Origin: Candidatus Staskawiczbacteria bacterium RIFOXYB1_FULL_38_37
GTDB taxonomy: Bacteria > Patescibacteriota > Minisyncoccia > Minisyncoccales > Staskawiczbacteraceae
Assembly (NCBI GenBank): GCA_001822075.1
Contig: MHPK01000003.1
Coordinates: forward strand, 9,437 to 73,436
Direction of reading: 5' to 3'
DNA: 64,000 bases
This document shows, piece after piece, positions 1 to 64,000 of this stretch. Numbering within the stretch: position 1 is the stretch's first letter; every line of letters starts with the position of its first letter. The notes beneath the pieces were generated by a model, which saw only the letters and a list, made by a program, of their open reading frames with translations, had not been told where the DNA came from and made no database searches. The position numbers were made by a program, and so were the translations under genes.

Positions 1-405
1 CCTTGTGGTAATTCCAGACGGCTTTCGGACTATCATATGATAGTTTTCAAGTTAAATCAAGCCAAAATTAGCCAGCTCTCGCACGCTGAATGGGTTGCGA
101 GCAAAGGGATTTAGGGTTAACTTCTACGGGCGAGTTCTTCAAAAACTCAACGCCCGTGGAAGACCTGTTTAAGCAGGACAAAGGGATTTATATTATTCGG
201 AGATTTTCAAAAAACAGAGAATAGTAAATAAAATCGGCAAAAAATTAAAAAAACAAAAATATGACAAGTAAAAACAAGCCAAGAATTTATTGGGACGAGT
301 ACAGGCAATGCTACTACGTCACATTTTTTGAGGACACAGAATGCGATGAGATAGTATCTGCCTGGGAAAGGTTCAAAGGTCGTCCGTCAAAACAAAAAAG
401 AAAAC

Positions 406-621
406 ATGATACACATACCAATTAAAACAAAAGACGATGCTATGAAATTATTTAACTTGTTTAAGAAAAAAGAGTTAGAGGGTTTGGACAAGGCCTTGGC
501 GATGGGCATGATCACAGAAGAAGAAAAATTGAGAATCGCAGCCGCGAGGGCCACTGAAACATTGGATAAGTTTTTGGAGAAAAAAGGTCGACCAAAACAC
601 CAAACTGCGAGAAAATTGTGA
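406..621 (+). CDS. hypothetical small protein (71 aa)
   Basis: ORF track; charged helical sequence, no motif recognised; first of a run of short same-strand ORFs. Confidence 0.3.
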   Translation: MIHIPIKTKDDAMKLFNLFKKKELEGLDKALAMGMITEEEKLRIAAARATETLDKFLEKKGRPKHQTARKL

Positions 622-635
622 TTTCGCCTTGACTT

Positions 636-803
636 ATGAAAAGCTTTCGCACACCCTTTGACAGACGATTGAAAAATGGCAAGCGTGGGTTCAAAATGGG
701 GCAGTCCGATGAAAGAAGGTATCTGGTTGATTACCGCAAAGGAAAATACGTGATCATAGACTTAACATTAAAAAAACGAGGACACTCTCAAAAATTCAAA
801 TGA
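636..803 (+). CDS. hypothetical small basic protein (55 aa)
   Basis: Own reading: ATG 636, TGA 801-803; stop overlaps next ATG (800) as ATGA; below ORF-track length cutoff. Confidence 0.3.
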   Translation: MKSFRTPFDRRLKNGKRGFKMGQSDERRYLVDYRKGKYVIIDLTLKKRGHSQKFK

Positions 804-892
804 CTTACGAATTTTTTGTTGGTTTCATCGACGGGGTAGCTGCCGCAATAATATTATTCATATTTTTAACCTCAATACACAATGAATTGTAA
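800..892 (+). CDS. hydrophobic micro-protein (30 aa)
   Basis: Own reading: MTYEFFVGFIDGVAAAIILFIFLTSIHNEL, one TM helix; ATGA-coupled upstream, overlaps next ATG at 882. Confidence 0.3.
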   Translation: MTYEFFVGFIDGVAAAIILFIFLTSIHNEL

Positions 893-1151
893 TTTTTTAC
901 AGCCAGTAAATTATTTAGGCTTGCCTCCAGAAAAAGGTGACCCTTTTGCTTTCTCTCAAATGGTTTGTGACGGCACAATAGGCGAGGGATCAACAATAGA
1001 GCAGATTAATGGCACAGGCAATTTTTGGATCGCCAAACAGCTAGATTACGGGCAAGTTCTTATATTAACCTTTTTACTAATTTTCTTTGTCGGGTTTGTT
1101 GTAAAATTCCTTTGGAATTTCAACAAGCAGGACAGCGACCAAAAACTATGA
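882..1151 (+). CDS. small membrane protein (89 aa, C-terminal TM helix)
   Basis: ORF track; hydrophobic VLILTFLLIFFVGFVV; stop overlaps next ATG (1148) as ATGA. Confidence 0.4.
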   Translation: MNCNFLQPVNYLGLPPEKGDPFAFSQMVCDGTIGEGSTIEQINGTGNFWIAKQLDYGQVLILTFLLIFFVGFVVKFLWNFNKQDSDQKL

Positions 1152-1306
1152 CTTTTACAGATTCTAGTGTCAGCGAATTTTTAGGAATGATATTTTTCTA
1201 CCCGTTTGTTTTCTACACGCTGTTTTTACTTTTTACAGGCATTGAGGACGCAATCATTTTCTGGTTTCGCCGGAAGGATTACCCCTCAAAGCCATCTGAT
1301 TTATGA
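1148..1306 (+). CDS. small membrane protein (52 aa)
   Basis: In-frame ATG inside track ORF 1025..1306 (MTFTDSSVSEFLGMIFFYPFVFYTLFLLFTG...); ATGA coupling at both ends. Confidence 0.4.
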   Translation: MTFTDSSVSEFLGMIFFYPFVFYTLFLLFTGIEDAIIFWFRRKDYPSKPSDL

Positions 1307-1446
1307 TAACCACAGACGAAATTTTAATAAACGCCTTCTTTGCCTTTTTCTATTGCCTAGGCAGTGTAGTCGATTATATTTGGGCAGGGGCTTTTGCCGG
1401 ATCAATAGTTTTAACGATAACGAGGCTATTGGCCAAAAAAGATTAA
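1303..1446 (+). CDS. small membrane protein (47 aa)
   Basis: Own reading: MITTDEILINAFFAFFYCLGSVVDYIWAGAFAGSIVLTITRLLAKKD; ends 5 nt before the methylase ATG. Confidence 0.35.
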   Translation: MITTDEILINAFFAFFYCLGSVVDYIWAGAFAGSIVLTITRLLAKKD

Positions 1447-1451
1447 ATTAT

Positions 1452-2876
1452 ATGAAAACAACAAAGAAACTAATTTGGCATACTGAGAAGCGGAAAGTGG
1501 GCGAGCTAATCCCGTTTGAGCAGAACCCTAGGACAATGAGCGACAAGCAATTAGAAGATTTGAAGAAAAGTGTTTCAAAGTTTGATTTAGTTGAGATTCC
1601 GGCGATAGATACAGACAATAAGATTGTCGCCGGACACCAGCGGCTAAAAATTATGCAGCTGTTGGGCCGGAGCGAAGAAGAGATTGATGTCAGGATGCCG
1701 AACAGAAAATTAACTGAGGCGGAATTCAAGGAATACAATCTTCGCAGCAACAAAAATACCGGCGAGTGGAACTTCGACGAGCTGGCCAATTTTGATGAAG
1801 AACTTTTAAAAGAATTCGGTTTTAACGAAAATGAGTTGGACAACATTTTTGGATTAGAAAAAGCAGATGATTTTGATTCGGCAAAGGAAACAGAAAAAGC
1901 AATACAACATCCTCACGGCGTAAAAGCAGGGGACTTGTGGCAGTTGGGCGAGCATAAACTAATTGTGGGCAACGCAACAGATCCGAAAGCGTGGAAAAAG
2001 CTGATGGGCCAAGAAAAGTTTGATTTTATGTTTACGGATCCGCCGTATCGGTTGGCTTACTGCAAGAAACGAGTCCGCAAGGTGAAAACAAAAGACGGAT
2101 GGAAAATTAAAGCTGAAAGGGAATATGAAAGCGTTGGCCAAACAGACGCGATGGGTAAAGGATTCGGATATAAAGGCAACAGAAAATACGAAGGCGTTAT
2201 CCAAGCCGGCGGTGTTCCGGAGTTTGATGAATGGCTTTCAATAGCCAACCAGTTTAAGAACGAAAAAGGCTCAAACGTCATGGTGTTCGAGAATTGGAGA
2301 AACACTCCCGACCTTTGGGGAGCCATAGAAAAATACTGGGTGATTCAAAATATGGCTATATGGCACACGCCAAACAGGACACAGGGATTCTCGGCAAAGT
2401 ATAAATTCTTCAACAGGTTTGATGTCGCTCCGATTGCCGGTGACGGAGTTAATAATGAAATTGATGAGGAAGGATTTCAGGAATATTTGGAAAACAAAGG
2501 ACAAAAATTGTTAGACACTTACGAAATATCGCTTTACGGCAAACAGGGCAAACCGGACTGGAATAAAGGCAAAGGCACAAAGTTTTGGGTTATGGGCGAC
2601 CACATAACACATGCAACAGATTCGGCTTCTCAATCCGGACAGAACTTAATCTTTGGCACAAAGCCAATTCCAGTGCTTGTGCCGTACGTAAAAATACTTT
2701 CTCCAAGAAATGGAATTGTGATGGAGCCATTTGGCGGATCGGGTTCAACAATAATCGCATCTGAAATTATGAAAAGGAAGTGTAGGGCAATTGAATTGTC
2801 GCCTTTATACGCAGAAGTGATAATCGCGAGGTTTGAAAGGTTTACCGGTCAAAGGGCAATAAAAGCAACAAAGTAG
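1452..2876 (+). CDS. ParB-like nuclease domain fused to DNA N6-adenine/N4-cytosine methyltransferase
   Basis: N-terminal ParB/Srx-type segment (...EIPAIDTDNKIVAGHQRLKIM), motif IV FTDPPY, C-terminal AdoMet motif EPFGGSGST; start moved to ATG 1452 (aa 83 of track ORF 1206..2876). Confidence 0.85.
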   Translation: MKTTKKLIWHTEKRKVGELIPFEQNPRTMSDKQLEDLKKSVSKFDLVEIPAIDTDNKIVAGHQRLKIMQLLGRSEEEIDVRMPNRKLTEAEFKEYNLRSNKNTGEWNFDELANFDEELLKEFGFNENELDNIFGLEKADDFDSAKETEKAIQHPHGVKAGDLWQLGEHKLIVGNATDPKAWKKLMGQEKFDFMFTDPPYRLAYCKKRVRKVKTKDGWKIKAEREYESVGQTDAMGKGFGYKGNRKYEGVIQAGGVPEFDEWLSIANQFKNEKGSNVMVFENWRNTPDLWGAIEKYWVIQNMAIWHTPNRTQGFSAKYKFFNRFDVAPIAGDGVNNEIDEEGFQEYLENKGQKLLDTYEISLYGKQGKPDWNKGKGTKFWVMGDHITHATDSASQSGQNLIFGTKPIPVLVPYVKILSPRNGIVMEPFGGSGSTIIASEIMKRKCRAIELSPLYAEVIIARFERFTGQRAIKATK

Positions 2877-2937
2877 GGGATTTTGAGCAACCACAGAGGC
2901 TCCAAACAAGAGATTCGTGGTTGAGTGGGGTAAATAT

Positions 2938-3330
2938 ATGGGTCAGGAACAAATAACAAAAACACCTGATATATCAGGTAATAACAGGGAAAAAAGGGAT
3001 GATAATGGCAGGTTCAGGCCAGGGTTGAGCGGAAATCCAATCGGAAGGCCAACCGGCTGTGTTTCGATTACAGCAGAAATCAAAAAGAAGCTTCAAGAGG
3101 TGCCTGACGGCCAGCAGAAATCATACCTGGAATTACTAATCAACAGAATTTTAAAACAGGCAGTCGTTGACGGAAATGAGCAGATGATAAAACAAATTTG
3201 GAACTACATAGACGGCCCACCAAGGCAAGCTGATGATCCGGAACTAGTCGCCCCGATTGTGCATATTAGTCTTTTAAATAAAAACGGTATGGAAGTTCGG
3301 GAAGAGAGTAACGAAAAATTTTTAGCTTAA
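2938..3330 (+). CDS. phage-type small protein with GNPxGRPxG motif (DUF5681-like)
   Basis: NGRFRPGLSGNPIGRPTG motif typical of phage/plasmid small proteins; ATG 2938 preferred over GTG 2917. Confidence 0.45.
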   Translation: MGQEQITKTPDISGNNREKRDDNGRFRPGLSGNPIGRPTGCVSITAEIKKKLQEVPDGQQKSYLELLINRILKQAVVDGNEQMIKQIWNYIDGPPRQADDPELVAPIVHISLLNKNGMEVREESNEKFLA

Positions 3331-3501
3331 ATTTAGTTGCTTCCAACAAAAGAATAGTGTAAAATTAAGCAAGATTAAATAGGTGTTTTGATCTATCTAA
3401 TTTATGTTGGACGCAACAATGCTAAATAAAAATAAAAAAGTTAGTGGAGTAAAATCTGATGAGGATTTTGTTGTCTGTTCAGATAAATTATTGAATATTA
3501 T

Positions 3502-3891
3502 ATGTTTATAGATAAAAAAATTATCTTATCACCGTTAATAATTTTGTCCTTTTTGGCTATACTTATTTTGCCAAGTTTTTTTAATATGTGTATTCCAGAC
3601 GGCTGTACTTTCAGCCCGAATGTTTGTAGTGACGGTGCTTGCATTAATGAGACTATAGGACAACACCTAGGCGAAAAATCACAATTATTTAGCGCCATCA
3701 TTAAACTGCAGATGTTTGTTCTCATTAATTTTTTTGTTTTATCTTTTATTGCCAATAAATACTTAGAAGATAAAAAACTGGTTTATGCAAAATCGTACGC
3801 AAAACAATGGCCAACATCATATTCATTTAACGGGATTAATTATTTAATTGAGGCTTTTTCTAGGGGCATTGTAAATCCTAAAATTTTTTAA
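3502..3891 (+). CDS. membrane protein with Cys-rich loop
   Basis: ORF track; two hydrophobic helices flanking CIPDGCTFSPNVCSDGAC. Confidence 0.45.
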   Translation: MFIDKKIILSPLIILSFLAILILPSFFNMCIPDGCTFSPNVCSDGACINETIGQHLGEKSQLFSAIIKLQMFVLINFFVLSFIANKYLEDKKLVYAKSYAKQWPTSYSFNGINYLIEAFSRGIVNPKIF

Positions 3892-3972
3892 TACCTAAAA
3901 ACCGTCTTTGCTTACTTTATAGTAATCTCATAGGCGGTTTTTTATTAGAAGTAATTATAATTAAAATAATTT

Positions 3973-5013
3973 ATGAAAAATATAATAAACACAATCAAGA
4001 AGCTAAATAAAAACACAATAATCGTAGCAATTGCCGTAATAGGAATAATTGTTGTCGGCGTATTAATCGCAAAACCAAACTTTTCTAATCTAATCGGTTC
4101 TGGGGTGTCTGCAAAGGAGGTTGCGCAAAAATCATTAGATTATATAAATAACAATGGACTTAGTCAGACGCCAGCAACATTATCAGGAGAAGTGAGCGAA
4201 GAATCAGGATTAATAAAATTCAAGGTTAAAATGGGCGCCAACGAGTTTGACTCATATGCGACCAGAGACGGAAAATTGTTATTTCCACAGGTATTCAATA
4301 TGGGTGATAAAAAAGCAGAAACAGCAAGCAATCAGCCATCAGGTGAGCAAAAACAACAGGTAGCTTCTTCTGTAACAAAGTCTGACAACCCCGTTCTTGA
4401 ATCATATATAGTTGCAAGATGTCCGTATGGCTTGCAGATGCAAAGAGCGATGAGCGAGGCAATTAAGAGTATGCCCGATTTAGGCAAATATATGAAAGTT
4501 AGATATATTGGATCTGTTACAAACGATGGGAAGAATATAACCGCTATGCACGGGGAGGCTGAAGCAAAAGAAAATTTGAGGCAAATTTGCATAAGAGAAG
4601 AGCAACCTGAAAAATATTGGAATTATGCCGCTTGTCAAATGAAATCATCGGGTCAGGAAGTAGCCTGTGAAAAATCTACAGGAGTTGATTCTTCAAAACT
4701 TAATTCTTGTATGTCGGACTCGAACAGGGGCGTAGCTTACGCAAAGAAAGATTTTGAGGGGCAAGATAAATATAGTGTTTCTGGCTCGCCAACAATGGTT
4801 TTAGGAAATGCAGTAATATCTGAAGATAGTTTTGGGGGAAGGTCTGCTGACGGAATAAAATCGATGATTTGCTCTGGATTTAATAATCAGCCAAGCTTTT
4901 GCACAACAAAATTAAGCACAAGTCCGGCGGCAACAAGTTTTTCTGAAAGTGTAACATCGGGTTCCGCAGCTCCAGCTTCCAATAGCGGATCTGGTTGCCA
5001 CGCAGCACAGTAA
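3973..5013 (+). CDS. membrane-anchored thioredoxin-fold protein (monothiol CPYG)
   Basis: N-terminal TM helix; ARCPYG active-site-like motif and cis-Pro-type SGSPTMVLGN; Ser/Ala-rich tail. Confidence 0.55.
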   Translation: MKNIINTIKKLNKNTIIVAIAVIGIIVVGVLIAKPNFSNLIGSGVSAKEVAQKSLDYINNNGLSQTPATLSGEVSEESGLIKFKVKMGANEFDSYATRDGKLLFPQVFNMGDKKAETASNQPSGEQKQQVASSVTKSDNPVLESYIVARCPYGLQMQRAMSEAIKSMPDLGKYMKVRYIGSVTNDGKNITAMHGEAEAKENLRQICIREEQPEKYWNYAACQMKSSGQEVACEKSTGVDSSKLNSCMSDSNRGVAYAKKDFEGQDKYSVSGSPTMVLGNAVISEDSFGGRSADGIKSMICSGFNNQPSFCTTKLSTSPAATSFSESVTSGSAAPASNSGSGCHAAQ

Positions 5014-5017
5014 ATAG

Positions 5018-6229
5018 ATGATAGATGAAGTAAAAATAAGAAAAGATTTCCCGATATTTGATAAAAATATAAATGGCAAACCCGTTGTGTATTTCGATTC
5101 AGCCTGCATGAGTCTAAAGCCCAGACAGGTTGTTGAGGCGATGAGTGAATACTATTTTGACTACCCTGCGTGTGCAGGGAGAAGCTCTCATCGCCTCGGA
5201 GAAATGGCGACTAAAAAAATTAAAGAAACACGCCAGTCTGTAGCTCAATTCATAAACGCCAAGAGCGAAAAGGAGATTGTTTTTACCAGAAATACGACAG
5301 AGTCAATAAATTTAGTCGCCAACTCCTTTGATTTGAAGGCAGGGGATTTAGTCCTTACTACTGATAAAGAACATAATTCAAATCTTATTCCTTGGCAACT
5401 GTTATCAAAACGAAAATCAATAAGACATGAAATTGTAAAATCGAAAGAGGATGGCGAGTTTGATGTGGAATTGTTTAAGGAGATGGTTAAGGGAGCAAAA
5501 CTGGTTTCAATGGTACATAGGTCTAATCTGGATGGAACCGCCATTCCCGCCAAGGAAATTATTAAGATTGCACACGAGAATGGTGCGCTGGTTTTATTAG
5601 ATGCCGCTCAAAGCATTCCTCATCAAAAGGTTGACGTGAAAGATTTGGATGTTGATTTTCTTGCTTTTTCTGGGCATAAGATGCTGGGGCCGACCGGAAC
5701 AGGTGTTCTGTATGGAAAATATAAATTATTGGAGGAACTTGAGCCGTTTTTGGTTGGCGGAGATACAGTGGAATATTCCACATATAAAGAATACAAAATG
5801 CTTTTGCCTCCGGAAAAATTTGAGGCGGGGCTTCAGGATTACGCAGGGATCATCGGGCTGGGAGTGGCTGTAAAATACTTACAGTTAGTGGGGTTTGATG
5901 ATATCCAAGATCACGAGTTTAAGTTAAATAGATATATAACAGAAGAGTTAATTAAAATTCCCAGGATTAAGATTATTGGCCCTACTAATTCTGCCTTGAG
6001 ATCTGGTATTATTTCTTTTTATATAGAAGGCTTAAATATGAATCAGTTTGCTGTGATGTTAGATAGCATGTCTAATGTGATGATTCGCTCGGGGAGGCAC
6101 TGCGTGCATTCATGGTTTGATGCGAGGGGAATAATAAATTCAGCAAGAGTTTCCTTGTATTTTTACAATACAATGAAAGAAGCTAAAATTTTTGTTGAAA
6201 GCATTAACAAAATAATTAAAATTATATAA
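5018..6229 (+). CDS. sufS: cysteine desulfurase, class V aminotransferase (SufS/CsdA-like)
   Basis: PLP-lysine motif FSGHKMLGPTGTGVLY and catalytic-Cys motif RSGRHC. Confidence 0.9.
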   Translation: MIDEVKIRKDFPIFDKNINGKPVVYFDSACMSLKPRQVVEAMSEYYFDYPACAGRSSHRLGEMATKKIKETRQSVAQFINAKSEKEIVFTRNTTESINLVANSFDLKAGDLVLTTDKEHNSNLIPWQLLSKRKSIRHEIVKSKEDGEFDVELFKEMVKGAKLVSMVHRSNLDGTAIPAKEIIKIAHENGALVLLDAAQSIPHQKVDVKDLDVDFLAFSGHKMLGPTGTGVLYGKYKLLEELEPFLVGGDTVEYSTYKEYKMLLPPEKFEAGLQDYAGIIGLGVAVKYLQLVGFDDIQDHEFKLNRYITEELIKIPRIKIIGPTNSALRSGIISFYIEGLNMNQFAVMLDSMSNVMIRSGRHCVHSWFDARGIINSARVSLYFYNTMKEAKIFVESINKIIKII

Positions 6230-6233
6230 TTCA

Positions 6234-7166
6234 ATGATATGTATTATAGCCCTAGTGGTTTTTTCCATTGTGGGAATATTCAGCGCAACGCATAGGGCTT
6301 TGGCAAAAGAAGCTCTTGATTGCGTTCTACGCAGAGTAACTTTCCGACCGTGCAATACGGGATTCGATGAGAAGATGAAGGGAATGATTGTTGGTAGACT
6401 GCTAAATAGGTCTGTCTTCGCAGCTCGTTTTGTAAAAAAATACTTTGAGTTCATTTCTTGGGGATTTATTGTTTTGACACTAGTTAGCGGTTTTTATACA
6501 ATTCAGGGAGGATACAACTTCTATCTTTACGGAAGTTGCAATGGATTAAACCAAAGCGGATTTTGCGCTTTCGATCCAAAGGGAGAGAACAATAAGGTTA
6601 CCGACATAAGCCAGACGTGCGGCACTGAGGAAAAATCAGAAAAAAATGTTTCATTAAGTGGCGTTGATTTATCATCTTTTCCCTCAAAGAATGTCGGTTC
6701 TAAAGATACAGTAGTTCTAATTGGGTGTTATGAATGCGACTATACTAGAAAGGCATATCCTGATATTCAAAAACTAGTTCGAGAGAAAAAAACTAACTAT
6801 ATTTTTGCTCACTATCCGGCTAAAGAAAATACCAATTTTCTGTCTGAAGTCGGCTATTGCGTATACAAAGAGTACGGAGAAAGATTTTGGCCATTTAACG
6901 ATTATTTATTTACAGTCGATAAAGTGCAAATTTATCAACCCTCATATGTTGAGATGATATTGAGAAACTTTGATTTTGATGTTAATAAAATAAATGAATG
7001 CGTTGAGAATCCTGTAACTAAACAATTGGTTAGTGAACAGGTCGGTGAGTTAAGAAAAACTCATTTGTATGGAACACCCACAGTCTTTATAAATGGTAAG
7101 GCGTTTGTCGGGCCTAAACCTTATAGAGTGTATAAAAGTGTGCTTAATAAATTTATTATCTTTTAA
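6234..7166 (+). CDS. membrane-anchored DsbA/thioredoxin-like thiol:disulfide oxidoreductase
   Basis: N-terminal TM segments with paired Cys; CxxC (GCYECDY) and cis-Pro motif YGTPTVFINGK. Confidence 0.6.
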   Translation: MICIIALVVFSIVGIFSATHRALAKEALDCVLRRVTFRPCNTGFDEKMKGMIVGRLLNRSVFAARFVKKYFEFISWGFIVLTLVSGFYTIQGGYNFYLYGSCNGLNQSGFCAFDPKGENNKVTDISQTCGTEEKSEKNVSLSGVDLSSFPSKNVGSKDTVVLIGCYECDYTRKAYPDIQKLVREKKTNYIFAHYPAKENTNFLSEVGYCVYKEYGERFWPFNDYLFTVDKVQIYQPSYVEMILRNFDFDVNKINECVENPVTKQLVSEQVGELRKTHLYGTPTVFINGKAFVGPKPYRVYKSVLNKFIIF

Positions 7167-7170
7167 AAAT

Positions 7171-9105
7171 ATGGATGATTGCGATAGCTGTAAAAATATA
7201 GACCAAAATAAAATAAAACCAGCACATAGTAAAATTTGGTGGCTGGTGTTTGCGTTGTTGCTGATTGTTCCCCTGGAAATCCTTTCATTCTTTTCGGTTG
7301 ATTTAGGTTTGTGGCTCAAGCTGCCATTTTTCATTGCCATAATATTTATTTTTGGCAGAAAAATAATGGTGAGCGGATTTAAAAACCTGCTAAAGTTTAA
7401 TTTTTCTGATATTAATCTTTTAATGTCGATTGCCATTATCGGAGCGATAGTTTTGCAGAAATTTGAAGAAGCTTCTATTATCGTGGTTCTATTCGGTTTG
7501 GGCGAGGCTTTGGAAGAATATGGCATAAAACGCAGCCATTTAGCCTTGGAGAAATTAATTAATAATTCCCCAAAAACCGCCGAGCTCAAATCGGGCAATA
7601 TTAAAGTAGCCATAGAAAAGGTTAAAGTAGGAGAAATAATAATTATTCGTCCGGGAGATAAAATCGGCCTTGATGGCGAAGTGGTTTATGGCGACAGCTT
7701 GGTTGACCAATCAATGATCACGGGTGAGCCGCTACCGAAAAGTAAAATGATAGGCGACAAAGTATATGCTGGTTCAATCAACAATGGCGGCTATTTAGAA
7801 GTGAAAGTATTGAAAGAAGCTAAAAATTCTACATTAAATAAAATTGTTCAGCTAACCAGTGAAGCTGCCAAAAAAAAGGCAGACTCTCAAAAGTTTATTG
7901 AAAAATTTGCCCGTTATTACACGCCAGCGGTAACCTTTATAGCTTTAGCGTTATTTATTATACCAGTATTATTTTTTAACGGCTCGGCTCAATTCTGGCT
8001 AATACAATCCTTGACTCTGCTTCTTATTTCTTGCCCGTGTGCCTTAGTGATATCAACGCCGATTTCAGTCTTTTCAGCGCTTGGAAACGCAAGCCAGAAA
8101 GGAGTCTTGATTAAGGGTGGCAAAGTTATTGAAAATTTATCTCAAATAAAAGAGATTGGGTTTGATAAAACTAAAACGCTGACAGTCGGCAAGCCCGAAG
8201 TAACAAATATTATCCCATTTAATGGTTTTACCAAAGAAGAGGTGTTAAGTTGCTCTGCCGGCCTTGGAGAATTTTCCGAGCATCCGTTATCGCAAAGCGT
8301 CGTTGAAATGGCAAAAGAGGAAGGAATTGATATTCACAAATTTAATAATTTTGAATCAATCCAAGGGCAAGGAGTTTTAGGAGATTGCACTGTTTGCACA
8401 GATACCCGCCATTGTTTGGGAAAAATAGGAATGCTCGAAAATCAGTTTAACGGCGTTAATTTTAACAAGTTAATGGAAAATGAAAAAAATGAACTGGAAG
8501 GAGAGGGCAAAACAGTGATATTTTTAGGAGATAGCAAGCAAATAAAAGGGATGATTGCTTTGTCAGATAAAATTAAAAGCGATTCTAAACTAGTTATAGA
8601 TAAACTTCAAAAGTTAAATATTGGCTGTTATATGGTAACCGGTGATAACGACGGAGCGGCTCAATATGTCGCCAAAGCATTGAACATATCCGAAATATAT
8701 TCGGAAAAATTACCGGAGGATAAAGCCGACATCATCGTCGATAAATCAAAACAAAATATTAAGGTGGCAATGGTAGGTGATGGCATTAATGATGCACCAT
8801 CTTTGGCTAGCGCTAATGTTGGAATTGCCATGGGATCTCTCGGTTCTGATGTAGCCATTGAAAGCGCTGATGTAGCTTTAATGAATGACGATCTTAAAAT
8901 GATTCCGTATTTAATTGAATTGAGCAGAAAAACGGTAGCTAAAATAAAATTTAATACCTACTTTGCATTAAGCACAAAATTTGTCTTCTTGGCTCTAGCT
9001 GTCGCCGGTTTAAGCAACTTATCGCTAGCTATTTTTGCAGATGTCGGAGTTACATTATTGGTTGTTTTGAATGGTTTGAGTTTGTATAGATTTAAGGCTA
9101 GTTAA
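7171..9105 (+). CDS. heavy-metal translocating P1B-type ATPase
   Basis: TGEP, SCPC (CPC) membrane motif, SEHPL, TGDN, GDGINDAP; phosphorylation motif reads DKTKT; N-terminal CDSC; ATG 7171 is aa 27 of the track ORF, whose upstream part overlaps the previous gene. Confidence 0.9.
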   Translation: MDDCDSCKNIDQNKIKPAHSKIWWLVFALLLIVPLEILSFFSVDLGLWLKLPFFIAIIFIFGRKIMVSGFKNLLKFNFSDINLLMSIAIIGAIVLQKFEEASIIVVLFGLGEALEEYGIKRSHLALEKLINNSPKTAELKSGNIKVAIEKVKVGEIIIIRPGDKIGLDGEVVYGDSLVDQSMITGEPLPKSKMIGDKVYAGSINNGGYLEVKVLKEAKNSTLNKIVQLTSEAAKKKADSQKFIEKFARYYTPAVTFIALALFIIPVLFFNGSAQFWLIQSLTLLLISCPCALVISTPISVFSALGNASQKGVLIKGGKVIENLSQIKEIGFDKTKTLTVGKPEVTNIIPFNGFTKEEVLSCSAGLGEFSEHPLSQSVVEMAKEEGIDIHKFNNFESIQGQGVLGDCTVCTDTRHCLGKIGMLENQFNGVNFNKLMENEKNELEGEGKTVIFLGDSKQIKGMIALSDKIKSDSKLVIDKLQKLNIGCYMVTGDNDGAAQYVAKALNISEIYSEKLPEDKADIIVDKSKQNIKVAMVGDGINDAPSLASANVGIAMGSLGSDVAIESADVALMNDDLKMIPYLIELSRKTVAKIKFNTYFALSTKFVFLALAVAGLSNLSLAIFADVGVTLLVVLNGLSLYRFKAS

Positions 9106-9252
9106 TGCGGGTTTTTACAGAAAAATTAAAGTTTGAGTTAGTTAGAGTTAACTTGACTTTTGTGGAGGGGTCTGGTAGTGTCAAAAATAAGAGAAAATTA
9201 ATCAAATATTAACCATTTCCCCTAGGGGAGCGTGTGGCAGGTAGAAAACCTG

Positions 9253-9279
9253 TTGACATGGCTGCATGAGTGGTATAAT
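9253..9279 (+). promoter_or_regulatory. sigma70-type promoter (TTGACA / TGgTATAAT)
   Basis: TTGACA 9253-9258, 15-nt spacer, extended -10 TGGTATAAT ending 9279. Confidence 0.6.
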
Positions 9280-9285
9280 AAATAG

Positions 9286-9516
9286 CAAGAGGAGTAATCC
9301 TCGTGTCGTTAATTAAAACGACAAACTACTTACGCCACTAGCATGCAGCCGGTGGCGTTTGTGGTTTATGAAACTAGCAAATGCAAAAATTGAATGGATT
9401 GCATGGATTATTAGCAACCAATTTGGTTGCTTGAAGGACTTTTGTATCGAGTGGGAAAAGATTCAAATTAATAGGTTGGTTGTGCCGCCGATTCCGAAAG
9501 GATCGGCGGTTTTGTT
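9286..9516 (+). ncRNA. candidate structured transcript (or mRNA of a 54-aa ORF 9368..9532) upstream of the recombinase
   Basis: Follows a strong promoter. Hairpins: GAGGA-GTAA-TCCTC, GTCGTT/AACGAC, CGCCAC/GTGGCG, ATGCAA/TTGCAT, AGCAACC/GGTTGCT. Ends in a GAAA-looped hairpin plus T-run. Confidence 0.3.
9485..9516 (+). terminator. intrinsic terminator/attenuator hairpin
   Basis: CCGCCGAT(T)CC-GAAA-GGATCGGCGG followed by TTTTGTT; ends 3 nt before the recombinase ATG. Confidence 0.55.
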
Positions 9517-9518
9517 AT

Positions 9519-10421
9519 ATGAAACTATATGATGGGATAAAACAATTTAATCAGTGGCGGGCGCTAAAGGTGAAACGCATAGACGGATATGACCTTGATT
9601 TGAGGCAGTTTTGCATATTCGTAGGCAACAAGGAAATTGAGGACGTAACAATTCAAGAGATAGTGGCTTGGCTTGGCTGGTATAAAAAACTGGATTTTGC
9701 CGCTTGGACTGTGCTGAAAAAGGCAATGGCTCTGCGTAAATTCTTTGAGTACTATGGCAGAATGAAATTTGATGTTGTGGATTACTGGTTAATTCCAATG
9801 CCACGGAAGGAGTTTACAATGCCCCGTGTCTGCACAGAGCAGACGTATAGGCAACTATTAAGCGTTATACCAAAGAAAAGCACGACCTATTATCATCTAC
9901 GAAATAGGTGTTTGATAAATCTTGTTTGGGACACCGGAGCAAGGCTGGGTGAAATTGTCGCCTTGAACACGGGTGACTTGGATCTAAAAAATCATTCAAT
10001 AGTTATTAAAACGGAAAAGAGCCGAGGAATGCGACCATTCAGAAAAATACCTTACGGAAAAGAAAGTGCGGTTTCGATGAGAAAATGGATGAGAAAACGA
10101 ACGGAAATTGCGAAAGAGCGGGATTTGCCACAACCGGAAGCTTTGTTTATTGGACTGAAAGGCGGCAGTGGCATCGCCGGCAGAAGATTGGCAATGTGTG
10201 CGGCCGGAGAAATATTTAGAAAATATTCAAACAAAGCCGGCCTGCCGTACGTGAATGCACACTCGCTTAGGCATCACTTCGGCACGGATCTGGCCAAAAG
10301 GGGATTCAATAATTCGTTAATTTCAGAGGCACTGGGCCACAGCCAGCTGTCGTCATCATTCCAGTATACGCAAGTAAATAATGAGGATCTTGAGTTCGCA
10401 TTGCGAAAAAGGTTGAATTAA
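9519..10421 (+). CDS. tyrosine site-specific recombinase / integrase (XerC/D-like)
   Basis: N-terminal SAM-like domain; catalytic pattern ARLGEI (R), HSLRHHF (HxxR), LGHS (H), FQYTQ (Y); ATG 9519 used because the TTG 9480 extension lies in the hairpin. Confidence 0.85.
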   Translation: MKLYDGIKQFNQWRALKVKRIDGYDLDLRQFCIFVGNKEIEDVTIQEIVAWLGWYKKLDFAAWTVLKKAMALRKFFEYYGRMKFDVVDYWLIPMPRKEFTMPRVCTEQTYRQLLSVIPKKSTTYYHLRNRCLINLVWDTGARLGEIVALNTGDLDLKNHSIVIKTEKSRGMRPFRKIPYGKESAVSMRKWMRKRTEIAKERDLPQPEALFIGLKGGSGIAGRRLAMCAAGEIFRKYSNKAGLPYVNAHSLRHHFGTDLAKRGFNNSLISEALGHSQLSSSFQYTQVNNEDLEFALRKRLN

Positions 10422-10424
10422 AAT

Positions 10425-10452
10425 TTGACACGCGGTCTTGGCGGAGTATAAT
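10425..10452 (+). promoter_or_regulatory. sigma70-type promoter (TTGACA-16-TATAAT)
   Basis: TTGACA 10425-10430, TATAAT 10447-10452. Confidence 0.55.
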
Positions 10453-10480
10453 TATATAAAAGACGAAGGAGTTTGATAAT

Positions 10481-10561
10481 TTGGGTAGAAATTCTCTTTC
10501 GGTGTGTCTAAAATTTATTTCGTGGACTGCGAGAAATATGGGCATAGAAATTAAGGAATAA
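10481..10561 (+). CDS. possible 26-aa micro-ORF
   Basis: AAGGAG 10466-10471, 9-nt spacer, TTG start; (M)GRNSLSVCLKFISWTARNMGIEIKE; bounded by promoter and terminator. Confidence 0.2.
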   Translation: MGRNSLSVCLKFISWTARNMGIEIKE

Positions 10562-10580
10562 ACATAATAAATTACACTAA

Positions 10581-10607
10581 AACCGAGATTCAAATCTCGG
10601 TTTTTGG
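10581..10607 (+). terminator. intrinsic terminator
   Basis: AACCGAGAT-TCAA-ATCTCGGTT followed by T-run. Confidence 0.7.
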
Positions 10608-10671
10608 TTGTGTTAATGCTCAATTGAATTTTTATAGGATATTATGGTATACTAAAAATGAACCTAAAATT

Positions 10672-10965
10672 ATGAATGTAAACGAGATAAAAAATAAAAT
10701 AAAGAGCGAGGAGCCATTTTTAAGAGAAAACTTCCGAGTCAAAAAAATCGGCATTTTTGGCTCGTACTCGCGAGGCGAACAAAGGAAATCCAGCGACATT
10801 GATGTCTTGGTTGAATATTATGAAGCTCCCAGTATGTTTGAATATTTGGATTTGGAGGAATTTTTAAGCAAGATTTTGAATGGGATTAAGGTTGACCTGG
10901 TAATGAAAAATTCCTTGAAGCGCTACATTGGCGAACGCATATTAAGCGAAGTTATTTACATATGA
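10672..10965 (+). CDS. mntA: MNT-type nucleotidyltransferase (antitoxin of HEPN/MNT pair)
   Basis: GIFGSYSRGEQRKSSDIDVLV (GSxxRG...SDxD) motif; 4-nt ATGA overlap with downstream HEPN gene. Confidence 0.85.
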   Translation: MNVNEIKNKIKSEEPFLRENFRVKKIGIFGSYSRGEQRKSSDIDVLVEYYEAPSMFEYLDLEEFLSKILNGIKVDLVMKNSLKRYIGERILSEVIYI

Positions 10966-11339
10966 GAAAATCTTCACCAAAGAGAAGTTATAAGGATTAT
11001 TTGCTGGATATGGAAGACGCACTAAATAAAATTGAGAAATTTTCTGAAGGATTTGATTTTGAAAAATTTTGTGAAGATGAAAAAACTCAAGAAGCTATTA
11101 TTAGAAAGTTTGAAATAGTTGGCGAGGCTGTCGGAAAGGTTCCAGTAAAAGTCAAAAAAGAACATGCAAGTATTCCGTGGAAAAAAATATCAAACATGAG
11201 GAATAAGCTAATCCATGAGTATTTTGGAATTAATAAAGAAGTTGTTTGGAAAACAATAAAAGAAGATATTCCCACTCTCAAAGGCGAGATGCTAAAATTG
11301 ATGAAAAATTTGGATATTGAAAATAGTCGATTGGTTTGA
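10962..11339 (+). CDS. hepT: HEPN/DUF86 RNase toxin (HepT-like)
   Basis: Rx4H motif RNKLIHEY near the C-terminus; size and pairing with MNT. Confidence 0.85.
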   Translation: MRKSSPKRSYKDYLLDMEDALNKIEKFSEGFDFEKFCEDEKTQEAIIRKFEIVGEAVGKVPVKVKKEHASIPWKKISNMRNKLIHEYFGINKEVVWKTIKEDIPTLKGEMLKLMKNLDIENSRLV

Positions 11340-11410
11340 AATATAGCCTGCGAGGGCGTCAGTCTCTATCGGCATAGAAGTGAAAGATTAAAACGCAATA
11401 GATTTTGTAA

Positions 11411-11444
11411 AAATCAACCTTGAAATGGGGTTGATTTTTATTTT
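11411..11444 (+). terminator. intrinsic terminator
   Basis: AAATCAACC ... GGTTGATTT followed by T-run. Confidence 0.65.
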
Positions 11445-11504
11445 ACTAAGGTGGTAGAATGACTATACTAAATTATTAAATGTTCGCCGAGTGGCGGAAA
11501 CAAT

Positions 11505-12122
11505 ATGGAAAACCAAAAATATATTCGGCCGTCATGGGATGACTATTTTTTAAATTTAGTGGAGCCTGTAGGCAGCAGGGGAACTTGCGATAGGGGAAGA
11601 AGCGGAGCTATAATTGTTGGGCCGGGCCACACAATAATAGCAACAGGATATGTGGGGGCTGCCCCGGGCCAGCCTCATTGCGATGAAGTTGGACATTTGA
11701 TACGTACGATAATCGATGAAAACGGAAATCAATCTCAGCACTGCGTAAGAACTTTGCACGCTGAAGAAAATGCAATTCTACAATGCGCAAAAGACGGCAT
11801 CAACGTTCAGGGAGCTACTATTTATTGCAAAATGGTGCCTTGCTATAATTGCGCAATGAGAATTGTAAGGGTGGGAATCAAAAGGGTTGTAGCCCAAAAA
11901 AGGTATCACGCAGACCAAATGACAATAAAATTATTTAGGGATGCAGAAGTTAACTTGGTTGTTATGGATAACTCTGTTGAAGATTACAGCAATCAGGGCG
12001 TTAAACTGGAAAAAATAAAACCGGCAATAGACGAAGATGGATTTGTTTCAATTAAAGAAGTTTTAATGCAAGAAGGCAAAGTAGAAGATATAAATAACAA
12101 AGAAATAAGAGGATTTAATTAA
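11505..12122 (+). CDS. dCMP deaminase (cytidine/deoxycytidylate deaminase family) with C-terminal extension
   Basis: Zinc motifs HAEENA and PCYNCA. Confidence 0.85.
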   Translation: MENQKYIRPSWDDYFLNLVEPVGSRGTCDRGRSGAIIVGPGHTIIATGYVGAAPGQPHCDEVGHLIRTIIDENGNQSQHCVRTLHAEENAILQCAKDGINVQGATIYCKMVPCYNCAMRIVRVGIKRVVAQKRYHADQMTIKLFRDAEVNLVVMDNSVEDYSNQGVKLEKIKPAIDEDGFVSIKEVLMQEGKVEDINNKEIRGFN

Positions 12123-12123
12123 T

Positions 12124-12729
12124 ATGAATAAAGATAACGAACTTATTTTAGTTGTCCCGAGCAAAATAATTTTTAAAAATGGTGTTTGGCAGGGATTAAA
12201 AAAAGACAATTTGGATTATTATATTGATTTAATAAAAAATAATTGCCAATTCAAAAGAAGAGGGGACGTTGAAACAGACCCCTCTTTTCAGCAGATAATT
12301 CCATATATTGTTTTTAACTATCAAGATAAATATTTTTTGTATAAATATCTTCCGAAAGCTGGCGAAAAGAGATTGGTTGACACTTATCAGCTTGGAGTTG
12401 GAGGGCATATAAATCCAGAGGATGGAGACGAGAATAAAGATATTTTAGAAGTTGGCATGATGAGAGAATGGTCAGAAGAAGTGGATTTTAAAGGAAATTT
12501 TTTAAGCAAAAAATTAGTGGGAATTTTAAACGATGATTCGGCTCCGGTAGAACAAGTGCATTTGGGTTTAGTTTATAACTTTGAAGGTGATAGTCCCGAA
12601 ATTTCAATAAAAGAAACAGACAAAATGCAGGGCGAGCTAGTTGATATAAAAAGTGTGGGGGAGTATATAAAAGGCAACCCGGGCATTTGGGTGCGCATAG
12701 TTTATAACGAGTATTTAAGAAAATTATAA
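12124..12729 (+). CDS. divergent Nudix-like hydrolase (tentative)
   Basis: GGHINPE...REWSEEV resembles a Nudix box with an insertion; sits in the dTTP-synthesis gene block. Confidence 0.4.
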   Translation: MNKDNELILVVPSKIIFKNGVWQGLKKDNLDYYIDLIKNNCQFKRRGDVETDPSFQQIIPYIVFNYQDKYFLYKYLPKAGEKRLVDTYQLGVGGHINPEDGDENKDILEVGMMREWSEEVDFKGNFLSKKLVGILNDDSAPVEQVHLGLVYNFEGDSPEISIKETDKMQGELVDIKSVGEYIKGNPGIWVRIVYNEYLRKL

Positions 12730-13346
12730 TGATAAAAAATAATTATCCGGGAAAATTTATTGTTATTGAAGGATTGGACGGCTCTGGCAAGTCAGCCCAG
12801 GTTGATTTGGTAATTGATTATTTAAAACAAAACGAAAAAGATGTTGTTGTCACAAAAGAGCCGACTGTTGATTCAGAAGCCGGCAAAAAAGTAAAACAAG
12901 CTTTAAGACATGAAATTTCGGTAGAGCCCCTGGAATTGCAGGGTTTGTATGTGCAGGACAGAAAAGAGCATTTAGAAAATAAAGTTATTCCGGCCTTAAA
13001 AGACGGAAAATTTGTAGTTTCAAGCCGTTATGCTTTTTCAACTTTTGCTTACGGGTATTCTGACGGATTGGACGTTGATTTATTAATAAAAATGAACGAT
13101 AATTTTTTATTGCCAGACTTAACTATAATTGTGGATGTATCTCCGGAATCTTGCGTGCAAAGAATTGAAGGCAGGGGGGAGCCGAAAGAACTTTTTGAAA
13201 AATTGGAAAAACTTACAAAAGTGGGTGAGATTTATAAAAAATTGCCGAATATGTTTGAAAATGTTGTTATGGTTAACGGAGAAAGGCCTATTCCGGAAGT
13301 TTCTGAAGATATTAAAAAAACAATTAATTCTGAAATTTTAAAATAA
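12729..13346 (+). CDS. tmk: thymidylate kinase
   Basis: P-loop IEGLDGSGKS; size; context. Confidence 0.9.
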   Translation: MIKNNYPGKFIVIEGLDGSGKSAQVDLVIDYLKQNEKDVVVTKEPTVDSEAGKKVKQALRHEISVEPLELQGLYVQDRKEHLENKVIPALKDGKFVVSSRYAFSTFAYGYSDGLDVDLLIKMNDNFLLPDLTIIVDVSPESCVQRIEGRGEPKELFEKLEKLTKVGEIYKKLPNMFENVVMVNGERPIPEVSEDIKKTINSEILK

Positions 13347-13347
13347 T

Positions 13348-14811
13348 ATGAACGAGCAGAGAAGAATTTATACATTGCCGAATAGTTTAATGCCGGAAGT
13401 AAAAGCGGTTACTTTTGCAAAATGTTCAAGGTCTGCCGAACCTTTTGATAAAATTGCCCAAGAGCTCACAGATGAAAAATCAGCAGAGTTCCACGATAAG
13501 TGGGTTGTTGGCTTCGGCCATTCTTCAATTGCAGAGCACGCTGTAATTTCTCTGGCCGTTGAAAATGTTTCTAATATAGCAACAAAAATTATAGAAGATT
13601 CAAGGCTGGCATCTTTTACGGAAAAATCTTCAAGATACCAGATTTTTAATAAAGATAAGCTTTATATGCCAGAAAATGTTATAAATTCAGAGCTAAAAGA
13701 TGTTTATTTGGATGCTGTAAATTCATTAATGGATGTTTATGAAGTTTTAACAGAGCCAATGTCAGCTTTTATCAAGCAAAAATATCCCCGCCCCCAAGAG
13801 CAGGATGAAAAGCTTTATAACATGGTTTCAAAAGCCAGAACCTGCGATAATTTAAGGTATTTATTGCCCACAGCCGCTTTAACAAATCTTGGCATAACTA
13901 TTAACACAAGAGAGTTAGAGCACTTGATTAAAAAATTGCTTTCCCATCCATTAAAAGAAATGCAGGACATAGGAAAAGAAATAAAAGAAAAAACAATGGA
14001 GCAGGTTCCGACATTGATAAAATTTGCCGATAAAAATTTGTATATTGAAAAAACAAAACAGGAGTTGAAAAAAATTGCAGATTGGGAGCTGGGCAAAGAT
14101 GCCGGCCAGAATCAGGCAGTGACCATTGTTGGCTACGACCCTAAAGCTCAAAATAAATTAATTATAGCTTTACTTTATCCGTATTCTAATTTATCTTACA
14201 ACGAAATTTCAGAAAAAGTTTTGCGTTTGCCTGAAGAAAAAAAAGAAAGAATAATAGACGAAGCATTAAAGCGCAGAGATAAATTTGATGCTCCTTTAAG
14301 AGAATTAGAGCATGTTTATTACACTTTTGATATTTTATTAGATTACGGAGCTTTTAGAGACGTCCAGCGCCACAGAATGTGCACGCAATCTAACCAGCCG
14401 GTAACAGTGGCGCACGGATATGACTTGCCGCCGGAAATCAGGGAAGCAGGTTTTGAAAATAAGTTTAAAGAGGTGGCAGAAAAAGCAGTTGAGGCTTATA
14501 ATAAAATATATGAGGAGTTTCCCGAGGAGGCCCAATACGTTGTGCCGTTCTGTTTTAGAAAAAGAGTTTTAATAACATGGAACTTAAGAGAGCTTCATCA
14601 TTTTATATCTTTAAGGTCCGGCAAAAAAGGCCATGCCTCATACAGAAGAATTGCCCAGCAGTGCTGGAGAGAGTTAAATAAAATCCAGCCCTTATTGGCA
14701 AAATATATAAGAGTGGATATGGATGATATGAATGTTTCATGGGCAGCTTCATTAGAAAACAAAGATTTTTATTATAACCCATACGCAGCAAGGCAAAATC
14801 AAAATAAATAA
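13348..14811 (+). CDS. thyX: flavin-dependent thymidylate synthase, double-length (tandem) ThyX
   Basis: C-terminal half carries QRHRMCTQS (RHR motif); N-terminal half carries degenerate DSRLASFTEKSSRY (SxRY part); 487 aa, about two ThyX units. Confidence 0.85.
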   Translation: MNEQRRIYTLPNSLMPEVKAVTFAKCSRSAEPFDKIAQELTDEKSAEFHDKWVVGFGHSSIAEHAVISLAVENVSNIATKIIEDSRLASFTEKSSRYQIFNKDKLYMPENVINSELKDVYLDAVNSLMDVYEVLTEPMSAFIKQKYPRPQEQDEKLYNMVSKARTCDNLRYLLPTAALTNLGITINTRELEHLIKKLLSHPLKEMQDIGKEIKEKTMEQVPTLIKFADKNLYIEKTKQELKKIADWELGKDAGQNQAVTIVGYDPKAQNKLIIALLYPYSNLSYNEISEKVLRLPEEKKERIIDEALKRRDKFDAPLRELEHVYYTFDILLDYGAFRDVQRHRMCTQSNQPVTVAHGYDLPPEIREAGFENKFKEVAEKAVEAYNKIYEEFPEEAQYVVPFCFRKRVLITWNLRELHHFISLRSGKKGHASYRRIAQQCWRELNKIQPLLAKYIRVDMDDMNVSWAASLENKDFYYNPYAARQNQNK

Positions 14812-14814
14812 ATT

Positions 14815-16269
14815 ATGGCGTATAAAGCAACAATTGGATTAGAAATACACGCAGAGCTAAAAACAAATTCAAAAATGTTTTGCTCTTGTAAAAATGACCC
14901 GGATGAAAAACGGCCTAATTTTAATATCTGCCCGGTTTGTACTGCCCAGCCCGGAACCTTGCCTGTGGCCAACGAAGAAGCAATAAAAAAAGTTATAAAA
15001 ACCGGACTGGCTTTAAATTGCAAAATAGCCGAAGATTCAAAATTTGACCGCAAAAATTATTTTTATCCGGATCTTCCAAAAGGCTACCAGATTTCGCAAT
15101 ACGACCAGCCGTTATGCGAGGGAGGTTATTTAGAAGTTGAGGGACGGAAAATAAGAATTACAAGAATACACTTAGAAGAAGATACAGGGAGTTTGGTTCA
15201 CCCGGAAGGAGCAGATTATTCTTTGGTTAATTTAAATAGGGCTGGAATTCCTTTAATGGAACTGGTTACAGAACCCGACATAACATTTGGCAGAGAGGCA
15301 AGGTTATTTGCCCAAGAGTTCCAGTTTATTTTAAGGTACTTGGGAGTTTCTTCAGCTGATATGGAAAAGGGCCAAATGAGGGTGGAGGTTAATATAAGCA
15401 TAAGCAAAAATGATAAACTTGGAACGAAGGTTGAAATTAAGAATTTGAACTCTTTTAAAGTTGTTGAAAAAGCAGTTGATTTTGAAATTCAAAGGCAGAA
15501 AGAGCTTTTAGAAAATAAAGAAAAAATTATTCAGGAAACAAGAGGCTGGCATGATAAAAAAGAAATTACTTTTTCCCAGCGGGAAAAAGAAGGAGCGCAC
15601 GACTACAGATATTTTCCAGAGCCTGATTTACCGCCGATGCATTTTGACAAAGAATATATAAATGAGATAAAATTAAGTATGATAGAATTACCCGAACAAA
15701 GAAGAGAGAGATTCAAAAAAGAGTATGGTTTAGACGACCCCTCTGTTGAATTTTTTGTTGCAAACAAGGATTTGGGAGAATATTATGAAAAAGTTGTCTC
15801 TGAATTTGAAGAGTGGACTGAAGAGCAGGAAAATGATAAGGCTCACAAAAAGGCCGCCAAGCTTGTGGCAAATTATTTAATAACAGACATATTGGGGCTT
15901 TTGTCGGGCGCGCAATTTGTTGAGGCTGATTTTAAGATTACAGCAGAAAATTTTGCTGAATTTATAAAAATGATTTACAGGGATGAAGTTTCAAGCAAGA
16001 CAGCCAAAATGGTTTTAGCTGAAATGTTTAATACAGGGGGAGACCCCTCATCAATTGTTGACGAAAACAACTGGAGGCAGATGTCTGACGATTCAGAGCT
16101 GGAAAAAATTATAAAAGAAGTTATTGAAAAAAATCCAAACGCAGTTGAGGATTATAAGTCAGGCAAACAAAATTCTTTGCAATTTTTAGCAGGACAGGTT
16201 ATGAAAGAAACAAGGGGTACGGCAAAACCAGATAAAGTGCAAAAATTACTTTTAGAATTGCTGAATTAA
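14815..16269 (+). CDS. gatB: Asp/Glu-tRNA amidotransferase subunit B
   Basis: GLEIHAEL, CPVCTAQPGTLPV, C-terminal YqeY-like tail. Confidence 0.95.
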   Translation: MAYKATIGLEIHAELKTNSKMFCSCKNDPDEKRPNFNICPVCTAQPGTLPVANEEAIKKVIKTGLALNCKIAEDSKFDRKNYFYPDLPKGYQISQYDQPLCEGGYLEVEGRKIRITRIHLEEDTGSLVHPEGADYSLVNLNRAGIPLMELVTEPDITFGREARLFAQEFQFILRYLGVSSADMEKGQMRVEVNISISKNDKLGTKVEIKNLNSFKVVEKAVDFEIQRQKELLENKEKIIQETRGWHDKKEITFSQREKEGAHDYRYFPEPDLPPMHFDKEYINEIKLSMIELPEQRRERFKKEYGLDDPSVEFFVANKDLGEYYEKVVSEFEEWTEEQENDKAHKKAAKLVANYLITDILGLLSGAQFVEADFKITAENFAEFIKMIYRDEVSSKTAKMVLAEMFNTGGDPSSIVDENNWRQMSDDSELEKIIKEVIEKNPNAVEDYKSGKQNSLQFLAGQVMKETRGTAKPDKVQKLLLELLN

Positions 16270-16279
16270 TTACATAATC

Positions 16280-16303
16280 AAATACGTATTTAAATACGTA
16301 TTT
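16280..16303. repeat. tandem pair of a palindromic dodecamer AAATACGTATTT
   Basis: AAATACGTATTT at 16280-16291 and 16292-16303, each self-complementary. Confidence 0.8.
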
Positions 16304-16313
16304 CAAAAAAAGT

Positions 16314-16355
16314 AGCCCCGAATTTGCATCGTTGCAACGATGCAAATTCGGGGCT
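16314..16355. terminator. 42-nt perfect palindrome, likely bidirectional terminator
   Basis: AGCCCCGAATTTGCATCGT-TGCA-ACGATGCAAATTCGGGGCT between convergent gatB and 16372..16767; A-run upstream, T-rich downstream. Confidence 0.7.
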
Positions 16356-16371
16356 TTGTGTTGTGGGAGGG

Positions 16372-16767
16372 TCAGAACGGCCGGGGAATGGGGTCGCCGA
16401 AAGTCGGGCTGTACGCGTTGTTCGCCCTGTCCAAAATATGCAAACTATCAATGACGAACGCGTCCGGAAGATTGGTTACAGCTCCCGAACCTTTTGGGCA
16501 TATTTTCCGCAAAAAATGGCTAAAAGCCGGGTCAATCTCGCCATAACGTATCCTGACTTCGCCGTTTTCAAGAACGGCGACTGTAATGCGATTGCTATGC
16601 GACCATCGGCATAACGTTTTCCGGCTGGCATGGACAAACCCTTCCTCACCGTGCATGGTTTCGACCCATTGCAAGCCAGTGATGTTTACGAGCCCGAAGG
16701 AACGTAAATGGCGCTTAAGCTCGTGGAAAATGTGCCCTTCTTTTTTGTGGGCGAGGGTGTTGCGCAT
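16372..16767 (-). CDS. hypothetical protein (131 aa) in a GC-richer patch
   Basis: Longest ORF of the patch; strong SD (AAGGAG, 7-nt spacer) before ATG 16767; no motif recognised. Confidence 0.6.
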   Translation of the reverse strand: MRNTLAHKKEGHIFHELKRHLRSFGLVNITGLQWVETMHGEEGFVHASRKTLCRWSHSNRITVAVLENGEVRIRYGEIDPAFSHFLRKICPKGSGAVTNLPDAFVIDSLHILDRANNAYSPTFGDPIPRPF

Positions 16768-16824
16768 TATCTTTCTCCTTGTTTTGGAAGTTCTGAATGC
16801 CCCTTGTGTACTGAATTTAGTTTA

Positions 16825-17778
16825 TCATTTTTCAACAAATTTGTCAATAAGCCGTACTGCTTCCTCGCTGTTTCCAATCCAATTTATTTGTTTATCTTTT
16901 TTAAACCAAGTCATCTGACGTTTTGCAAAATGCCATGTGTTTGTTTTTATATTTTCTAAAGCTTTGTCTAATGTTATTTTTTTGGCCGCCCCGTTTTTTT
17001 CGGGGTTCAAAAAATTAATTATTTCCCGGTATCCTATAGCGTCAAAAGCCTGCTGTCCTGACCCAAATTTTTTTACTAATTTTTCTACTTCTCCAACTAA
17101 TCCTTGATTTGCCATTTGGTAAACGCGGATATTTATTATTTCCTTTAGTTTTTCTGGAGGTAAAGATATCCCAATTTCCAAGACGTCAAACAAGGGCTTG
17201 CCGGCTTTTCTTTGTTTAGAAAATGGTTTTTTGGTTAAACGGCAGACCTCTAAAGCCCTTACAACTCTTCTTGGGTTTTTAGAGTCAACAATATAAGCTG
17301 CCTCCGGGTCTAATTTTACTAATTTTTTAAAAACATAATCTAATCCGCGCTTTTCTATTTCTTTTTCAATTTTTTGGCGCAAAAGCAGATTGGTCTTTAC
17401 CTTTGGTATATTTAAATTTTCAACAACTGCTTTTATGTAAAGCCCTGTTCCGCCGGCCAAAATGGGCAGTTTGCCTTTTTTTTGTATATTTTTTATGGCT
17501 TTGACAGCATCTTTTTTGTATTCAGCTGCAGTGTAATTTTGGCTGGGATTTTTAATGTCTAAAAGCCAATGGGGTACGCCTTCCAAATCCAAGGGCTTGG
17601 CAGTTCCAATGTTCATGCCTTTATAAACCTGCCTTGAGTCAGCCGAAACCACCTCGCCATTATATTTTCTGGCAAGTTTAATAGCCAAATCAGTTTTCCC
17701 CGAAGCCGTCGGCCCCAAAATCACAATAAGCTTGTTATTTTTCACCCCGTTAGAAATTTTTTTATTTTTTATACTCAT
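16825..17778 (-). CDS. miaA: tRNA dimethylallyltransferase
   Basis: P-loop GPTASGKT and MiaA-wide similarity. Confidence 0.95.
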   Translation of the reverse strand: MSIKNKKISNGVKNNKLIVILGPTASGKTDLAIKLARKYNGEVVSADSRQVYKGMNIGTAKPLDLEGVPHWLLDIKNPSQNYTAAEYKKDAVKAIKNIQKKGKLPILAGGTGLYIKAVVENLNIPKVKTNLLLRQKIEKEIEKRGLDYVFKKLVKLDPEAAYIVDSKNPRRVVRALEVCRLTKKPFSKQRKAGKPLFDVLEIGISLPPEKLKEIINIRVYQMANQGLVGEVEKLVKKFGSGQQAFDAIGYREIINFLNPEKNGAAKKITLDKALENIKTNTWHFAKRQMTWFKKDKQINWIGNSEEAVRLIDKFVEK

Positions 17779-17798
17779 AGCTCAAATTCCCTTTATTT

Positions 17799-18881
17799 CT
17801 AACGGGGTTCATTAACTAATTCTATTAATATTTTTTCTCGACGTTTTTTTTCAGCCCAGGGCACGTTATCTTTCATTTTTGATGCAGCGGTGCCAGCGCG
17901 AGGGGAGTATTTATTTACAAAAGCCATATCAAAGCCGATTTCTTTTAATGTTTTTACAGTGTTCTGGAATTGTTTTTTTGTTTCGCCGGGAAACCCGACA
18001 ATTATATCAGTTGAAAGAGAAATATCGGGAATTGCCTTTCTAATTTTTTTAACCAAGGCCTTATATTGCGCGACAGTATACGGCCGGTTCATTTTTTTTA
18101 AAATTTCATCGTCTCCCGATTGAATTGGCAGGTTTAATCTTTTTGACAGCTTTTTGCAATTTTTCATTGTTTTTATCAATTCATCTGAAAAATCCTTTGG
18201 ATGGCTTGTTATAAAACAAAGCTTAAAATCGCCGGGAATATTGTTTGCCATTTTTAAAAGTTTTGGAAAGTTAGTTTTGCCGTCTTTATAGCTGTTTACA
18301 TTTTGGCCTAAAAGCCATATCTCTTTGTAATTTTTTTTTGATAAAATTTTTATTTCAGAAATTATTTCTTTAGCCTGTCTTGAAACTTCTCTGCCCCTGG
18401 TGTAGGGGACAACGCAGTACGAGCAAAAATTGTTGCACCCTGTCATTATGGGAACTGCTGCTGAAAATTCATTTGAGTATTTTGGAGTTATATCTAAATA
18501 GTTGCTATGCGCAAAAATTACGTTATCGCGTAATTTTTGCGCTTGGCGCGTTGGGCTTATTTTTAAAATTTCCGGCAGTTTTTTAATATCTTTTATATCA
18601 ATAACATAGTCAAAACTGTTTATAAATTTTTTTCTGTCTTTTTCTAATATGCAGCCGGTCAGAATAGTTTTTATTTTAGGGTTTAGTTTTTTGAATTTTT
18701 GAACAAGTCCGTGCACCCGGTCAACGGCCGACTGCCTTACAGAGCACATTGTAACTGCAATTAAATTCGCTTCATTTATATTTGAAGTTTTTTTGAAATT
18801 TATGCCCTCTAAAACCCCTGCAATCCTTTCAGAGTCCGATACATTCATTTGGCATCCGAAAGTAATGATGTGGTATTTCAT
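17799..18881 (-). CDS. MiaB/RimO-family radical-SAM methylthiotransferase, apparently without TRAM domain
   Basis: UPF0004 N-domain (ITFGCQMN), CNNFCSYC radical-SAM cluster; ends right after the radical-SAM core; ATG 18881 used because the TTG 18917 extension lies in the upstream terminator. Confidence 0.85.
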   Translation of the reverse strand: MKYHIITFGCQMNVSDSERIAGVLEGINFKKTSNINEANLIAVTMCSVRQSAVDRVHGLVQKFKKLNPKIKTILTGCILEKDRKKFINSFDYVIDIKDIKKLPEILKISPTRQAQKLRDNVIFAHSNYLDITPKYSNEFSAAVPIMTGCNNFCSYCVVPYTRGREVSRQAKEIISEIKILSKKNYKEIWLLGQNVNSYKDGKTNFPKLLKMANNIPGDFKLCFITSHPKDFSDELIKTMKNCKKLSKRLNLPIQSGDDEILKKMNRPYTVAQYKALVKKIRKAIPDISLSTDIIVGFPGETKKQFQNTVKTLKEIGFDMAFVNKYSPRAGTAASKMKDNVPWAEKKRREKILIELVNEPR

Positions 18882-18896
18882 CTTGTCTATTATGCA

Positions 18897-18922
18897 ATAA
18901 AAAACAGCTTTTTTCAAGCTGT
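18897..18922 (-). terminator. intrinsic terminator of 18935..19726
   Basis: Minus strand ACAGCTT-GAAAA-AAGCTGT followed by TTTTT. Confidence 0.7.
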
Positions 18923-18934
18923 CTTTTGTTCAAA

Positions 18935-19726
18935 TTATTGAGAAAGATTTTCTGTCTCTACAGAATTGTTATTTTGGATTTTTTGTTGTATTTTCCGCTG
19001 GATTCTTTCTTGAATTTTATTTTTAACATTAGCCCTTATGCTTTCTATTTTTCCTTTTATGTCTTCTGGCATTTTTTCTTTTATCCTGTCTAAAATTTCA
19101 GAATTGATTTCATCTCCGTTTTGAAGGGCATTTTTTACCCTTTCTGCAATTTTCTCTTTGTTATTTTCAAGCTTTTGCATTACCTGGCCGAATCTCTCCA
19201 AATGCCTTTCTCTCGCCTCTTCAATTTTTTCAAAAACTTGTTCTGGAACTTGTCCTTCTAATTTTTGCAATATTTTTTCGTGCAACACCTGTTGGTTTGT
19301 AAATTTTTCTAAAAATTTGCTTACATCTTCATTTTCTGAAGCTTTTTCTTTTATTTTTTCTGCCCTTTCCTTTATTTTATCTACCGCATTTTGATATTTT
19401 TCTGTGGCTTTTTCTATTATTGCCGGGTCAGAAGAATTATCAATAATCTTTTTTAACTCCACTAATTTTTCATTAGTAAATTTATTTTCCAGCTCTAACT
19501 TTTTAACATTATTAAAAATAAAAGTCAGCCTGATTTGCCTGCCCCATTCCTTTAAAAAATAAAAGGGGCTGTCGGGCAGCAGGGTGGGGTCAGATACCCC
19601 GAGGTCTTCAGCTGATGCGTCTTGTGTCTCGGCTGCCGTATTTTCCTGGGCCAAGGCTGTAACAGCCGGCATTAAAACAAAAAACAATACATAAAATATC
19701 AATATAAATTTTGCTGTTTTTGTCAT
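18935..19726 (-). CDS. secreted coiled-coil protein (DUF5667-like)
   Basis: Signal peptide ...AVTALAQE; SPFYFLKEWGR motif; Lys/Glu-rich helical remainder. Confidence 0.6.
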   Translation of the reverse strand: MTKTAKFILIFYVLFFVLMPAVTALAQENTAAETQDASAEDLGVSDPTLLPDSPFYFLKEWGRQIRLTFIFNNVKKLELENKFTNEKLVELKKIIDNSSDPAIIEKATEKYQNAVDKIKERAEKIKEKASENEDVSKFLEKFTNQQVLHEKILQKLEGQVPEQVFEKIEEARERHLERFGQVMQKLENNKEKIAERVKNALQNGDEINSEILDRIKEKMPEDIKGKIESIRANVKNKIQERIQRKIQQKIQNNNSVETENLSQ

Positions 19727-19801
19727 TTTATTTGATTGTTTGCTTAAACATTTAAGTAAACAATTATTAATAATTTTGCTATATATTATATTCTACCATA
19801 T

Positions 19802-21421
19802 TTAACGTATTTCGTCTTTTCTTTCTTTTATAAAATACCTCCATTTTTCCAAAAATTCCACAAGAGCTGAAAAAGGCATGTCTATTAAAACGTTAAAAAA
19901 CGCAGCTACGGCGTTATATTTTTTCCATTTGTTGGAAATCCATTTGCCAAGCCCCTGTATTGGCAGAAAAAACACATCTGATAAAAAGCTCACAAAATCT
20001 TCTTTTTCTTCTTCTATGGTAAGCTCTTGGGCCCTTTTTGAAACAGTGGTTCCCGCAAACAATATTAATGCAATAAATATTATGTTTATAATAATTGAGC
20101 TCAAAGGAAACCCAAAATAATCAAATATAAAATATATAGCTCCAAAAGAAGCAAGAGTTGATAAAGCATATATAAAAGAAATTACCATTCTTGTAATAAC
20201 CCCCCGTTTTTTTTTGGCTTTTATCTCATATATGTCACGTTCCTTCTTTTTATAAACTATTTTCATAGTTTCCATTACGGCAATATTCAAGTTATTTTTT
20301 GAAGGCCTTTTTATAGTCGAGACAATTAAAAACATTAAAAGAGTGGGAACTAAAACATCAGCCATCAATGTTATAGGGCTTACATGGCCTATGAATATTT
20401 TTGCAAGCAAAATTTCTAAAATTACTAAAGAAAGTATTTTGGTGGCAAAAATTGATATTGTAGAATAAAAGGCTGCCCGCTGCATTCTTTGTTTTAAGGT
20501 GGACAGCCTTTTTGAATAAGCTGATTTGATAAGCGGCTCTAAAAAAGACGGATCTGATATTTCATTAAGTTTTTCTGATTCGATTTGCGAGAGAATATCT
20601 CCAAGCAAAAGGTAAGGAGTATCATATTTTTCGCAAATTGCATAAAATTTTGCGCCAAAATGGTTTGCAAGGTCTTTTTCTATGCCGCGCCAGATTTTAT
20701 ATATATTTTGGGATATTTTAAGCAAAAATTGCTCGTCAGTTTTTTTCCATTGAGGATATTTATATTTTATTAAATTGTAGCTTATTATCGGCTTGTCTAA
20801 TTTAAAAAGCGCCAATTGCACAGCAATATAAATTTGTACGTCAACGTTTTCTTTTTTTAAAAAATTTGTTTCATAAACTTTTTCTGAAACATTTATTCTT
20901 TTTTTCATTTTAGAAAACATATATTCAATCAAGGACATCTCTCTTATGGAGGGGCAGAGGGCTTCTTCAATTTCGCAAGAACAAACTTCTATTAGCCAAT
21001 TATAAAATTGCAGGCCTGCCCGGCCCGCCTTGTTTTCTGGGTTATTTTTTAATATAAAAATATACTTGTCTATTATGTTTTGGACTTCCTGTATTTTTGA
21101 TTCTTCAATTTTATCATTGGGAAAATGGCCTCCTCTTATAAACTCTAAAAGCAGGGATTCTGCTGTATCTTCGGTTTTTGTAAAATCATTGAGCTCTAAA
21201 TCCAAAAATTTTCTTTTCAGTTTTCTTATTATTGCGGCTCTCCTCATTAAATGCTCTTCTTTCCAGTCTACGATGGTTCTTATTTGTTCATAAAAAGCGG
21301 CCACTTTTTGAGCGACTTCATCAACGTGTATTCTGGGTGTGTTTGCAACCAACTGCTCTGTGAGCTTGGCTAATTTATACTGCTGTATCAATTTTTTTGT
21401 TGATTCTGATAATTCAGCCAT
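19802..21421 (-). CDS. hypothetical multi-pass membrane protein (539 aa)
   Basis: ORF track; soluble N-terminal half, several TM helices in the C-terminal half. Confidence 0.6.
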   Translation of the reverse strand: MAELSESTKKLIQQYKLAKLTEQLVANTPRIHVDEVAQKVAAFYEQIRTIVDWKEEHLMRRAAIIRKLKRKFLDLELNDFTKTEDTAESLLLEFIRGGHFPNDKIEESKIQEVQNIIDKYIFILKNNPENKAGRAGLQFYNWLIEVCSCEIEEALCPSIREMSLIEYMFSKMKKRINVSEKVYETNFLKKENVDVQIYIAVQLALFKLDKPIISYNLIKYKYPQWKKTDEQFLLKISQNIYKIWRGIEKDLANHFGAKFYAICEKYDTPYLLLGDILSQIESEKLNEISDPSFLEPLIKSAYSKRLSTLKQRMQRAAFYSTISIFATKILSLVILEILLAKIFIGHVSPITLMADVLVPTLLMFLIVSTIKRPSKNNLNIAVMETMKIVYKKKERDIYEIKAKKKRGVITRMVISFIYALSTLASFGAIYFIFDYFGFPLSSIIINIIFIALILFAGTTVSKRAQELTIEEEKEDFVSFLSDVFFLPIQGLGKWISNKWKKYNAVAAFFNVLIDMPFSALVEFLEKWRYFIKERKDEIR

Positions 21422-21430
21422 TTTTTAAAA

Positions 21431-23245
21431 TTACTTTTTTTCTTGGATTTCTTTTTTAATTTTTTCAATAAATTTTTCTAAAGGCATTTGACCATCGTCT
21501 CCTTTTCCGCGGGCTCTTACAGAAACAGCAGAAGCTGAAATTTCTTTATCGCCCAAAATCAAAAGATAGGGGATTTTTTGCATTTCAGCTTCCCTGATTT
21601 TTTTACCCAAAGTTTCATTTTCATCTCTTAACTCAACGCGCAAATTATTATCTTTTAATTTTTTAATAATTTCTTTGGCATAGTCTGCGTGCTTTTCAGA
21701 AATAGGTATTACAGAAACCTGAATGGGGGACAGCCACAAAGGAAACGCCCCTTCGTATTTTTCAATCAAAAATGCCATTGTTCTTTCAACAGCCCCTATT
21801 GAAGAGCGGTGTATCACGATTGCTTCTTTTTCTTTGCCGTCTGAATCTGTGTAAACTAAATTAAATCTTTTTGGACCCACAAAATCATATTGCACAGTAA
21901 AGGCTGTATCTTCTTTGCCAGAAAAATTTTTCATTTGGATATCTATTTTTGGCCCGTAAAAAGCAGCCTCATTTTCTGCCTCAAAAAACGGGGCGTTCTT
22001 TTCTTTCAAAACTTTTCTTAAGATATTTTCTGCAAAATCCCATGCCCTATCATCTTTGTAATATTTTTTTGAATCTCTTTTATCTCCCAAAGACAATCTG
22101 TATCTGTAATCAACTCCGGATTTTAATTCAAATATGCCGGCCATATCTTCTATTAATTTAAGAGCCAAGTTTATTTCTTTTTCTGCCTGGTCTTTTTGGC
22201 AAATTATGTGAGAGTCGGCAAGGCAAAAACATCTTACCCTTGCCAGGCCGGTCAGTTCTCCAGATTTTTCATACCTGTATTGTTTAGCTAATTCTGCAAT
22301 TCTAAATGGCAGTTCTCTGTAAGACCTTGGTTTTGCCAAATAAAGCTGGTAGTGGTGGGGGCAGGTCATAGGCCTTAAAATAAGTTCTTCTTCGTCAACT
22401 TTCATCACAGGATACATGGTGTCTTTATAATAAGGATAGTGGCCGGATTTTTTAAATAAATCAACTTTTGCCAAATCCGGAGTGCATACATGTTTGTATC
22501 CTCTTTTTATTTCTTCGTCAACAATCAATCTTTCCAGCTCTCTTCTTATGGCAGTGCCCTTTTCTGTATATAGGGGTAATCCTTTTCCAACAATATCAGA
22601 AAATATGAACAGGTCTAGTTTTTTTCCTAAAACTCTATGGTCGCGTTTTTCTGCCTCCTCCTGCATTTTTACATAATCTGAAAGCTCTTTTTCAGTTGTA
22701 AAAGCCAAACCATAAATGCGGGTTAACATTTTATTTTTTTCAGAGCTCTTCCAGTAAGCCCCTGCAATTCTTGTGAGCTTAAAAGCTTTTGGGTTTATTT
22801 CTGAAGTGTTTTTTACATGAGGCCCTTTGCACAAATCTGTAAAAGCTGGTGGGATGTCCGACATCCCACCACTGGTGGGATGTCGGACATCCTTTAAAAC
22901 TATCGTGGTTATGTAAACAGAAACATTTTTGCCGGGCAGTTCTTTTATCAGTTCTAATTTGTATGGCTGGTCTTTAAATAATTTTTTGGCCGCCAGTTTT
23001 GTGATATCTTTTTTGATAAATTTTTGGTCTTGTAAAATCAGCTCTTTCATGCGAGCTTCAACTTTTTTGATAAACTCGTCTTGTCCGCCTTCGCTAATGG
23101 CTTGGGCGGGTAATAAAAAGTCGTAGTAAAATCCGTTTTCAATTGCCGGGCCCATTCCTAATTTTGCTTTTGGGTGCAATTCAAGCACAGCTTGCGCCAT
23201 TATATGCGATAGGGAATGACGAATGTTTTCAATATTTTCTGCCAT
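21431..23245 (-). CDS. thrS: threonyl-tRNA synthetase (no TGS domain)
   Basis: Editing-domain start HSLSHIMAQAV, DLCKGPH, class II core and anticodon-binding domain. Confidence 0.95.
   Translation of the reverse strand: MAENIENIRHSLSHIMAQAVLELHPKAKLGMGPAIENGFYYDFLLPAQAISEGGQDEFIKKVEARMKELILQDQKFIKKDITKLAAKKLFKDQPYKLELIKELPGKNVSVYITTIVLKDVRHPTSGGMSDIPPAFTDLCKGPHVKNTSEINPKAFKLTRIAGAYWKSSEKNKMLTRIYGLAFTTEKELSDYVKMQEEAEKRDHRVLGKKLDLFIFSDIVGKGLPLYTEKGTAIRRELERLIVDEEIKRGYKHVCTPDLAKVDLFKKSGHYPYYKDTMYPVMKVDEEELILRPMTCPHHYQLYLAKPRSYRELPFRIAELAKQYRYEKSGELTGLARVRCFCLADSHIICQKDQAEKEINLALKLIEDMAGIFELKSGVDYRYRLSLGDKRDSKKYYKDDRAWDFAENILRKVLKEKNAPFFEAENEAAFYGPKIDIQMKNFSGKEDTAFTVQYDFVGPKRFNLVYTDSDGKEKEAIVIHRSSIGAVERTMAFLIEKYEGAFPLWLSPIQVSVIPISEKHADYAKEIIKKLKDNNLRVELRDENETLGKKIREAEMQKIPYLLILGDKEISASAVSVRARGKGDDGQMPLEKFIEKIKKEIQEKK
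22848..22892. repeat. GC-rich palindrome GGTGGGATGTCCGACATCCCACC plus a partial second copy, in frame in thrS
   Basis: Read directly; translates on the minus strand as HPTSGGMSDIPPA, inserted before the conserved FTDLCKGPH. Confidence 0.85.
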
Positions 23246-23308
23246 ATTTTTTTATATTTAATAAGTATATTTTCTAATATTACCACCTTTATCAGCAAGC
23301 TTAAAGAC

Positions 23309-23337
23309 TTGACAATGGTGTTGTAATATGCTATGAT
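23309..23337 (+). promoter_or_regulatory. sigma70-type promoter (TTGACA-17-TATGAT)
   Basis: TTGACA 23309-23314; TATGAT 23332-23337. Confidence 0.6.
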
Positions 23338-23403
23338 TAATATAGTACACCAAAGCTCGATCCGAGCTGAAACAAACTGGTCATTTGAATGGAGGATACG
23401 GTT

Positions 23404-23679
23404 GTGAAAAAGAAGCAGAAGAAGCAGACCGTTTTGGAACATGTTATCGAGGTGGTTGCCGAACAGCTCCATATCAAAAAAAGTGACATTGCCCCTGATG
23501 ATGACATTGTCTATGATATGGGTGCCGAGTCTATCGACGTAGTAGAGATTCCAATGTATCTTGAGGAGGATTTTGACATCGATATCTCCTCAGACGAGTT
23601 CGATGGTGCGAGGAAAGTTAATGCCCTTGCCGATTTGGTTCAGCGGAAGTTGGATGAAAAGGTTAAGAGTAAAAAATAA
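23404..23679 (+). CDS. acyl carrier protein-like
   Basis: DMGAESIDVVEI matches the ACP LGxDSLDxVEL helix-II motif (Ser retained); GTG 23404 follows GGAGGA by 7 nt (track ATG 23389 lies inside the SD). Confidence 0.65.
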   Translation: MKKKQKKQTVLEHVIEVVAEQLHIKKSDIAPDDDIVYDMGAESIDVVEIPMYLEEDFDIDISSDEFDGARKVNALADLVQRKLDEKVKSKK

Positions 23680-23707
23680 TAGTTGGGACTGAGCAGGCCT
23701 ACTGCTT

Positions 23708-23745
23708 CCCGATATGTCTTTATGACCTCTATCGGGCTTTTTTTG
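23708..23745 (+). terminator. intrinsic terminator
   Basis: CCCGATA ... TATCGGG followed by CTTTTTTT. Confidence 0.6.
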
Positions 23746-23754
23746 TATAAAAAC

Positions 23755-23785
23755 AACGGCTCAACCTGTTTAAGAATGAGCCGTT
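23755..23785 (-). terminator. intrinsic terminator of dnaE
   Basis: Minus strand AACGGCTCA ... TGAGCCGTT followed by GTTTTT. Confidence 0.6.
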
Positions 23786-23801
23786 AAAATTTGTTAGAAT
23801 T

Positions 23802-26800
23802 TTATGCCTCGCGAGGAATAAGTATTTCCTGGACGTCGTCGGCAACTATTTTAATTTCGCCGTTGCGGTCGTCAACACGGCCGGCAACAAATACAATTTT
23901 GTTTTCCTGCAAGGCAACAGGATTTCTTTCCAACAAATTCGGGAAAATCACAACTTCTGTTTTTCCTGTTAAATCTTCCAGCTTAATAAATAACATAGGC
24001 TGGCCCTTTTTAGTGATAATTTTTTTAACAGAAGAGATTAATCCCCCCACAATAATTTTTTTGTTTACAAAAGCGCCGTCAATTTTTGAAATAGCAGTTG
24101 TTTTTGTTTCAAAAAGTTTTTTAAAATCGTTTAAAGGGTGCGAACTTACATAAAGCCCAAGCAGTTCTTTTTCCCAGCCAAGTTTTTCAAAATTAGTGGC
24201 GGCAGGGGAGGGCTCAAGTTTTATATCGTGGTTAATTTCCACATTTGTGTTTGCAAAAAGCCCCATTTGGTTTGTATTTTGTTTTTTATTGTTTTCTCTG
24301 GCTATCTCAAGCATTTTTTCTAAATTTTGTAGAAGCTGGTTTCTTTCTGCAAACTGGTCAAAAGCTCCGGCTTTAATTAAAGCCTCCATTGATTTTTTAT
24401 TAAGGTCTTTTGTTTTTATTCTGTTTATAAAGTCGCCAATTGATTTAAAGGGCCCGTTAGCTTTTTTTTCTTCCACAACTGCGTCAATTATATTTACGCC
24501 GACATTTTTAACTGCCAAAAGCCCGAAACGTATTTGGCTTTTGCCTTCCACAACCGTAAAGTTTTTTAAAGACTCATTTATGTTTGGCGGCAAAACTTCA
24601 ACATTCATTTTTTGGCATTCATCAATTAGAAATGCAATTCTTTCAACGTCGGCTTTTTCTGAAGTTAAAACAGACGCCATAAATTCAATAGGATAATGGG
24701 CTTTTAAATAAGCTGTCTGGTAGGCAATGGTGGCATAGGCCGCTGAATGCGACTTGTTAAACCCGTACGATGCAAAAGGCAAAATCCATTGCCATAATTC
24801 TTCTGCCACTTTTTTTGACGCGCCGTTTTTGACAGCTCCTTCAACAAATTTATGCTCTTGGGCATCTAAAAGTTCTTTTATTTTTTTACCAACTGCTTTT
24901 CTTAAAACATCAGCTTCTCCTAAAGTAAACCCGCACACCTCCTGGGCAATTTTCATTAATTGCTCCTGGTAAATACAAATGCCCTGGGTTTCTTTTAAAA
25001 TGGGCTCTAATTTTGGATGCAAATATTCTATTTTTTGGCGGGCATGCTTTCTTTCAATATAATCTGGTATAAACTGCATAGGCCCCGGCCGGTATAAAGC
25101 CACCATGGCTGTGATGTCTTCAAAGGTTGTGGGGTGAAGTTCTTTTAAATATCTTTTCATTCCATCGCTTTCAAGTTGGAATATCGATGTTGTAATGGCG
25201 CTTTGCAAAAGCTCAAAAGTTTTAGGGTCGTCTTCTGGAATTTTGTCCATATCAATTTTTAAATTATTATGCAAAACATAAATGCGAGCCAACGTGTCTT
25301 CTATTATTGTAAGGTTTTTTAAACCCAAAAAATCCATTTTCAAAAGCCCCAAGTCTTCAATGCTGTGCATTTCATATTGGGAAATAATATTTCCGTCTTC
25401 TTGGGTTGGCCGCTGCAGAGGCACAGAATCGGTTAGGGGGTCGGCTGATATCACAACTCCGCAGGCGTGCGTTGAAGCGTGGCGGGCAACGCCCTCCAAT
25501 TTTTTTCCCAGGTCAATCAGCCTTTTTGCCTGCTCGTCTGTCTGGTATTTTTCTTTGAATTCATCTACTTTTTCAAGAGTTTCAGCCAGATCCATTCCGA
25601 AAGGTATCATTTTTGCCAGCTGGTCGCAGTAAGAATATGTGTATTGCAAAGCCCTGCCTACATCTCTTACAACAGCTCTGGCAGCCATTGTTCCAAAAGT
25701 TATAATTTGAGCCACATGGTCTTGGCCGTATTTTTCTGCCACATATTTTATTACCTCGTCCCTTCTTCTGTCTGCAAAATCCAAATCAATATCTGGCATA
25801 GAAATTCTTTCTGGATTTAAAAATCTTTCAAAAAGCAGATTGTGCTTTAAGGGGTCAACGTTGGTAATATTTGTTAAGTAGGCAACCAATGAGCCGCCAG
25901 CTGACCCTCGGCCAGGGCCCACAATAATTCTGTTTTGCTTTGCCCAGTTTACAAAGTCCTGAACAATTAAAAAGTATCCGGCAAATCCGGTTTTTTCTAT
26001 AATAGATAATTCGTAATTTAATCTTTTTAAAACTTCAGGAGGGGGGTTTTTATCATACCTTTTTTCAAGGCCATGCTGGCACAATTCTTCTAAATATTTT
26101 TCTGCTGTTTTGCCTTCGGGCAGCGGGAAAACCGGAAGTTTTGTTCTGCCCAGCTCAAAATTAAAATTGCAGGCATCTGCAATTTTTTGGGTGTTTTCAA
26201 CAGCCTCGGGAATTTCCTTAAAAAATTCCGCCATTTCTTCAGGGCTTTTCATTGAAAAATCATCTTGCGTCATAGTCAATCTTTCCGGGTCATTCAAGTC
26301 AGACCCCGTGTTTATCAGCATTAAAACATCTTGGGCTTCTGAGTCATCTTTTTTTAAATAATGAATGTCGTTTGTGCAAACCAGAGGAATGCCGGTTTTT
26401 TTTGAAAGCTCAATAAGCTTTTTATTTAAAACTGCCTGGTCTGGAATGCTGGCATGATGCTGGAGCTCTAAATAAAAATTTCCTTTGCCAAAAAAAGATT
26501 CATATTTTTTTGCCAAAGCTTCTGCTTCCTCGTTTCTGTTAGATAATAAAAGGCGGGGGATTTTGCCTTGCAAGCAGGCAGACATTCCAATTAATCCTTC
26601 TGCGTGTTTTTCTAAAAGCTCGTCGTCAATTCTGGGCTTGTAATAAAATCCGTCTAAATGCGCTTTTGTAACAAGCTGGACCAAATTTTTGTATCCTTTT
26701 TCATTTTTTGCAAGCAAAATTAAGTGGTATCTCGGGCTGTCAATTCCAGGCCTTTTGTCTGAGCGCTTCTCAAAAGCGCAATAAACCTCGCATCCGATTA

Positions 26801-26984
26801 TAGGCTTTATTTTTTTTGACTTTGCTTTTTTAAAAAATTCAACAGCCCCGTACATTACTCCGTGGTCGGTTATTGCCACAGAATCCATTCCCAATTCTTT
26901 CACGTAATCTAAAAGCTCGTCGATTTTTGGCAAACCATCAAGCAGGGAATAGTGCGAGTGAACATGTAAATGAGTAAACTTCAT
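23802..26984 (-). CDS. dnaE: DNA polymerase III alpha subunit
   Basis: N-terminal PHP domain HLHVHSHYSLLDG; full-length DnaE architecture with C-terminal OB fold. Confidence 0.95.
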   Translation of the reverse strand: MKFTHLHVHSHYSLLDGLPKIDELLDYVKELGMDSVAITDHGVMYGAVEFFKKAKSKKIKPIIGCEVYCAFEKRSDKRPGIDSPRYHLILLAKNEKGYKNLVQLVTKAHLDGFYYKPRIDDELLEKHAEGLIGMSACLQGKIPRLLLSNRNEEAEALAKKYESFFGKGNFYLELQHHASIPDQAVLNKKLIELSKKTGIPLVCTNDIHYLKKDDSEAQDVLMLINTGSDLNDPERLTMTQDDFSMKSPEEMAEFFKEIPEAVENTQKIADACNFNFELGRTKLPVFPLPEGKTAEKYLEELCQHGLEKRYDKNPPPEVLKRLNYELSIIEKTGFAGYFLIVQDFVNWAKQNRIIVGPGRGSAGGSLVAYLTNITNVDPLKHNLLFERFLNPERISMPDIDLDFADRRRDEVIKYVAEKYGQDHVAQIITFGTMAARAVVRDVGRALQYTYSYCDQLAKMIPFGMDLAETLEKVDEFKEKYQTDEQAKRLIDLGKKLEGVARHASTHACGVVISADPLTDSVPLQRPTQEDGNIISQYEMHSIEDLGLLKMDFLGLKNLTIIEDTLARIYVLHNNLKIDMDKIPEDDPKTFELLQSAITTSIFQLESDGMKRYLKELHPTTFEDITAMVALYRPGPMQFIPDYIERKHARQKIEYLHPKLEPILKETQGICIYQEQLMKIAQEVCGFTLGEADVLRKAVGKKIKELLDAQEHKFVEGAVKNGASKKVAEELWQWILPFASYGFNKSHSAAYATIAYQTAYLKAHYPIEFMASVLTSEKADVERIAFLIDECQKMNVEVLPPNINESLKNFTVVEGKSQIRFGLLAVKNVGVNIIDAVVEEKKANGPFKSIGDFINRIKTKDLNKKSMEALIKAGAFDQFAERNQLLQNLEKMLEIARENNKKQNTNQMGLFANTNVEINHDIKLEPSPAATNFEKLGWEKELLGLYVSSHPLNDFKKLFETKTTAISKIDGAFVNKKIIVGGLISSVKKIITKKGQPMLFIKLEDLTGKTEVVIFPNLLERNPVALQENKIVFVAGRVDDRNGEIKIVADDVQEILIPREA

Positions 26985-27033
26985 ATTTTTGTCTAATATA
27001 CCATTTTACCTTTTGTAATGCTAAAATCAAGTA

Positions 27034-27669
27034 ATGATTTATCCGAATTTTAGTGAAGAAAAAAAGTTGTGGAAAAAGGGATATAAGTTGGTTGCAGGAT
27101 TAGATGAAGCCGGCAGAGGCCCTTTGGCTGGGCCAGTTGTGGCTGCGGCCGTAATTTTTAATTTTAAATTTCCAAATAAATTTTTAATTAAACAATTTCC
27201 AATGATAAAAGATTCCAAAAAAATGACAGTTAAACAACGGGAAGCTACGTATGAATTTTTGACTAATCACCCGGATATAAAGTGGGGAGTGGGCATAGTT
27301 TCAGAAAAAGTTATAGATAAAATAAATATTTTAGAAGCCACAAAACTGGCAATGAAAAAAGCAGTCGGTGGGGTGTCGGACACCCCACCGGACTTTTTGC
27401 TTTTAGACGGGAATTTTAAATTAGAGAATATTAATTTGCCGCAAAAAAGCATTATAAAAGGGGATTCAAAAGTTTTTTCAATTTCTGCCGCTTCCATTAT
27501 AGCAAAGGTGACGCGGGACAGAATAATGCAGAAATACCATAAAAAATATCCTGAATATAATTTTTTAAAACATAAGGGATATGGCACAAAAGCTCATTTT
27601 GCCAGCTTGCAAAAATTCGGGCCGTGTAAAATACACAGAAAAAGTTTTTACCCCGTTAAATTTTGTTGA
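27034..27669 (+). CDS. rnhB: ribonuclease HII
   Basis: GLDEAGRGPLAGPVV and LLLDGN motifs. Confidence 0.9.
   Translation: MIYPNFSEEKKLWKKGYKLVAGLDEAGRGPLAGPVVAAAVIFNFKFPNKFLIKQFPMIKDSKKMTVKQREATYEFLTNHPDIKWGVGIVSEKVIDKINILEATKLAMKKAVGGVSDTPPDFLLLDGNFKLENINLPQKSIIKGDSKVFSISAASIIAKVTRDRIMQKYHKKYPEYNFLKHKGYGTKAHFASLQKFGPCKIHRKSFYPVKFC
27366..27391. repeat. 26-nt GC-rich palindrome CGGTGGGGTGTCGGACACCCCACCGG, in frame in rnhB
   Basis: 12-bp arms; codon-checked translation GGVSDTPP; identical copy at 33897-33922. Confidence 0.9.
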
Positions 27670-27752
27670 GTTATCCACAGGCGCAAAAAATTGACAGGTT
27701 GTTTTGATAATCTAAAAGATATAAAATAAAGAAATATAATCAAAAATAAAAT

Positions 27753-28160
27753 ATGGATAAAAAAATATTGCTTTCAACGGTTCCCATAATTATAGCCTTA
27801 ATAGCGGGCGGAGTAATTGGAATGTATTTTCAGTTTCAGAAAGATTCTTTTGAAATTGACAAAGGCAAAAAAATGGCGGCTGTTTTAAATTCTTTGTCTT
27901 CAAGGGCAGTTCCGTCTGTTGTGGCTTTTGGCAGTGTTTCAAAAATAGACGGCAGAAGCATTACCTTAACCTATGGCGGAGAAAACATAACAATAAATAT
28001 TTCAGATGACGTTAAAATATATTCTTCTTCCGGAAACGAGCAGGCTATTGCGCCGTTTGAAATAATTAAAGTTGGAGATAATTTAAGCATTAACATAAAA
28101 GTTATTCCCGAAGGCCAATTGCAAGGCCAGTCTATTATTATACTAAGCGTTGCAAATTAA
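27753..28160 (+). CDS. small membrane-anchored protein (paralog A)
   Basis: N-terminal TM helix; shares AFGSVSKIDGRSITLTYGGE...I.I..D..IY core with 28184..28633. Confidence 0.6.
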   Translation: MDKKILLSTVPIIIALIAGGVIGMYFQFQKDSFEIDKGKKMAAVLNSLSSRAVPSVVAFGSVSKIDGRSITLTYGGENITINISDDVKIYSSSGNEQAIAPFEIIKVGDNLSINIKVIPEGQLQGQSIIILSVAN

Positions 28161-28183
28161 AATTAAAATCAAAAATTAATATT

Positions 28184-28633
28184 ATGAGCAGAACAATAGC
28201 AATTACTTTAATAGCAATAACAATTTTAATTTCTTTGGCTTTGGGCACGGGCATTGGAATTTTTTACCAAATGCAAAAAACCGCCCCGCAATTGGTTGTA
28301 GCTGAAAAGAACGCTGTAGCCGTAAAGGGTTTAAGCTCGGCCTTGGTTCTTTCAGCTGTGGCCTATGGCCAGGTTTCAGCTATTGACGGAAGAAAGATTA
28401 CTTTGACCTATAAAGGCGAAACTATGCAGATAGAAATTGCCAAAGATGCTTTGATTTATTACTTGCCAACTACCGGCGGGAGCCTCAAATTGACCGAAGC
28501 TAATGTTCAAAAAGCAAAAATTAGCGATATCAAAAAAGGAGACTTGTTAAACATTACAATAACAGTTTCTTCAGACGGGGTTTTGACAGGGAACAATGTC
28601 AGCATTGTAAGCTCTGCCGCAGAAATTAAATAA
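28184..28633 (+). CDS. small membrane-anchored protein (paralog B)
   Basis: N-terminal TM helix; AYGQVSAIDGRKITLTYKGE core shared with 27753..28160. Confidence 0.6.
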   Translation: MSRTIAITLIAITILISLALGTGIGIFYQMQKTAPQLVVAEKNAVAVKGLSSALVLSAVAYGQVSAIDGRKITLTYKGETMQIEIAKDALIYYLPTTGGSLKLTEANVQKAKISDIKKGDLLNITITVSSDGVLTGNNVSIVSSAAEIK

Positions 28634-28659
28634 TTTTTAAACTTTTAAAGTCATCACCT

Positions 28660-31600
28660 ATGAAAAAAAACTCATTGGTAATAATTATAGGTATACTATT
28701 TTTTTTGGCAGCCGCAGGAATAGGAGTTTTTTATTACACACATAATAATTTTGCAAAAGCTGCTATGCTCGGCGAACAATGTGGTAAGGGACTAGGAGCC
28801 GTAGAAAATTGTAGCACTTTGCCTCCGCCGGAAAATGTTTGCGCGCCAGGTTATACTTTAGTATATTATGGTTGCTCGAACAATGAAATATGCGATCCAT
28901 CTGGTTACAATTGTACGTGTTCGTCTAGGTGTGACCAAACACCACCATGTTCTTTTCTTGGATGTATGACGAGTTGGGCAAATTCAATAACGCTTTGCGA
29001 TACCTATTGTCTTGAAGGTGACTGTTGCTGGAGAGCAACTCCGGAAAGTCCGTGGGATTGTAGTACAGAAGTTTTTAATGATACTTCTAAGGTTAAAATG
29101 TGTGTGGATACCACTCCCGTAGAATGTGCAACTGATGATGATTGTCCAGCCGACGAGCAGACATGTGTTAATAATGACGTACAGACAACTACATATAGTT
29201 GTATTTTTAATGTTTGCCAACCCAATACAACTACAACAGATTGCCTTGAAGATGTTTGGTATGATAACTATCCATGCAGTTGTGAAGATTCTGTGTGTAA
29301 GATTTATCAAACAGGGCGAGATAGAGGTTGTCGTGTAATTGCAAGCGGGGGATCGTTTGCTGAATGTTTTGACGATCCTTTGGAGCAGTGGATCCATACA
29401 TGTAATGCCCCATATTCAACTGCTGATTATTGTAAGGACAACAGCGTCTATTATGATGTGGTGTCTGAAGTTTGCCCGCCCTTAAGGACAGACACGTCTT
29501 GTTATGTGCAAACCAATGACCACAAAAAACAAACCTGTGGCGCTTGTAGCCCAACAGGCAACAAAAGATGCGGGTCATTTACACCCCCTATTTGTGATGA
29601 CCCAATACTCCAACAGCAATGTATGGCTTTTCCCAATGGTCCGTTGTGCGACACTTGCGCGACCCCGTCTTCTGGCATACAAGGAGAATATATTTGTACA
29701 ATATGTTCCGGCGGCGATTGCGTGCCTGGACCGACTCAATGGAAAAACGAATTAAGCTGTGGCACTCCGAGCGATGTTGAATTTACATGGTGCGCAAAGT
29801 CACAGCCGGCAGCTCCTGGTATTAAATGCACCCTTACAGCAAGTTATTCTGCTCAATGCGTTGAAGAACCTAATCCTATTTGCCAGGCGCCGACAATAGA
29901 TATTCAATGCAGCGGCGAATGCAATGATAACTCTGGCGCTCCAGGCGGTGATGGGGGTGGTGGGCTCGGCGGCGAAGATGGAGAAGATGGCGATGATGGC
30001 GGTGAAGGTTATTGGGGCGGACCGGATGAACCGGGCGGTCCAGGTGGCGATGGCGGTGCCGGCGGCGGTGGCGGAGGCGGTACAGGAGACCCTCCTGGTC
30101 CTGGTGGTGATGGCGGCGGTGGAGGCGACGGCGGAGGCGGCGGTCCAGGAAACCCTCCTGGTCCTGGTGGTGATGGTGGCAATGGCGGTCCTCCTGGGCC
30201 CGGTTTCCCTCCCGGAGATCCTGGCCCTCCAGGCCAACCAGGCCCTCCAGGCCCGATAATTCCTGTAGTTGATTACCATACTGAATGTTTTGGGGACAAA
30301 TGTTTATATATTCCAGGCATTGGTGTTAATGATTGCAATAAAAACGCTGATTGCCAAAATAGTTCGCATTATAAATGCAATACTCAAAAGCAGTGCGAGT
30401 TGAAGCCAGAGCCTGGCGTTAGCAACTGTACAACTAATGAAGACTGCGAAAATTATACCCATAATGACTGCAATGACCAAAATCAATGCGAAGTTGCGCC
30501 TGGCATAGGCAGGGACCGCTGTTTTGTTGATGCTAATTGCTTGAATACACAATATAATGCATGCACCATATTTGGAACCTGCATGCCAGTGTATAGGCCG
30601 GGAATTGGCGATTGCGCTTCAGCATCAGAATGTCTTATTGGAGTAGACATCCACACAGACTGCAGTACAGAAAAACAGTGCGTTGTTCTTGATGGCCCCG
30701 GAGATATTGTGTGCCAAGACAATGCATTTTGCCAAAATAATTTTATTGTTCATAACGAATGCATTGATGGTCAATGCGTGGTTGTAGACGGCCCGGGCAT
30801 AGATTTGTGCCAACAGCCGTGTGATTGCAATCCTCTTATTGATAGCCATACAACATGCACAGTGCAAAAATTTTGCCAGTCAGTGCCCGGCCCGGGGTTT
30901 AACATTTGCCCCGACTCTTCGTGGTGCCGCGCCAACACCCACAATATATGCAGCGGGGTTGATGGAAATACTTGCACGGTTGTGCCAGGGGCTGGTTCAG
31001 ACGCATGTTATGGCGACACCCCCGATGATTTCTGTATAGATGACATGGATAACCAGCGCGCTGTATGCACAATAGATGACAGATGCGAGTATTCATACGA
31101 GTCAGGAGGAATTAATGAGTGTCTGACTCCAAATGGATTATATTCTCAAAATTGCGCAGACAATTATCATAATGAATGCCTCGGAGAAACCTGCGTGCCT
31201 ATAAAAAATTCAGTTCCTGGTGTTGACGAGCAAAATGAATGTCTTGATGATGCATTTTGTATAAGCCAAGACAATCCTCCTGAAGCTAGCCAGCTGCAAA
31301 TTTTACAATACGATTACTGTATAGGTGTGCCCGGAGCAAGAATGCTTTCATTTGCTTGGCAATATAAAGACAATGATGTACCTCTTGAGCCCGAAACATA
31401 TTTTGTACTTGAAATAGATACTAATAGCGGATTTGATTCTTCTGATAAAGTTACGTATTTGCAAAACGTAAATGGATTGTTGTCAGGGTCAATAAATCAG
31501 GCGCAAATTTATATGGTGTCTCCCGGGGGTTCAGTGAAGGGAGATTATATTTATTACGGAGTTAATTATTATTGGAGGGTAATGGTTTTCAATGCAAAGG

Positions 31601-32031
31601 GAAACTCTGACTGGACCTATTACGACGGTTCTGTCGGGACTATAATTCAAAACGATGCGCAAACTTTTGTATATAACGGGCATTCTGCCCCATGGCCAGC
31701 TTATACAATTGACCTTGACCCTGCCACAGGCGAGGCCACATTTGCAGACAATAATTCAAAGTGCTACGACGGCGCAAATCCTCTTGGTTATTTTTGCAGA
31801 GAAAACAAAGGCGGCTATAGCTGGTGGTATGGCGATCCAAATCTTCCGCCTGCTTCAGCTGACGATACAGATTATTTAGGCACATCTCATACTTATACAT
31901 CGGGAACATACCAAACATGGCTTCGGGTTTGCGACCCAGATGGCATGTGCTGTTCAGTGTCAAAGGATGTAATACTAAGAGAGCCTGGAACTTCTAACTT
32001 GCCAGACTGGAAGGAAATTTCTCCATTTTAA
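28660..32031 (+). CDS. giant Cys-rich surface/secreted protein with G/P/D low-complexity linker, about ten 4-Cys modules and a PKD-like C-terminus
   Basis: N-terminal anchor IIIGILFFLAAAGIGVFYY; Cys-rich N-domain; GGDGGG/PPGPGG linker; repeated H..C...C..PG.G...C....C units; C-terminal SHTYTSGTYQTWLRVCDPDG (PKD-type). Confidence 0.8.
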   Translation: MKKNSLVIIIGILFFLAAAGIGVFYYTHNNFAKAAMLGEQCGKGLGAVENCSTLPPPENVCAPGYTLVYYGCSNNEICDPSGYNCTCSSRCDQTPPCSFLGCMTSWANSITLCDTYCLEGDCCWRATPESPWDCSTEVFNDTSKVKMCVDTTPVECATDDDCPADEQTCVNNDVQTTTYSCIFNVCQPNTTTTDCLEDVWYDNYPCSCEDSVCKIYQTGRDRGCRVIASGGSFAECFDDPLEQWIHTCNAPYSTADYCKDNSVYYDVVSEVCPPLRTDTSCYVQTNDHKKQTCGACSPTGNKRCGSFTPPICDDPILQQQCMAFPNGPLCDTCATPSSGIQGEYICTICSGGDCVPGPTQWKNELSCGTPSDVEFTWCAKSQPAAPGIKCTLTASYSAQCVEEPNPICQAPTIDIQCSGECNDNSGAPGGDGGGGLGGEDGEDGDDGGEGYWGGPDEPGGPGGDGGAGGGGGGGTGDPPGPGGDGGGGGDGGGGGPGNPPGPGGDGGNGGPPGPGFPPGDPGPPGQPGPPGPIIPVVDYHTECFGDKCLYIPGIGVNDCNKNADCQNSSHYKCNTQKQCELKPEPGVSNCTTNEDCENYTHNDCNDQNQCEVAPGIGRDRCFVDANCLNTQYNACTIFGTCMPVYRPGIGDCASASECLIGVDIHTDCSTEKQCVVLDGPGDIVCQDNAFCQNNFIVHNECIDGQCVVVDGPGIDLCQQPCDCNPLIDSHTTCTVQKFCQSVPGPGFNICPDSSWCRANTHNICSGVDGNTCTVVPGAGSDACYGDTPDDFCIDDMDNQRAVCTIDDRCEYSYESGGINECLTPNGLYSQNCADNYHNECLGETCVPIKNSVPGVDEQNECLDDAFCISQDNPPEASQLQILQYDYCIGVPGARMLSFAWQYKDNDVPLEPETYFVLEIDTNSGFDSSDKVTYLQNVNGLLSGSINQAQIYMVSPGGSVKGDYIYYGVNYYWRVMVFNAKGNSDWTYYDGSVGTIIQNDAQTFVYNGHSAPWPAYTIDLDPATGEATFADNNSKCYDGANPLGYFCRENKGGYSWWYGDPNLPPASADDTDYLGTSHTYTSGTYQTWLRVCDPDGMCCSVSKDVILREPGTSNLPDWKEISPF
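29935..30255 (+). repeat. GC-rich Gly/Pro/Asp low-complexity coding repeat
   Basis: Includes a 60-nt period: CCCTCCTGGTCCTGGTGGTGATGG occurs near 30089 and 30151. Confidence 0.8.
30271..31272 (+). repeat. about ten tandem ~31-33-aa four-cysteine modules (coding)
   Basis: e.g. HTECFGDKCLYIPGIGVNDCNKNADCQN / HYKCNTQKQCELKPEPGVSNCTTNEDCEN / HNDCNDQNQCEVAPGIGRDRCFVDANCLN. Confidence 0.75.
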
Positions 32032-32046
32032 GAAATTGTAAAAATA

Positions 32047-32078
32047 ACGCCCCAGACAACGTCTGGGGCGTTTGCTAT
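32047..32078 (+). terminator. intrinsic terminator
   Basis: ACGCCCCAGAC-AAC-GTCTGGGGCGT followed by TTGCTATT. Confidence 0.75.
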
Positions 32079-32106
32079 TGCAAAAAAAGATATTTTTTGT
32101 TATACT
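32078..32106 (+). promoter_or_regulatory. sigma70-type promoter (TTGCAA-17-TATACT)
   Basis: TTGCAA 32078-32083; TATACT 32101-32106; 8 nt before the rpmF ATG. Confidence 0.5.
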
Positions 32107-32114
32107 ATATTTAT

Positions 32115-32402
32115 ATGGCAGTTCCAAGACACAGTCACACAAGGTCAAAAGTGGGCAAGACCCGCATGCATAAACACATAAAACGTGTGCTTTTAAATGT
32201 TTGTCCAAAATGCAAAAAACCTATTTTATCTCACACAGTTTGCAAAAATTGCGGATATTACAAGGGCGCCCAGATAATTGATGTTTTGTCAGACCTTACA
32301 AAAAAAGAAAAAAAGATAAAAGAAAAAGAATTTAAGCAGGCAGAACAGGAAGCCAGCCAGGATAGGCCATTGACAATGGAAGAATTATCAAAAAAATCTT
32401 AA
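32115..32402 (+). CDS. rpmF: ribosomal protein L32 with C-terminal extension
   Basis: MAVPRHSHTRSKVGKTRMH..., zinc ribbon CPKC...CKNCGYYKG; ATG 32115 is aa 7 of the track ORF. Confidence 0.9.
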   Translation: MAVPRHSHTRSKVGKTRMHKHIKRVLLNVCPKCKKPILSHTVCKNCGYYKGAQIIDVLSDLTKKEKKIKEKEFKQAEQEASQDRPLTMEELSKKS

Positions 32403-32419
32403 TTAGAATAATTTAGTTT

Positions 32420-32845
32420 ATGGCAAGCCGGCACCTATCACGTTCAATCGTAATGCAGTCTTTATATGAATGGGATTTTTATGGTAAACAGCATGATTTA
32501 AAGAAAATTGCTGAAAGAAATATCAAAGATTTTGGACCCGGCTTGGAAGATGTAAGCTTTATTTTTGAGCTTGTTGAAGGTGTGAAAGAGCACATGGTTT
32601 CCATTGATAAAATAATTGAAAAAGCAGCTCCCGAGTGGCCGATTGCCCAAATACCAATTGTTGACAGAAATGTTTTAAGAATAGGCCTGTGCGAGCTTTT
32701 ATACGCAGACAAAGAAGAGGTTCCGCCAAAAGTTGCAATAAATGAGGCAATTGAGCTTGCTAAAACATTTTCTGGCCAAACCTCTGGAAAATTTGTTAAC
32801 GGAGTTTTGGGAACAGTATATAAACAACTAAGCGAAGAAAAATAA
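32420..32845 (+). CDS. nusB: transcription antitermination factor NusB
   Basis: [14 protein letters not shown] start and NusB-length helical protein; context before rnc. Confidence 0.85.
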
Positions 32846-33538
32846 ATGAAGGAGTTTGAAAAACTTGAAAAAAAATTAGGATTGGATTTTAAAAATAAAA
32901 AGCTTTTAATGCAGGCATTTGTCCACAGGTCTTATCTTAACGAAAATCCAAGTTTTGAGTTAGAGCACAATGAAAGGCTGGAATTTTTGGGAGACGCCGT
33001 AATGGAGCTTATTGTAACAGAAAACCTTTATAAAAAGCATCCAGAAAAAGCAGAAGGGGAGCTGACCAATTGGCGGGCAGCTTTAGTTAATGCAAAAATG
33101 CTGACTTCTGTGGCAGAAGGGCTGGGTTTTAATGATTTTCTTTTGTTATCAAGAGGAGAAACCAAAGAAACAGGCAAAGCAAGAGCATATATTTTAGCCA
33201 ATACTTTTGAGGCCTTGGTGGGAGCTCTATATCTTGATTCAGGATATGATATTACAGCAAAATTTCTTAAAAAATATTTACTTGTGAATTTGGCAGAAAT
33301 TATAAAAACCGGCTCTTATAAAGATTCAAAATCGCATTTTCAGGAGTTGGCGCAGGAAAAAGCGGGTATTACACCTTCATATAAAGTTGCAAAAGAGTCG
33401 GGTCCCGACCACGAGAAAAAATTTATAGTAGGAATTTTTCTGCAAGACGAAATGGTGGCTGAAGGAGAGGGCTCTTCAAAGCAGGAGGCAGAAGAAGCAG
33501 CGGCAACAGAGGCGTTAAAAGTAAAAAAGTGGAAATAA
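32846..33538 (+). CDS. rnc: ribonuclease III
   Basis: Signature NERLEFLGDAV; C-terminal dsRBD. Confidence 0.95.
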   Translation: MKEFEKLEKKLGLDFKNKKLLMQAFVHRSYLNENPSFELEHNERLEFLGDAVMELIVTENLYKKHPEKAEGELTNWRAALVNAKMLTSVAEGLGFNDFLLLSRGETKETGKARAYILANTFEALVGALYLDSGYDITAKFLKKYLLVNLAEIIKTGSYKDSKSHFQELAQEKAGITPSYKVAKESGPDHEKKFIVGIFLQDEMVAEGEGSSKQEAEEAAATEALKVKKWK

Positions 33539-33549
33539 AATAAAATAAA

Positions 33550-34095
33550 ATGCTTACAATAAGATTAACAAGAAAAGGTAAAAAAAATCAGCCGTTTTTC
33601 AGGGTGGTTTTAATAGACAAAAGGAGGTCTGCCAAAGGCGGAAGGGCTGTTGAGGCGCTTGGAAATGTTGACCCTCTTACAAAAAGAAAAAATTTAAAAA
33701 AAGACAGAATTTTATACTGGATTTCAAAGGGAGCGCAAACTTCAGACACAGTGCATAATTTGTTGATTTCTGAAAAAATTATAGAAGGCAAGAAAATTCA
33801 TGTTTCAAAATTAAGCAAGAAGAAACAGGCAGACCTGGCTGCGCAGGCAGGTCTGGCTGCGCAGGCAGGAATAGCCAAAGAAAAATCCGCAAAAAGCGGT
33901 GGGGTGTCGGACACCCCACCGGCTAAAGAGTCAAAAACAGCAGAAGCAAAAGCCCTAGAAACCGGAGCTCCGGTTGAAATACTGCCAGCCCCAGTTGAAC
34001 CAGCCGCGGCTGAAACTCCAGCAGAACCCGAAAAACCGGCAGAACCCGCCTCCGCTGAAAGCTCCGGCGAGGCAAAGCAGCCCCCAACAGCATAA
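33550..34095 (+). CDS. rpsP: ribosomal protein S16 with ~100-aa repeat-built C-terminal extension
   Basis: MLTIRLTRKGKKNQPFFRVV start; Ala/Glu/Pro-rich tail. Confidence 0.9.
   Translation: MLTIRLTRKGKKNQPFFRVVLIDKRRSAKGGRAVEALGNVDPLTKRKNLKKDRILYWISKGAQTSDTVHNLLISEKIIEGKKIHVSKLSKKKQADLAAQAGLAAQAGIAKEKSAKSGGVSDTPPAKESKTAEAKALETGAPVEILPAPVEPAAAETPAEPEKPAEPASAESSGEAKQPPTA
33827..33871 (+). repeat. 18-nt direct repeat x2.5 (CAGGCAGRYCTGGCTGCG) in the rpsP tail
   Basis: Codon-checked: encodes QADLAAQAGLAAQAG; CAGACCTG and CAGGTCTG are reverse complements. Confidence 0.85.
33897..33922. repeat. second copy of the 26-nt palindrome, in frame in rpsP
   Basis: Identical to 27366-27391; translates GGVSDTPP. 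Confidence 0.9.
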
Positions 34096-34120
34096 GAGAA
34101 TAAGCTAAAACAGCTAAAAT

Positions 34121-34141
34121 TCTCCTTTAAGGAGAGTTTTT
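34121..34141 (+). terminator. short hairpin plus T-run after rpsP
   Basis: TCTCC-TTTAA-GGAGA followed by GTTTTT. Confidence 0.5.
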
Positions 34142-34170
34142 AGTTTAGTGTCTAAAAAGGGCGCAGACAC

Positions 34171-34199
34171 TTGACAAGGTGTCTTAAATATGCTATTAT
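34171..34199 (+). promoter_or_regulatory. sigma70-type promoter (TTGACA-17-TATTAT)
   Basis: TTGACA 34171-34176; TATTAT 34194-34199; -35 embedded in GTGTCT/AGACAC/GTGTCT alternative hairpins. Confidence 0.55.
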
Positions 34200-34205
34200 T
34201 AAAAT

Positions 34206-34362
34206 ATAGGGTGAAATAAGGCTTTTGGGAGATTTCTCTTTCATAATCGGTTTAGCAGCTCCGGCTTCTGAATGCGAGAATGAGGTTCAATAAAAAGTTC
34301 AATAACTTTTTAAGAGAACAAAGAGAAATCCCCCAAGCGCCTTGAAATTTTTTCCTTTTTTT
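34206..34362 (+). ncRNA. candidate ~155-nt structured RNA, unassigned
   Basis: Long closing helix GGCTTTTGGGAGATTTCTCTTT (34220-34241) / AAAGAGAAATCCCCCAAGCGCC (34320-34341); internal AAAAAGTT-CAAT-AACTTTTT hairpin; T-runs after the helix. Confidence 0.35.
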
Positions 34363-34406
34363 CAAATCATTAGTTCAATACAGGAAACAACAGAACATCA
34401 GATTCA

Positions 34407-34461
34407 CCCAGTTAAATAATCCTGCTTCGGCAGGATTAGCGCGGAGCGCTATTTAACCGGG
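34407..34461 (+). ncRNA. candidate compact three-way-junction RNA motif
   Basis: Outer stem CCCAGTTAAATA/TATTTAACCGGG (11 of 12 pairs) enclosing ATCCTGC-TTCG-GCAGGAT and AGCGC-GGA-GCGCT. Confidence 0.35.
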
Positions 34462-34540
34462 GTAAATTCTTGATTTTCCAGAAGTTATAATTTTTCTGTC
34501 CTGAGTTTATCAAAGGGTTTAGTGGTTTGAAAAAAGGGAA

Positions 34541-34568
34541 TTGACAAGTTTTTATAAGAGAGTATAAT
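34541..34568 (+). promoter_or_regulatory. sigma70-type promoter (TTGACA-16-TATAAT) for the KH gene
   Basis: TTGACA 34541-34546; TATAAT 34563-34568. Confidence 0.55.
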
Positions 34569-34645
34569 ATAAATATATCGCTACGCTAATTGCGATTATA
34601 ACCTAAAGGTCGTAAAGAATAATGAATAAATGAACACAAGAAATT

Positions 34646-34960
34646 ATGGCAAAAGAAAATGATAAAGAATTTCTTGAGTACATTGTCAAAGAGTTAGTTG
34701 ACCACCCAAAAGACGTCAAAGTTGACAGAAAAGTTGACGAAATGGGAGTATTGCTTTCTTTGAAAGTAAACCCAGAAGATATGGGTCAAATCATTGGAAG
34801 AGAAGGCTCAACTGCCAAGGCAATCAGGAACTTAGTCCGAATTGTCGGATTAAAGAACCACGCCAGAGTGAACCTCAAAATTGAGGAACCAGAAGGCGGA
34901 CGTGCTCCAAGGCCTGAAAGAAAAGAAGTTTCTTCAGACATAGATAACATTTCTCTGTAA
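34646..34960 (+). CDS. KH-domain RNA-binding protein (YlqC/UPF0109-like)
   Basis: GQIIGREGSTAKAIRNLV (GxxG KH motif); position between rpsP and trmD. Confidence 0.85.
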   Translation: MAKENDKEFLEYIVKELVDHPKDVKVDRKVDEMGVLLSLKVNPEDMGQIIGREGSTAKAIRNLVRIVGLKNHARVNLKIEEPEGGRAPRPERKEVSSDIDNISL

Positions 34961-34978
34961 TTTACAGAAAAACAAAAA

Positions 34979-35008
34979 AGCGTTATTATAAATCAACGCT
35001 TTTTGTTT
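34979..35008 (+). terminator. intrinsic terminator
   Basis: AGCGTT ... AACGCT followed by TTTTTG. Confidence 0.6.
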
Positions 35009-35013
35009 TCTGG

Positions 35014-35087
35014 CATAACACATAACATAGAACACATAACAAAAAACTCCGTCGTTTTGTTCCATGTTTTATGTTCCATGTTCCATG
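35014..35087 (+). repeat. heptad-repeat element copy A (CATAACA-type arm, spacer, ATGTTCC-type arm)
   Basis: CATAACACATAACATAGAACACATAACA ... TTTTGTTCCATGTTTTATGTTCCATGTTCCATG; its last ATG is the trmD start. Confidence 0.85.
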
Positions 35088-35825
35088 ATAAAGTTTGATA
35101 TTATTACAATTTTTCCGGAAATTTTTAAGTCCTATTTAGGCGAGAGTTTAATTGCGCGGGCGCAGAAAAAAAAGCTTATAAAAATAAATATTCATAATTT
35201 AAGAAAATGGACAAATGACAGCCATAAAACTGTTGATGACAGGCCGTTTGGCGGGGGATTGGGAATGGTTCTAAAAGTAGAACCAATTTTTAAAGCAGTA
35301 AAACAAATAAAAAAAAGTCCCGCCGCAGCGGGATCCCGCTATGGCGGGACAAAAGTAATTTTATTTACTCCGCGCGGAAAAAAGTTTGACCAAAAATTAG
35401 CTAATAAGCTTTCTAAATTAGACCAAATAATTTTTATTTGCGGAAGATACGAGGGCGTTGATGAAAGGGTGGCAAAAAAAATAGCTGACATGGAAATTTC
35501 AATTGGAGACTACGACTTAATGGGCGGGGAATTGCCAGCTATGGTGGCAATAGAAACAATTTCCAGATTAATTCCAGGAGTTTTGGGCAAGCCCCAATTA
35601 TTAAAAGAGAGAATAACAAAATCCGGCGGATTTATTGAATATGCCCAATACACCCGCCCGCCAAAATTTTTTGTTAACCTGCCAAAATTTCAAAAGAAAT
35701 TTAGAGGGGCAAAAAAATTTAGGCGGGCGAAGCCCGAAGTTTGGTCTGTCCCTAGAGTGCTCTTGTCTGGAGACCACAAAAAAATAGAGGAATGGAAAAA
35801 AAAGCATAACAAAATCATTGAATAA
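35085..35825 (+). CDS. trmD: tRNA (guanine37-N1)-methyltransferase
   Basis: FDIITIFPEIF, GRYEGVDERV, GGELPAMV motifs; ATG 35085 is aa 8 of the track ORF. Confidence 0.95.
   Translation: MIKFDIITIFPEIFKSYLGESLIARAQKKKLIKINIHNLRKWTNDSHKTVDDRPFGGGLGMVLKVEPIFKAVKQIKKSPAAAGSRYGGTKVILFTPRGKKFDQKLANKLSKLDQIIFICGRYEGVDERVAKKIADMEISIGDYDLMGGELPAMVAIETISRLIPGVLGKPQLLKERITKSGGFIEYAQYTRPPKFFVNLPKFQKKFRGAKKFRRAKPEVWSVPRVLLSGDHKKIEEWKKKHNKIIE
35317..35350. repeat. 34-nt GC-rich nested palindrome in frame in trmD
   Basis: GTCCCGCC-GC-AGCGGGATCCCGCT-AT-GGCGGGAC; codon-checked translation SPAAAGSRYGGT in the variable loop before KVILFTPRG. Confidence 0.85.
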
Positions 35826-35857
35826 CATTAATTTTTGTGTTATAAATTTAAATGTGG

Positions 35858-35940
35858 GGGCGTGTGGCTGAGCAGCAAAGGCATCAGACTGTAAATCTGA
35901 CGAGGTCTCCTCTTCGCAGGTGCAAGTCCTGCCGCGCCCA
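35858..35940 (+). tRNA. tRNA-Tyr (GTA), long variable arm, no encoded CCA
   Basis: Acceptor GGGCGTG/CGCGCCC, anticodon arm TCAGA-CTGTAAA-TCTGA, variable-arm stem GAGG/CCTC, T-arm GCAGG-TGCAAGT-CCTGC (G at position 55 is non-canonical). Confidence 0.8.
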
Positions 35941-35984
35941 CTTTGCAAAGCAAAGTGTCCTGAGCTTGTCGAAGGGCACAGAGT

Positions 35985-36056
35985 GCCGATGTAGCTCAGT
36001 GGCAGAGCAACTCCATGGTAAGGAGTAGGTCGCCGGTTCAAATCCGGCCATCGGCT
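35985..36056 (+). tRNA. tRNA-Thr (GGT)
   Basis: Acceptor GCCGATG/CATCGGC, D-arm GCTC-AGTGGCA-GAGC, anticodon arm ACTCC-ATGGTAA-GGAGT, T-arm GCCGG-TTCAAAT-CCGGC. Confidence 0.9.
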
Positions 36057-36063
36057 CAAAATA

Positions 36064-36138
36064 CATAACACATAACATAGAACATATAACAGCACGATTT
36101 TTTCGTTTTGTTCCATGTTCCATGTTTCATGTTCCATG
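36064..36138 (+). repeat. heptad-repeat element copy B
   Basis: CATAACACATAACATAGAACATATAACA ... TTTTGTTCCATGTTCCATGTTTCATGTTCCATG; ends 5 nt before the rpmG ATG. Confidence 0.85.
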
Positions 36139-36142
36139 ATGG

Positions 36143-36304
36143 ATGGCGGCAAAAAAACCATTTTTAAAGATGCAATGCTCTGTTTGCAAAACAACAAACT
36201 ATTTTACAAAAAAGAGCAAAGCAACAGCAGAAAAAAAACTTGAGCTTAAAAAGTTTTGCAAAAAGTGCAAAAAACACACCATGCACAAAGAAGGCAAGAG
36301 ATAA
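36143..36304 (+). CDS. rpmG: ribosomal protein L33
   Basis: Own reading (53 aa, below track cutoff): MAAKKPFLKMQCSVCKTTNYFTKKSKATAEKKLELKKFCKKCKKHTMHKEGKR; two CxxC pairs, LELKKFC..C.KHT.HKE signature. Confidence 0.85.
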   Translation: MAAKKPFLKMQCSVCKTTNYFTKKSKATAEKKLELKKFCKKCKKHTMHKEGKR

Positions 36305-36340
36305 TTAAATAACTCAACAGCCTGTTGAGTTATTCAGAAA

Positions 36341-36370
36341 ACCTGGGTGTTCAACCCGGGTTTTTGTTTT
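36341..36370 (+). terminator. intrinsic terminator
   Basis: ACCTGGGT-GTTCA-ACCCGGGT followed by TTTTTGTTTTT. Confidence 0.75.
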
Positions 36371-36401
36371 TGTGATATAATAGAATAATGTTTTAAAAAT
36401 A

Positions 36402-38111
36402 ATGTTAACTGAAATTATAATTGTAATTGTATTTATAATATTGGCTGTTATTTTGGCAGTTGAGCTTTTTATTTTCTTTAAAAACAAAAAACTGGCGCAG
36501 GATTTGCAAAATAGGGAAGAGTCAGCAAAGTATAAAATGTATGAAATTGAAATTTTAAACAGGCTTTCAGAAAAAACAGGCTATTCTTTAAGCGCGCAGA
36601 ATGTTGTTGAAGTTATAATAGAGTCTTTGCCTGATTTGATTGACTATAGTTGCGCCTCATATATGCTTTTTTTGCCCGAAAAAATAAATTTTAGGGTTTA
36701 TCTCAAAAATTCTGTTTCCGGAGAATTTGTGGAAGAAGTAAAGTTAAAAATGTTAGAATCCTCGCCGGTTGATTTTAAAAATAAAAAAGTAGACCAGATG
36801 CTTTGGGGCGCTGATATGAGCGCAGAAATAGAAGATTCTGTTGGCTCTTTTTTAAATATTCCCTTGGTAATATCTGGAAAAACCGTGGGCTATTTTTCTC
36901 TAGCTGACGCAAGGCCTAATTTTTTCAAAGAAAAAGAGATTTTAGCTGTAACCGAGATAGCAAAAAGAGCAACGGATGCATTTACAAAGCTCCAAGATGC
37001 TGTTGAATCTGAAAACAACAAAATGAATTCTTTGGTTTCAAGCATGACAGACGGCGTGCTCATGACAGACATGGATTACAGGCTTCTTGTGGTAAATTCA
37101 GCCGCCCGCAGGGCGGCCGGCCTTGAAAATAAGGCAGACTTGTCAGTGCTGGATTTTGCAGAAAGCTTGAAAGAAAAGTTTGATTTAAAAGATAAAATTG
37201 AAGAAAGCATCAGGCTTGATAAAGTTTTTACGTCAGAAGAGTTTTCAAGAAACGTTGGCTTTTTTAAAGTTTTGGTGTCTTCTGTAAGAGACAAGTACAA
37301 ACCCTTAGGTTGCGTGGTTGTTTTCCGCGACATTACAAAAGAAAAAGAAATAGAACAAATTAAAGAAGATTTTATCTCTATGATAGTGCACGAACTCCGC
37401 TCTCCGTTAGATTCAATTAAAAAAATGATAGAATTAATGAGGGCTGCAGAAATGAAAAAAGCAAAAAGGCAAGAGTGCTATCAGATGATACACAGCAGCT
37501 CTTCTGATATGTTAGAGCTTGTTAACAATCTTTTGGACATGGCCAAAATTGAAGCTGGCAAGTTTGAGCTTAAAAAACAAACGTCTAATATTGCAGAAAT
37601 AATTAAGACCCGCGTTTTGTTTTTTGACATATCAGCTAAAGATGCTAAAGTTAAAATAACAAGCCAACTTGGAGCTGGCATTCCAGACAAAGTTGAGTTT
37701 GACCCGCACACAATTTCGCAAGTTTTGAACAATCTTATTTCCAACGCTATAAAATTTAACAAAGAAAACGGCGCAATCCAAATTCAAGCATTATTTCATA
37801 AAAAAGGAGCCAGTCTACAAAAAGAAGCAGTGGACTCTGGCATTGACTGGTTTATTAAAAAAGACATAAATATTCCAGACTCATTGTTTGTGGCAGTAAC
37901 AAACACAGGCGAGGGCATAGCCGAAGAGCAGATAAACAAGCTTTTTAACAAATTTGTTCAGGTAAAAACCGTTTTTGCCAAAAAAGGAGGAACAGGACTT
38001 GGCCTGGCAATTACAAAAAGCATTATTGAATCTCACGGAGGCGTTGTTGGGGCAGATTCTGTTGAAGGCCATGGAGCAACATTTTATTTTACGTTGCCTG
38101 TAAAACAATAA
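36402..38111 (+). CDS. sensor histidine kinase (TM, GAF/PAS-like, HisKA, HATPase)
   Basis: N-terminal TM helix; H-box HELRSPL; N/G boxes NLISNAIKFN, GTGLGLAI. Confidence 0.9.
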   Translation: MLTEIIIVIVFIILAVILAVELFIFFKNKKLAQDLQNREESAKYKMYEIEILNRLSEKTGYSLSAQNVVEVIIESLPDLIDYSCASYMLFLPEKINFRVYLKNSVSGEFVEEVKLKMLESSPVDFKNKKVDQMLWGADMSAEIEDSVGSFLNIPLVISGKTVGYFSLADARPNFFKEKEILAVTEIAKRATDAFTKLQDAVESENNKMNSLVSSMTDGVLMTDMDYRLLVVNSAARRAAGLENKADLSVLDFAESLKEKFDLKDKIEESIRLDKVFTSEEFSRNVGFFKVLVSSVRDKYKPLGCVVVFRDITKEKEIEQIKEDFISMIVHELRSPLDSIKKMIELMRAAEMKKAKRQECYQMIHSSSSDMLELVNNLLDMAKIEAGKFELKKQTSNIAEIIKTRVLFFDISAKDAKVKITSQLGAGIPDKVEFDPHTISQVLNNLISNAIKFNKENGAIQIQALFHKKGASLQKEAVDSGIDWFIKKDINIPDSLFVAVTNTGEGIAEEQINKLFNKFVQVKTVFAKKGGTGLGLAITKSIIESHGGVVGADSVEGHGATFYFTLPVKQ

Positions 38112-38129
38112 TCTTAATTTTTTAAAAAA

Positions 38130-38504
38130 ATGCCAAATATAGATAAAAAAATTTTAGTTGTGGAAGACACGAAAAATTATCTTTGGCTTATTTCCCAAAA
38201 GCTTACGTTGGAGGGCTTTAATGTTATAACAGCCGAAGACGGCCAAGAGGGATTGGATGCCGCAAAAAAAGAAAAGCCAGATTTAATGCTTTTAGATATT
38301 GAAATGCCAAAAATGACTGGCATTGAAATGGCGAAAAAATTAAAAGAAGAGGGTATAATCATTCCAACTATTTTTTTAACAAATATGAGCGATATGAAGC
38401 ATATGAGCCAGGCAATGGAAAACGCTTCAGATTATATAATTAAGTCTGACATGGATATAGACAGCCTTGTTGCCAGAGTCAAGGAAAGGCTTCGCATAAA
38501 GTAG
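38130..38504 (+). CDS. single-domain response regulator (receiver only)
   Basis: LVVED..., LMLLDIEMPKMTG phospho-acceptor region; no output domain. Confidence 0.85.
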   Translation: MPNIDKKILVVEDTKNYLWLISQKLTLEGFNVITAEDGQEGLDAAKKEKPDLMLLDIEMPKMTGIEMAKKLKEEGIIIPTIFLTNMSDMKHMSQAMENASDYIIKSDMDIDSLVARVKERLRIK

Positions 38505-38587
38505 GGCACGGGCTTCTCTATTGACCTCTTGTTTTGCAGGTATAAAATAAAGCAATAGGGTTAATTACAAGTAAATAATGAAATTTT

Positions 38588-38971
38588 ATGCAAAAAATAA
38601 ATAAAAAAGTTTTAATCGTAGATGACGAGGATAGTGTTTTAGTTCCTCTCAAAGACGCTTTTTCTGAAGCTGGATTTGATGTAGTTTTAGCCAAAGACGG
38701 CCAAGAGGGGTTGGATGCCGCAAAAAAAGAAAAGCCGAATATAATGATTGTAGATATTAAAATGCCAAAAATGGATGGCATAGAAATGACAAAAAAATTG
38801 AAGGAAGCAGGCATAAGCATCCCGACTATATTTTTGACCGCCCTAAAAGACACAACCCATATTGCCGACGCCATGGAAGCCTATAGGCCTGATTCAGATT
38901 ACATTATAAAAACAGAAATAAGTTTAGACGAAATAGTCCGCAGGGCAAAAGCAAAATTGGGCTTGGAATAA
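38588..38971 (+). CDS. single-domain response regulator (paralog)
   Basis: LIVDDE..., IMIVDIKMPKMDG; shares DGQEGLDAAKKEKP with 38130..38504, with near-identical DNA. Confidence 0.85.
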   Translation: MQKINKKVLIVDDEDSVLVPLKDAFSEAGFDVVLAKDGQEGLDAAKKEKPNIMIVDIKMPKMDGIEMTKKLKEAGISIPTIFLTALKDTTHIADAMEAYRPDSDYIIKTEISLDEIVRRAKAKLGLE

Positions 38972-38977
38972 TTATTT

Positions 38978-39730
38978 ATGAAAGGAGGAGAGCCGATTTT
39001 TATAGACAAAAAATCAAAAATAGGAATCTTGATGCTCCATGGTTTTTCAAGCACTCCCAACCAGTTTAAAGAACTGGCTGATTTTATTTCAAAAAAAGAG
39101 TTTAATGTTTCAGCGCCGCTTATTGCGGGCCATGGCACATGTCCTGACGACTTGGCAAAAACTTCCGGCGAAGACTGGAAAAAATCAGCGGAAGAAGCTT
39201 ATTTAAAATTAAAAAAAATTTCTGAAAAAGTTTTTATAATAGGCAACTCTTTCGGCTCAAACCTGGGGCTCTGGCTTGTCCAAAAATTTAACAACGAGCA
39301 AGAGGGCATTGTCACTTTGGGCGCGCCTGTTTTTTTAAGGTTCCATAAAATATTGATTTTGCGCATTTACACTTACGGCTGGTTTAAAAAATATTATGGA
39401 AAGCCCGCCAGAATTTATGAAACAGATAACATAGATTTGTCAGATGAGGTTACGTATCCTGTAATTCCCATAAAGTCTTTGCGCGATTTTTTCAGGTTTA
39501 TAAAAAAAGATACCATTCCGATTCTGCCAAAAATAAAAATACCAGCTTTAATATGCAATTCTGTTTCAGATAAAGTGGTGCACCCGAGAAGCGCAACACA
39601 TATTTACAAACGCATATCATCTGCGTCAAAAAAGATTTATCTGTATCCCTCAGACGCCCACACAATAATGTCTGGCGCGCACAAAGAAGACTTGTTCCAA
39701 AAAATACAAGAATTTATCAAACATGTATAA
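38978..39730 (+). CDS. alpha/beta hydrolase (esterase/lipase-like)
   Basis: Nucleophile elbow GNSFGS; HGFSSTP oxyanion region; C-terminal D/H positions. Confidence 0.75.
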   Translation: MKGGEPIFIDKKSKIGILMLHGFSSTPNQFKELADFISKKEFNVSAPLIAGHGTCPDDLAKTSGEDWKKSAEEAYLKLKKISEKVFIIGNSFGSNLGLWLVQKFNNEQEGIVTLGAPVFLRFHKILILRIYTYGWFKKYYGKPARIYETDNIDLSDEVTYPVIPIKSLRDFFRFIKKDTIPILPKIKIPALICNSVSDKVVHPRSATHIYKRISSASKKIYLYPSDAHTIMSGAHKEDLFQKIQEFIKHV

Positions 39731-41462
39731 AACAATACCCGAGCTTTTTTTTGAAACAGCAGAAAAATACCATTCAAAGCCAGCCCTTTTATATAAAAAA
39801 GAAAGTGTTTATTTTCCAATTTTATACAAAGAGCTTTCAACCAAAGTGCAAATTTTTGCTTCAGCCTTGCAGAAGTTGGGAATTGTGGAAGGCGACAAAG
39901 TGGCCATTTTTTCAGAAAACAGGCCAGAATGGGCAGTGTCAGATTTGGCAATAATGTCTTTGGGGGCTATATCGGTTCCCCTGCACACAACCTTCAGCCC
40001 AAAAGCTGTATGCACTGTCTTGAACCACTCACAAGCAAAAGTTCTTATTGTTTCAAACAGCGATTTTTTAAACAGGGTTTTGCTGGGCCAGAAACAGTTA
40101 AAGCACTTGAAAAAAATCATAGTCATAGATAATTTAGCATCAGCTCAAACAGAGACTTTTTCAGGAAAAGTTTTGAGCTACAAGGCGCTTTTCAGGATGC
40201 ACCGCAACGACGACTATGAAAAAACATTTCTTGACCCAGATAACGTTTGCAGCATAATTTACACTTCCGGCACCACGGGAAAACCCAAAGGCGTGCTTTT
40301 AACCCATAGAAATTTTTTGAGCAATGTGGAGGCTGTCAATGAAATAATTCCAGTAAAAGAGAATGATGTGTTTTTGTCTTTTTTGCCATTATCCCATGTT
40401 TTAGAAAGAATGGCGGGCTATTATATGGCTCTTTTCCATGGGGCTTCAATAGCTTATGCAGAAAGCATAAAACAGCTGCCCCTGAACTTAAAAGAAGTAA
40501 AGCCCACTATTTTAATTTCAGTGCCGCGTATTTTTGACAAGTTTCACGACGTTGTTTGGGACAAGGTAAACTCGTCTTCCGGCTTTCAAAAAAAAGTTTT
40601 CAAATGGGCTTTAAAGCAAAAAAAACAGAGTTTGAGGTATAGGCTGGCTGACTTTTTGGCTTTTAAAAAAATAAAAAAGCAAATGGGCGGAAGGTTAAGA
40701 TTGGCAATTTCCGGCGGAGCTTCATTAAACGAAAAAATCGGCAGATTTTTTGCAAAAATTGGAATTATGATTTTAGAAGGTTACGGCTTAACAGAAACCT
40801 CTCCTGTAATTTCAGCTAACAGGGAATCAGATTGCATTTTTGGCACAGTGGGCAAAATAGTGCCCGGGGTAAAAGTTAAAATTGCAGATAACAAAGAAAT
40901 TTTAGTTAAGGGCCCCAATGTCACACAGGGCTATTATAAAAATAAAAAAGCAACAAAACAGGCTTTTGACAGAGACGGCTGGTTTTGCACAGGAGATTTG
41001 GGCTTTGTAGACAGGCAGGGGCATTTGACTGTAATTGGCAGGGCAAAAGAAATGATTGTAACTTCGGGCGGCAAAAACGTGTGGCCGGAAGCCGTTGAAA
41101 ACTTGCTTAATGACGACAAATTTATTGCCCAGTCAATTATAATTGGAAACAAAAGAAAATTCATTTCTGCTTTAATAGCGCCCGACTGGCAGGAAGTTGA
41201 AATTTATATGAAAGAAAACAATATGCGCCTGTTTAGCCATGAAAGAATGGTAAGAAGCTTGGAGCTTTTGGCAATATTTCAAAAAAGAATTGACGAAAAA
41301 ATAAACCCCAAGCTTTCCCATCACGAAAAAATCCAGAAATTCAGGCTGGCGCCGCAGGAATTTACCCAAGAGCAAGACGAACTCACCCCAACCTTAAAAT
41401 TGCGCAGGCACATTATAGAAAAACACAATCACAAAGGCATTGAGAAGATGTACAACAGCTAA
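39723..41462 (+). CDS. long-chain acyl-CoA synthetase (AMP-forming)
   Basis: AMP-binding motif YTSGTTGKPKGV, GYGLTE, TGD. Confidence 0.9.
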   Translation: MYKTIPELFFETAEKYHSKPALLYKKESVYFPILYKELSTKVQIFASALQKLGIVEGDKVAIFSENRPEWAVSDLAIMSLGAISVPLHTTFSPKAVCTVLNHSQAKVLIVSNSDFLNRVLLGQKQLKHLKKIIVIDNLASAQTETFSGKVLSYKALFRMHRNDDYEKTFLDPDNVCSIIYTSGTTGKPKGVLLTHRNFLSNVEAVNEIIPVKENDVFLSFLPLSHVLERMAGYYMALFHGASIAYAESIKQLPLNLKEVKPTILISVPRIFDKFHDVVWDKVNSSSGFQKKVFKWALKQKKQSLRYRLADFLAFKKIKKQMGGRLRLAISGGASLNEKIGRFFAKIGIMILEGYGLTETSPVISANRESDCIFGTVGKIVPGVKVKIADNKEILVKGPNVTQGYYKNKKATKQAFDRDGWFCTGDLGFVDRQGHLTVIGRAKEMIVTSGGKNVWPEAVENLLNDDKFIAQSIIIGNKRKFISALIAPDWQEVEIYMKENNMRLFSHERMVRSLELLAIFQKRIDEKINPKLSHHEKIQKFRLAPQEFTQEQDELTPTLKLRRHIIEKHNHKGIEKMYNS

Positions 41463-41510
41463 TAATAAGTGTTATTAAAAACCTAAGCCTAACATAAAAC
41501 ACTATAAATT

Positions 41511-41720
41511 ATGGAAGAGAAAAAACCTATAGATCTTTTAGCAGCAGCGCCGTTTCTTTTTTTATTTGCTTTAGCGGCATTTTTAGTTGATAACGGCAAA
41601 TGGATAAGAGAATTTTTATCTTTGCCGCCAAAGCATATTTTTACTTATTTGGGAGTATTATTTGTGGTTTTAGTGGCAATTGCAGTTAAAGTTTTTTTGT
41701 CGTTCATGAACTCCGCTTAA
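41511..41720 (+). CDS. small membrane protein (69 aa, two TM helices)
   Basis: ORF track; hydrophobic profile. Confidence 0.45.
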   Translation: MEEKKPIDLLAAAPFLFLFALAAFLVDNGKWIREFLSLPPKHIFTYLGVLFVVLVAIAVKVFLSFMNSA

Positions 41721-41786
41721 TGGCTGGCTGGCTGTTGCATGTTACGTGACTTTGACTTTTTTGAAAGTTGAGGGCAAACTAAAATA

Positions 41787-44700
41787 ATGGAAAAAGATAA
41801 GTTGAACGTCGCTAAAAGAATCTTTGTAAAGCTCAATGTTTTGCTGCTGATTTTTGGTTTCTTGTTTCAGCCGCCAGCTGGCGTTTTTGCGCAAAACGAA
41901 ACAAATGAAAAGCCGCCCACTTCTATACAAATAAGCGATAAGGCCGACAAAACAAAAACCCAGCTTGATAAAGCGCTTGAAGAGGTTCAGCCTAAAGACG
42001 AAAATAAAAATTTTGAGAAAGAGCAGAGCCAAGAAGATTCTTCAGCCGCAGAGCCTGTAGAGCAAGCCTCTGCCGTCGAGGACGAAAAAACTTCTAATTC
42101 AAACCGCATAACTATTGATGTTGATTATGCGACAGGCGCTTTTTCATATAAATATAAGCTTGACATTCCTGCTGGGCGCAATAGCTTAAACCCTATAATA
42201 GATTTAAAATATAATTCCGAAGATAAAAACAATGCCTCGGAAATAGGTTTTGGGTGGTCTTTGTCTATTCCAAAAATTAAAAGGCTCAATAAAAGGGGAG
42301 TTAATTTGCTGTATGAAAGCAACGATTTTTATTCATCGCTCTCTGGCGAACTCGAAAAAATATCCGAAAGCGCTTTTGGCGCAAAAATTGATGATGGCTC
42401 AATGTTGGATTACCAATTAAACAATAATGTTTGGACAGTTACAGCAAAGGATGGAACAAAATATATATTTGGCGGAGAGACGTCTGCCATGCTTGAAGAC
42501 CCTTCTGATTTGTCAAAGGTTTACGAATGGTATTTAAGCAGAATTGAAGACACAAACGGAAATTTTATTTCATACAATTATTATGATGACACAGCCAACA
42601 ACGTTGTTTACCCCGATTCGATTACTTACACAAATTATGGCGGAAGCGCAGGTATTTATGAAATTGATTTTATAAAAGAGGCAAGGCCAGATGAATATTT
42701 TAGTTATGCTCCCGGATTTTTAACAAAGACAACAAAAAGAACTGCCCAAATTCAAGTTTTAACCAATGGATTATGGACTAGAAAATATGTATTAGGATAT
42801 GAACAGGGCGATAATGGTTACCGCTCCATGCTCAATTCTGTAACTGAATACGGCAGAGATGAAGCGGGTGCAATAACCGCTTTGCCCGAAATGAGCATGT
42901 TATACAGCGCAGGAGAAAACAGCTTAGTTAATAACAGCAATAATAATTTTCCATGGCCCGAATCTCAAAACCAGCCGGCCTCTCCTTTTTCTCTTGCCGA
43001 CGGATATCTGCGCGTAATGGATTTAAACGGCGACGGATTAAAAGACATCGCCAAATCATACAATATCCAGATAAACGGAATTGATAAGCCGGTATTTTGG
43101 GTTTTGGTTAACACCGGCCACGGCTGGGCGCAAGACACCAGCTGGACCCAGCCTATTTACTCTTTTGTTGATGGACAGGGCAGAACCATTGAAGGAAAAT
43201 TTGTTTTTTCAGGAATTGACACAGGAGATTGGAATGGAGACGGTAAAGATGACTTAATCAGGTTTTGGAGAGAAGACTTGGGCGGAGGCAGGGATTTGCA
43301 GCACGTTGTGGTTCTTTTGAATAATGGCTCTGGTTGGACGCAAGATAAAAATGTTTCAATTGATAATATTACATATTCTAATGCTTGTACTGGCGGCAGC
43401 ATATATATTATGTCTGGAAATTCGGGCGGACGTTTTGTTGATTTAAACGGCGATGGTTTTTTAGATTATGTTTATGCTTATAATATACAAATCAATGGCG
43501 TACACTGTCCGATATTTGCAGTGCTTTACAATGAAGGAGGAAACTTAAAATGGGACCAAAGCGTTACTGTGCCCTGGGTAAATAATGGCTCTGGCAGCGC
43601 CCCGCTTTCCCTAAACGACAGCATAAAAGCTCTTGATTTAAACGGCGATGGTTTGCTTGATTTTATATGGGCCTTGGATAACTCCAATCCTTATTTTTGG
43701 GTTTTGATAAACACCGGCCACGGCTGGGCGCAAGACACCAGCTGGACCCAGCCCACATACACATATTTAAGTCCATCAGGGGCTCCTCAAAATGGATACT
43801 TCATAACTTCGTCTGGAGCTGGCTGGCGGCCCATGGAAATAAATGGGGATAATTTGGTTGATTTTGTGAGACTTTGGACCATTGACATCGGAGGCGGGCA
43901 TTCAGTTGGCCGAAGCGCTGTTTTGGTTAACACCGGCCACGGCTGGGCGCAAAACGATTCTCTGCTTGCTGTTGGCAATTATACGGCCAGCAATAACGCA
44001 ACTGGCTATCCTATAACAACTAAAATGTCAGCAACCATAATTTTTGATGCTAATGGCGATGGAATGGACGACATAATGCATACAGCAGTTTCGCAGACAA
44101 ACGGAGTTTATGATGTAACAGACTGGCTTATGCAAAATACAGGGCATTCTGCCAATCTTGTAGAAAAAATAACTCTTCCTGAAGGCGGAAACTTTTCGTT
44201 TGATTATAAGGCAAGCACAAGCTACACAGACCAATCTGGCAATCTTTTAAACCCAAATCTTCCAATAACCTATAACACATTAAAATCTGTAACAAGTAAC
44301 GATGGCTTTGGAAATCAGGCAGTTACAACTTACGAATATGCAGATGGAAGCTATTTTTATAATAACGTCTATGACCGCAGGTTTGCCGGATACGGAAAAA
44401 TTACAGTTCAAGACCCTGTTGGCAATAAAACTATAATTTATAATCATTTAGGCAATGGCTTGCAGGCGGGAGAAACGGGTTCTGACCCGGCTGACGGAAG
44501 CTTAATAGGCAAAGCTTACAAAACGCAACGTTATGATGCTTCAGGAAACCTGTTTTCTGAAGCATATACAGATTGGGTGAGTTATGATTTAGGAAATAAT
44601 AGAGATTTTACGTATAAGGCAAAAGAAGTGTCCAATGAATCCGGAAAACAGAGCGCTGTTGAATATATTTATAATACAACCACAGGAAATTTAACAAACC

Positions 44701-47700
44701 AAACCAATTATGGCAAAGTATTGGCTTTGGCTGGCAATTTTACTGACATAGAAGCAGACAAGCGCGCAGCAAACTACACCTATACAGCAGCAGGCCCCAT
44801 ATTGCCCTCAACATTAGAAATTCTTAACCATACAGGCAACAAAGTCAGCCAGAAAAAATTTTATTATGATAACCAGCCGCTCGGCGCAGCTGTTAAGGGA
44901 AACCAGACAAAAATTGAATTTTGGCTATCGGGCGGCGCATACATTAACTCTCAAAAAACCTATACCAACAATGGTCTGGTGAAAACAGAAACCGACCCAA
45001 TGGGCAACGTCACAGAATACTTTTATGATGCTTATGATATGTATCCTGAAGTTGTTACCAATCCGTTATCTCAAAGCGCTTATTATGTTTATGATTATGG
45101 CATTGGAAAACCAAAACAAATCACGGACGCCAACGGGAATATATTTAAAAATTATTTTGACGGCTTGGGCAGAATTTTAAGGGCAGAACAGCCGGACGAA
45201 ACTAACCCTGCAGTTTTAGTTATTAAAACATCTTATATTTATAATAATGCCTCGCAAGCCGTGAGCATCCAAAAAACAGATTATCTGGATTCCTCAAATT
45301 TTGTTTCCAGTTATAATTATTACGACGGCTTGGGCAGAATTATCCAAACAAAAAAATCTGCTGAAAATAATAATTTTTCAACAAAAGATTTTGTTTATGA
45401 TAACCGTGGAAATTTGCAAAAAGAATCTTTGCCGTATTTCTCAAATATTTCAGCAAGAACAGCATCCAGCTCAACGTCGCAGCTTTATACAACTTATGTT
45501 TACGATGCTTTAAATCGTAAAATCAGCGAAACAAACGCAGTTGGTGCAACTTCTTTTGCATACCAAAACTGGCAGACAACAATTACAGACGCAAACAACA
45601 AACAAAAAGATTATGTTTATGACGCATATAATAATTTAATCCAGGTAAAAGAGCATAAAAGAGCTTACACATATATAACCTCTTATGTTTATGATGCAGC
45701 CGGAAATTTAATAAACATCACAGATGCTTTGGGAAATGTGCGCAATTTTAGCTATGACAAATTAGGCAGAAGGTTAACATCCCAAGATTTGCGCAGCCCG
45801 GCGGATTCTGTTTTTGGCGCGTGGAGATATTTTTATGACCGCAACGGAAATTTAATCAGTTCAATTAATCCTGAAAGGCAGATAATTGTTTATACCTACG
45901 ACGCATTAAACCGCAAAACTAGCGAAAACGATACTAGCCAAACAGGCGCAGAGTTAGTTTTGAGATATGACGATTGCAAAAATGGCGCAGGAAAGCTTTG
46001 TTATGCAGCTCCATTCGGGCTAAAAGAAAATTTTGAATATTCGCCAACGGGAAACACAACTAAAGACACAAAAAGAATTGCTGATACGTTTGTAGCCAGA
46101 ATTTTTGCAACAGAATATGCTTACGACCGCCAGGGCAATCAAACTTTAATTACAAACCCTGATTTATCGCAAATAAAATACCAATATAATATGGGAGGCT
46201 ATCCGGAAAAAGTTTTGTATAAAGAATCGAGCGGCGCAGATTTTGCAGAAATTGTAAGCAACTTTGATTATACGTCTGCAGGCCAAATTTCAGACATTTA
46301 TTATGCCACCGGCGCCCACACAACAAACACTTATGACGCAAACAAGCTTTATAGATTAACAAAAAAATTATCTGTTTCCGGAGACGTTAATCTGCAGGAT
46401 ATTTCTTACCAATATGACAATGTTGGAAATATAAAACAGATAATTGATAATTCCAGCACAGATGCCAGAAAAACCGTGGTTTATGTTTACGACGATTTAT
46501 ACAGATTAACTTCAGCTTCGGCAACCAACACAGCCAACAGCCAGAATTATACTGAAAGTTTTGTTTACGACGCAATAGGAAATATATTGTCAAAAAAAAT
46601 AAATGGAGAAAAAATAAATTACAGATACAAAGGAAATTTAAACAATACTGGCTCTGATTATGCAAACCCTGACGCCGCGACAGAAATAGCAGGAGATGTT
46701 TCAACCAGCTATAAATACGACCGCAACGGGAATATGACCGGCCAAGGATTGAATATATACAAGTATGACTATAACAATCGGCTGTTATCTTTTACTGCGC
46801 CGGGCGACCCCGCCCCTTATGATGGAAGAATAGATTATGCCTATGACCACACAGGTCAGAGAATAAAAACAAGAAAATTCGCCAGCGATGGAATTTTTGT
46901 GACATATTATCCAACTATGTATTACAACAAATTGCGGGACGAAATCACAAAGCATATTTTTGCAAACGGCTTAAATCTTGCTACAATAGAAGTAACAGGG
47001 GACACAGCAAAAACATATTTTAACTTTTCAGACTCCCTTCAAAGCTCAAGTGTGATGACCGACCAAACCGGAGCTGTTGTGGAAACAATGGATTACTACC
47101 CGTTTGGCGAAATACGGCTAGACAGCAAAACAGCAGATTTTGCAGAACAGCGCAAATACATAGGTCAGGAATACGACGAGGACACAGGGCTCAACTACCT
47201 TAATGCCAGATACTACAACTCCGCCATAGCAAGGTTCGTGACCCAAGACCCGATGTTTTGGAACTTTGACAGTTCATGGCTGGCAGACCCCCAAAACCAA
47301 AATGCGTACGCATACGCGCGGAACAACCCGATAACATTGTCAGACCCCTCTGGCGAAAAAGCATGGATAGAGTCTAAGTCAGTTTTTGATGTAAGGGGAA
47401 ATGCTGTTGGAATTCATACTTATTTTAAAGCAGTTCCAAATCATCCCGACGAAATTAATATTCAGGGTTTGCCCAAAGGAGCAGAGGGATTTACTATGGG
47501 CGGATATAACAGCAGTAATTTTGGTCCGACTAACAAGTTGATAAAAAATATGGGAACCACTGAAACGAGCTGGGATAAAGATACAGCTTTTGGTGATGGG
47601 GTGAAAATAAATAGCATGGAGATTAATCCGCCCGAAGGTCAAAATGACACTCAATTTATTAATAATCTCGGAAAGATTTATAATGAAACTGACTTGTCGG

Positions 47701-47975
47701 GAATGAATTATTTTAGTCTTGGTAATGTTAGAATAGGGAACACAAGTCTCTTTTATGATGCAAACTGCAACAATTTTTCTTACACACTAGGCGTAAAGGC
47801 AGGAGTAAAAGACCAAATGGATTCATTTGATCCAGGTCCTGGCGTATCTAGATCTATAGGTGAATATGGTTATAAGACAACCCTACCAACGACAAGTGTG
47901 TATAGAGAAATTAAGAATCAAATAAACTCATTAAAAGAAAGAGTTGGTAGTTTTATTAGTTCATTAAATAAATAA
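41787..47975 (+). CDS. SpvB/FG-GAP(VCBS)/RHS-repeat polymorphic toxin (2062 aa)
   Basis: Signal peptide; SpvB-type GFGWSLSIP; six DxNGDGxxD repeats; many YD repeats (YxYDxxGN); RHS core ...YLNARYYNSAIARFVTQDP...NNPITLSDPSGE; ~205-aa unassigned C-terminal domain. Confidence 0.9.
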   Translation: MEKDKLNVAKRIFVKLNVLLLIFGFLFQPPAGVFAQNETNEKPPTSIQISDKADKTKTQLDKALEEVQPKDENKNFEKEQSQEDSSAAEPVEQASAVEDEKTSNSNRITIDVDYATGAFSYKYKLDIPAGRNSLNPIIDLKYNSEDKNNASEIGFGWSLSIPKIKRLNKRGVNLLYESNDFYSSLSGELEKISESAFGAKIDDGSMLDYQLNNNVWTVTAKDGTKYIFGGETSAMLEDPSDLSKVYEWYLSRIEDTNGNFISYNYYDDTANNVVYPDSITYTNYGGSAGIYEIDFIKEARPDEYFSYAPGFLTKTTKRTAQIQVLTNGLWTRKYVLGYEQGDNGYRSMLNSVTEYGRDEAGAITALPEMSMLYSAGENSLVNNSNNNFPWPESQNQPASPFSLADGYLRVMDLNGDGLKDIAKSYNIQINGIDKPVFWVLVNTGHGWAQDTSWTQPIYSFVDGQGRTIEGKFVFSGIDTGDWNGDGKDDLIRFWREDLGGGRDLQHVVVLLNNGSGWTQDKNVSIDNITYSNACTGGSIYIMSGNSGGRFVDLNGDGFLDYVYAYNIQINGVHCPIFAVLYNEGGNLKWDQSVTVPWVNNGSGSAPLSLNDSIKALDLNGDGLLDFIWALDNSNPYFWVLINTGHGWAQDTSWTQPTYTYLSPSGAPQNGYFITSSGAGWRPMEINGDNLVDFVRLWTIDIGGGHSVGRSAVLVNTGHGWAQNDSLLAVGNYTASNNATGYPITTKMSATIIFDANGDGMDDIMHTAVSQTNGVYDVTDWLMQNTGHSANLVEKITLPEGGNFSFDYKASTSYTDQSGNLLNPNLPITYNTLKSVTSNDGFGNQAVTTYEYADGSYFYNNVYDRRFAGYGKITVQDPVGNKTIIYNHLGNGLQAGETGSDPADGSLIGKAYKTQRYDASGNLFSEAYTDWVSYDLGNNRDFTYKAKEVSNESGKQSAVEYIYNTTTGNLTNQTNYGKVLALAGNFTDIEADKRAANYTYTAAGPILPSTLEILNHTGNKVSQKKFYYDNQPLGAAVKGNQTKIEFWLSGGAYINSQKTYTNNGLVKTETDPMGNVTEYFYDAYDMYPEVVTNPLSQSAYYVYDYGIGKPKQITDANGNIFKNYFDGLGRILRAEQPDETNPAVLVIKTSYIYNNASQAVSIQKTDYLDSSNFVSSYNYYDGLGRIIQTKKSAENNNFSTKDFVYDNRGNLQKESLPYFSNISARTASSSTSQLYTTYVYDALNRKISETNAVGATSFAYQNWQTTITDANNKQKDYVYDAYNNLIQVKEHKRAYTYITSYVYDAAGNLINITDALGNVRNFSYDKLGRRLTSQDLRSPADSVFGAWRYFYDRNGNLISSINPERQIIVYTYDALNRKTSENDTSQTGAELVLRYDDCKNGAGKLCYAAPFGLKENFEYSPTGNTTKDTKRIADTFVARIFATEYAYDRQGNQTLITNPDLSQIKYQYNMGGYPEKVLYKESSGADFAEIVSNFDYTSAGQISDIYYATGAHTTNTYDANKLYRLTKKLSVSGDVNLQDISYQYDNVGNIKQIIDNSSTDARKTVVYVYDDLYRLTSASATNTANSQNYTESFVYDAIGNILSKKINGEKINYRYKGNLNNTGSDYANPDAATEIAGDVSTSYKYDRNGNMTGQGLNIYKYDYNNRLLSFTAPGDPAPYDGRIDYAYDHTGQRIKTRKFASDGIFVTYYPTMYYNKLRDEITKHIFANGLNLATIEVTGDTAKTYFNFSDSLQSSSVMTDQTGAVVETMDYYPFGEIRLDSKTADFAEQRKYIGQEYDEDTGLNYLNARYYNSAIARFVTQDPMFWNFDSSWLADPQNQNAYAYARNNPITLSDPSGEKAWIESKSVFDVRGNAVGIHTYFKAVPNHPDEINIQGLPKGAEGFTMGGYNSSNFGPTNKLIKNMGTTETSWDKDTAFGDGVKINSMEINPPEGQNDTQFINNLGKIYNETDLSGMNYFSLGNVRIGNTSLFYDANCNNFSYTLGVKAGVKDQMDSFDPGPGVSRSIGEYGYKTTLPTTSVYREIKNQINSLKERVGSFISSLNK

Positions 47976-47984
47976 AAATAAAAT

Positions 47985-48278
47985 ATGAGAGAGAAATTTA
48001 ACAATTTAATAAATCAAATTAGAAAATTGTTTTTTGGAATATTGTTCGGTTTTGGTATAGAGCTTTTTTTTGGAGTGGGATTGTCCTATTTCTTAGAAAA
48101 ATTTATCACAAATGATTTTGATCAACAATTGTTTGTGATACATTATCCATTATCGGCAATTTTAATTTTGAGTACGTATCTTATCTTTTGGAAAAAACAA
48201 TATACAATAGTTGCCGGCATTTTTTTAGGTGCCATTCTTTTTATTTTTTTATTGGCATTTTTGCTTACGGGTGTTTAG
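47985..48278 (+). CDS. small 3-TM membrane protein, candidate immunity protein
   Basis: Starts 9 nt after the toxin stop; three hydrophobic helices; position typical of Rhs immunity genes. Confidence 0.5.
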   Translation: MREKFNNLINQIRKLFFGILFGFGIELFFGVGLSYFLEKFITNDFDQQLFVIHYPLSAILILSTYLIFWKKQYTIVAGIFLGAILFIFLLAFLLTGV

Positions 48279-48412
48279 TTCGTGGCATAAATGGGGTCAT
48301 GTGATAAATGGGGACAATAAATGAATAAATGGGGACAGCCACCATTTATTTGCTACAATATGTGGTAATTGTGTGGTAATTGGTAATTGGGACAGCCACC
48401 ATTTCAGTCAGA

Positions 48413-48578
48413 GTTAAAGGGGTCAGGTACCTTTGATTGTCATTCTAATCGTGATACACTTAATTAATGCCAAGGGTTTTACGAGTATAAGGGTTAAGGG
48501 GAGGGTTAAGGGGTCAGGTACCTTTGATTGTCATTCTAATCGTGATACACTTAATTAATGCCAAGGGTTTTACGAGTA
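48413..48578 (+). repeat. tandem duplication (75 + 74 nt, ~92-nt period) of the RayT left end
   Basis: GTTAA(A)GGGGTCAGGTACCTTTGATTGTCATTCTAATCGTGATACACTTAATTAATGCCAAGGGTTTTACGAGTA occurs twice. Copy 2 carries the real ATG (48558). In copy 1 the same ATG is followed by a stop after 7 codons. Confidence 0.9.
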
Positions 48579-49245
48579 GATATTGGAAATCAAATTTACC
48601 ATGTCCTTAATCGGGCAAATGCCCGTTTGCCGATTTTTTTTAAAGAACAAGATTATCAGTTGTTTGAGAACATTCTTGAAAATGGCCGTGAAAAGTTTGA
48701 TATGCGTATTTTAGCTTACTGCTTGATGCCGAATCATTTTCACTTAGTCTTGCAACCTAAGGAAGATGGCGGTTTGCAAAGGTTTATGCAGTGGGCGACC
48801 TTAACACACACGCAACGTTGGCACAGCCAAAACAAAACCATAGGCTCGGGGCACCTGTATCAGGGCAGATACAAATCGTTTATCATACAAGAAGACAACC
48901 ACTTATTGGCAGTCATCAGATATGTGGAGCGCAACCCGCTCCGAGTTAATATTGTCAAACAAGCAGAAGATTGGCGCTTTTCAAGTTTGTACCGCAGGAT
49001 GTTTCCAAAAGAATTTAAAATGCATAAAAGAATTTTGTCAGACCTGCCGATTGATATGCCCAAAGATTATCTCGCTTTTGTTAACCAACCGCAAACAAAC
49101 GAAGAAATCGCGGCTATACGTTATTCGGTTAACCGCGGCAGACCTTTTGGCAATTGTGAGTGGGCTGATAAAATTATTAAGGCGTTCGGGCTTGAATCAA
49201 CCGTACGGAGCAGGGGCAGGCAAATCAAAGGTACCTGACCCCTTT
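48416..49245 (+). mobile_element. RayT gene bracketed by 23-bp inverted repeats
   Basis: AAAGGGGTCAGGTACCTTTGATT (48416-48438, and one A shorter at ~48508-48529) versus its exact reverse complement AATCAAAGGTACCTGACCCCTTT (49223-49245); each holds the AGGTACCT palindrome. Confidence 0.65.
48558..49238 (+). CDS. REP-associated / IS200-like Y1 (HUH) tyrosine transposase (RayT-like)
   Basis: YHVLNRANARLPIF, HUH motif LMPNHFHLVL, catalytic-Tyr region IRYVERNPL. Confidence 0.85.
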   Translation: MPRVLRVDIGNQIYHVLNRANARLPIFFKEQDYQLFENILENGREKFDMRILAYCLMPNHFHLVLQPKEDGGLQRFMQWATLTHTQRWHSQNKTIGSGHLYQGRYKSFIIQEDNHLLAVIRYVERNPLRVNIVKQAEDWRFSSLYRRMFPKEFKMHKRILSDLPIDMPKDYLAFVNQPQTNEEIAAIRYSVNRGRPFGNCEWADKIIKAFGLESTVRSRGRQIKGT

Positions 49246-49336
49246 GTTTGACCCCTTTGTTCGACCCCCCCTTTGTTCGACCCCTTTGTTCCTTTGTTCT
49301 TTGTTCCCTTCTTTGTTCCCTTTGTTCCTTTGTTCA
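49238..49336 (+). repeat. degenerate pyrimidine-rich short tandem repeats (GACCCCTTTGTT decaying to CCTTTGTT)
   Basis: Read directly; directly upstream of the 49340 promoter. Confidence 0.8.
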
Positions 49337-49339
49337 CAT

Positions 49340-49367
49340 TTGACGTGCTTGTATGAAAAAGTATAAT
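49340..49367 (+). promoter_or_regulatory. sigma70-type promoter (TTGACG-16-TATAAT), near-leaderless
   Basis: TATAAT ends 49367, ATG at 49375, no SD. Confidence 0.6.
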
Positions 49368-49374
49368 TAAATAT

Positions 49375-49611
49375 ATGAAAGAAGATTTTACAGAATTAGT
49401 TGAATATTTGGATGAGAAATTTGGCAAAGTTGCAGAAGATTTTAAGGAATTAAAAGATAATTTTAATTTACTGCAAAATTCTGTTGATGCTTACGCAGTA
49501 AAAGCCGATACATATTTTCAGGAGATGACCATGCTGTCTGAAAAGGTTAACCGCCACGATAAGTGGCTTTTACAAATTGCTGAAAAATTAGGCATTAAAT
49601 TAGAATACTAA
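49375..49611 (+). CDS. small coiled-coil protein, twin paralog 1 (78 aa)
   Basis: MKEDFTELVEYLDEKF... ...QIAEKLGIKLEY; both ends identical to 51372..51626. Confidence 0.65.
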   Translation: MKEDFTELVEYLDEKFGKVAEDFKELKDNFNLLQNSVDAYAVKADTYFQEMTMLSEKVNRHDKWLLQIAEKLGIKLEY

Positions 49612-49653
49612 GTAAAAAAGGGATCAGGGGACTTTAATAACAAACAATTTTTA

Positions 49654-49690
49654 ACGGCTCAACCCTATTTAGGTTGAGCCGTTGGCGTTT
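49654..49690 (+). terminator. intrinsic terminator
   Basis: ACGGCTCAACC-CTATTTA-GGTTGAGCCGT followed by TGGCGTTTT. Confidence 0.55.
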
Positions 49691-49793
49691 TGGGGCTGGT
49701 TTTGCGCTTGCTGAAAATTTGACTAATTGTGATTATTCTGGCAGAATAAAATACAAATCATTCAATCAGTATAAAATTATAAAAGCAGTAAAA

Positions 49794-50177
49794 ATGAAAG
49801 TAAATGAACTTATGGCATCAAATCAAAAAAAGTCAGCCATAGACGTAAAATACATTAAATGGTGCCGGAAGATTGCTAAAACAAACAATGAAGTTGAACT
49901 TATATCTCATTTTAGAGAACACGCTTATAAGCACTTCAATCGGCATAAACACGAAGGAGAACTTGGTTTAAGAATTTGGTTAATTGGAGTTTTTAATTTT
50001 ATGTATATCCTAAGAGAAAAATACCCAAAAATTACCACAGACGATATGCTGTTTAAGCTTTGTTCATACTATAAAGATTATAAAAGAGGGTCTAAGCCAT
50101 CTTTTAATATTGATAAATTTATGAGAAAATACAAGGGAGACATTAAAGATTATTATTATGAATATCAGGCAAAATAA
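49794..50177 (+). CDS. hypothetical protein (127 aa)
   Basis: In-frame ATG (aa 41) of track ORF 49674..50177, whose upstream part lies in the terminator; no motif recognised. Confidence 0.5.
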   Translation: MKVNELMASNQKKSAIDVKYIKWCRKIAKTNNEVELISHFREHAYKHFNRHKHEGELGLRIWLIGVFNFMYILREKYPKITTDDMLFKLCSYYKDYKRGSKPSFNIDKFMRKYKGDIKDYYYEYQAK

Positions 50178-50622
50178 GAAAATTTTGTATATAGATATGG
50201 ATGGCGTGTTGGCTGACTTTGATTCTGAAATCGCAAAAATTGATGCTGGCACGCTTAAAAAATATAACGGTAATTTTTGCAGTATTCCGGGTATTTTTTC
50301 AAAAATGTCCCCGATGCCCGGCGCAATTGAAGCCTATGAAAAATTATCACAAAAATTTGATACATATATTTTATCAGCTGCGCCATGGGATAATTCTTCC
50401 GCCTGGTCTGATAAACTGCAATGGGTAAAAAAGCATTTGGGAGAGGCAGCATATAAACGGTTAATAATTACTTGCCATAAAAACTTAAATAAAGGAGATT
50501 ATTTAATAGATGATACAAACAAAAACGGCGCTGGAAAATTTGCAGGCGAACTTATTTTATTTGGTTCGGCAAAATTTTTAAATTGGAAAAGCGTTTTAGA
50601 ATATTTGTTGAAAAAGGAATAG
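50158..50622 (+). CDS. 5'(3')-deoxyribonucleotidase (HAD, NT5C-like)
   Basis: YIDMDGVLADF (DxDxV/T HAD motif I), later K and DD motifs; size. Confidence 0.75.
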   Translation: MNIRQNKKILYIDMDGVLADFDSEIAKIDAGTLKKYNGNFCSIPGIFSKMSPMPGAIEAYEKLSQKFDTYILSAAPWDNSSAWSDKLQWVKKHLGEAAYKRLIITCHKNLNKGDYLIDDTNKNGAGKFAGELILFGSAKFLNWKSVLEYLLKKE

Positions 50623-50652
50623 TTCTTTAACTAACAAGAAAGGCGGTGGCAA

Positions 50653-51201
50653 ATGCCAACACGCATAGTTGTGGGAGGGGTAGCAAATTGTGGTAAATCT
50701 ACACTTACGGCATCTATTTACAGAGAGATGCAAGCCAGAGGCATTAATGTGGGCATTCACGAGTTGGATGTTTTTGAAAATACCATTCCTTATATTCTTG
50801 GCATTGAAAGCTGGGGACAGAGGATAAAAGTAAAGTCGGGCGATTGGGCAAACCCATGCATTAGCCAGGCAATCGCCACTTTTACAAGAGACAAACGTCA
50901 TTTTGTTTTAGGAGACCTTACGGGCATAATAGACGGTCTTTTAGAAAAAATGGTTGAAAAGGCAGATTTGGCCATTGCTATTGGAAAAGACCAGCAAAGT
51001 CTTCAAGATTGGCTTGATTTTTTTAAATCTCAAAAAATTCCGGTAATAATAAAAGTTATTTCTTATGTTGGCGACACCTTGCCCCAGTGTTCTTTTGAGG
51101 ATGTAATTTTTGTTGGAAACTTAAAAAGGAAAGTCTTAAAAAACGATGAGATTTATCGGGTCGTTAATCAGTTACTCATAGTGTGTAATCATGCGGATTG
51201 A
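50653..51201 (+). CDS. P-loop NTPase, unassigned
   Basis: Walker A GGVANCGKST, Walker-B-like FVLGDLTG. Confidence 0.55.
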   Translation: MPTRIVVGGVANCGKSTLTASIYREMQARGINVGIHELDVFENTIPYILGIESWGQRIKVKSGDWANPCISQAIATFTRDKRHFVLGDLTGIIDGLLEKMVEKADLAIAIGKDQQSLQDWLDFFKSQKIPVIIKVISYVGDTLPQCSFEDVIFVGNLKRKVLKNDEIYRVVNQLLIVCNHAD

Positions 51202-51237
51202 TGTTAAAATATCATCCGCTTTTTTTATTTTGTTTAG
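51193..51237 (+). terminator. intrinsic terminator
   Basis: GCGGAT ... ATCCGC followed by TTTTTTTATTTT; 5' arm overlaps the stop codon. Confidence 0.6.
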
Positions 51238-51254
51238 ATTGATATAATAAAAAA

Positions 51255-51335
51255 ATGGTGGCTGACCCCCATTTCATTTCACATTTCCCATTTCCCCCAT
51301 TCTTTTCACATTATTCACTCACCCCATTATTCGCT
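51255..51335 (+). repeat. degenerate pyrimidine-rich repeats (CCCATTT-type) starting with ATGGTGGCTGACCCCCATTT
   Basis: Read directly; the first 20 nt are the near reverse complement of AAATGGGGACAGCCACCAT at 48328-48346. Confidence 0.7.
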
Positions 51336-51336
51336 A

Positions 51337-51364
51337 TTGACCTGTCCATAGGAAGAAGTATAAT
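51337..51364 (+). promoter_or_regulatory. sigma70-type promoter (TTGACC-16-TATAAT), near-leaderless
   Basis: TATAAT ends 51364, ATG at 51372; same geometry as 49340-49375. Confidence 0.6.
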
Positions 51365-51371
51365 CAAATAT

Positions 51372-51626
51372 ATGAAAGAAGATTTTACAGAATTAGTTGA
51401 ATATTTGGATGAGAAATTTTCTAATATAGACAGACAATTAGAAAATTTGAAAGAGAATAAAACAGATAAGTCTGATATGAATACTTTGTTCAATGCGGTT
51501 GACGCTTACGCCCAAAAAGCCGATGCGTTTTTTCAGGAATTAGTGATGCTTTCTCACCAAATAAACCGTCACGAAAAATGGCTACACCAAATTGCCGAAA
51601 AATTAGGCATTAAACTGGAATATTAA
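51372..51626 (+). CDS. small coiled-coil protein, twin paralog 2 (84 aa)
   Basis: In-frame ATG (aa 40) of track ORF 51255..51626; the upstream part is the repeat/promoter region. Confidence 0.65.
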   Translation: MKEDFTELVEYLDEKFSNIDRQLENLKENKTDKSDMNTLFNAVDAYAQKADAFFQELVMLSHQINRHEKWLHQIAEKLGIKLEY

Positions 51627-51640
51627 GAGGAAAAGAATCA

Positions 51641-51667
51641 AAAAGCCCGCATTTCGCGGGCTTTTTG
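51641..51667 (+). terminator. intrinsic terminator
   Basis: GCCCGC-ATTTC-GCGGGC followed by TTTTT, A-run upstream. Confidence 0.75.
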
Positions 51668-51717
51668 GTTGTTGCAAAATACCCGAATCAGTGGTTTAAT
51701 AAATAAAAATATAAAAT

Positions 51718-52266
51718 ATGGCAACAGAAATAGAATTTAGGGGACCGTTAACAAAAAATGAATTTCAAAAATTGTTAAACTTCTTTAAAAAAGAGGCCAA
51801 GTTTGTTAAGAAAATGAAAAGAAAAACATTTGTGTTTGAAAATAAAGATAAAACATTAGACCTTAAAGTAAGAACAACCGACGGAATTCTGGAGATAGTT
51901 CTTAAAAAAGGTTTTATGGGAGCCGTAAGAAGAGAAGAAATAATTTTACCGCTTAAAACAGATTTTATAAAAGAGGCAGTAAGATTATTTTCTCTTTTGG
52001 GACATAATAAAGGGATAATCGCCACAAGAGACAATTATATTTTTAACTATAAAAATATAGAGTTTGCCTTGGTAAAGTGCCCTGGCGGATATTGTTTTTA
52101 CGAAGCCGAATTGATTAATAACAAAAAAATAAAAAATCCGGAAAAACATATTAAAGAAGTTTTGAAATCATTAAATCTTAAAGCGTGGTCGGAAAAAGAA
52201 GTTTACGAATTTATGATGTATTGCAAAAAAAATATTGACGAACACTTTGAGTATAAAAATAAATAA
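51718..52266 (+). CDS. CYTH-like domain protein (tentative)
   Basis: N-terminal EIEFRG (ExExK-like), later ...CPGGYCFYEAEL resembling the CYTH C-terminal strand. Confidence 0.45.
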   Translation: MATEIEFRGPLTKNEFQKLLNFFKKEAKFVKKMKRKTFVFENKDKTLDLKVRTTDGILEIVLKKGFMGAVRREEIILPLKTDFIKEAVRLFSLLGHNKGIIATRDNYIFNYKNIEFALVKCPGGYCFYEAELINNKKIKNPEKHIKEVLKSLNLKAWSEKEVYEFMMYCKKNIDEHFEYKNK

Positions 52267-52271
52267 AAATT

Positions 52272-52874
52272 ATGGAGATAGAATATGAGGCGACATTTTT
52301 GGATATAAATAAGGAAGAAATAAAGGAAAAATTAGAATCAGCTGGCGCGAAACTTGTGAAGCCCGAGTTTATGCAAAAGAGGGTTGTTTTTAATTTACCT
52401 GCTGGCCACGAAAAAGCGCATGCTTGGCTAAGGGTTAGAGACGAACAAGACAAAATAACAATGAGCTATAAAGAAACGGGTACAAGCAAAATAGACGACC
52501 AAAAAGAAATATGTTTAGAGATAAACGATTTTAAAGCTGGCGAAGAATTTTTAAAATCAATCGGTTGTGAAAAAAAATCATATCAAGAAACAAAAAGAGA
52601 AATTTGGGAATTAGATGGCGTTGAAATTTGTATTGACGAATGGCCATTTTTGGAACCATTTGTGGAAGTAGAAGGAAAATCAGAAAAAGAGGTAAAAACG
52701 GTTTCTGAAAAAATCGGGTTTGATTATTCTAAGACATTATTTTGCGGAGTCACACCTATTTATGCAATGAAATATGATATTAAATTCGAAGTGATTAATA
52801 ATCAAACCCCAAGAATAACTTTTGATATGGAAAACCCGTTTCTGAAATTAAACAAGAAAAAGCATGACAGATAA
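52272..52874 (+). CDS. CYTH-domain protein (class IV adenylate cyclase / triphosphatase family)
   Basis: MEIEYEATF, WLRVRDE..ITMSYK, CIDEWPFLEPFVEVEG pattern. Confidence 0.65.
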   Translation: MEIEYEATFLDINKEEIKEKLESAGAKLVKPEFMQKRVVFNLPAGHEKAHAWLRVRDEQDKITMSYKETGTSKIDDQKEICLEINDFKAGEEFLKSIGCEKKSYQETKREIWELDGVEICIDEWPFLEPFVEVEGKSEKEVKTVSEKIGFDYSKTLFCGVTPIYAMKYDIKFEVINNQTPRITFDMENPFLKLNKKKHDR

Positions 52875-53397
52875 AAAAATAAAGATAGAAAGTTTTTATA
52901 AAAAATACTTTGGCTCAAATAAGGAAGTTGTTGAGCTTCCTTTGAAGGCATTGCGAGGACTGAAAAAAGAGGGTGTCAGTATTGAACAGTTTTTGGATTA
53001 TTTATGTCAAAAACAAGGATTACTGCTTCACGGTTCAATTCATCAAGCAAAAAATGGCAAATTAACCTCAAAGAGTAATAAGATTTTTGCATCAAATAAA
53101 TCTGCAATCGCCATAATGAGGTCTTTATATTCTAATGCAGATGTAAATTTGCAGTATTCATATTTCATTGACGATAGAAATCCGTTGACATTAAAAATAC
53201 ATACGCCGGCGAATGGAAAATTTACAAAAAAAGATTCAGGGTTTGTTTATATTGTAAAGAGTGAGGGATTCAAAAATGAGCCAAAAGGTTCTTGGCAATT
53301 TGTTAAAGAAACTGAAGAAATTGATTTTATTGCAGTTGTTGAAACAGAAAATGATGATTTCACCTATTCCGTAGAAATTTTTAATGACTTTGATTAA
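52864..53397 (+). CDS. hypothetical protein (177 aa)
   Basis: ORF track; 11-nt overlap with the upstream CYTH gene; no motif recognised. Confidence 0.5.
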   Translation: MTDKKIKIESFYKKYFGSNKEVVELPLKALRGLKKEGVSIEQFLDYLCQKQGLLLHGSIHQAKNGKLTSKSNKIFASNKSAIAIMRSLYSNADVNLQYSYFIDDRNPLTLKIHTPANGKFTKKDSGFVYIVKSEGFKNEPKGSWQFVKETEEIDFIAVVETENDDFTYSVEIFNDFD

Positions 53398-53416
53398 AAA
53401 TAATGTAAATAAAAAT

Positions 53417-54406
53417 ATGGAAAAAATTTATCCGCAAAAGTTAAGAATAGGGGATGAGGTAAGAATTATTGCGCCGTCGCGTTCCATGGCAATAATTTCA
53501 AAAGAAACAAGAGAAATAGCCAACAAACGTTTTGCTGATTTGGGTTTGAAATTAAGTTTTGGCAAACACATAGAAGAAAGCGACGAATTTATTTCTTCAA
53601 GCATAAAATCCCGCATAGAAGATTTTCATGATGCGTTTTCTAATAAAAACGTAAAAGCAGTTATCACGGCAATAGGCGGCTTTAACAGCAATCAACTTTT
53701 AAGGTATTTGGACTGGGATTTGATTAAAGAGAATCCTAAGATTTTTTGCGGATATTCGGATATAACTGCTTTAAATAACGCAATATTGGCTAAAACAGGT
53801 TTAGTTTCTTATTCCGGTCCACATTACTCAACATTCGGCCAGGAGCTCTATTTTGACTATACTTTGGAATATTTCAAAAAATGTTTATTTTCTGATGAGC
53901 TGTTTGAGATAGAACCAAGCGAGGAATGGAGCGATGATATGTGGTATAAAAATCAAAAAGAAAGGAATCTCATTAAAAATGACGGATTTTTAGTCATCAA
54001 CGAGGGCAAGGCATTGGGCACATTGCTTGGAGCAAACCTTTGCACGTTTAATTTATTGCAAGGCACGGAATATTTTCCGGAATTTCCCGAGAACACAATT
54101 CTTTTTGTAGAAGACGATGAAATGTCTAACGCAGTTACCTTTGACCGTGATTTGCAATCTCTTATACATCTACCCGAGTTCGAAAGTGTAAAAGGCATTG
54201 TAATTGGCAGGTTTCAAAACGCAAGTCAAATGACAAATGAACTTTTGATTAAAATTATTAAAACTAAAAAAGAATTAAATAATTTGCCGGTAATAGCAAA
54301 TGTTGATTTTGGCCATACAGACCCAAAAATTACTTTCCCAGTAGGCGGAGAAGTTAGTCTAGAAGTTAGAAATGGAGAAATAAAGTTAAGTATATCAAAA
54401 CATTAG
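53417..54406 (+). CDS. ldcA: LD-carboxypeptidase (peptidase S66, LdcA-like)
   Basis: Nucleophile motif CGYSDITAL, C-terminal VDFGHTDP; ATG 53417 is aa 12 of the track ORF. Confidence 0.8.
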   Translation: MEKIYPQKLRIGDEVRIIAPSRSMAIISKETREIANKRFADLGLKLSFGKHIEESDEFISSSIKSRIEDFHDAFSNKNVKAVITAIGGFNSNQLLRYLDWDLIKENPKIFCGYSDITALNNAILAKTGLVSYSGPHYSTFGQELYFDYTLEYFKKCLFSDELFEIEPSEEWSDDMWYKNQKERNLIKNDGFLVINEGKALGTLLGANLCTFNLLQGTEYFPEFPENTILFVEDDEMSNAVTFDRDLQSLIHLPEFESVKGIVIGRFQNASQMTNELLIKIIKTKKELNNLPVIANVDFGHTDPKITFPVGGEVSLEVRNGEIKLSISKH

Positions 54407-54414
54407 ATAATAAA

Positions 54415-54990
54415 ATGCAAAAAATAATTTTAGCGTCGCAGTCGCCGAGAAGGAGAGACCTGCTTAAACAAATTGGCTTGGAGTTTGAAATAGACCCAAG
54501 TAACTACGAGGAAGATATGACTTTAGACATGGAGCCGAGAAAATTGGCGGAGTATTTATCTTTAGGAAAGACAAAAGATGTGGCACAAAGGCACAAGGAT
54601 TCAATTATTATTTCGGCAGATACAATTATTGCTGTTGATAATGAGGTGTTTGGAAAACCGAAGACTCCGGAAAAAGCAAAATATATGTTGCAGAAACTTA
54701 GCGGGAGAGCTCATTCTGTTATAACTGGTTTTACTATAATTAATACAGAAATAAACAAACAAATTTCAAAATCAGTTGAGACCAAAGTTTATTTTAAAAA
54801 TATTTCAGAAGAAGAAATGGATGCATATATTGCTACGGGTGAACCATTGGATAAGGGGGGAGGTTATGCTATACAAGGCATGGCAGCTTTATTTGTGGAA
54901 AAAATAGAAGGAGATTATTTTAATATTGTAGGTCTTCCCATTATTGCGATAGTTGACGAGCTGAAAAATTTCGGTATTAAAATTTTATAA
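54415..54990 (+). CDS. maf: Maf-family nucleoside triphosphate pyrophosphatase
   Basis: ILASQSPRRRDLL, SADT, GGYAIQG motifs. Confidence 0.9.
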   Translation: MQKIILASQSPRRRDLLKQIGLEFEIDPSNYEEDMTLDMEPRKLAEYLSLGKTKDVAQRHKDSIIISADTIIAVDNEVFGKPKTPEKAKYMLQKLSGRAHSVITGFTIINTEINKQISKSVETKVYFKNISEEEMDAYIATGEPLDKGGGYAIQGMAALFVEKIEGDYFNIVGLPIIAIVDELKNFGIKIL

Positions 54991-54992
54991 AC

Positions 54993-55499
54993 ATGGAAAA
55001 AATATTACTTAAGGTAAAACCCTTTCAGGAAACGCTGCAAGCAGATATGTGCGGGCCGGCTTCGCTTAAAATAGTTTTGGATTATTACGGAATAGAAAAA
55101 TTAGAAAAAGAACTCGCAAAATTATGCAAAATAAAAAAAGGTTTGGGTTGGAATGATAAAGACATTAAAAAAGTAGCTGAAAAGCTTGGATTTAAAGTTG
55201 AAATAAAAAATAATAGCAGTTTTAAAGATATTGAAAAATGGCTTAAAAAAGGGGCGCCGGTTATAGTTGACTGGTTTACGCGGGGCAGGAATGATTATCC
55301 GGAATCAGAAACAGCCGACGGACATTATTCGGTTGTTTGCGGTCTAGACGATAAATTTATTTATCTGCAAGACCCGGAAATCGGAAAAATAAGGAAAATT
55401 AAAAGAGATGATTTTATGAGAGTTTGGTTTGATTTTAGCGGGGAATATATAAAGGTGGAAGAACTTATTGTGCGACAGATTATCGCAATATATAAGTAA
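54993..55499 (+). CDS. C39-like papain-fold cysteine peptidase domain protein
   Basis: ADMCGPASLKIVLDYYG (Cys) and DGHYSVVCG (His). Confidence 0.65.
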   Translation: MEKILLKVKPFQETLQADMCGPASLKIVLDYYGIEKLEKELAKLCKIKKGLGWNDKDIKKVAEKLGFKVEIKNNSSFKDIEKWLKKGAPVIVDWFTRGRNDYPESETADGHYSVVCGLDDKFIYLQDPEIGKIRKIKRDDFMRVWFDFSGEYIKVEELIVRQIIAIYK

Positions 55500-55509
55500 A
55501 ATTTATTGA

Positions 55510-55558
55510 GGCATTGACAGGGCAGTTTAATGTGATAAGATAAATTATCATTGAAAAT
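55510..55558 (+). promoter_or_regulatory. promoter/operator block, copy 1
   Basis: GGCATTGACA..., extended -10 TGATAAGAT, near-palindrome TGATAAGATAAATTATCA, ...ATCATTGAAAAT; 49-nt block repeated at 56306-56354. Confidence 0.6.
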
Positions 55559-55742
55559 ATGATACAAAAAATCGTCCAATCAATTTTGCAATCAACCAGC
55601 ACCTCTGCTGTGTCTTATTATTATTCACGCCCTTCCACGAGGTTAGTTTTAAGGTGCCGAAATAATAGTATGGACAATCTATAAACACTATCTACTAAAA
55701 TTTCGACTTTTAAAACTGGTCTCGCGTGAGACCAGTTTTTTG
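55548..55742 (+). ncRNA. ~195-nt promoter-to-terminator transcript (sRNA or mRNA of a 43-aa ORF from ATG 55559)
   Basis: Bounded by block copy 1 and a strong terminator; possible peptide MIQKIVQSILQSTSTSAVSYYYSRPSTRLVLRCRNNSMDNL has no SD. Confidence 0.3.
55714..55742 (+). terminator. intrinsic terminator
   Basis: AACTGGTCTC-GCGT-GAGACCAGTT followed by TTTTT. Confidence 0.8.
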
Positions 55743-55803
55743 TTCTTTGACAAAGTCCTCGTAAGAGGCAAACTCCGGCTATGCCGGGAAAGGTTGGTGT
55801 AGG

Positions 55804-56193
55804 ATGTCACAGTGTGAAAGAATCAGTGGTGGGCCCGATAAGTTTGATCTGGTGGTTGCTTTGTTCACAGGAAGAAGGGTTTGGTTTAGGTTGGAATCAA
55901 AACCAGATGGAGAGAAATTGGCAGTCATAATAACCTCAATAATGCTGGAAGAGGCTCTGCCAGAAGTGCATATGGTGCCGATGGAGGGTAGGTATGACCA
56001 CCTTATTATCGGCGGATACTTTGTGCTTCCTTGCAAGGAGGGCGAAGCCTTCAAATATCAGGACTTTAAGGGATTTTATAATCCCGGGCCTGCATATAAG
56101 AATGGTTATCTCGACATCGAAGATTCCGTCACTGTTGGGGACCTCACCGGCACCAGTAATGATGGTGGTTTTAGTTCTTACCTTGGCGAGTGA
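55804..56193 (+). CDS. hypothetical protein (129 aa), GC-richer island
   Basis: ORF track; followed by a terminator; no motif recognised. Confidence 0.55.
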   Translation: MSQCERISGGPDKFDLVVALFTGRRVWFRLESKPDGEKLAVIITSIMLEEALPEVHMVPMEGRYDHLIIGGYFVLPCKEGEAFKYQDFKGFYNPGPAYKNGYLDIEDSVTVGDLTGTSNDGGFSSYLGE

Positions 56194-56210
56194 CTCGTCG
56201 CTTTTACCCA

Positions 56211-56240
56211 GCCCGCATCACAAGATGCGGGCCTTTTTTA
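56211..56240 (+). terminator. intrinsic terminator
   Basis: GCCCGCAT-CACAAG-ATGCGGGC followed by CTTTTTTA. Confidence 0.8.
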
Positions 56241-56305
56241 TTCCAGCTACTAAGTGCAACACACAACCCATCACGGATCAAACGCATATTTTATTGTGCG
56301 ACAAA

Positions 56306-56354
56306 GGCATTGACAATGCCTTCTGATGTGATAAGCTAAATAATCATTGAAAAT
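56306..56354 (+). promoter_or_regulatory. promoter/operator block, copy 2
   Basis: GGCATTGACA (TTGACA 56310-56315), TGATAAGCT extended -10, ...TAAATAATCATTGAAAAT; same length and geometry as copy 1. Confidence 0.6.
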
Positions 56355-56695
56355 TATTAAAACCATTGATTCATGTCCCTGAGGCGTCAGCCGAAGGGGT
56401 GGGCATGATTCGCCCCGTCATTCGACAGGGCAAGGTGGCTTATGCATTAGTGTAAGCCCGGCTTCCTCCGTAATCATAGGATAATCGTTGGAGTCCGCCT
56501 CCGCTAAAGCTATGGCGCGACAAAGTCGATGAGAGTGTCCGTAAATTTTATTTGCGGAAACAAAGGTGGTACCGCGAGATAACCTCTCGTCCTTTGAGCA
56601 TAATTTATTTATGCCTAAAGGATGGGAGGTTTTTTGTTTTTGGGAGCATCCCAAGAGAACTTTCCAATAGCTCTTTTCCAATAAGGGGAAAAGCC
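56345..56695 (+). ncRNA. ~350-nt GC-rich structured leader / RNA element, unassigned
   Basis: Hairpins GGGGTG...CGCCCC (56396-56416), GGCTTA...TAAGCC (56437-56458), GGAG-TCCGC-CTCC, CGAGA-TAACC-TCTCG; no convincing ORF. Confidence 0.35.
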
Positions 56696-57184
56696 ATGAG
56701 TACCGTTTCTTCTGACAGGTTTCGGGTTTGGAAGATCATTGTGGCCGGACCAGGAATTAGAGAGTGTTTCCGTAGGGTGCTTAGCGAGGCCGGGCGCGCT
56801 GTAATTCCCGAGGAAACTCAATTTGATCTGGTCAAGGTTACGGTTGCTGACCTCGGATTTAAAGAGGGCGCACAACTTAATCAAATTTATGTTCGTGCTG
56901 AGAAGTTAGGGTTGGAATTATGTCCGCCTGAAGTTGGCGAGCAGCTGGAGTTTCAGTATGATGGGCAGTGTATAAAGCAATCCGAAGGCGCGTCGATTCT
57001 TATTGCCATGGAGGCCATCTATCTTGCGAATGTCCCCGGATACGCTGGTCACTATGTCGTATTCTTCTTGGCCGACGAGTCGACCGACCAGTATGCCAAG
57101 GCTCAACTTTTCCGCAAATTCATTAATCCAGGCCATGTTTGGGCTCCAGATGATGAATGGGTGTTTGTCCTTCCGCACAAATAG
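56696..57184 (+). CDS. hypothetical protein (162 aa), GC-richer island
   Basis: In-frame ATG (aa 49) of track ORF 56552..57184, preceded by AAGGGGA; the upstream part runs through the structured leader. Confidence 0.55.
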   Translation: MSTVSSDRFRVWKIIVAGPGIRECFRRVLSEAGRAVIPEETQFDLVKVTVADLGFKEGAQLNQIYVRAEKLGLELCPPEVGEQLEFQYDGQCIKQSEGASILIAMEAIYLANVPGYAGHYVVFFLADESTDQYAKAQLFRKFINPGHVWAPDDEWVFVLPHK

Positions 57185-57202
57185 CGAGTAGTTGCAAAAG
57201 GT

Positions 57203-57234
57203 TGGGAGTAATCCTTTAAAACTCCCATTTTTTT
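57203..57234 (+). terminator. intrinsic terminator
   Basis: TGGGAGT ... ACTCCCA followed by TTTTTTT. Confidence 0.7.
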
Positions 57235-57268
57235 CAACAGTCCCCTTTATGTTCAATGGAGGTGTGTT

Positions 57269-57472
57269 ATGTCTCGCGATCGAAAAGTGTCAGTTCGTTT
57301 TGCCACGGTTGTCTCGCAGAATTTGCCCGACATTTCTGTTGAAAAGATGGAATGGCTCATGAAACATCCCAAGATTTTGCGCATATTCTTGGCGCCAATT
57401 TCGTCTCGGAGATTTTTTAGGGAGACAAGAGAAAAATTGGCAAAAAAGAGATGTGAAAATGGAAGAGAGTGA
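57269..57472 (+). CDS. hypothetical small protein (67 aa)
   Basis: Strong SD GGAGGT 7 nt before the ATG. Confidence 0.5.
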   Translation: MSRDRKVSVRFATVVSQNLPDISVEKMEWLMKHPKILRIFLAPISSRRFFRETREKLAKKRCENGRE

Positions 57473-57680
57473 AAAATTACCGGAATATAATCCGGAGCAG
57501 ACGTGTAAAAAGTGTGGCAAATCTCTTCCTATTTGGCGGCTCCATCTTTTTTCGGGGGAGAAAAGGAAAAGACTGGCGCACAACTTCTGCCCGTCAAGCG
57601 AAGCTATCAAAGGCAGGATTGTGGAAATTTGCATGAAGTGCAAAATGGATGAGATTGTTAAAAAATGGGAAAACCCATAA
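57453..57680 (+). CDS. small zinc-ribbon protein (75 aa)
   Basis: CKKCGK ... CMKCK (two CxxC pairs); GTG 57453 or ATG 57459; overlaps the upstream ORF. Confidence 0.45.
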   Translation: MKMEESEKLPEYNPEQTCKKCGKSLPIWRLHLFSGEKRKRLAHNFCPSSEAIKGRIVEICMKCKMDEIVKKWENP

Positions 57681-57683
57681 CGC

Positions 57684-57715
57684 GAGCGCTGGCCCAATAA
57701 CCAGCGCTCTTTTTT
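57684..57715 (+). terminator. intrinsic terminator
   Basis: GAGCGCTGG-CCCAATAA-CCAGCGCTC followed by TTTTTT. Confidence 0.8.
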
Positions 57716-57750
57716 GTGTTTGCGACGGCTAGACCTGCATAAGATGAGAT

Positions 57751-58863
57751 ACATAGGTAACACCCCCATTTTACCAAAAACTGGTAAGATTAGGACAAAT
57801 GTTAACTTATCTCATCAACATGGTATATGAAACCTATTGGGCCGCCCTCAAACGGGCACAAGCCCCTTTTGATAAAGCAGTTCACTGGCGCAAAGTCGCC
57901 AAAGCATTAAAGCTAAGCCAAAAAGCCTGCGGTCGTCTTGAATGGATGATATTTTATCAATTCACAGCAGAGAACAACGCCTCTTTAACCTGTCGTCATT
58001 TCGGCATCAACCGCAAGCTCTTTTACACATGGCTTAGCCGTTTCGACGATTCTAATTTAAAAACCCTGGAAGACAAAGACAAAGCTCCAAAACATGTCAG
58101 GCAAAAAGAAATTACGCAGACAGAAGAGAGCAGGATAATTGAATTAAGAAAGAAATATATCCGTTGGGGTAAAATCAAACTGAAAACTCTTTACAAAAAC
58201 ATTTATTCAGAAGAAATCTCTTCGTGGAAAATCCAATACACAATTAAGAAATACAAGTTGTATTACCACCCGATAAAAAACGAAAAGATGCAAAAGAAAA
58301 GGAAGCGAAACCAAAAGAAGAAACGCATTACCGAACTTGCAAAGAAACAACAGCCGGGCTTCCTCATCAGTTTTGATACCATTGTGATATACTGGAATGG
58401 GATAAAGAGATATATATTCACCGGCATTGATTCCGTCTCCAAAGTTGCTTTTGCCAGGATGTACACAACCAAATCTTCTTACAACGCTCGAGATTTCCTT
58501 CAAAGAATGCATTATCTGCTTGAAGGGAAGATGTTGAATGCCGGACACGATAACGGATCTGAATTCTGCAAGCTGTTTCAACAACAACTAAAAGAACTTG
58601 ACATTACCCAGTATCTTTCCAGGCCGCACACTCCGACAGACAATCCGGTTTGCGAGAAATTCAACCAAACCTTGCAACAAGAATTCATTGACCTCGGCAA
58701 CTTCACGCCCGACTGCGCAGAATTCAACCGTTTGCTTACCGAGTGGTTGATAGAATACAACTTTGTCAGACCCCACCAAGCGCTCGGATATTCAACGCCA
58801 ATACAATTTACCGAGAAAACATTAAAAGTGTTACCTATGTGGCCGTCTCGTGCAAGACCTTGA
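57751..58863 (+). mobile_element. IS481-like insertion sequence
   Basis: 13-bp terminal inverted repeat ACATAGGTAACAC (57751-57763) / GTGTTACCTATGT (58828-58840) around a DDE transposase whose stop lies just beyond the right repeat; no target duplication seen. Confidence 0.6.
57799..58863 (+). CDS. DDE transposase, integrase-core (rve) type, IS481-like
   Basis: N-terminal HTH; DTIVIYW..., HDNGSEF, NPVCEKFNQTLQQEF (D, D, E), YNFVRPHQALGYSTP. Confidence 0.85.
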   Translation: MLTYLINMVYETYWAALKRAQAPFDKAVHWRKVAKALKLSQKACGRLEWMIFYQFTAENNASLTCRHFGINRKLFYTWLSRFDDSNLKTLEDKDKAPKHVRQKEITQTEESRIIELRKKYIRWGKIKLKTLYKNIYSEEISSWKIQYTIKKYKLYYHPIKNEKMQKKRKRNQKKKRITELAKKQQPGFLISFDTIVIYWNGIKRYIFTGIDSVSKVAFARMYTTKSSYNARDFLQRMHYLLEGKMLNAGHDNGSEFCKLFQQQLKELDITQYLSRPHTPTDNPVCEKFNQTLQQEFIDLGNFTPDCAEFNRLLTEWLIEYNFVRPHQALGYSTPIQFTEKTLKVLPMWPSRARP

Positions 58864-58909
58864 CATGGTTTTATAATCTGCTATACTTACTTTAGTTAAG
58901 TAAAGTGAT

Positions 58910-59236
58910 ATGACTACTAAAAAAGATAACAAAAAAATAAAGGAGTTAACGGAAGCTGTTTTAGCATTAAAAACTCGCAATGAAGCGAGGAGATTTTTTC
59001 GTGATTTGCTTACAGAAAAAGAGCTTATTGAATTTGGCAACAGATGGAAAGCCGCGAAAATGTTATCAAAAAATATTAAATATACAGAAATAGAAAAAGA
59101 GACAGGCTTAAGTTCAACAACAGTCGCCCGTGTTTCAAAATGGCTAAATTCCGGCAAGGGTGGCTATAAGCTGATGTTAAAAAGATTAAATCATCAACAC
59201 AACTTTCTCTTGCGAGAAGAGAATGGTTGTGGTTAG
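58910..59236 (+). CDS. TrpR-related YerC/YecD-family DNA-binding protein
   Basis: FFRDLLTEKELIEFGNRW...YTEIEKETGLSSTTVARVSKWL. Confidence 0.75.
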   Translation: MTTKKDNKKIKELTEAVLALKTRNEARRFFRDLLTEKELIEFGNRWKAAKMLSKNIKYTEIEKETGLSSTTVARVSKWLNSGKGGYKLMLKRLNHQHNFLLREENGCG

Positions 59237-59272
59237 TTTTTAATAGAATTATTTTATTTATCCACGCCCGTT

Positions 59273-59295
59273 CCCTTCTCAGAAGGGATTTTTTA
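59273..59295 (+). terminator. intrinsic terminator
   Basis: CCCTTC-TCA-GAAGGG followed by ATTTTTT. Confidence 0.65.
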
Positions 59296-59336
59296 TTCCC
59301 TGGAAGGAAATGTTCTTTTACAAAAGGAGAAACGCT

Positions 59337-59693
59337 ATGGTGCCAAAGTTTAGGAGGGTTATGTTTTACTACGACCCGGTAAAAAACGGGATGGCGTATA
59401 TGGAAATTATCGCCGCCAATATTTTTGATGCCAAAACCAGGGAACACCTGATTGCAGCGTCAATGAATTTTCAAGCATGGGGGCTGACTATGCGGACGAG
59501 AATTCTTCATCTTTGGTCAACCCAAAGGAATGAGTTGTGGCACAAGGGAGCGACTTCCGGAAACGAAATGGAAGTTGTCGAGGCATTCCTTGACTGCGAC
59601 CGTGATGCAGTTGACGTTTACGTCAATGTCAAAGGCGATGGCATCGCTTGCCACACAGGGGAAAGAAGTTGTTTTTACAATAAAGTCTCATAA
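59337..59693 (+). CDS. hisI: phosphoribosyl-AMP cyclohydrolase-like (HisI family)
   Basis: LWHKGATSGN, DCDRDA, ACHTGERSCFY motifs; AAGGAG 7 nt before ATG 59337. Confidence 0.8.
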   Translation: MVPKFRRVMFYYDPVKNGMAYMEIIAANIFDAKTREHLIAASMNFQAWGLTMRTRILHLWSTQRNELWHKGATSGNEMEVVEAFLDCDRDAVDVYVNVKGDGIACHTGERSCFYNKVS

Positions 59694-59701
59694 GATATTC
59701 A

Positions 59702-59733
59702 AGTCCCTTAGCTAATGTTAGGGGACTTTTTTT
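59702..59733 (+). terminator. intrinsic terminator
   Basis: AGTCCCTT ... AGGGGACT followed by TTTTTT. Confidence 0.65.
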
Positions 59734-59803
59734 GTTTGACATTTTTGTTTATTTGTTTTAGTATAAAGCATTGGCGGTTTATCACTTTGTTCTTTGAAAG
59801 GAA

Positions 59804-60358
59804 ATGGCGATGGCAAGGTATCGAATAGTCAAAAAGTTCCGTTCAAACGGAGAAGAGGTCATAATTCGCTATCCTAAGATTAGTGATGGCGACGACTTGC
59901 TTCGCAATATCAATTCTCTTGTTGAGGAACGCGCATTTATCGCTCTTGAAAAGAAGCAGACAAAAGCCGGCGAAAAAAAATGGCTGGCCACTCTGTTAAA
60001 AAATGTAAGGGGCAAAAAGATTGTAGCCTTAGTTGCAGAAATCAACGGAAAAGTGGTTGGCCTATCGCAGGTTGAAAAGAACTCAAAAGATGCCTTTTCT
60101 CATGTCGGAGGCTTTGGAATCAGTTTGATTAAAGAAGCAAGAGGCAGGCATATCGGGGAACGTTTGGCTAAAGCCGTTATTGCAGAGGCGAAAAGGGTTC
60201 TTAAGGTCAGAATTGTTACCCTCGGCGCTTATGCATGTAATCGGCCTGCAGTCGACTGTTATCGCAAATGCGGATTTGTAAAAACCGAAATTATGAAAGG
60301 AGGTATAAAATATCACGGAAAGTTTTTGGACCGCATTCGCATGGTAAAATACCTTTGA
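59804..60358 (+). CDS. GNAT-family N-acetyltransferase
   Basis: Acetyl-CoA-binding-type segment RGRHIGERLAKAVIAEAK; size. Confidence 0.7.
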   Translation: MAMARYRIVKKFRSNGEEVIIRYPKISDGDDLLRNINSLVEERAFIALEKKQTKAGEKKWLATLLKNVRGKKIVALVAEINGKVVGLSQVEKNSKDAFSHVGGFGISLIKEARGRHIGERLAKAVIAEAKRVLKVRIVTLGAYACNRPAVDCYRKCGFVKTEIMKGGIKYHGKFLDRIRMVKYL

Positions 60359-60377
60359 AAAAGCCCTCTTCTGAGGC

Positions 60378-60400
60378 CCGAGCATCTGCTCGGTTTTTTT
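60378..60400. terminator. hairpin between convergent genes
   Basis: CCGAGC-ATCT-GCTCGG followed by TTTTTTT. Confidence 0.7.
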
Positions 60401-60409
60401 ATTATGCGA

Positions 60410-61825
60410 CTAAACAACATCCTTTGCGCAGCGAAAACCGAGATTGTCGTATTTTTTGTCGGCGAGTTCGAACTGCTTGTAAAAACATTGGGCAGTTTTT
60501 TCGTTGTCTGACCATGAGCCGCCCTTTATAATATAGGATTTTTTTTCATCGTCTGGGGTATCTGTCCATTCCCAAACATTTCCCGCCATATCGTATAAAC
60601 CATAATAACTTCTGCCCAAAAGATATTTTTCAACAGGGGTAGCGCCCTTATTTTTTCTCAATATATTGCAAAAATTAACGTCAAAATTATTGCCCCATGG
60701 ATATAATCTTTTGTCGGTTCCTCTTGCCGCCTTTTCCCATTCTTCCTCTGTGGGCAATCTTTTGCCGGCCCATAAGGCATAGGCTTCAGCATCGTACCAT
60801 GAAATATTATAAACCGGATGCTTTTCTTCGCCTTTTCGCGGACTTCCATTTTTCCAATGCTCCGGAAAATGATATCCGCTTGCTTTGATAAATTTTTGGT
60901 AATCTCCGTTAGTTACTGGCGTTTTATCTATTAAAAACGAATCCAAAAATATTTTTTTAGCGTTCGGTTCTTCACCAGAATAAAAATATCCACCTGGAAT
61001 TAACTGCATGTCAGCTGGAAATATTTTTTTATCGTTATTGTTTTTTTGTTCTGAATAAATGGTTTTTTCCCAAAGAAGCAGAAAGAGAGATAAATACGTT
61101 TGTCTTATTGTTTCATCGGAAATCATAAGACCTTTTTGATCCTGGGAATTCCATGAAAACATAAATAAAAATTTGTCAGAAATCAAAAGTCCGTTTGAAA
61201 AGGGATAATCACTTTTTTCTAAAAATTTTACTTTTATTGACTGTCGGTTCCACGCATTATTTTTTGCAGGATTTTCGTCTTTTGGAACCAATGTGTACAG
61301 GGTTATTTTTCTTTTCGCCAATTCTTTTAAAAAAGAATTAAAGAATTTTTTCCCGTAAATATTATACGGGTCGTCAACGCTGGCTATTAAATACATTTTT
61401 GATTTTGAACTATCAATGGCTTTATACATCATTTGCCTTAAAGATAGGGAAGTGCTGAGAGTTTCCACAGAAAGAAGATTGTCATCCGGTTGTATTTTTT
61501 TATTAAGCGAGAGCCCTTGAAGCTGTTTTTGTATCTCGGATATTTGTTTTTGTTTTTCCATAAGCATTCCGTTTATTTCCTCTAAGGACACGGAATTAAA
61601 CAGTTGCTTCTTTCCAGAAATATTTTCTTTTTGCAGAACATTTTTTTCTATCAGCTGGTTTATAATTTGATAGACAGCAGCCCTGTTTATATTTAGCTCC
61701 TTGGCAATGGTTGAAGCGGGAAGCGGGCCATCAAAAAAACAGAGAGCATAAACATCTCTTTCCTTTCCGCGCAGGCCAAGAATATTTGAAAGATTTTCTA
61801 ATTGTTGGTTTTTATTAACTGCCAT
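60410..61825 (-). CDS. TrmB-like winged-HTH regulator fused to a formylglycine-generating-enzyme (FGE/SUMF1) domain
   Basis: N-terminal ASTIAKELNINRAAVYQIINQLIEKNVL; C-terminal PVTNGDYQKF, RLPTEEEWEKAARG, GNVWEWT, FRC. Confidence 0.75.
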   Translation of the reverse strand: MAVNKNQQLENLSNILGLRGKERDVYALCFFDGPLPASTIAKELNINRAAVYQIINQLIEKNVLQKENISGKKQLFNSVSLEEINGMLMEKQKQISEIQKQLQGLSLNKKIQPDDNLLSVETLSTSLSLRQMMYKAIDSSKSKMYLIASVDDPYNIYGKKFFNSFLKELAKRKITLYTLVPKDENPAKNNAWNRQSIKVKFLEKSDYPFSNGLLISDKFLFMFSWNSQDQKGLMISDETIRQTYLSLFLLLWEKTIYSEQKNNNDKKIFPADMQLIPGGYFYSGEEPNAKKIFLDSFLIDKTPVTNGDYQKFIKASGYHFPEHWKNGSPRKGEEKHPVYNISWYDAEAYALWAGKRLPTEEEWEKAARGTDKRLYPWGNNFDVNFCNILRKNKGATPVEKYLLGRSYYGLYDMAGNVWEWTDTPDDEKKSYIIKGGSWSDNEKTAQCFYKQFELADKKYDNLGFRCAKDVV

Positions 61826-61942
61826 AAAGCAATTCTATTCTTTATTATAATATATACCTTATTTTTTGGCTAGTGTCAAGAAAGTCAAGATTGTTGTCGC
61901 AACTCTTGACAACACTTTATATTTAATATAACCTTAAATAAT

Positions 61943-62332
61943 ATGAAGCGAGGGGTTAATATTATTATAACCAATAATCAGGGGAAAATTCTTATTTTAA
62001 GAAGAAGCCCAAAAGAAAAGTTTTTTCCGGGGCTTTGGGATTTGCCTGGGGGCAAGGTAGAAAATGGCGAAACTTTAGGGGAAGCCGCAGAAAGAGAGAC
62101 AAAAGAAGAAAGCGGGTTGGCGATAAGTCTAGAACAAAAATATTTTTATATTTTTCACTGCCAAGACAGAGAACTTAATATCTACGGATTCAAAGCGCGC
62201 TCAACTTTTGGCGACATATCACTAAGCAACGAACATTCAGATTTTAAATGGATTTTTAAAGACGAATATAAAAGTTTTGAATATACTCCGAGCGTAAAGA
62301 CAACAATTGAAGAATTCTTTTTTAAAAAATAA
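61943..62332 (+). CDS. Nudix hydrolase
   Basis: Nudix box GGKVENGETLGEAAERETKEESGL. Confidence 0.85.
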   Translation: MKRGVNIIITNNQGKILILRRSPKEKFFPGLWDLPGGKVENGETLGEAAERETKEESGLAISLEQKYFYIFHCQDRELNIYGFKARSTFGDISLSNEHSDFKWIFKDEYKSFEYTPSVKTTIEEFFFKK

Positions 62333-62363
62333 TTGATAAATTAGTAAACGCAAAAAATATAAA

Positions 62364-62921
62364 ATGGAGAACAATAACATAGAAACTGAATTGAAATTCC
62401 TTCTTTTGGAATTTCCGGAATTATTTCTTAATAAATTCAACGGCTCGGGAAAAAGAGTTTATCAAAAAACTGTTATGTTTGATAATAAACAAGAATTAAT
62501 GCAAAAAACCAATGGAAGGATAAGATTACGACAAGATGATGACATAACTACTTTATCGTATAAATTACCAATACCCTCCGATACTGTTAAAAAAGAGATT
62601 GAATGGGAGACTAAAATTGATAATTGGCAAGTGGGGGAAGAACTACTTAAAGCAATGGGTTTTGAAGAATCCACTTCTTATGAAAAATATAGGACAAGTT
62701 TTAGATATAAGGATTCGAAAATAGAAGTTGACGAATATCCGTTTGCTAATTTTGTTGAAATTGAAGGCGATGAAGATAGTGTTAAAAAAATCGCGTTAGA
62801 TTTAGGATTTGATCTTGCAAAGGCGCTTATTAAACCATGCGACACACTATTTAATGAATGGAGGGCAAAAAAAGGTCTTTTGTCAACTAATAAAATGTTT
62901 TTTTCAAATTATGACAAATAA
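62364..62921 (+). CDS. CYTH-domain protein
   Basis: ETELKF (ExExK), RIRLRQ...TLSYK, VDEYPFANFVEIEG. Confidence 0.7.
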   Translation: MENNNIETELKFLLLEFPELFLNKFNGSGKRVYQKTVMFDNKQELMQKTNGRIRLRQDDDITTLSYKLPIPSDTVKKEIEWETKIDNWQVGEELLKAMGFEESTSYEKYRTSFRYKDSKIEVDEYPFANFVEIEGDEDSVKKIALDLGFDLAKALIKPCDTLFNEWRAKKGLLSTNKMFFSNYDK

Positions 62922-63507
62922 AGAACAAGCAATTAACAAAATTTCTGAAATTCTTTATGGCTATTTAAAAATACCATTAAGCGATGAATTTAAAGATACT
63001 CCTAAGAGAATTATTTCTGCTTGGGAAGAGTTTTGTTCTCTTGAGCCAGACAAAATTGATAAAGAGATAGAAAAAATTACTGAAACTGTTTTTAAGACAG
63101 ATAATGGTGGAATGATAATTGTTTCGCCACTAACCGTCACTGCCTTGTGCGCCCATCATCTTTTTCCCATCTCTTACCAGATATCATTTGGCTATATACC
63201 GAGAAAAAATAAAAATACATTTATAGCAATTGGATTAAGCAAAATTTTGGAAGTCATTCAGTTAATAGCTAGAAAAAGGCCTCATGGACAGGAGAATTTT
63301 ACAAAATCAATTGTAAATGTTTTTGAAAAAGCTCTTAATCCTCAAGGAATGGGTATTATTGTTTTAGGAGTTCATGAATGCATTCGTTGTCGAAAAAATA
63401 ATGGCTTTAAAACAATAACGACTTCAATGCAAGGAAGTTTTACAAACCTAAAAACAAGGATGGAATTTTTAGAATTATTGAAAAAAAATGACGTGGGCAT
63501 TGTCTAA
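62911..63507 (+). CDS. folE: GTP cyclohydrolase I-like (tunnel-fold, FolE family)
   Basis: DTPKRI, ALCAHHLFP (CEHH variant), GLSKI, GVHECIRCR; ATG 62911 is aa 35 of the track ORF and overlaps the CYTH gene by 11 nt. Confidence 0.7.
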   Translation: MTNKEQAINKISEILYGYLKIPLSDEFKDTPKRIISAWEEFCSLEPDKIDKEIEKITETVFKTDNGGMIIVSPLTVTALCAHHLFPISYQISFGYIPRKNKNTFIAIGLSKILEVIQLIARKRPHGQENFTKSIVNVFEKALNPQGMGIIVLGVHECIRCRKNNGFKTITTSMQGSFTNLKTRMEFLELLKKNDVGIV

Positions 63508-63564
63508 TAGGTAAGATGCCAACTTTCCAAGTTGGAGATGGAGGTTCAAGTCCTCTTGCCCGCT
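63493..63564 (+). tRNA. tRNA-Gly (TCC)
   Basis: Acceptor GTGGGCA/TGCCCGC, D-arm GTCT-AATAGGTA-AGAT, anticodon arm CCAAC-TTTCCAA-GTTGG, T-arm GGAGG-TTCAAGT-CCTCT, discriminator T. Confidence 0.85.
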
Positions 63565-63571
63565 CTTTCTT

Positions 63572-64000
63572 ATGAATAATCTTTGGATGAAAATTGAACC
63601 CAACTTGGCGAAAAATTGGCATACGAGATATACTATTAAGGCCTTAACTTATGGAGACTATGATACTGCAATAGCTGTTTTTTGTCCTTCATATAAAAAG
63701 GATGGAGAAATTGGTTTTAGACGGAAAATTGGAGAAAGTACAAAAGAATGGCTTACTTTTATGAGAGGTTTGTCCGTAGAGAATAAAATTTTGCTTTATT
63801 GGGATTTATGTTTAGAGAATTGGGAAAAATTGACAGATAACGACATGGAATATCTTGATGATTGTTGGCAAGATTTCAAAAAGAACAGTGGAGATTTTTT
63901 AACAGTTTTTCGATTATCTGATTTCGAAGAATTTGTTGAAAAAATCACACAAGAAGGGAAAATAGCAAAAATTCCTGAAAAATATGAAAAATCACTAATG
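63572..64000 (+). CDS. hypothetical protein, 3'-truncated by the window end
   Basis: Own reading: ATG 63572, open to the window edge (143 codons): MNNLWMKIEPNLAKNWHTRYTIKALTYGDYDTAIAVF... Confidence 0.45.
   Translation, partial: MNNLWMKIEPNLAKNWHTRYTIKALTYGDYDTAIAVFCPSYKKDGEIGFRRKIGESTKEWLTFMRGLSVENKILLYWDLCLENWEKLTDNDMEYLDDCWQDFKKNSGDFLTVFRLSDFEEFVEKITQEGKIAKIPEKYEKSLM

What the first reader, a model, noticed from the sequence alone, without database searches (positions are those of the whole stretch)
22848..22892. Variant of the same palindrome, 1.9 tandem copies, in frame in thrS on the opposite coding strand
GGTGGGATGTCCGACATCCCACC is followed by a partial second copy, CTGGTGGGATGTCGGACATCC. 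It lies in minus-strand thrS and translates as DVRHPTSGGMSDIPPA. This sits immediately before the conserved FTDLCKGPH motif, where ThrS enzymes are normally compact. It differs from the rnhB/rpsP copy by compensatory arm changes (G to A paired with C to T), so the hairpin is preserved. That argues for selection on DNA or RNA structure rather than on the peptide.
Basis: partly seen in the sequence, partly recalled or inferred. Interest (0 to 1): 0.7.

Follow-up and report, generated by a model that had tools for sequence, protein, structure and literature searches.

The report
Mobile DNA hairpin translated inside thrS
The palindrome inside the threonyl-tRNA synthetase gene is a copy pair of a small mobile hairpin repeat (a REP-type element, whose matching tyrosine transposase gene was found in related genomes but not in this window) that in these tiny candidate-phyla bacteria sits in frame inside essential genes and is read out as an extra surface loop.

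Summary
Window 22848-22892 holds a 23-nt GC-rich palindrome plus a truncated second unit. Together they form a perfect 20-bp hairpin inside minus-strand thrS. They are translated in frame, with 23 codons where 81 of 91 relatives have 4. Two more copies lie in frame in rnhB and rpsP; chance expects none.

The element is not private to this genome. The same palindrome recurs in other Ca. Staskawiczbacteria (Patescibacteria) contigs, in uvrC, recG, dprA, tsaD, miaA, a comF-like gene and rRNA spacers.

In relatives it directly flanks a roughly 240-aa Y1/HUH transposase gene and also sits inside it. That gene's best structural match is the E. coli REP-associated tyrosine transposase (4ER8). Eight transposase lineages each carry their own palindrome variant inside and downstream of the gene; seven also carry it upstream.

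So this is a REP/REPIN-type element with a cognate RAYT, carried as an in-frame passenger in a tolerant loop.

However, pairing is not always compensated, and concerted evolution of the repeat family explains much of the "covariation".

Intragenic REPs are already known (Rickettsia, Opitutus). The Patescibacteria setting and the transposase-internal copy appear new.

The parts
21431..23245 (-). thrS (threonyl-tRNA synthetase, 604 aa), the host gene of the insert
   Evidence: ORF. Pfam tRNA_SAD, tRNA-synt_2b and HGTP_anticodon on the identical called gene. 100% identical to the protein named threonine--tRNA ligase of Ca. Staskawiczbacteria RIFOXYC1_FULL_37_43.
22844..22912 (-). Whole in-frame insert relative to orthologs: 23 codons (ITTIVLKDVRHPTSGGMSDIPPA) where relatives have 4 (e.g. 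ESGK or TNGx)
   Evidence: Codon-level comparison with the empty site in L012/P0003. Alignment of 70 ThrRS. Loop-length census. In the AlphaFold model residues 116-134 are coil, residues 125-130 fall below pLDDT 50 (the 121-130 block averages 47), and the flanking strands E107-115 and E135-138 lie in blocks averaging 74-95.
22848..22870 (.). REP unit A: full 23-nt palindrome GGTGGGATGTCCGACATCCCACC (11-nt arms, centre C on the + strand), read on the coding strand as GGMSDIPP
22873..22892 (.). REP unit B: TGGTGGGATGTCGGACATCC (centre G on the + strand, so inverted relative to unit A). Its outer 4 nt are missing or decayed. It is read in another frame as DVRHPT(S).
   Evidence: (D9).
22852..22892 (.). 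Dimer hairpin: perfect 20-nt arms around one base. It folds as a 19-bp stem with a 3-nt loop.
   Evidence: I2, 100% complementary. RNA MFE -43.9 kcal/mol for the 101-nt context, z = -6.1. As DNA, -25.9 kcal/mol, z = -7.2.
27363..27394 (+). Sister copy in rnhB: AGTC-GGTGGGGTGTCGGACACCCCACC-GGACT, translated as VGGVSDTPPD
   Evidence: The same site is occupied in L015 and L018.
33895..33923 (+). Sister copy in the C-terminal tail of rpsP: AGC-GGTGGGGTGTCGGACACCCCACC-GGCT, translated as SGGVSDTPPA

Best explanation
The thrS palindrome is an inverted dimer (REPIN-like) of a REP-type repeat. This is a short GC-rich hairpin element that belongs to a family co-evolving with a dedicated single-strand-DNA Y1/HUH tyrosine transposase (a RAYT-like protein) in Patescibacteria.

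Shown here:
- The repeat is dispersed in several Ca. Staskawiczbacteria genomes.
- In relatives, copies of it directly flank the transposase gene, and one lies in frame inside it.
- Different transposase lineages carry different, matching palindromes.
- The thrS copy is an insertion in a beta-turn of the editing domain. It keeps the frame and is modelled as a disordered surface loop.

Inferred:
- The hairpin forms on single-stranded DNA. It is recognised, cut and pasted by the RAYT, as for E. coli TnpA(REP) and IS200/IS605 ends.
- These genomes are about 87-90% coding, so most landings are in genes. Only landings that keep the reading frame, sit in tolerant loops, tails or linkers, and encode a harmless peptide survive. 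The favoured frame gives Gly-Gly-x-Ser-Asp-x-Pro-Pro.
- Hairpin integrity is maintained because the family is continually renewed or homogenised from hairpin-competent copies, not because ThrRS needs it.
- The element is therefore a translated passenger in thrS. Its most likely side effects are a strong mRNA and DNA hairpin and a floppy 19-residue loop next to the editing-site CxxxH motif.
For: Non-chance repeat: 3 loci in the window against 0 expected.

Same core elsewhere: 8 exact sites in Ca. Staskawiczbacteria MAG JAPLZC01 and 21 metagenome loci, of which 17 are contigs of 32-38% GC.

Host sites: uvrC (two sites), recG, dprA, tsaD, comF-like, miaA, rnhB, thrS and rpsP; also the 16S-23S spacer and a region upstream of 23S.

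REP-RAYT architecture:
- L027: palindromes 20 nt before the start, inside, and 7 nt after the stop of a 244-aa gene.
- The same arrangement occurs in L018 and L002 and in L035.
- Lineage-specific palindromes are found in L036, L037, L039, L040 and L041.

The gene is a Y1 transposase: Pfam Y1_Tnp 28.8 bits against a cut-off of 23. HUH (NHLHL) and YVHxN motifs are conserved in 32 aligned homologs. The AlphaFold model has pLDDT 83.7 and pTM 0.82. Its best Foldseek hit is 4ER8_A, the REP-associated tyrosine transposase bound to a REP hairpin (E = 1e-5), followed by ISDra2 and IS608 TnpA.

The family has 1187 relatives. Every one of those that a source names by taxon is labelled Patescibacteria group or Ca. 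Staskawiczbacteria. The gene lies in a conserved neighbourhood (S1 - RAYT - lactamase_B - gyrA), i.e. it is RAYT-like in being single-locus and vertically inherited.

Covariation over 36 distinct copies: score 0.209 against 0.147 in shuffles (0 of 500 reach it) and 0.06-0.09 in slid controls. The unbiased first flank pair is C-G 15, T-A 10, T-G 4.

Insert in a tolerant loop.

Frame filter: 8 distinct coding sites use the GGxSDxPP frame, 3 use VGCxTxH and 0 use the Trp frame (p = 0.012).

Intragenic REPs, often dimers encoding 20-30 aa and often in repair genes, are documented elsewhere (PMC3733652).
Against: - No cognate RAYT of this clade lies in the 64-kb window. tblastn finds only a 28%-identical Y1_Tnp gene at 48558-49238, which is flanked by unrelated inverted repeats. 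For this genome the transposase link is therefore by homology of the repeat only.
- The RAYT-like protein scores 33 bits against NCBIfam REP_Tyr_transpos, below the 80-bit cut-off. It has only a weak sequence match to solved TnpA structures (E = 0.016).
- There is no GTAG or CGTC tag. The flank consensus is AGTC...GACT.
- Transposition has not been observed.
- At some sites the net length gain is smaller than the element. The uvrC GIY-YIG loop gains about 3-5 aa, which a simple insertion does not explain.
- The thrS insert is shared by two non-sister ThrRS lineages, while closer relatives lack it. This needs parallel insertion at one site, or repeated clean loss.
Confidence: 0.8

Rival explanations
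1. It is a host-selected regulatory RNA structure. On this view the 19-20-bp GC-rich stem in the thrS mRNA (and in the mRNAs of other housekeeping genes) is kept because it tunes expression. It could be an RNase III cleavage site, a ribosome pause site or an mRNA stabiliser.
For: - The stem is very stable: -43.9 kcal/mol, z = -6.1.
- It is retained as a perfect stem in the L010 ortholog despite four amino-acid changes.
- rnc (RNase III) is encoded in the window at 32846-33538.
- G.U pairs outnumber A.C mismatches 5 to 2 at the variable pair.
Against: - The same element sits in unrelated genes, in two reading frames, in both orientations and in rRNA spacers.
- Closest ThrRS relatives (90% identical) lack it, or have a different insert at the same turn.
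- Its sequence, not just its structure, tracks the flanks of a transposase gene.
- No Rfam family matches.
Confidence: 0.1
2. The palindromes arise and are kept perfect purely by replication template-switching (quasipalindrome correction or fold-back synthesis), without any transposase. The flanks become palindromic because they are copied from the other arm.
For: - Locus-specific flanks are often inverted repeats of each other: AGTC/GACT, AGTT/AACT, AAGC/GCTT, GATT/AATC.
- The centre base flips between orthologous copies: window rnhB has G and L018 rnhB has C.
Against: Template switching cannot explain an identical 23-nt core at more than 15 unrelated loci in several genomes. It also cannot explain its systematic placement upstream of, inside and downstream of a Y1 transposase gene with lineage-matched sequence. 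It may still contribute to keeping the arms matched.
Confidence: 0.05
3. The selected unit is the peptide. On this view GG(V/M)SD(T/I)PP is a functional motif added to many proteins, for example a modification, sorting or interaction site.
For: Eight of 11 distinct coding sites use the same frame. The peptide is hydrophilic and rich in Pro and Gly.
Against: - Codons are essentially invariant, whereas a peptide-level constraint would allow synonymous variation.
- Other sites use a different frame (VGCRTPH in tsaD, miaA and the RAYT; DVRHPT in thrS unit B).
- Non-coding copies exist.
- The thrS peptide changed at 4 of 16 residues in L010 while the stem stayed perfect.
Confidence: 0.03
4. It is a DNA uptake signal or another genome-wide protein-binding site, analogous to USS/DUS sequences that also occur inside genes with a frame bias.
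For: It is genus-restricted and over-represented, occurs within coding regions and shows a frame bias.
Against: - Density is far too low: 3 per 64 kb here and 8 exact copies in a whole MAG. By my recollection, USS and DUS occur roughly once per kb.
- It is a full palindrome and is tied to a transposase gene.
Confidence: 0.02

Closest known systems
REP / REPIN elements with their RAYT (TnpA-REP) transposases of Proteobacteria (E. coli YafM/TnpA(REP), PDB 4ER8; Pseudomonas REPINs)
   Same: - A 20-40-nt GC-rich imperfect palindrome, dispersed in multiple copies and often occurring as inverted dimers that fold into a longer hairpin.
- A Y1/HUH transposase gene at a single, syntenic locus, flanked by the cognate palindromes.
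- The palindrome sequence co-varies with the transposase lineage.
- The best structural match of the transposase model is 4ER8.
   Different: - There is no GTAG tag; the flank consensus is AGTC/GACT.
- Copies lie mostly inside genes and are translated.
- Dimer units abut with a 3-nt spacer, instead of the tens of nt that I recall for Pseudomonas REPINs.
- An extra in-frame copy sits inside the transposase gene itself.
- The protein is below the NCBIfam RAYT cut-off (33 against 80 bits).
- The host is Patescibacteria, and copy numbers are low (tens at most).
Intragenic REPs and Rickettsia palindromic elements (RPE), as catalogued by Di Nocera et al. 2013 (PMC3733652)
   Same: - Palindromic repeats inserted in frame in genes for known, probably functional proteins, as singles or dimers encoding about 20-30 aa.
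- Replication and repair genes are conspicuous hosts. The paper reports uvrA and uvrB here and names the UvrABCD and RecBCD proteins; this work finds uvrC, recG, dprA and rnhB.
- They are interpreted as neutral loops or linkers.
   Different: - The sequence family and the tag differ.
- The CGTC/RPE elements have no dedicated transposase according to that paper, whereas this family has one.
- RPE-1-type elements are much longer.
- In those organisms intragenic copies are the minority; here they are the majority.
IS200/IS605 family ends (IS608, ISDra2 TnpA)
   Same: The catalytic fold is the same (Foldseek hits 2XMA, 2A6M, 2VJV). Recognition of sub-terminal DNA hairpins on single strands is the likely shared chemistry.
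   Different: The repeats here are not ends of an IS that moves with its transposase. The transposase gene sits at one conserved locus, and only the hairpins are dispersed.
Coding palindromes and GC-rich hairpin elements in organelle genes (Nematomorpha mitochondrial coding palindromes, PMC6649704; sponge mitochondrial hairpin elements, PMC2800124)
   Same: GC-rich hairpins in an AT-rich compact genome that are tolerated in frame within protein genes.
   Different: These are unrelated lineages with no associated transposase. The Nematomorpha repeats are long (up to 284 bp) and gene-specific rather than a dispersed family.

Membership tests
REP-RAYT (REPIN) system | A Y1/HUH tyrosine transposase of the IS200/IS605 superfamily is associated with the repeat | tested here: met
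   Pfam Y1_Tnp 28.8 bits against a cut-off of 23. HUH and Tyr motifs are conserved. The Foldseek top hit is 4ER8_A, E = 1e-5, TM (target) 0.64.
REP-RAYT (REPIN) system | The protein reaches the curated RAYT equivalog model (NCBIfam NF047646 REP_Tyr_transpos) | tested here: not met
   33 bits against a cut-off of 80 for the L027 protein. The window's own, different Y1_Tnp gene scores 73 against 80.
REP-RAYT (REPIN) system | The transposase gene is flanked by copies of the dispersed palindrome | tested here: met
   In L027 the copies lie at -20 and +7 nt, and in L035 at -51 and +11 nt. L018 has one on each side; in L002 only an upstream and an internal copy are visible, because the contig ends inside the gene. 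Lineage-specific palindromes flank the gene on both sides in L036, L039, L040 and L041. L037 has only the internal and downstream copies.
REP-RAYT (REPIN) system | A short (20-40 nt) GC-rich imperfect palindrome present in many dispersed copies | tested here: met
   The core is 23 nt, or about 31 nt with flanks. There are 3 loci in 64 kb here and 8 exact sites in MAG JAPLZC01, plus 1 degenerate copy (4 mismatches, L002:350). In all, 36 distinct copies were collected. Whole-genome copy number for this organism was not obtainable.
REP-RAYT (REPIN) system | A conserved GTAG (or CGTC) tetranucleotide at one end of the palindrome | tested here: not met
   The alignment consensus is AAGTC-core-GACTT, with no GTAG or CGTC at either end.
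REP-RAYT (REPIN) system | Extragenic location | tested here: not met
   All 3 window copies and at least 11 distinct sites elsewhere lie inside intact ORFs.
REP-RAYT (REPIN) system | The cognate RAYT is present in the same genome as the thrS copy | tested here: inconclusive
   It is absent from the 64-kb window. The rest of the genome could not be fetched. It is present in the related MAG JAPLZC01 (P0127).
REP-RAYT (REPIN) system | RAYT-dependent cleavage or mobility of the hairpin | not testable with these tools
   This needs biochemistry or population time-series data.
Rickettsia palindromic elements (RPE) | In-frame insertion of a palindromic repeat in genes for functional proteins | tested here: met
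Rickettsia palindromic elements (RPE) | RPE sequence family: CGTC-tagged for RPE-4/6 per PMC3733652. By my recollection, RPE-1 is about 100-150 nt and the elements are confined to alphaproteobacterial hosts. | tested here: not met
   There is no CGTC tag, the unit is 23 nt and the host is Patescibacteria. No direct sequence comparison with RPEs was run.

The most novel reading that the evidence does not exclude
A Patescibacteria-specific clade of RAYT-like transposases keeps a translated copy of its own cognate hairpin at one fixed position inside the transposase gene. It also keeps copies just downstream of the gene and, in all but one lineage, just upstream.

All copies change together from lineage to lineage. 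This holds in 9 of 10 loci examined at DNA level, and all 120 listed homologs show a variable segment at that position. This would make the internal hairpin a functional cis-element, either an autoregulatory site or a protected master copy.

In these streamlined genomes the dispersed copies persist mainly as translated loops inside essential genes, where deletion is hard. That would be a distinct life-style for REP-type replicators.
Probability: 0.35. Interest if true: 0.7.

Novelty: new variant of a known kind. Interest (0 to 1): 0.5.

Why it matters
- It explains a class of odd, GC-rich, Gly/Pro-rich insertions in housekeeping proteins of candidate-phyla-radiation genomes as REP-type mobile hairpins. 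They are not lineage-specific functional domains or assembly errors. This matters for annotating and aligning CPR proteins.
- It extends REP-RAYT systems to Patescibacteria. No paper in the searchable library links them.
- It shows what happens to such elements when almost no intergenic space exists: they live in frame inside genes.
- The transposase-internal copy offers a testable handle on how RAYTs and their hairpins stay matched.

Tried and rejected
- **Rfam.** Nothing at gathering threshold for the window except 3 tRNAs, and only sub-threshold miRNA noise at the hairpin. Rfam on the loci with apparently non-coding copies identified only neighbouring rRNA and tRNA genes.
- **Viral contigs.** No match to the palindrome, so there is no sign of a phage origin.
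- **High-GC hits.** L003 (Acidimicrobiia), L014 (67% GC) and L029 (56% GC) were set aside as unrelated or chance hairpins.
- **The window's own Y1_Tnp gene (48558-49238)** was considered as the mobilising enzyme. It was rejected as the cognate because it is only 28% identical over 85 aa to the flanked clade and has different flanking repeats.
- **PDB sequence search with a RAYT profile** gave only a weak ISDra2 match. The fold search was needed.
- **Cluster-member look-up** did not reveal whether the window's genome has the cognate RAYT.
- **Simple-insertion model.** I could not define a target site or exact element ends. Empty and filled sites compared (thrS, uvrC, rnhB) come from genomes too diverged, and the loops differ in length by less than the element at uvrC.
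- **CRISPR, intein, intron and DGR readings** were dismissed early. There is no array, the element is too short, and no retroelement is present.
Full report
**1. What is in the sequence**

Window 22848-22870 reads GGTGGGATGTCCGACATCCCACC. This is 11-nt complementary arms around a single centre base. After ACT a second unit follows, GGTGGGATGTCGGACATCC, which breaks off at 22892.

The repeat finder reports the 26-nt period (D9). It also reports a perfect inverted repeat with 20-nt arms, 22852-22871 / 22873-22892 (I2). The centre base is C in the first unit and G in the second on the same strand, so the two units are in inverted orientation. The '1.9 tandem copies' are therefore an inverted dimer that folds into one long hairpin.

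As RNA, the 101-nt context folds at -43.9 kcal/mol with a 19-bp stem (z = -6.1 against 200 shuffles). As DNA it folds at -25.9 kcal/mol (z = -7.2).

The element lies in the 604-aa minus-strand ORF 21431..23245, which is ThrRS. It is translated as ...VLKDVRHPTSGGMSDIPPAFTDLCKGPH.

Allowing 3 mismatches, the 23-mer occurs at three loci in the window, against 0.00 expected by chance:
- thrS;
- 27367-27389 in rnhB (+ strand, ...KKAVGGVSDTPPDFLLLDG...);
- 33898-33920 in the tail of rpsP (+ strand...KSGGVSDTPPAKE...).

**2. It is an insertion in a normally tight turn**

The protein is 100% identical to the ThrRS of Ca. Staskawiczbacteria bacterium RIFOXYC1_FULL_37_43. This is a Patescibacteria/CPR genome of about 37% GC.

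In an alignment of 70 relatives the site is a 2-4-residue turn (VSIY-T-NG-x-FTDLCKGPH). The loop is 4 residues in 81 of 91 relatives that could be parsed. It is 23 residues only in the window protein, its fragment P0020, and P0005.

Codon-level comparison with an 87-90%-identical relative that has the empty site (L012: GAA TCT GGC AAA) shows 23 codons in place of 4. These are window 22844-22912, a net gain of 57 nt.

An AlphaFold model (mean pLDDT 79) places residues 116-134 as coil. Residues 125-130 fall below pLDDT 50, and the 121-130 block averages 47. The coil lies between strands E107-115 and E135-138, which sit in blocks averaging 74-95. The insert is thus an unstructured extension of a beta-hairpin, just before the editing-domain C139xxxH143 motif.

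The same turn carries other, unrelated short inserts in other relatives: PAFAKASARQG in P0002 and P0004, and further ones in P0006, P0010 and P0036. It is a permissive hotspot.

**3. The repeat is a family shared by related genomes and sits mostly inside genes**

A scan of one genome per species found the core at 8 sites in another Ca. Staskawiczbacteria MAG (JAPLZC01). It found one site in a high-GC actinobacterium, which I regard as unrelated.

A metagenome scan found 21 loci, 17 of them on contigs of 32-38% GC. A mismatch-tolerant search of all fetched DNA added diverged copies.

Host sites:
- the uvrC GIY-YIG loop, and a second uvrC site before RIECYD;
- recG, dprA, tsaD, a comF-like phosphoribosyltransferase, miaA, rnhB, thrS and rpsP.

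Non-coding copies lie downstream of 16S rRNA (L020) and upstream of 23S (L001).

Among 11 distinct coding sites, 8 are read as GG(V/M)SD(T/I)PP and 3 as VGC(R/P)T(P/S)H. None uses the third, Trp-containing frame (chi-square p = 0.012). The truncated thrS unit uses the second frame type (DVRHPT).

The nucleotide core is almost invariant, while host genes, reading frame and orientation differ. This rules out selection on the peptide.

**4. The decisive context: a cognate tyrosine transposase**

In contigs L027, L018 and L002 several copies cluster around one gene. In L027 a palindrome lies 20 nt before the start codon. A second lies in frame inside the gene (KKLVGCPTPHQLEY). A third lies 7 nt after the stop codon.

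The gene has these properties:
- It encodes a 244-aa protein with IYHVVSR, an HUH motif (NHLHLI) and YVHTN.
- It passes Pfam Y1_Tnp, 'Transposase IS200 like' (28.8 bits, cut-off 23).
- It is below the NCBIfam RAYT equivalog cut-off (33 against 80 bits).
- Its AlphaFold model (pLDDT 83.7, pTM 0.82) has as best PDB match 4ER8_A, 'REP associated tyrosine transposase bound to a REP hairpin' (E = 1e-5). The ISDra2, IS608 and IS200 transposases follow.

The family has 1187 relatives in the protein database. Every one that a source names by taxon is labelled Patescibacteria group or Ca. Staskawiczbacteria. It often sits in a conserved neighbourhood, S1 protein - this gene - metallo-beta-lactamase-fold protein - gyrA. 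This fits the vertically inherited, single-locus habit described for RAYTs.

I fetched seven further lineages. Each has its own palindrome at the RAYT gene:

| Locus | Palindrome | Copies seen |
|---|---|---|
| L035 | GGTGGGACGTCCGACRTCCCACC | upstream, inside, downstream |
| L036 | ATTGCTACGTCNGACGTAGCAAT | upstream, inside, downstream |
| L037 | ATTGGGACGTCATACGTCCCAAT | inside, downstream |
| L039 | GTTCRACGTCSGACRTCGAAC | upstream, inside, downstream |
| L040 | TGCAGACGTMWKACGTCTGCA | upstream, inside, downstream |
| L041 | TACGGACGTCSGACGTCCGTA | upstream, inside, downstream |
| L038 | degenerate | internal relic only |

The L039-type palindrome also sits in frame in recG of the same MAG (L006:1463, CSTSDIEQ).

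A dispersed palindrome that flanks a Y1 transposase gene and co-varies with it is the defining architecture of REP-RAYT systems. The thrS element is therefore best read as a REP dimer (REPIN-like) of this family.

**5. How good is the 'compensatory change' argument?**

I aligned 36 distinct copies with 8 nt of flank on each side and counted pairs.

- The variable pair (positions 7 and 17) is G-C in 17 copies, A-T in 12, G.T in 5 and A.C in 2. It is associated (Fisher p = 4e-4) but not strictly compensated. In MAG JAPLZC01 alone, five of its eight exact copies are mixed (G.T or A.C, depending on the strand read), three are A-T and none is G-C.
- The flanks were not constrained by my search patterns. 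There the first outer pair is C-G 15, T-A 10, T-G 4, with 6 unpaired.
- The overall covariation score is 0.209, against 0.147 in column shuffles (0 of 500 reach it) and 0.06-0.09 when the partner is slid.

The most telling comparison is the thrS copy of L010 (ThrRS 79% identical). It reads GGATCTCCGACATCCCCCC-GTT-GGGGGGATGTCGGAGATCC, again a perfect 19-bp stem. It differs from the window's stem by exactly two double substitutions (G-C to C-G, and A-T to C-G) while four amino acids changed. Four random stem substitutions would keep a perfect stem with p about 2.5e-4.

There is a caveat. The other copy in that genome (miaA, L010:11889) carries the same TCTCCGACA variant. Part of this 'compensation' is therefore each inverted unit carrying the genome's current family variant. 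That indicates concerted evolution or re-insertion from the REP population, rather than independent compensatory mutation under selection at thrS.

The phylogenetic pattern fits this. The window ThrRS groups with insert-less P0003 and with P0002 and P0004. P0005 groups with insert-less P0018.

**6. Mechanism**

Shown:
- family membership and the transposase association;
- in-frame status and loop location;
- hairpin strength and the frame bias.

Inferred from the established biochemistry of IS200/IS605 TnpA and E. coli TnpA(REP):
- The element is handled as a single-stranded DNA hairpin by the RAYT-like enzyme.
- In a genome that is about 87% coding, most insertions hit genes.
- Only those that preserve the frame, fall in loops, tails or linkers, and encode an innocuous peptide persist.

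The mRNA hairpin could have side effects, such as RNase III cleavage or ribosome pausing. I rate a host-selected regulatory role at about 0.1.

Not explained:
- the exact element ends and target site;
- why the net length gain is smaller than the element at some sites (the uvrC GIY-YIG loop);
- the patchy distribution of the thrS insert.

No cognate RAYT is present in the window. The only Y1_Tnp gene (48558-49238) is a distant relative with its own, different flanking repeats.

**7. Comparison with what is known**

Di Nocera et al. 2013 (PMC3733652) describe GTAG- and CGTC-tagged REPs. They report REPs 'located inside genes... [quoted passage not shown] The highest numbers of intragenic repeats were found in Opitutus terrae (GTAG-tagged) and Rickettsia conorii (CGTC-tagged, corresponding to RPE-4 and RPE-6). 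In-frame REP dimers are therefore a known kind.

What differs here:
- the host phylum: a full-text search found no paper combining RAYT or REPIN with Patescibacteria;
- the absence of a GTAG or CGTC tag (the flank consensus is AGTC...GACT);
- a divergent RAYT clade;
- the predominance of intragenic copies;
- the conserved, translated copy of the cognate hairpin inside the transposase gene. It is seen as a variable segment at one position in all 120 listed homologs. In the AlphaFold model it is a low-confidence loop, residues 71-78.

No Rfam family matches, and there are no viral contig matches.

**8. Verdict**

The element is a REP/REPIN-type mobile hairpin of a Patescibacteria RAYT clade, riding in frame in a tolerant ThrRS loop.

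It is a new variant of a known kind rather than a new class. Interest is moderate (0.5). The higher-value lead is the transposase-internal hairpin and the intragenic life-style of these elements in streamlined genomes.

Noticed in passing
L027 1841-2646; L035 9928-10768; L036 6862-7653; L039 9952-10758; L040 9969-10779; L041 9933-10797: Each RAYT-like gene of this Patescibacteria clade carries its lineage-specific palindrome upstream, downstream and, in frame, at one fixed internal position. All 120 listed homologs show a variable 6-10-aa segment there (VGCPTPH, VGRPTSH, IATSDVAI, GPTSLT and others).
   Followed up: partly
window 35317-35350 (in trmD, ORF 35064-35825 +); L001 1780-1815: A second GC-rich palindrome family (GTCCCGCCGCAGCGGGAT / ATCCCGCTATGGCGGGAC) is translated in frame as SPAAAGSRYGGT in TrmD. 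A related copy lies in the 23S-5S spacer of the Staskawiczbacteria MAG JAPLZC01.
   Followed up: partly
window 33826-33870 (rpsP tail): Another imperfect palindrome with a partial repeat (CAGACCTGGCTGCGCAGGCAGGTCTG...) encodes QADLAAQAGLAAQAG. It ends 28 nt upstream of the REP copy, so the S16 C-terminal extension is built partly from repeat-derived sequence.
   Followed up: no
window 48417-49335: A different RAYT-like gene lies at 48558-49238 (Pfam Y1_Tnp 61.5 bits; NCBIfam REP_Tyr_transpos 73 bits, against a cut-off of 80). It is flanked by 19-nt inverted repeats: AAGGGGTCAGGTACCTTTG at 48417 and 48508, and its reverse complement at 49226. There is a 71-nt exact tandem duplication that includes the gene start, and a CCTTTGTTC-type tandem array at 49241-49335. 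No other copies occur in the window.
   Followed up: partly
L010 2279-2300 (rnhB of a related Staskawiczbacteria genome): At the same RNase HII loop where the window has the REP, this relative has a different perfect 22-nt palindrome, AAATCTCACGATCGTGAGATTT, in frame. Different hairpins thus occupy the same permissive loops in different lineages.
   Followed up: no
ThrRS relatives P0002/P0004 (L013 around 4146-5954), P0006, P0010, P0036: The thrS turn that hosts the REP dimer carries other, unrelated short inserts in relatives (PAFAKASARQG, NTGCLQ, IPANTGNSR, TRPEPTEGNG). These may be footprints or other repeat families.
   Followed up: no
window 16314-16355: A 42-nt perfect palindrome (AGCCCCGAATTTGCATCGTTG / CAACGATGCAAATTCGGGGCT) lies between convergent gatB (14815-16269 +) and ORF 16372-16767 (-). 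It is probably a bidirectional terminator, and it coincides with the switch in gene orientation and GC skew.
   Followed up: no
window 57799-58863; 9480-10421; 55800-58000: There is an rve-family IS transposase and a phage-type integrase. The stretch 56-58 kb has a raised GC content (0.45), suggesting an integrated mobile region.
   Followed up: no
L006 1463-1483 and 1933-1955 (recG of MAG JAPLZC01); L039: The same MAG has two paralogous RAYT-like genes (P0127 and P0179), each with its own palindrome type. recG carries one in-frame copy of each type.
   Followed up: partly

Follow-up and report, generated by a model that had tools for sequence, protein, structure and literature searches.

The DNA analysed here, referred to as the window, is a stretch of 64 kb in which the same short GC-rich palindrome lies inside two unrelated housekeeping genes, rnhB and rpsP, and is read in both as the same peptide. 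The question raised by this locus is what kind of element the palindrome is, and how it came to reside in frame in genes that have nothing else in common.

Copies of the palindrome within the window

The host genes and the copies found in them are the following:

21431..23245, minus strand: thrS, host gene (Pfam match), with the doublet in the turn preceding the conserved FTDLCKGPH
22847..22871, no strand assigned: putative REP-like palindrome, A/T variant (TGGTGGGATGTC C GACATCCCACCA), in thrS, read as GGMSDIPP
22874..22893, no strand assigned: second thrS copy, truncated, in the opposite orientation (central G on the plus strand) and in another frame, read as KDVRHPT
27034..27669, plus strand: rnhB (RNase HII), host gene, Pfam RNase_HII 117.9 bits
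27366..27390, no strand assigned: putative REP-like palindrome, G/C variant (CGGTGGGGTGTC G GACACCCCACCG), in rnhB, plus-strand reading GGVSDTPP
33550..34095, plus strand: rpsP (S16), host gene, Pfam Ribosomal_S16 57.6 bits, with the palindrome in a long low-complexity C-terminal tail
33897..33921, no strand assigned: putative REP-like palindrome, identical to the rnhB copy, in the C-terminal tail of rpsP (S16), read as GGVSDTPP

As originally predicted, the sequence CGGTGGGGTGTCGGACACCCCACCGG was present base for base at 27366-27391 in rnhB and at 33897-33922 in rpsP, encoding GGVSDTPP in each case, and the identity between the two copies ended at these coordinates on both flanks. The same prediction described a 26-nt palindrome with 12-bp arms around a single centre, and was right about the exact copies and the arms; the perfect palindrome itself measures 25 nt (12 + 1 + 12; 27366-27390 and 33897-33921), the 26th base being a G that is common to the rnhB and rpsP copies and lies outside it. 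When one bulge was allowed, pairing reached AGTCGG...CCGGACT in the rnhB copy and AGCGG...CCGGCT in that of rpsP.

The two copies in thrS constitute a REPIN-like inverted doublet, the arms of which are 20 nt long (22852-22892). The rnhB hairpin was stable as single-stranded DNA (-14.6 kcal/mol, z -5.7), and the thrS doublet folded to a hairpin of 19 bp (-24.3 kcal/mol, z -10.2). Four copies were thus observed in the 64-kb window, compared with 0.00 expected from shuffles of it, and no other GTCSGAC-centred palindrome with arms of at least 7 nt was present in the window. The GC content of the arms was 75% versus 37.6% for the window, and all four copies were located inside ORFs with Pfam matches.

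All variants of the element were free of stop codons in the six frames, a property shared by only 6% of random 33-nt palindromes of the GC content of the window. The shared frame noted at the outset for rnhB and rpsP was not general, as three frames were used over 12 independent coding sites in a ratio of 9:1:2, with frame A at nine of them (p = 0.004). The commonest frame produces a loop of Gly, Ser, Asp and Pro, GG[VM]SD[TI]PP. The inserts are presumably translated, and the predicted peptides spanning them are AVGGVSDTPPDF for RnhB, SGGVSDTPPAK for S16 and HPTSGGMSDIPPAF for ThrS.

According to an AF2 model (pLDDT 84.5) and an alignment to 3O3G, the palindrome peptide of RnhB occupied approximately residues 112-119, where helix 99-113 ends and a coil leads to strand 121-125. 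This matched the linker before the DFLLLDG strand to which the peptide had been assigned, although the element could not be described there as a clean insertion, because a segment of similar length was replaced, with a net gain of 9 nt over the canonical sequence and of 1 aa over the RNase HII of T. maritima.

Distribution and presence or absence among relatives

Scans of public genomes and metagenomes revealed that the palindrome is almost restricted to Staskawiczbacteria-like Patescibacteria. Nine exact copies were detected in the 185,579 species genomes scanned, eight of them in a single Staskawiczbacteria MAG (JAPLZC01) that holds one more copy with a single mismatch and in which the palindrome was the sole DNA similarity to the window, so that this MAG does not represent the genome of the window itself. 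The metagenome scan added 18 further loci. Matches in GC-rich genomes, L003 (Acidimicrobiia) and L008 (67% GC), were set aside as being at about chance level, according to our own estimate for a GC-rich 23-mer across ~1e12 bases. Viral contigs searched with a relaxed pattern gave no match and therefore no sign of phage carriage.

The other hosts were UvrC (two sites), DprA, RecG, TsaD, a ComF-like protein and RnhB, and copies were also present in non-coding DNA; overall, about 11 of 16 independent sites were coding (ORFs with Pfam matches). The UvrC inserts were located in a loop of the GIY-YIG hairpin and in an interdomain linker, and that of DprA in the linker before the winged helix. The early proposal of a tiny repeat dispersed in frame among unrelated housekeeping genes was therefore supported by its recurrence in related genomes, in unrelated genes as well as in non-coding DNA. 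Two of the non-coding copies lie near rRNA genes, outside them.

The copies share the core GGTGGGRTGTC-S-GACAYCCCACC, which in most cases is lengthened to 31-33 nt by AAGTC...GACTT. When 32 distinct copies were oriented by their central base, the flanks were symmetric (AAGTC / GACTT) and paired with each other, and a position count over these copies revealed neither GTAG/CGTC nor any other asymmetric conserved tetranucleotide at the foot. Core positions 7 and 17 covaried (Fisher p = 0.005), and seven of the 32 were hybrids, with A in one arm and C in the other, which mispair as a hairpin on one strand.

Orthologues were aligned for presence or absence of the insert, as had been suggested at the outset, and in all three proteins sites without it were found. 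Of 120 close homologues of RnhB, 115 were without the palindrome, which was also missing from the rnhB of L020 (83% nucleotide identity) and from the sequences nearest to each of the two RnhB groups that carry it. Between the rnhB genes of L012 and the window, the 23-nt core was identical and the flanks were 72% identical. Among S16 homologues, 118 of 120 were devoid of the palindrome, which was intact only in P0241 (97% identity) and decayed to SNGVSDTPP in P0246, while the ThrS of L028 carried TNGN versus 23 residues in the window, a difference of +19 aa. The two UvrC sites had been filled independently (L004 +/+, L010 -/+, L019 +/-).

Relative to empty orthologues, the net length differences were +9, +12, +18 and +57 nt, never equal to the length of the element. 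Therefore, insertion was not the clean paste of a fixed unit. A fixed unit of 33 nt (11 codons) that would preserve the frame was considered and dropped, as these values do not fit it.

The finding of the same peptide in several proteins could suggest that GGVSDTPP has a function as a peptide motif, or else that the copies are artefacts of assembly or sequencing, or independent template-switch mutations. Any of these is almost certainly wrong. Three different frames are used to read this DNA, which is also present in non-coding regions, and the host proteins are unrelated, with most of their orthologues lacking the peptide, all of which argues against a peptide motif. Independent assemblies (JGI, ENA, Logan and NCBI) showed the element at orthologous sites, contrary to what artefacts would produce, and independent template switches would not yield one sequence of 23-33 nt at a dozen loci.

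A Y1/HUH transposase with matching hairpins

The association of the palindrome with a transposase derives from related contigs only. In L020, L012, L027, the MAG (L007/L002) and L030, copies of the palindrome accompanied a Y1/HUH ORF of 244 aa, being located 20-75 nt upstream of it, in frame within it at aa 63-77, where the copy forms a disordered loop, and 1-30 nt downstream. The same bracketed arrangement was found with other hairpin types in L010a, L031, L032 and L033.

The transposase matched Pfam Y1_Tnp (PF01797) with 28.8-29.9 bits (gathering score 23), and its HUH histidines and Tyr (H98, H100, Y157) were invariant in 42 sequences. Its best and only NCBIfam match was REP_Tyr_transpos (NF047646), with 33 and 27.6 bits, so far under the cut-off of 80 that the protein is assigned to a distant clade. 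When its AF2 model was compared with the PDB by Foldseek, the top match was 4ER8_A (E 1.5e-5, TMt 0.64), the REP-associated tyrosine transposase of E. coli with a REP hairpin, and the next were ISDra2 and IS608 TnpA. A profile of the transposase against PDB sequences produced only a marginal match to ISDra2 (E 0.02), and 4ER8 was reached by the fold search.

Six hairpin sequence types, with stems that include GGTGGGGT, GGCAAC and ATTGCTAC, were identified over eight of the ten transposase loci examined, and within each locus the upstream, internal and downstream copies were identical in type. From one transposase lineage to another the stem sequence was wholly changed while complementarity was kept, so that these locus-matched hairpins of paralogous transposases point to co-evolution. 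A cognate internal copy was present in nearly the whole transposase protein family; its position was kept across >1,000 protein clusters, and its sequence changed along with the flanking copies. No description of a cognate hairpin within a transposase gene was found in the papers searched, nor any relevant report of a RAYT or tyrosine transposase in Patescibacteria/CPR.

The transposase gene was detected by tblastn once per locus, in syntenic positions (L030/L031, L032/L033 and L020/L012/L027), and two paralogues lie within 10 kb in L010. In L010 and L025, transposases lie within a few kb of the palindrome, and the hairpins that flank them belong to a different type. The position of the gene in L020, L012 and L027, where it is accompanied by three copies of the palindrome, corresponds to this feature of the window:

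26985..27033, no strand assigned: intergenic slot of 49 nt between dnaE and rnhB, empty in the window

No transposase of the cognate clade was detected by tblastn in the 64-kb window; for this reason, the window copies could be relics, and the element may be inactive in this genome. The only Y1 gene of the window (48558-49238) was rejected as the cognate one, being a distant paralogue without a GTCSGAC hairpin; it has 22-nt terminal inverted repeats of its own.

The palindrome is probably a REP-like miniature hairpin, part of a REP/RAYT-type system in Staskawiczbacteria-like Patescibacteria. A RAYT-like Y1/HUH transposase would recognise the hairpin in single-stranded DNA and could nick and rejoin at it, so that new copies arise, change orientation or are replaced at various chromosomal sites. 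The survivors would be copies inserted, with the frame kept, where a loop or linker of a protein tolerates them, as very little non-coding DNA exists in these genomes. The co-variation of hairpin and gene supports indirectly that the transposase binds and cleaves its cognate hairpin as single-stranded DNA; the enzyme is probably the agent of spread, and the window copies are likely passengers rather than functional sites.

Several observations sit uneasily with the REP/RAYT assignment. Among them are those given above on the lack of a cognate transposase in the window, the variable net length differences, the low NCBIfam score and the other hairpin types next to the palindrome in L010 and L025. 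The foot tetranucleotide, which known systems need for cleavage, is lacking; the copy number is modest, about nine in the one MAG where it could be counted; and the hybrid copies fit a binding site on duplex DNA as well as a hairpin.

A duplex-DNA site for a dimeric host protein involved in chromosome organisation, segregation or regulation, kept by selection at each position, is a rather improbable alternative, in which the link to the transposase would be incidental or the Y1 protein would be a domesticated site-specific binder. The perfect dyad symmetry about a single central base would be expected of such a site, parS, matS and NBS sites are likewise located inside genes, and the half-sites vary independently at R, as in the hybrid copies. 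Also in agreement are the conserved core of the window and L012 rnhB genes within diverged flanks, and the synteny of the transposase genes (L030/L031, L032/L033), which looks vertical and domesticated rather than selfish. However, the palindrome is patchy among the closest orthologues and the junctions at the 'same' site differ, unlike those of a conserved functional site. Stems that change wholly between transposase lineages with complementarity kept are the signature of a hairpin, the arms of 12-16 bp exceed usual half-sites, and the closest solved fold is that of an enzyme bound to a REP hairpin.

It is also unlikely that hairpin and transposase constitute a domesticated, co-evolving pair, with the internal copy as a 'master' or autoregulatory site and the copies in repair, recombination and competence genes as sites at which the enzyme nicks or binds. 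Under such an arrangement, the uvrC, recG, dprA, comF-like and rnhB copies would be nicked or bound as single-stranded DNA during replication or transformation. If true, ultra-small bacteria would have a network of their own for genome maintenance or regulation, and the enzyme would be one through which proteins acquire short peptide-coding hairpins.

A role at the RNA level, in which the hairpin would have been selected to modulate translation speed, decay or RNase processing of the mRNA, is very doubtful. The hairpin is very stable, several hybrid copies have G..T on the sense strand, where a G-U pair is permitted, and many REPs have been argued to act as RNA (Di Nocera et al. 2013, PMC3733652). 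Nevertheless, the copies differ in orientation (both are seen) and in frame (three are used), an A-C mismatch on the sense strand is present in at least one of them (L006 tsaD), no T-tract is present, and no Rfam family matched at any copy. Moreover, most orthologues are without the insert, which is therefore not needed for expression of these genes, and the transposase gene has a copy on either side of it, as in REPtrons.

Comparison with known repeat systems

REP/RAYT systems rank with the commonest repeats of bacteria, are known mainly from the intergenic DNA of Proteobacteria, and their spread and role are still debated. Classical REP hosts typically carry >100 copies, unlike the few per genome found here. 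The present assignment would extend this kind of system to Patescibacteria, with genomes of almost no intergenic space, where most of the hairpins lie within essential genes and add loops to their proteins. The inserts would represent a natural experiment on which protein positions accept 8-11 additional residues, and the six hairpin types, each with its own transposase lineage, could be used to derive the recognition rules of Y1/HUH enzymes. They also serve as a warning that short GC-rich palindromic inserts in CPR proteins may be scars of mobile elements and not lineage-specific functional motifs.

The 'REPtrons' of E. coli and Pseudomonas, in which REP/REPIN sequences are associated with a RAYT (TnpA_REP), are the reference for this comparison (Nunvar 2010, PMC2817692; Bertels & Rainey 2011, PMC3116915; Messing 2012, PMC3479197). 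As in them, short GC-rich hairpins are dispersed, a Y1/HUH gene is bracketed by its own hairpin, the hairpin type is matched to the transposase lineage, and the gene is in syntenic positions, as would fit vertical inheritance; inverted doublets (thrS) and the best structural match of the transposase (4ER8) add to the likeness with REP/REPIN. In contrast to REPtrons, most copies here are intragenic and in frame, and a cognate copy lies within the transposase ORF itself in nearly the whole family. The protein is longer than RAYTs (~240 aa) and under the NCBIfam RAYT cut-off. REPs have an unpaired tetranucleotide, GTAG or CGTC, conserved at the 5' foot of the hairpin (PMC3733652; PMC6006769), whereas the hairpin described here is a symmetric perfect palindrome without a GTAG tag or asymmetric foot.

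Intragenic GTAG/CGTC REPs have been described in Opitutus terrae, Thauera and Rickettsia conorii (RPE-4/RPE-6), with uvrA, uvrB, dnaE and aaRS genes among the listed hosts (Di Nocera et al. 2013, PMC3733652). These are also REP-sized palindromes, single or as dimers, in frame, sometimes with two filled sites per gene, and often in replication/repair and tRNA synthetase genes (here uvrC, recG, dprA, rnhB and thrS). They are a minority of an extragenic family, whereas coding sites prevail here, and CGTC families have no associated transposase, while the family described here has one and lacks the GTAG/CGTC tag.

The comparison with Rickettsia RPEs made in the original prediction was apt as regards in-frame residence, and REP/RAYT systems, intragenic REPs included (PMC3733652), provide a better fit than the long RPE-1. 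The likeness to RPEs consists of palindromic repeats in frame in housekeeping genes, at surface-exposed positions and in a small AT-rich genome. RPE-1 is ~100-150 nt long, and no transposase dedicated to it is known; the present element measures 25-33 nt and comes from another phylum, Patescibacteria. Finally, the IS200/IS605 elements (IS608, ISDra2) encode transposases of the same superfamily, which recognise subterminal hairpins in single-stranded DNA. What moves and is present in multiple copies in these is the complete element together with its gene, with a left end unlike the right one, whereas in the family described here it is the hairpin alone that is dispersed.

Palindrome copies in the window and their reading frames

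The 26-nt sequence CGGTGGGGTGTCGGACACCCCACCGG was present, exact, at two positions whose flanks diverge at once on either side, and in both it is read as GGVSDTPP, as the original prediction had claimed for rnhB and the S16 gene. A 26-nt palindrome with 12-bp arms had also been described; the arms stood (12 + 1 + 12), whereas the perfect palindrome is 25 nt long, as the 26th base, common to both copies, lies outside it. A third host ORF was assigned to ThrS because it matches tRNA_SAD, tRNA-synt_2b and HGTP_anticodon.

Host genes and palindrome copies in the window
21431-23245, minus strand: ThrS host ORF
22847-22871: A/T variant in thrS, TGGTGGGATGTCCGACATCCCACCA
22874-22893: truncated copy in thrS, opposite orientation, three bases from the A/T variant
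27034-27669: rnhB host ORF (Pfam RNase_HII, 117.9 bits)
27366-27391: first copy, peptide GGVSDTPP
33550-34095: rpsP host ORF (Pfam Ribosomal_S16, 57.6 bits), its tail long and of low complexity
33897-33922: second copy, peptide GGVSDTPP

The thrS pair forms an inverted doublet with 20-nt arms, and the coding strand reads ...KDVRHPTS-GGMSDIPP... across both copies; the element is therefore read in two frames here. The number of matches expected by chance was 0.00 in shuffles of the window, and the GC content was 75% in the palindrome arms versus 37.6% in the window. No GTCSGAC-centred palindromes with arms of at least 7 nt were detected in the window beyond the copies in rnhB, rpsP and thrS.

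Over independent coding sites, frame A (GG[VM]SD[TI]PP) was used at 9, frame B (W[GD]V[GR]HPT) at 1 and frame C (VGC[PR]T[PS]H) at 2, a significant excess of frame A (binomial p = 0.004). All sequence variants of the 33-nt consensus are stop-free in all six frames, a property shared by only ~6% of random palindromes of that length with the GC content of the window. That GGVSDTPP is a peptide motif was weighed as one of the lesser rival readings.

In the S16 tail, an 18-nt tandem duplication (33826-33869, AAQAGL-AAQAGI) was also observed, which is missing from a 97%-identical homologue (P0241). From these sequences, the tail appears to be evolving fast, through small duplications and the palindrome insert.

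Distribution and turnover in related genomes

The palindrome is a repeat family of one bacterial group only. Across 185,579 species, each represented by a single genome, a scan for GGTGGGRTGTCSGACAYCCCACC yielded 9 exact copies, 8 of them in Candidatus Staskawiczbacteria LacPavin_0818_WC45_MAG_38_24, which shares the palindrome with the window and no further nucleotide similarity. A metagenome scan added 18 contigs, almost all of 32-38% GC, and the viral contigs scanned gave no matches. Loci L003 and L008, from GC-rich genomes, were set aside as near chance level for a GC-rich 23-mer by our own estimate. The best named homologues of the RnhB and S16 of the window belong to Staskawiczbacteria, Parcubacteria or Patescibacteria, which makes the source of the window a related ultra-small bacterium. 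An artefact as the origin of the repeats was another of the lesser rivals.

Sites of the palindrome in related contigs
UvrC site 1: in frame, GIY-YIG beta-hairpin loop
UvrC site 2: in frame, linker preceding the RNase H-like domain
DprA: in frame, linker preceding the winged helix
RecG, TsaD and ComF-like phosphoribosyltransferase: in frame, within the ORF
RnhB: in frame, site identical to that of the window

Non-coding copies were also present: a 23S rRNA gene has one upstream, and a 16S rRNA gene has one downstream. A hairpin at the RNA level was considered as a further lesser rival.

Copies turn over at these sites and reside in loops. Among the 120 closest RnhB homologues (61-100% identity), GGVSDTPP was present in P0001-P0004 and P0014 only, the canonical sequence at the site being KKSFEKLNPDFLLLDGN. 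Outside the site, the nearest neighbour of the window RnhB is P0005 (92% identity), in which the insert is different (18 residues), and 10 out of 10 nearest neighbours of P0014 are without the palindrome. Nor are the junctions the same: KKAV-GGVSDTPP-DF for the window, VRKL-GGVSDTPP-DC for contig L012. Therefore, this one site acquired the palindrome no fewer than twice, or lost it repeatedly. The rnhB of contig L020, with 83% nucleotide identity to that of the window, has the canonical sequence. The motif was missing in 118 of 120 S16 homologues, one carrying a decayed SNGVSDTPP, and ThrS on a 693-kb contig has TNGN in place of 23 residues of the window protein. UvrC sites 1/2 were occupied independently in three genomes (+/+, -/+, +/-).

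The window RnhB was modelled with AlphaFold (pLDDT 84.5); the peptide sits where helix 99-113 ends and in coil 114-120, ahead of strand 121-125. Its AVGGVSDTPPDF aligned with ALENLS-VKPSF of T. maritima RNase HII (3O3G); therefore, the element replaces a segment of similar length and is not a simple addition. The observation of the palindrome copies was confirmed, and the genome counts, the orthologues and the position in the protein supported and sharpened its interpretation as a dispersed repeat shared in frame by unrelated housekeeping genes.

Other, unrelated palindromic inserts, likewise in frame, were found at the same RnhB site in homologues P0054 and P0090, encoded at L035 (445-1113) and L034 (3001-3717). 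The L035 gene carries ATTCCCGC-TTTC-GCGGGAAT, translated as SRFRGND, and the L034 gene a ~110-nt nested inverted repeat. Such sequence comparisons point to the helix-to-strand linker as a probable permissive insertion hot spot in Patescibacteria, and to several putative palindromic element families in these genomes.

A probable REP-associated type of transposase and its hairpins

A RAYT-like gene is bracketed by the palindrome and covaries with it. This 244-aa ORF occupies the dnaE-rnhB slot of contigs L020, L012 and L027 (the L027 RnhB is 87% identical to that of the window and has the palindrome); the window has only an empty slot of 49 nt there (26985-27033). In two close relatives, L009 (572-1108) and L026 (3674-4213), it holds a PaaX_M-like gene of 178-179 aa, not a transposase, and by sequence the slot seems to turn over quickly.

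The ORF scored above the Pfam gathering score for Y1_Tnp (IS200-like), and its sole NCBIfam match, far under the cut-off, was REP-associated tyrosine transposase. The family has invariant HUH histidines and an invariant tyrosine within YxHxN. The closest PDB match of its AlphaFold model (pLDDT 78) was 4ER8 (E 1.5e-5), the REP-associated tyrosine transposase of E. coli with a REP hairpin bound, followed by ISDra2 and IS608 TnpA. Several lines, from sequence and model, thus place it among the RAYT kind of Y1/HUH transposases.

Around and within this ORF the palindrome recurs: 20-75 nt upstream, in the reading frame at residues 63-77, and 1-30 nt past the stop. This arrangement was found in L020, L012, L027, a Staskawiczbacteria MAG (L007/L002) and L030. 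As only the palindrome was used to retrieve the loci, so frequent an adjacent gene cannot be coincidence. The loop that carries the internal copy (pLDDT <50) is predicted to be disordered, at about residues 63-77, and nearly all family members have their own cognate one.

Hairpins of the transposase loci
L020, L012, L027: GGTGGGGTGTC-S-GACACCCCACC
L030: GGTGGGACGTC-C-GACRTCCCACC
L010a: AGTCGGGCAACGTC-S-GACGTTGCCCGACT
L031: ATTGCTACGTC-N-GACGTAGCAAT
L032: ATTGGGACGT-CAT-ACGTCCCAAT
L033: TTGCAGACGT-ATG-ACGTCTGCAA
Internal copies: L020 2082-2112, L012 2302-2332, L027 3527-3557, L030 10204-10226, L010 1085-1103, L031 7099-7121, and others

The protein family comprises at least 1,187 clusters, the source labels shown being all of Patescibacteria type, and in nearly all of 120 aligned members the peptide at this position is a palindrome translation. 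At 8 of 10 transposase loci examined, the upstream, internal and downstream hairpins match within the locus and differ between lineages. A changing stem with retained complementarity is, at the sequence level, the probable mark of a hairpin that its cognate enzyme recognises. In the element, core positions 7 and 17 covary (Fisher p = 0.005), which is supporting evidence only because the copies are not phylogenetically independent.

When 32 distinct copies were aligned, the usual extension was AAGTC-core-GACTT or AAGTT-core-AACTT, with covariation of the outermost pair, and no asymmetric tag was found at either foot of the hairpin. The central base is exclusively G or C and differs between orthologous copies of different genomes, as in rnhB (window 27378 versus L012), uvrC site 1 (L004, L025, L019), tsaD (L006, L016) and the internal transposase copies. 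G<->C transversion is otherwise uncommon as a point change; inversion of a perfect palindrome, or re-insertion, would yield such flips.

A REP/RAYT-type system is the best-supported reading. By analogy with IS200/IS605 and E. coli TnpA_REP, the transposase would act on the folded single strand and may copy, invert or replace hairpins; selection would keep only frame-preserving events in permissive loops and may favour the hydrophilic Gly/Ser/Asp/Pro frame. The reading has weak points: no cognate transposase was found in the window, net length changes at the sites (+9, +12, +18, +57 nt) never equal the element length, no guide tetranucleotide was found at the hairpin, the copy number is low, and the nearby transposases in L010 and L025 bear other hairpin types. 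In the only serious rival, a dimeric protein would bind the palindrome as duplex DNA; this may coexist with a domesticated transposase.

REPtrons, RAYT genes flanked by their own repeats, are well known. Di Nocera et al. 2013 (PMC3733652) described in-frame intragenic REPs of Opitutus, Thauera and Rickettsia (RPE-4/6), with uvrA, uvrB, dnaE and tRNA synthetase genes as frequent hosts. Therefore, the kind is already known. In contrast to known REPs, the hairpin is symmetric and untagged here, with most copies in coding sequence; in contrast to known RAYTs, the clade is distant and longer, its host phylum is Patescibacteria, and a cognate hairpin inside the ORF co-evolves with the flanking copies. 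In the literature searched, no report tying RAYTs or REPs to Patescibacteria and no description of a RAYT gene with a REP inside it was found. The relevance for mobile-DNA and CPR-genome research is moderate to high.

Other repeats in the window

An unrelated second Y1_Tnp gene was observed at 48558-49238 (plus strand, Pfam 61.5 bits; locus 48417-49245), enclosed by perfect 22-23-nt terminal inverted repeats, AAGGGGTCAGGTACCTTTGATT, with no extra copies elsewhere in the window. The left repeat belongs to a 71-nt stretch that is duplicated exactly, in direct orientation (48417-48487 and 48508-48578), and the right one overlaps the 3' end of the ORF. Both contain GGGGTCAG, which matches the GGGGWSAS of TIR-associated tyrosine transposases ('TIRYT', PMC3733652). 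Directly downstream of the gene, at 49241-49335, tandem repeats follow that are short and degenerate (CCTTTGTTC / GACCCCTTTGTTC).

A 42-nt perfect palindrome (AGCCCCGAATTTGCATCGTTG|CAACGATGCAAATTCGGGGCT) was present at 16314-16355, between convergent ORFs 14815-16269 (+) and 16372-16767 (-). It has no sequence relation to the studied element, coincides with a sign change of the GC skew and resembles a bidirectional terminator.

Follow-up and report, generated by a model that had tools for sequence, protein, structure and literature searches.

CPR bacteria live attached to other cells. Since they are uncultivated, and since the proteins of their surface carry only the annotation hypothetical, next to nothing is, to our knowledge, known of the molecules that make this contact. 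Among the systems that have been described are the large Cys-rich extracellular proteins of Peribacteria, for which a role in attachment has been proposed (Anantharaman et al. 2016, PMC4736985). These proteins resemble the one analysed here in being large, in carrying a signal peptide and more than 7% Cys, in being predicted to be extracellular, and in coming from the same type of organism (CPR) and the same aquifer datasets. With 1123 aa, 95 Cys (8.5%) and an N-terminal signal segment, the present protein, from a member of the Staskawiczbacteria, belongs to this class. The Peribacteria proteins, however, are weakly similar to cysteine-rich repeats of Myxococcus and bear FG-GAP annotations, whereas the module repeated in our protein has no such match, and neither the tail motif nor the small-protein partners reported below are described in that paper.

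Two other kinds of described system invite comparison. As in the sortase-anchored LPXTG proteins of Gram-positive bacteria, a signal peptide, a variable head and a repeat stalk are combined with a conserved C-terminal element, which here too would serve retention. In contrast to those proteins, the tail of the window protein (LPDWKEISPF) is accompanied by neither a hydrophobic segment nor a basic tail, and a sortase (LPXTG), exosortase or archaeosortase signal was therefore rejected; the sole hydrophobic stretch of the protein lies at residues 1-26. No sortase or pilus gene was found among the window genes scanned. The EGF-like, LDL-A, Myxococcus TIGR02232 / DUF4215 and DUF7107 units are, like the module described here, short tandem Cys-stabilised extracellular modules, but our module differs in its spacing, in having four Cys and not six, and in its conserved His and GxG turn, and none of these models gave a significant match on the query in NCBIfam and Pfam. 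One database source labels a relative of the protein "Notch-like protein".

The window, that is the whole stretch of 64,000 nucleotides that was analysed, derives from Candidatus Staskawiczbacteria bacterium RIFOXYB1_FULL_38_37 (Parcubacteria, CPR), an uncultivated and ultra-small organism. The features of the locus are collected in Table 1. Besides its Cys, the encoded protein contains 12.1% Gly, 9% Asp and 8.1% Pro. The DNA of the gene is base-for-base identical in three other assemblies (L003-L005), perhaps all from one population, and the variation in repeat number that the first-pass annotation had proposed to look for was not seen among them. An ortholog with 54% identity is intact, lies in the same synteny and keeps all 41 module Cys. 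The first-pass annotation had also held that absence or fragmentation of the gene in close relatives would count against it; the gene is intact in the three identical assemblies and in the ortholog, and we therefore consider it to be real. Two apparent signs of a pseudogene or fragmented gene were traced to their sources. A 343-aa "fragment" (P0152) is the end of a chimeric contig, which matches the window with 100% identity as far as position 29615 and is unrelated beyond it, and the three short CDSs of one NCBI record sit on DNA identical to that of the intact ORF. The perfect hairpin downstream of the stop codon is an uncertain terminator, as no clean T-run follows it on the + strand. The genes scanned around the locus are mainly housekeeping or regulatory, together with an RHS-type toxin-like protein and an IS200 transposase.

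Table 1. Features of the locus, with positions counted from the first nucleotide of the window and residues counted along the 1123-aa protein
Feature	Position	Strand	Remarks
Small N-anchored protein A, 135 aa	27753..28160	+	One N-terminal TM and a ~100-aa beta-rich ectodomain
Small N-anchored protein B, 149 aa, paralog of A	28184..28633	+	ORF, identity to A
Whole ORF, Cys-rich secreted/surface protein	28660..32031	+	ATG start, 1123 aa and stop codon
Signal peptide or signal anchor, residues 1-35	28660..28764	+	Hydrophobic core ~5-26; possible cleavage after FAKA, before A
Cys-rich head, residues 36-425, 48 Cys	28765..29934	+	Tip 36-146 divergent, core 147-425
Pre-linker Cys subdomain, residues 293-425	29536..29934	+	Found by hmmsearch using the final columns of alignment A1
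Gly/Pro/Asp low-complexity spacer, residues 426-535	29935..30264	+	GC-rich DNA
63-nt tandem duplication inside the spacer	30052..30180	+	2.0 copies, 86% matches
Array of ten ~30-aa four-Cys modules, residues 538-871	30271..31272	+	9 canonical and 1 degenerate
First beta-sandwich, FN3-like / Rha78A-N-like Ig, residues ~873-990	31276..31629	+	YYWRV motif
PKD domain with extra cysteines, residues ~1005-1106	31672..31977	+	Family-profile homology
C-terminal tail ending LPDWKEISPF, residues 1107-1123	31978..32028	+	Most conserved short motif of the family
Perfect 12-bp-stem hairpin just 3' of the stop codon	32046..32072	.	Possible transcription-unit end

Word-index homology searches returned a single match for the modules and C-terminus and a single one for the head, and an exhaustive search was needed. 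The family sample examined consisted of 151 proteins, and the database matches numbered 150. Related genome loci were retrieved with a narrower C-terminal alignment than the broad one, and all of the confirmed loci (17/17) belong to Patescibacteria.

The central part of the protein is the module array. A single-module HMM found nine copies between residues 539 and 868 (i-E 5e-11 to 5e-5), and a tenth copy, at residues 799-835, is degenerate, which refines the "about ten" tandem modules counted at first. The Cys spacing along the array is strictly periodic (4-5 / 10 / 5 / 7-9) and the core of the module reads [H]-x2-C-x4-5-C-x4-G-x-G-x3-C-x5-C. The formula given by the first-pass annotation was slightly off, since it literally matches none of the modules; the invariant pair is GxG and not PG. 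Altogether, 628 copies were found in 92 of the 151 proteins. The four Cys are ~99% invariant and the His, three residues ahead of the first Cys, is 86% conserved, the acidic positions being conserved as well (column conservation computed over 631 aligned copies). In the AF2 model, of moderate confidence (pLDDT 74) and low pTM (0.32), each module folds as a beta-hairpin with a loop and a short helix. The domain order given at first holds, and the earlier remark that no named repeat family fits the module was borne out at every level searched: Pfam and NCBIfam gave no significant match on the window protein (NCBIfam, 0 families at E<=10), the module-array profile had 0 matches at E<=10 among PDB sequences, and the best Foldseek match of the module model to PDB folds had an E of 3.2. 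DUF7107 (PF23416), a family of unknown function, was matched by one of 23 homologous arrays (P0123; 1e-8 for the trimmed array, 4e-6 for the full-length protein) and by neither the query nor the other 21 homologous arrays. Among the 78 proteins with three or more modules, which were those scored for array position, there are 35 in which the array precedes the tail cassette, a C-terminal TM with a basic tail, or a later TM, and in some other module-bearing proteins the C-terminus consists of PETx, a TM segment and a basic tail. The repeats often have an N-terminal part on one side and a C-terminal anchor, of membrane or wall type, on the other. As judged from sequence, the module appears to be a hitherto undescribed repeat family carried by many secreted CPR proteins.

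Downstream of the array, the last ~250 aa form a conserved cassette in which an Rha78A-N-like Ig domain is followed by a PKD domain and then by a tail without structure, [LP]PxW[KR]E[IV]SPF. It is found in 83 of the 151 proteins and lies at the very C-terminus in about 80 of the 150 database matches; the window protein scores 3.4e-73 against the A3 cassette profile and is the sole such ORF in the window. Assignment of the first domain holds at family level: 26 of the 44 rows of the C-terminal alignment (the window protein and 43 homologues) match PF25788, at best with 5.7e-12, while the window sequence itself falls below threshold and shows the sandwich motif YYWRVMV...DW, in agreement with the family pattern YxWRV...W. 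The Rha78A-like N-terminal Ig and tandem FN3 pairs share with it the YYWRV...W motif, and the cassette model superposes on FN3-FN3 (Foldseek E~1e-5, with structural matches that are generic, TM 0.2-0.4); unlike the Rha78A-like Ig, however, that of the window protein has no glycoside hydrolase attached.

The second domain shares W-x-[FY]-G-D and H-x-Y...G-x-Y...L-x-V-x-D with PKD domains (PF18911 / PF00801) such as those of Clostridium collagenase ColH. Against PKD_4, for which the cut-off is 27 bits, the window copy stays below it both within the whole protein (E=0.48; 10.9 bits) and as an isolated C-terminus (E=0.0054; 17.2 bits), whereas 36 of the 44 alignment rows match PKD_4 (best 1.8e-13), 31 match PKD, and the family profile reaches the ColH PKD domains with 7e-17. 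The beta-rich region and PKD-like end reported earlier are in this way confirmed at the level of profile and AF2 model, the latter giving a pair of beta-sandwiches (pLDDT 90) and a tail with no secondary structure (pLDDT ~65). The window copy differs from ordinary PKD domains in its four extra cysteines and in the conserved tail that follows it. This tail is always at the C-terminus or within a few residues of it. The 44 sequences all share E254 and P257, and >=90% of them have P250 and W252; the tail accounts for 4 of the 28 most conserved alignment columns, and a strict regular expression for it is matched by 67 of the 150 database matches. A literature search for the tail peptide returned irrelevant text matches only.

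The N-terminal half is of another character. The Cys-dense domain noticed at first is present, at 390 aa (residues 36-425) rather than the ~420 aa claimed. Heads vary between family members: the core is common to only four proteins, and no match to the head was found in Pfam or PDB. Relative to the ortholog, 7 of 15 Cys are kept in the head tip, which is 25% identical, and 29 of 33 in the core. The head is a lineage-restricted, fast-diverging, Cys-rich domain. Its last part, the pre-linker Cys subdomain, recurs in 11 other family proteins immediately ahead of low-complexity linkers. Ahead of the head, the only hydrophobic segment of the protein has a core of 21 residues; after it come AKA and then A, the AxA motif being kept in the ortholog (AYA and then G). 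In both proteins it resembles the anchors of the small proteins described below (G-x-G-I-G-x-F-Y). Most family members possess ordinary, cleavable-looking signal peptides, and would therefore need another means of retention.

The most conserved elements of the locus are two that the first-pass annotation lacks: the tail motif at the C-terminus and the small anchored proteins whose genes lie upstream. Small proteins A and B are 40% identical to each other and are kept upstream of the big gene of the ortholog; the family to which they belong has 76 relatives, all hypothetical, and had no match in Pfam or PDB. One or two such proteins are encoded directly upstream in the window and at loci L002, L015 and L017. 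Starting instead from the small-protein family, a matching downstream gene was present at 5/5 sampled loci, four of these genes having the cassette and tail and one, cut by a contig end, the pre-linker subdomain. In total the linkage is seen in the window and at seven other loci, while an eighth locus has its downstream gene cut short. Two tail-bearing loci are arranged differently: L014 has RNase HII directly upstream and no adjoining small-protein gene, and no small-protein gene is present in the visible upstream DNA of L010. The small-protein family travels with the big gene, and cassette genes are found repeatedly directly downstream of small proteins. On present sequence comparisons, the module, the C-terminal tail and the small neighbouring genes appear to match no described family.

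We favour, with about as much doubt as confidence, a reading in which the protein is a Sec-exported, disulfide-rich, stalked multi-domain envelope protein, docked through its cassette and with its variable head facing outward. Export and an extracellular location are argued from the single N-terminal hydrophobic segment, the high Cys content, the conservation of the module Cys and the extracellular type of the domains. The chain of modules would form a stiff, disulfide-stapled stalk, the disulfides being assumed for an organism from probably anoxic groundwater; the cassette and tail, as the conserved end, would fasten the protein to the cell envelope, most likely via the co-encoded small anchored proteins, as their gene co-location suggests; and the variable head would be held off the cell, where it would bind the surface of a host or partner. 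The two tail-bearing loci at which no small-protein gene was seen next to the big gene, L014 and L010, speak against this reading. The adhesion to a host or partner suggested at first is, by analogy, plausible.

The same parts could be arranged the other way round, with an uncleaved N-terminal signal anchor, the head near the membrane and the Ig-PKD-tail end as the outward binding tip. This is the orientation that the first-pass annotation implied, and the small proteins would then be accessory membrane partners. The hydrophobic core is long enough to span a membrane and, given also its similarity to the anchors of the two upstream proteins, the segment might stay in the membrane, which would place the cassette distally; moreover, PKD and Ig-like domains are frequently proposed as adhesion domains in Parcubacteria (PMC10936435). 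Nevertheless, both orthologs have an AxA site after the segment, the family mostly has short cleavable-looking signal peptides, and the same modules lie N-terminal to C-terminal anchors in other proteins. In addition, a binding tip is normally the variable end of a protein, whereas in this case divergence is greatest in the head tip and conservation greatest in the cassette, and we regard the reversed orientation as possible though rather doubtful. The protein might instead be released, as a matrix component or as an effector or toxin acting on a host cell, with the tail as a processing or target-binding tag. Its cleavable-looking signal peptide and its want of a C-terminal TM, an LPXTG signal, an SLH domain or any other known wall-binding domain would agree with release. 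This seems unlikely to us, as none of the parts of the protein yielded a catalytic or toxin domain (Pfam and NCBIfam, and for the head also PDB) and the linkage of its gene to those of membrane-anchored small proteins speaks for a cell-associated complex.

The stalk and the spacer have likewise been weighed against other readings. The four Cys and the His of each module might bind Zn or Fe, making the array a metal-binding or redox element rather than a disulfide stalk; the conservation of these residues and of the acidic positions, together with the probably anoxic habitat, is consistent with such a role. The 4-5/10/5 spacing, however, is without CxxC knuckles, which Zn or Fe sites typically have, CxxCH haem motifs are absent, the protein is exported, and disulfide-forming functions are reported in related CPR genomes (PMC4736985), all of which make metal binding quite unlikely. 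As for the spacer, the Gly/Asp/Pro linker with strikingly GC-rich DNA noted earlier does exist, with 110 aa instead of ~107 (including 58 Gly, 24 Pro and 12 Asp), as does its internal duplication, whose unit is 63 nt and not 60 nt. GC rises to 0.67, against ~0.36 in the flanks, because of the GGN and CCN codons; a foreign origin of the stretch was rejected on this ground and because the linker of the ortholog is of the same kind. Should the segment form a bacterial collagen-like triple helix, it would trimerise the protein, and PDB collagen chains do match residues 486-568 in sequence (best E 0.012), with short GPP/GQP triplets at the linker end. We consider this highly improbable: the longest Gly-X-Y run comprises 10 triplets, mostly Gly-Gly-X, and homologues have unrelated low-complexity linkers in its place (e.g. 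DDLIPDDL repeats or poly-Pro). The protein was accordingly not counted among collagen-like proteins, which have a long uninterrupted Pro-rich (Gly-X-Y)n, the PDB collagen matches (E>=0.012) reflecting composition. The spacer is disordered.

Beyond the docked, head-outward reading lies a bolder proposal in two joined parts, which we advance tentatively and hold to be true with low probability: that the cassette with its exposed LPxW[KR]E[IV]SPF tail and the upstream small proteins constitute an unrecognised, CPR-specific surface-docking (protein-sorting) system, and, jointly with this, that the 30-aa four-Cys unit is a new extracellular repeat fold from which CPR host-attachment stalks are built. 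Such a docking system would be the counterpart of sortase/LPXTG or of SLH domains in other monoderm bacteria. The locus yields three searchable elements, namely the four-Cys stalk module, the cassette with its near-invariant tail, and the co-encoded small protein, and for none of them is there a counterpart in Pfam, NCBIfam or PDB. If the tail and the small protein are not a docking pair, the gene encodes one more large Cys-rich hypothetical surface protein, of a class already noted in 2016. If they are, the pair would explain how secreted CPR proteins that have no known anchor are retained on the cell, and would offer a means of searching any CPR genome for its full set of displayed proteins.

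The proteins encoded around the big gene that were tested, namely DNA polymerase III alpha, NusB and the small upstream pair, have exact matches in several NCBI genomes that bear the name Candidatus Staskawiczbacteria, a Parcubacteria lineage of the CPR; the gene neighbourhood is mostly a housekeeping one (dnaE, rnhB, the small-protein pair and the big gene, rpmF, nusB, rnc, rpsP). The big gene is one uninterrupted ORF of 1123 codons with an ATG start, whose DNA recurs without a single base change in three more assemblies (NCBI, JGI and ENA). Two apparent cases of fragmentation proved to be artefacts. Contig NODE_464 of ENA ERZ4902888 follows the window sequence up to position 29615 and then continues with about 200 nt of unrelated DNA (contig positions 10957-11155), a chimeric assembly end that yields a false truncated protein of 343 aa (P0152). 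In the second case, NCBI record GCA_003518025.1, the DNA at locus positions 6477-9848 is the same as that of the intact ORF of 1123 aa but is annotated with three short CDSs of 67, 79 and 543 aa. As a large protein collection also lacks the exact full-length protein, the big gene is under-annotated in public data.

The product is an exported, cysteine-rich, modular protein (95 Cys, 8.5%; 12.1% Gly, 9.0% Asp, 8.1% Pro), with membrane-grade hydrophobicity only at residues ~5-26 and 48 Cys within residues 36-425. Its 110-aa linker contains 58 Gly, 24 Pro and 12 Asp, and the high GC content of the linker DNA (up to 0.67 vs ~0.36 in the surroundings) results directly from GGN and CCN codons. The first-pass annotation had placed a 60-nt internal duplication here; the duplication is real, and its length is 63 nt (2.0 copies, 86% matches). 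Likewise, the tandem four-Cys units that it described are present, while no unit fits its formula to the letter; the core that is conserved reads H-x2-C-x4-5-C-x4-G-x-G-x3-C-x5-C, so that the observation as a whole was borne out with small corrections.

Searched exhaustively, 1.84 billion representative proteins yielded 208 matches at E<=0.001, the best being a full-length ortholog (P0002; 1140 aa, 54% identity) whose contig carries the same two small genes upstream. Overall, the big protein combines a conserved C-terminal cassette and tail with a variable head and a portable repeat stalk.

Coordinates of the features (window nucleotides with strand, or residues of the big protein) and conservation in the ortholog P0002
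Feature	Window (strand)	Residues	Cys kept	Identity
DUF5667 protein	18935-19726 (-)			
539-aa protein	19802-21421 (-)			
Palindrome, copy 1	22848-22870			
Palindrome, copy 2	27365-27391			
Palindrome, copy 3	33898-33920			
Small upstream ORF, 135 aa	27753-28160 (+)			
Small upstream ORF, 149 aa	28184-28633 (+)			
Big gene	28660-32031 (+)			
Head tip		36-146	7/15	25%
Head core		147-425	29/33	42%
Cys subdomain of head		293-425		
Linker		426-535		
Tandem duplication in linker DNA	30052-30180			
Modules		538-871	41/41	61%
Degenerate unit		799-835		
C-terminal region			6/6	49%
Region matched by cassette relatives		~866-1123		
SpvB/RHS protein, 2062 aa	41787-47975 (+)			
IS200-like Y1 transposase	48558-49238 (+)			

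The head core has only four homologues (P0002, P0003, P0020 and P0059) and gave no match in Pfam or the PDB. Its last ~130 residues form a Cys subdomain which recurs in 11 other proteins, just N-terminal to low-complexity linkers that are mutually unrelated in sequence.

In the module region, ten units follow one another in tandem, and their Cys spacing is strictly periodic (4-5 / 10 / 5 / 7-9); nine of them were recovered by a single-module HMM (i-E 5e-11 to 5e-5), and one unit is degenerate. No match was obtained for this region in Pfam or NCBIfam even at E<=10, nor at E<=10 in PDB sequences with a profile of 23 module arrays; scanned singly against Pfam, these arrays gave no consistent match, a domain of unknown function (DUF7107) being touched by P0123 only. 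In the AlphaFold2 model of residues 536-871 (mean pLDDT 74, pTM 0.32), every unit is alike: Cys1 and Cys2 lie on a hairpin of two short strands, a G-x-G loop then runs to Cys3, and Cys4 closes a short helix. The best Foldseek hit of this model in the PDB had E=3.2; as Foldseek is weak on tiny disulfide-rich units, the missing match is absence of evidence and no proof of a new fold. Altogether, 92 of the 151 examined proteins carry the module, in 628 copies, with the four Cys ~99% invariant, the two Gly in 89% of copies, and a His three residues N-terminal to Cys1 in 86%. Of the 78 proteins that have three or more modules, 14 end in the C-terminal tail cassette and 11 in a TM segment plus basic tail (some with a PETx motif ahead of the TM segment), while 10 have a TM segment C-terminal to the array. 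In P0112 (390 aa) the module follows an N-terminal methylation motif of type IV pilins, and in P0001, P0006 and P0011 it accompanies GYAW..GWINF repeats at the N-terminus and a TM plus CarboxypepD_reg region at the C-terminus; it is thus common to several kinds of CPR envelope protein. The module therefore behaves as a portable spacer of secreted proteins, and the array often has an N-terminal part on one side and a C-terminal anchor on the other, for which reason we call it a stalk.

The C-terminal region was matched by 83 of the 151 proteins, nearly always at their own extreme C-terminus. When the 44 rows of the cassette alignment (the window sequence and 43 homologues) were each scanned against Pfam, PKD_4 was matched by 36, PKD by 31 and the Rha78A-like N-terminal Ig domain by 26, and the family profile matched the PKD domains of collagenase ColH (7e-17); the window sequence alone fell under the curated cut-off, so that domain membership is shown at the family level only. 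AlphaFold2 confidently modelled two packed beta-sandwiches (pLDDT 90, pTM 0.82), superposing on generic FN3-FN3 pairs, with the last ~17 residues devoid of secondary structure (pLDDT ~65). Several of the best-conserved residues of the family lie in this tail, ...W-K-E-I-S-P-F: E and P are invariant, and the P and W before them are kept in 90% of sequences or more. At the C-terminus, 67 of 150 database matches have the motif in its strict form and about 80 in a loose form. A sortase- or exosortase-type signal was ruled out, since no hydrophobic segment follows the motif, and a literature search found no mention of it. Scanning one genome per GTDB species for [PG]xWKEISPF yielded 17 confirmed loci, all labelled Staskawiczbacteria, Saccharibacteria or Patescibacteria. 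Some genomes hold two copies, in tandem (L021, 2-991 and 1436-4990) or on separate contigs (L018 with L020, L011 with L022), and paralogous copies of the cassette therefore form a small family inside a genome.

The small proteins encoded upstream share 40% identity; both have a transmembrane segment at the N-terminus and a beta-rich ectodomain of ~100 aa, and no match to either was found in Pfam or the PDB. Their family comprises 76 relatives, all short hypothetical CPR proteins. Searching from the big-gene side, we found this family directly upstream of cassette genes in three other loci (L002, L015 and L017). In the reverse direction, five small-protein loci on long contigs were sampled, and a cassette gene ending W[KR]E[IV]SPF lay shortly downstream in four; in one of these (L023) the called gene covers no more than a C-terminal fragment of 220 aa, ~1.4 kb downstream and beyond a minus-strand ORF. 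At the fifth, the downstream gene (11% Cys) has the pre-linker subdomain and is ended by the contig edge. Seen from both sides, the small protein and the cassette gene therefore form a recurrent gene cassette, and the big protein is genetically linked to small membrane-anchored proteins. The pairing is not universal: RNase HII, and no small-protein gene, lies directly upstream of the tail-bearing gene in L014, and no small-protein gene is present in the visible upstream DNA of that in L010.

Elsewhere in the window, a near-perfect 23-27-bp palindrome, GGTGGGGTGTCGGACACCCCACC, occurs in frame in the housekeeping genes for ThrRS (minus strand), RNase HII and ribosomal protein S16, against a chance expectation of zero copies, adding to each of the three the peptide GG[V/M]SD[T/I]PP, the same in either orientation because the element is a palindrome. 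It is similar to the palindromic elements that lie in frame in Rickettsia genes. This window of a small CPR genome also encodes a polymorphic-toxin-like protein with SpvB, FG-GAP and RHS repeats, with the transposase gene just 3' of it, and a DUF5667 protein adjoining a 539-aa protein that has no Pfam match, a gene pair kept beside ThrRS and dnaE in related contigs.

Taken as a working model, the big protein would be displayed on the cell surface with the cassette or tail as its retained end, probably held by the small anchored proteins; the stalk would be stapled by two disulfides per unit, the disulfides being assumed, and the divergent head may bind a host or partner. The main rival is that the N-terminal segment stays as the anchor and the cassette forms the distal tip. 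The length of this segment (21 residues) and its likeness to the anchors of the small proteins favour the rival, but an AxA site is kept in both orthologs, most relatives have ordinary signal peptides, and the cassette is the conserved end and not the variable one, all of which speak against it. Release of the protein into the medium and metal binding by the modules are less likely, as is a collagen-like linker, which fails the Gly-X-Y test.

Large Cys-rich extracellular CPR proteins have been on record since 2016, with attachment as their proposed role (PMC4736985), and secreted proteins bearing Ig-like and PKD domains are highly expressed in methanogen-attached Parcubacteria (PMC10936435); the general kind of protein is therefore already known. 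No earlier description appears to exist of the four-Cys module family, of the Ig-PKD-tail cassette and the near-invariant motif at its end, or of the linkage of this cassette to a small anchored protein. The locus is a testable lead on how CPR bacteria display surface proteins.
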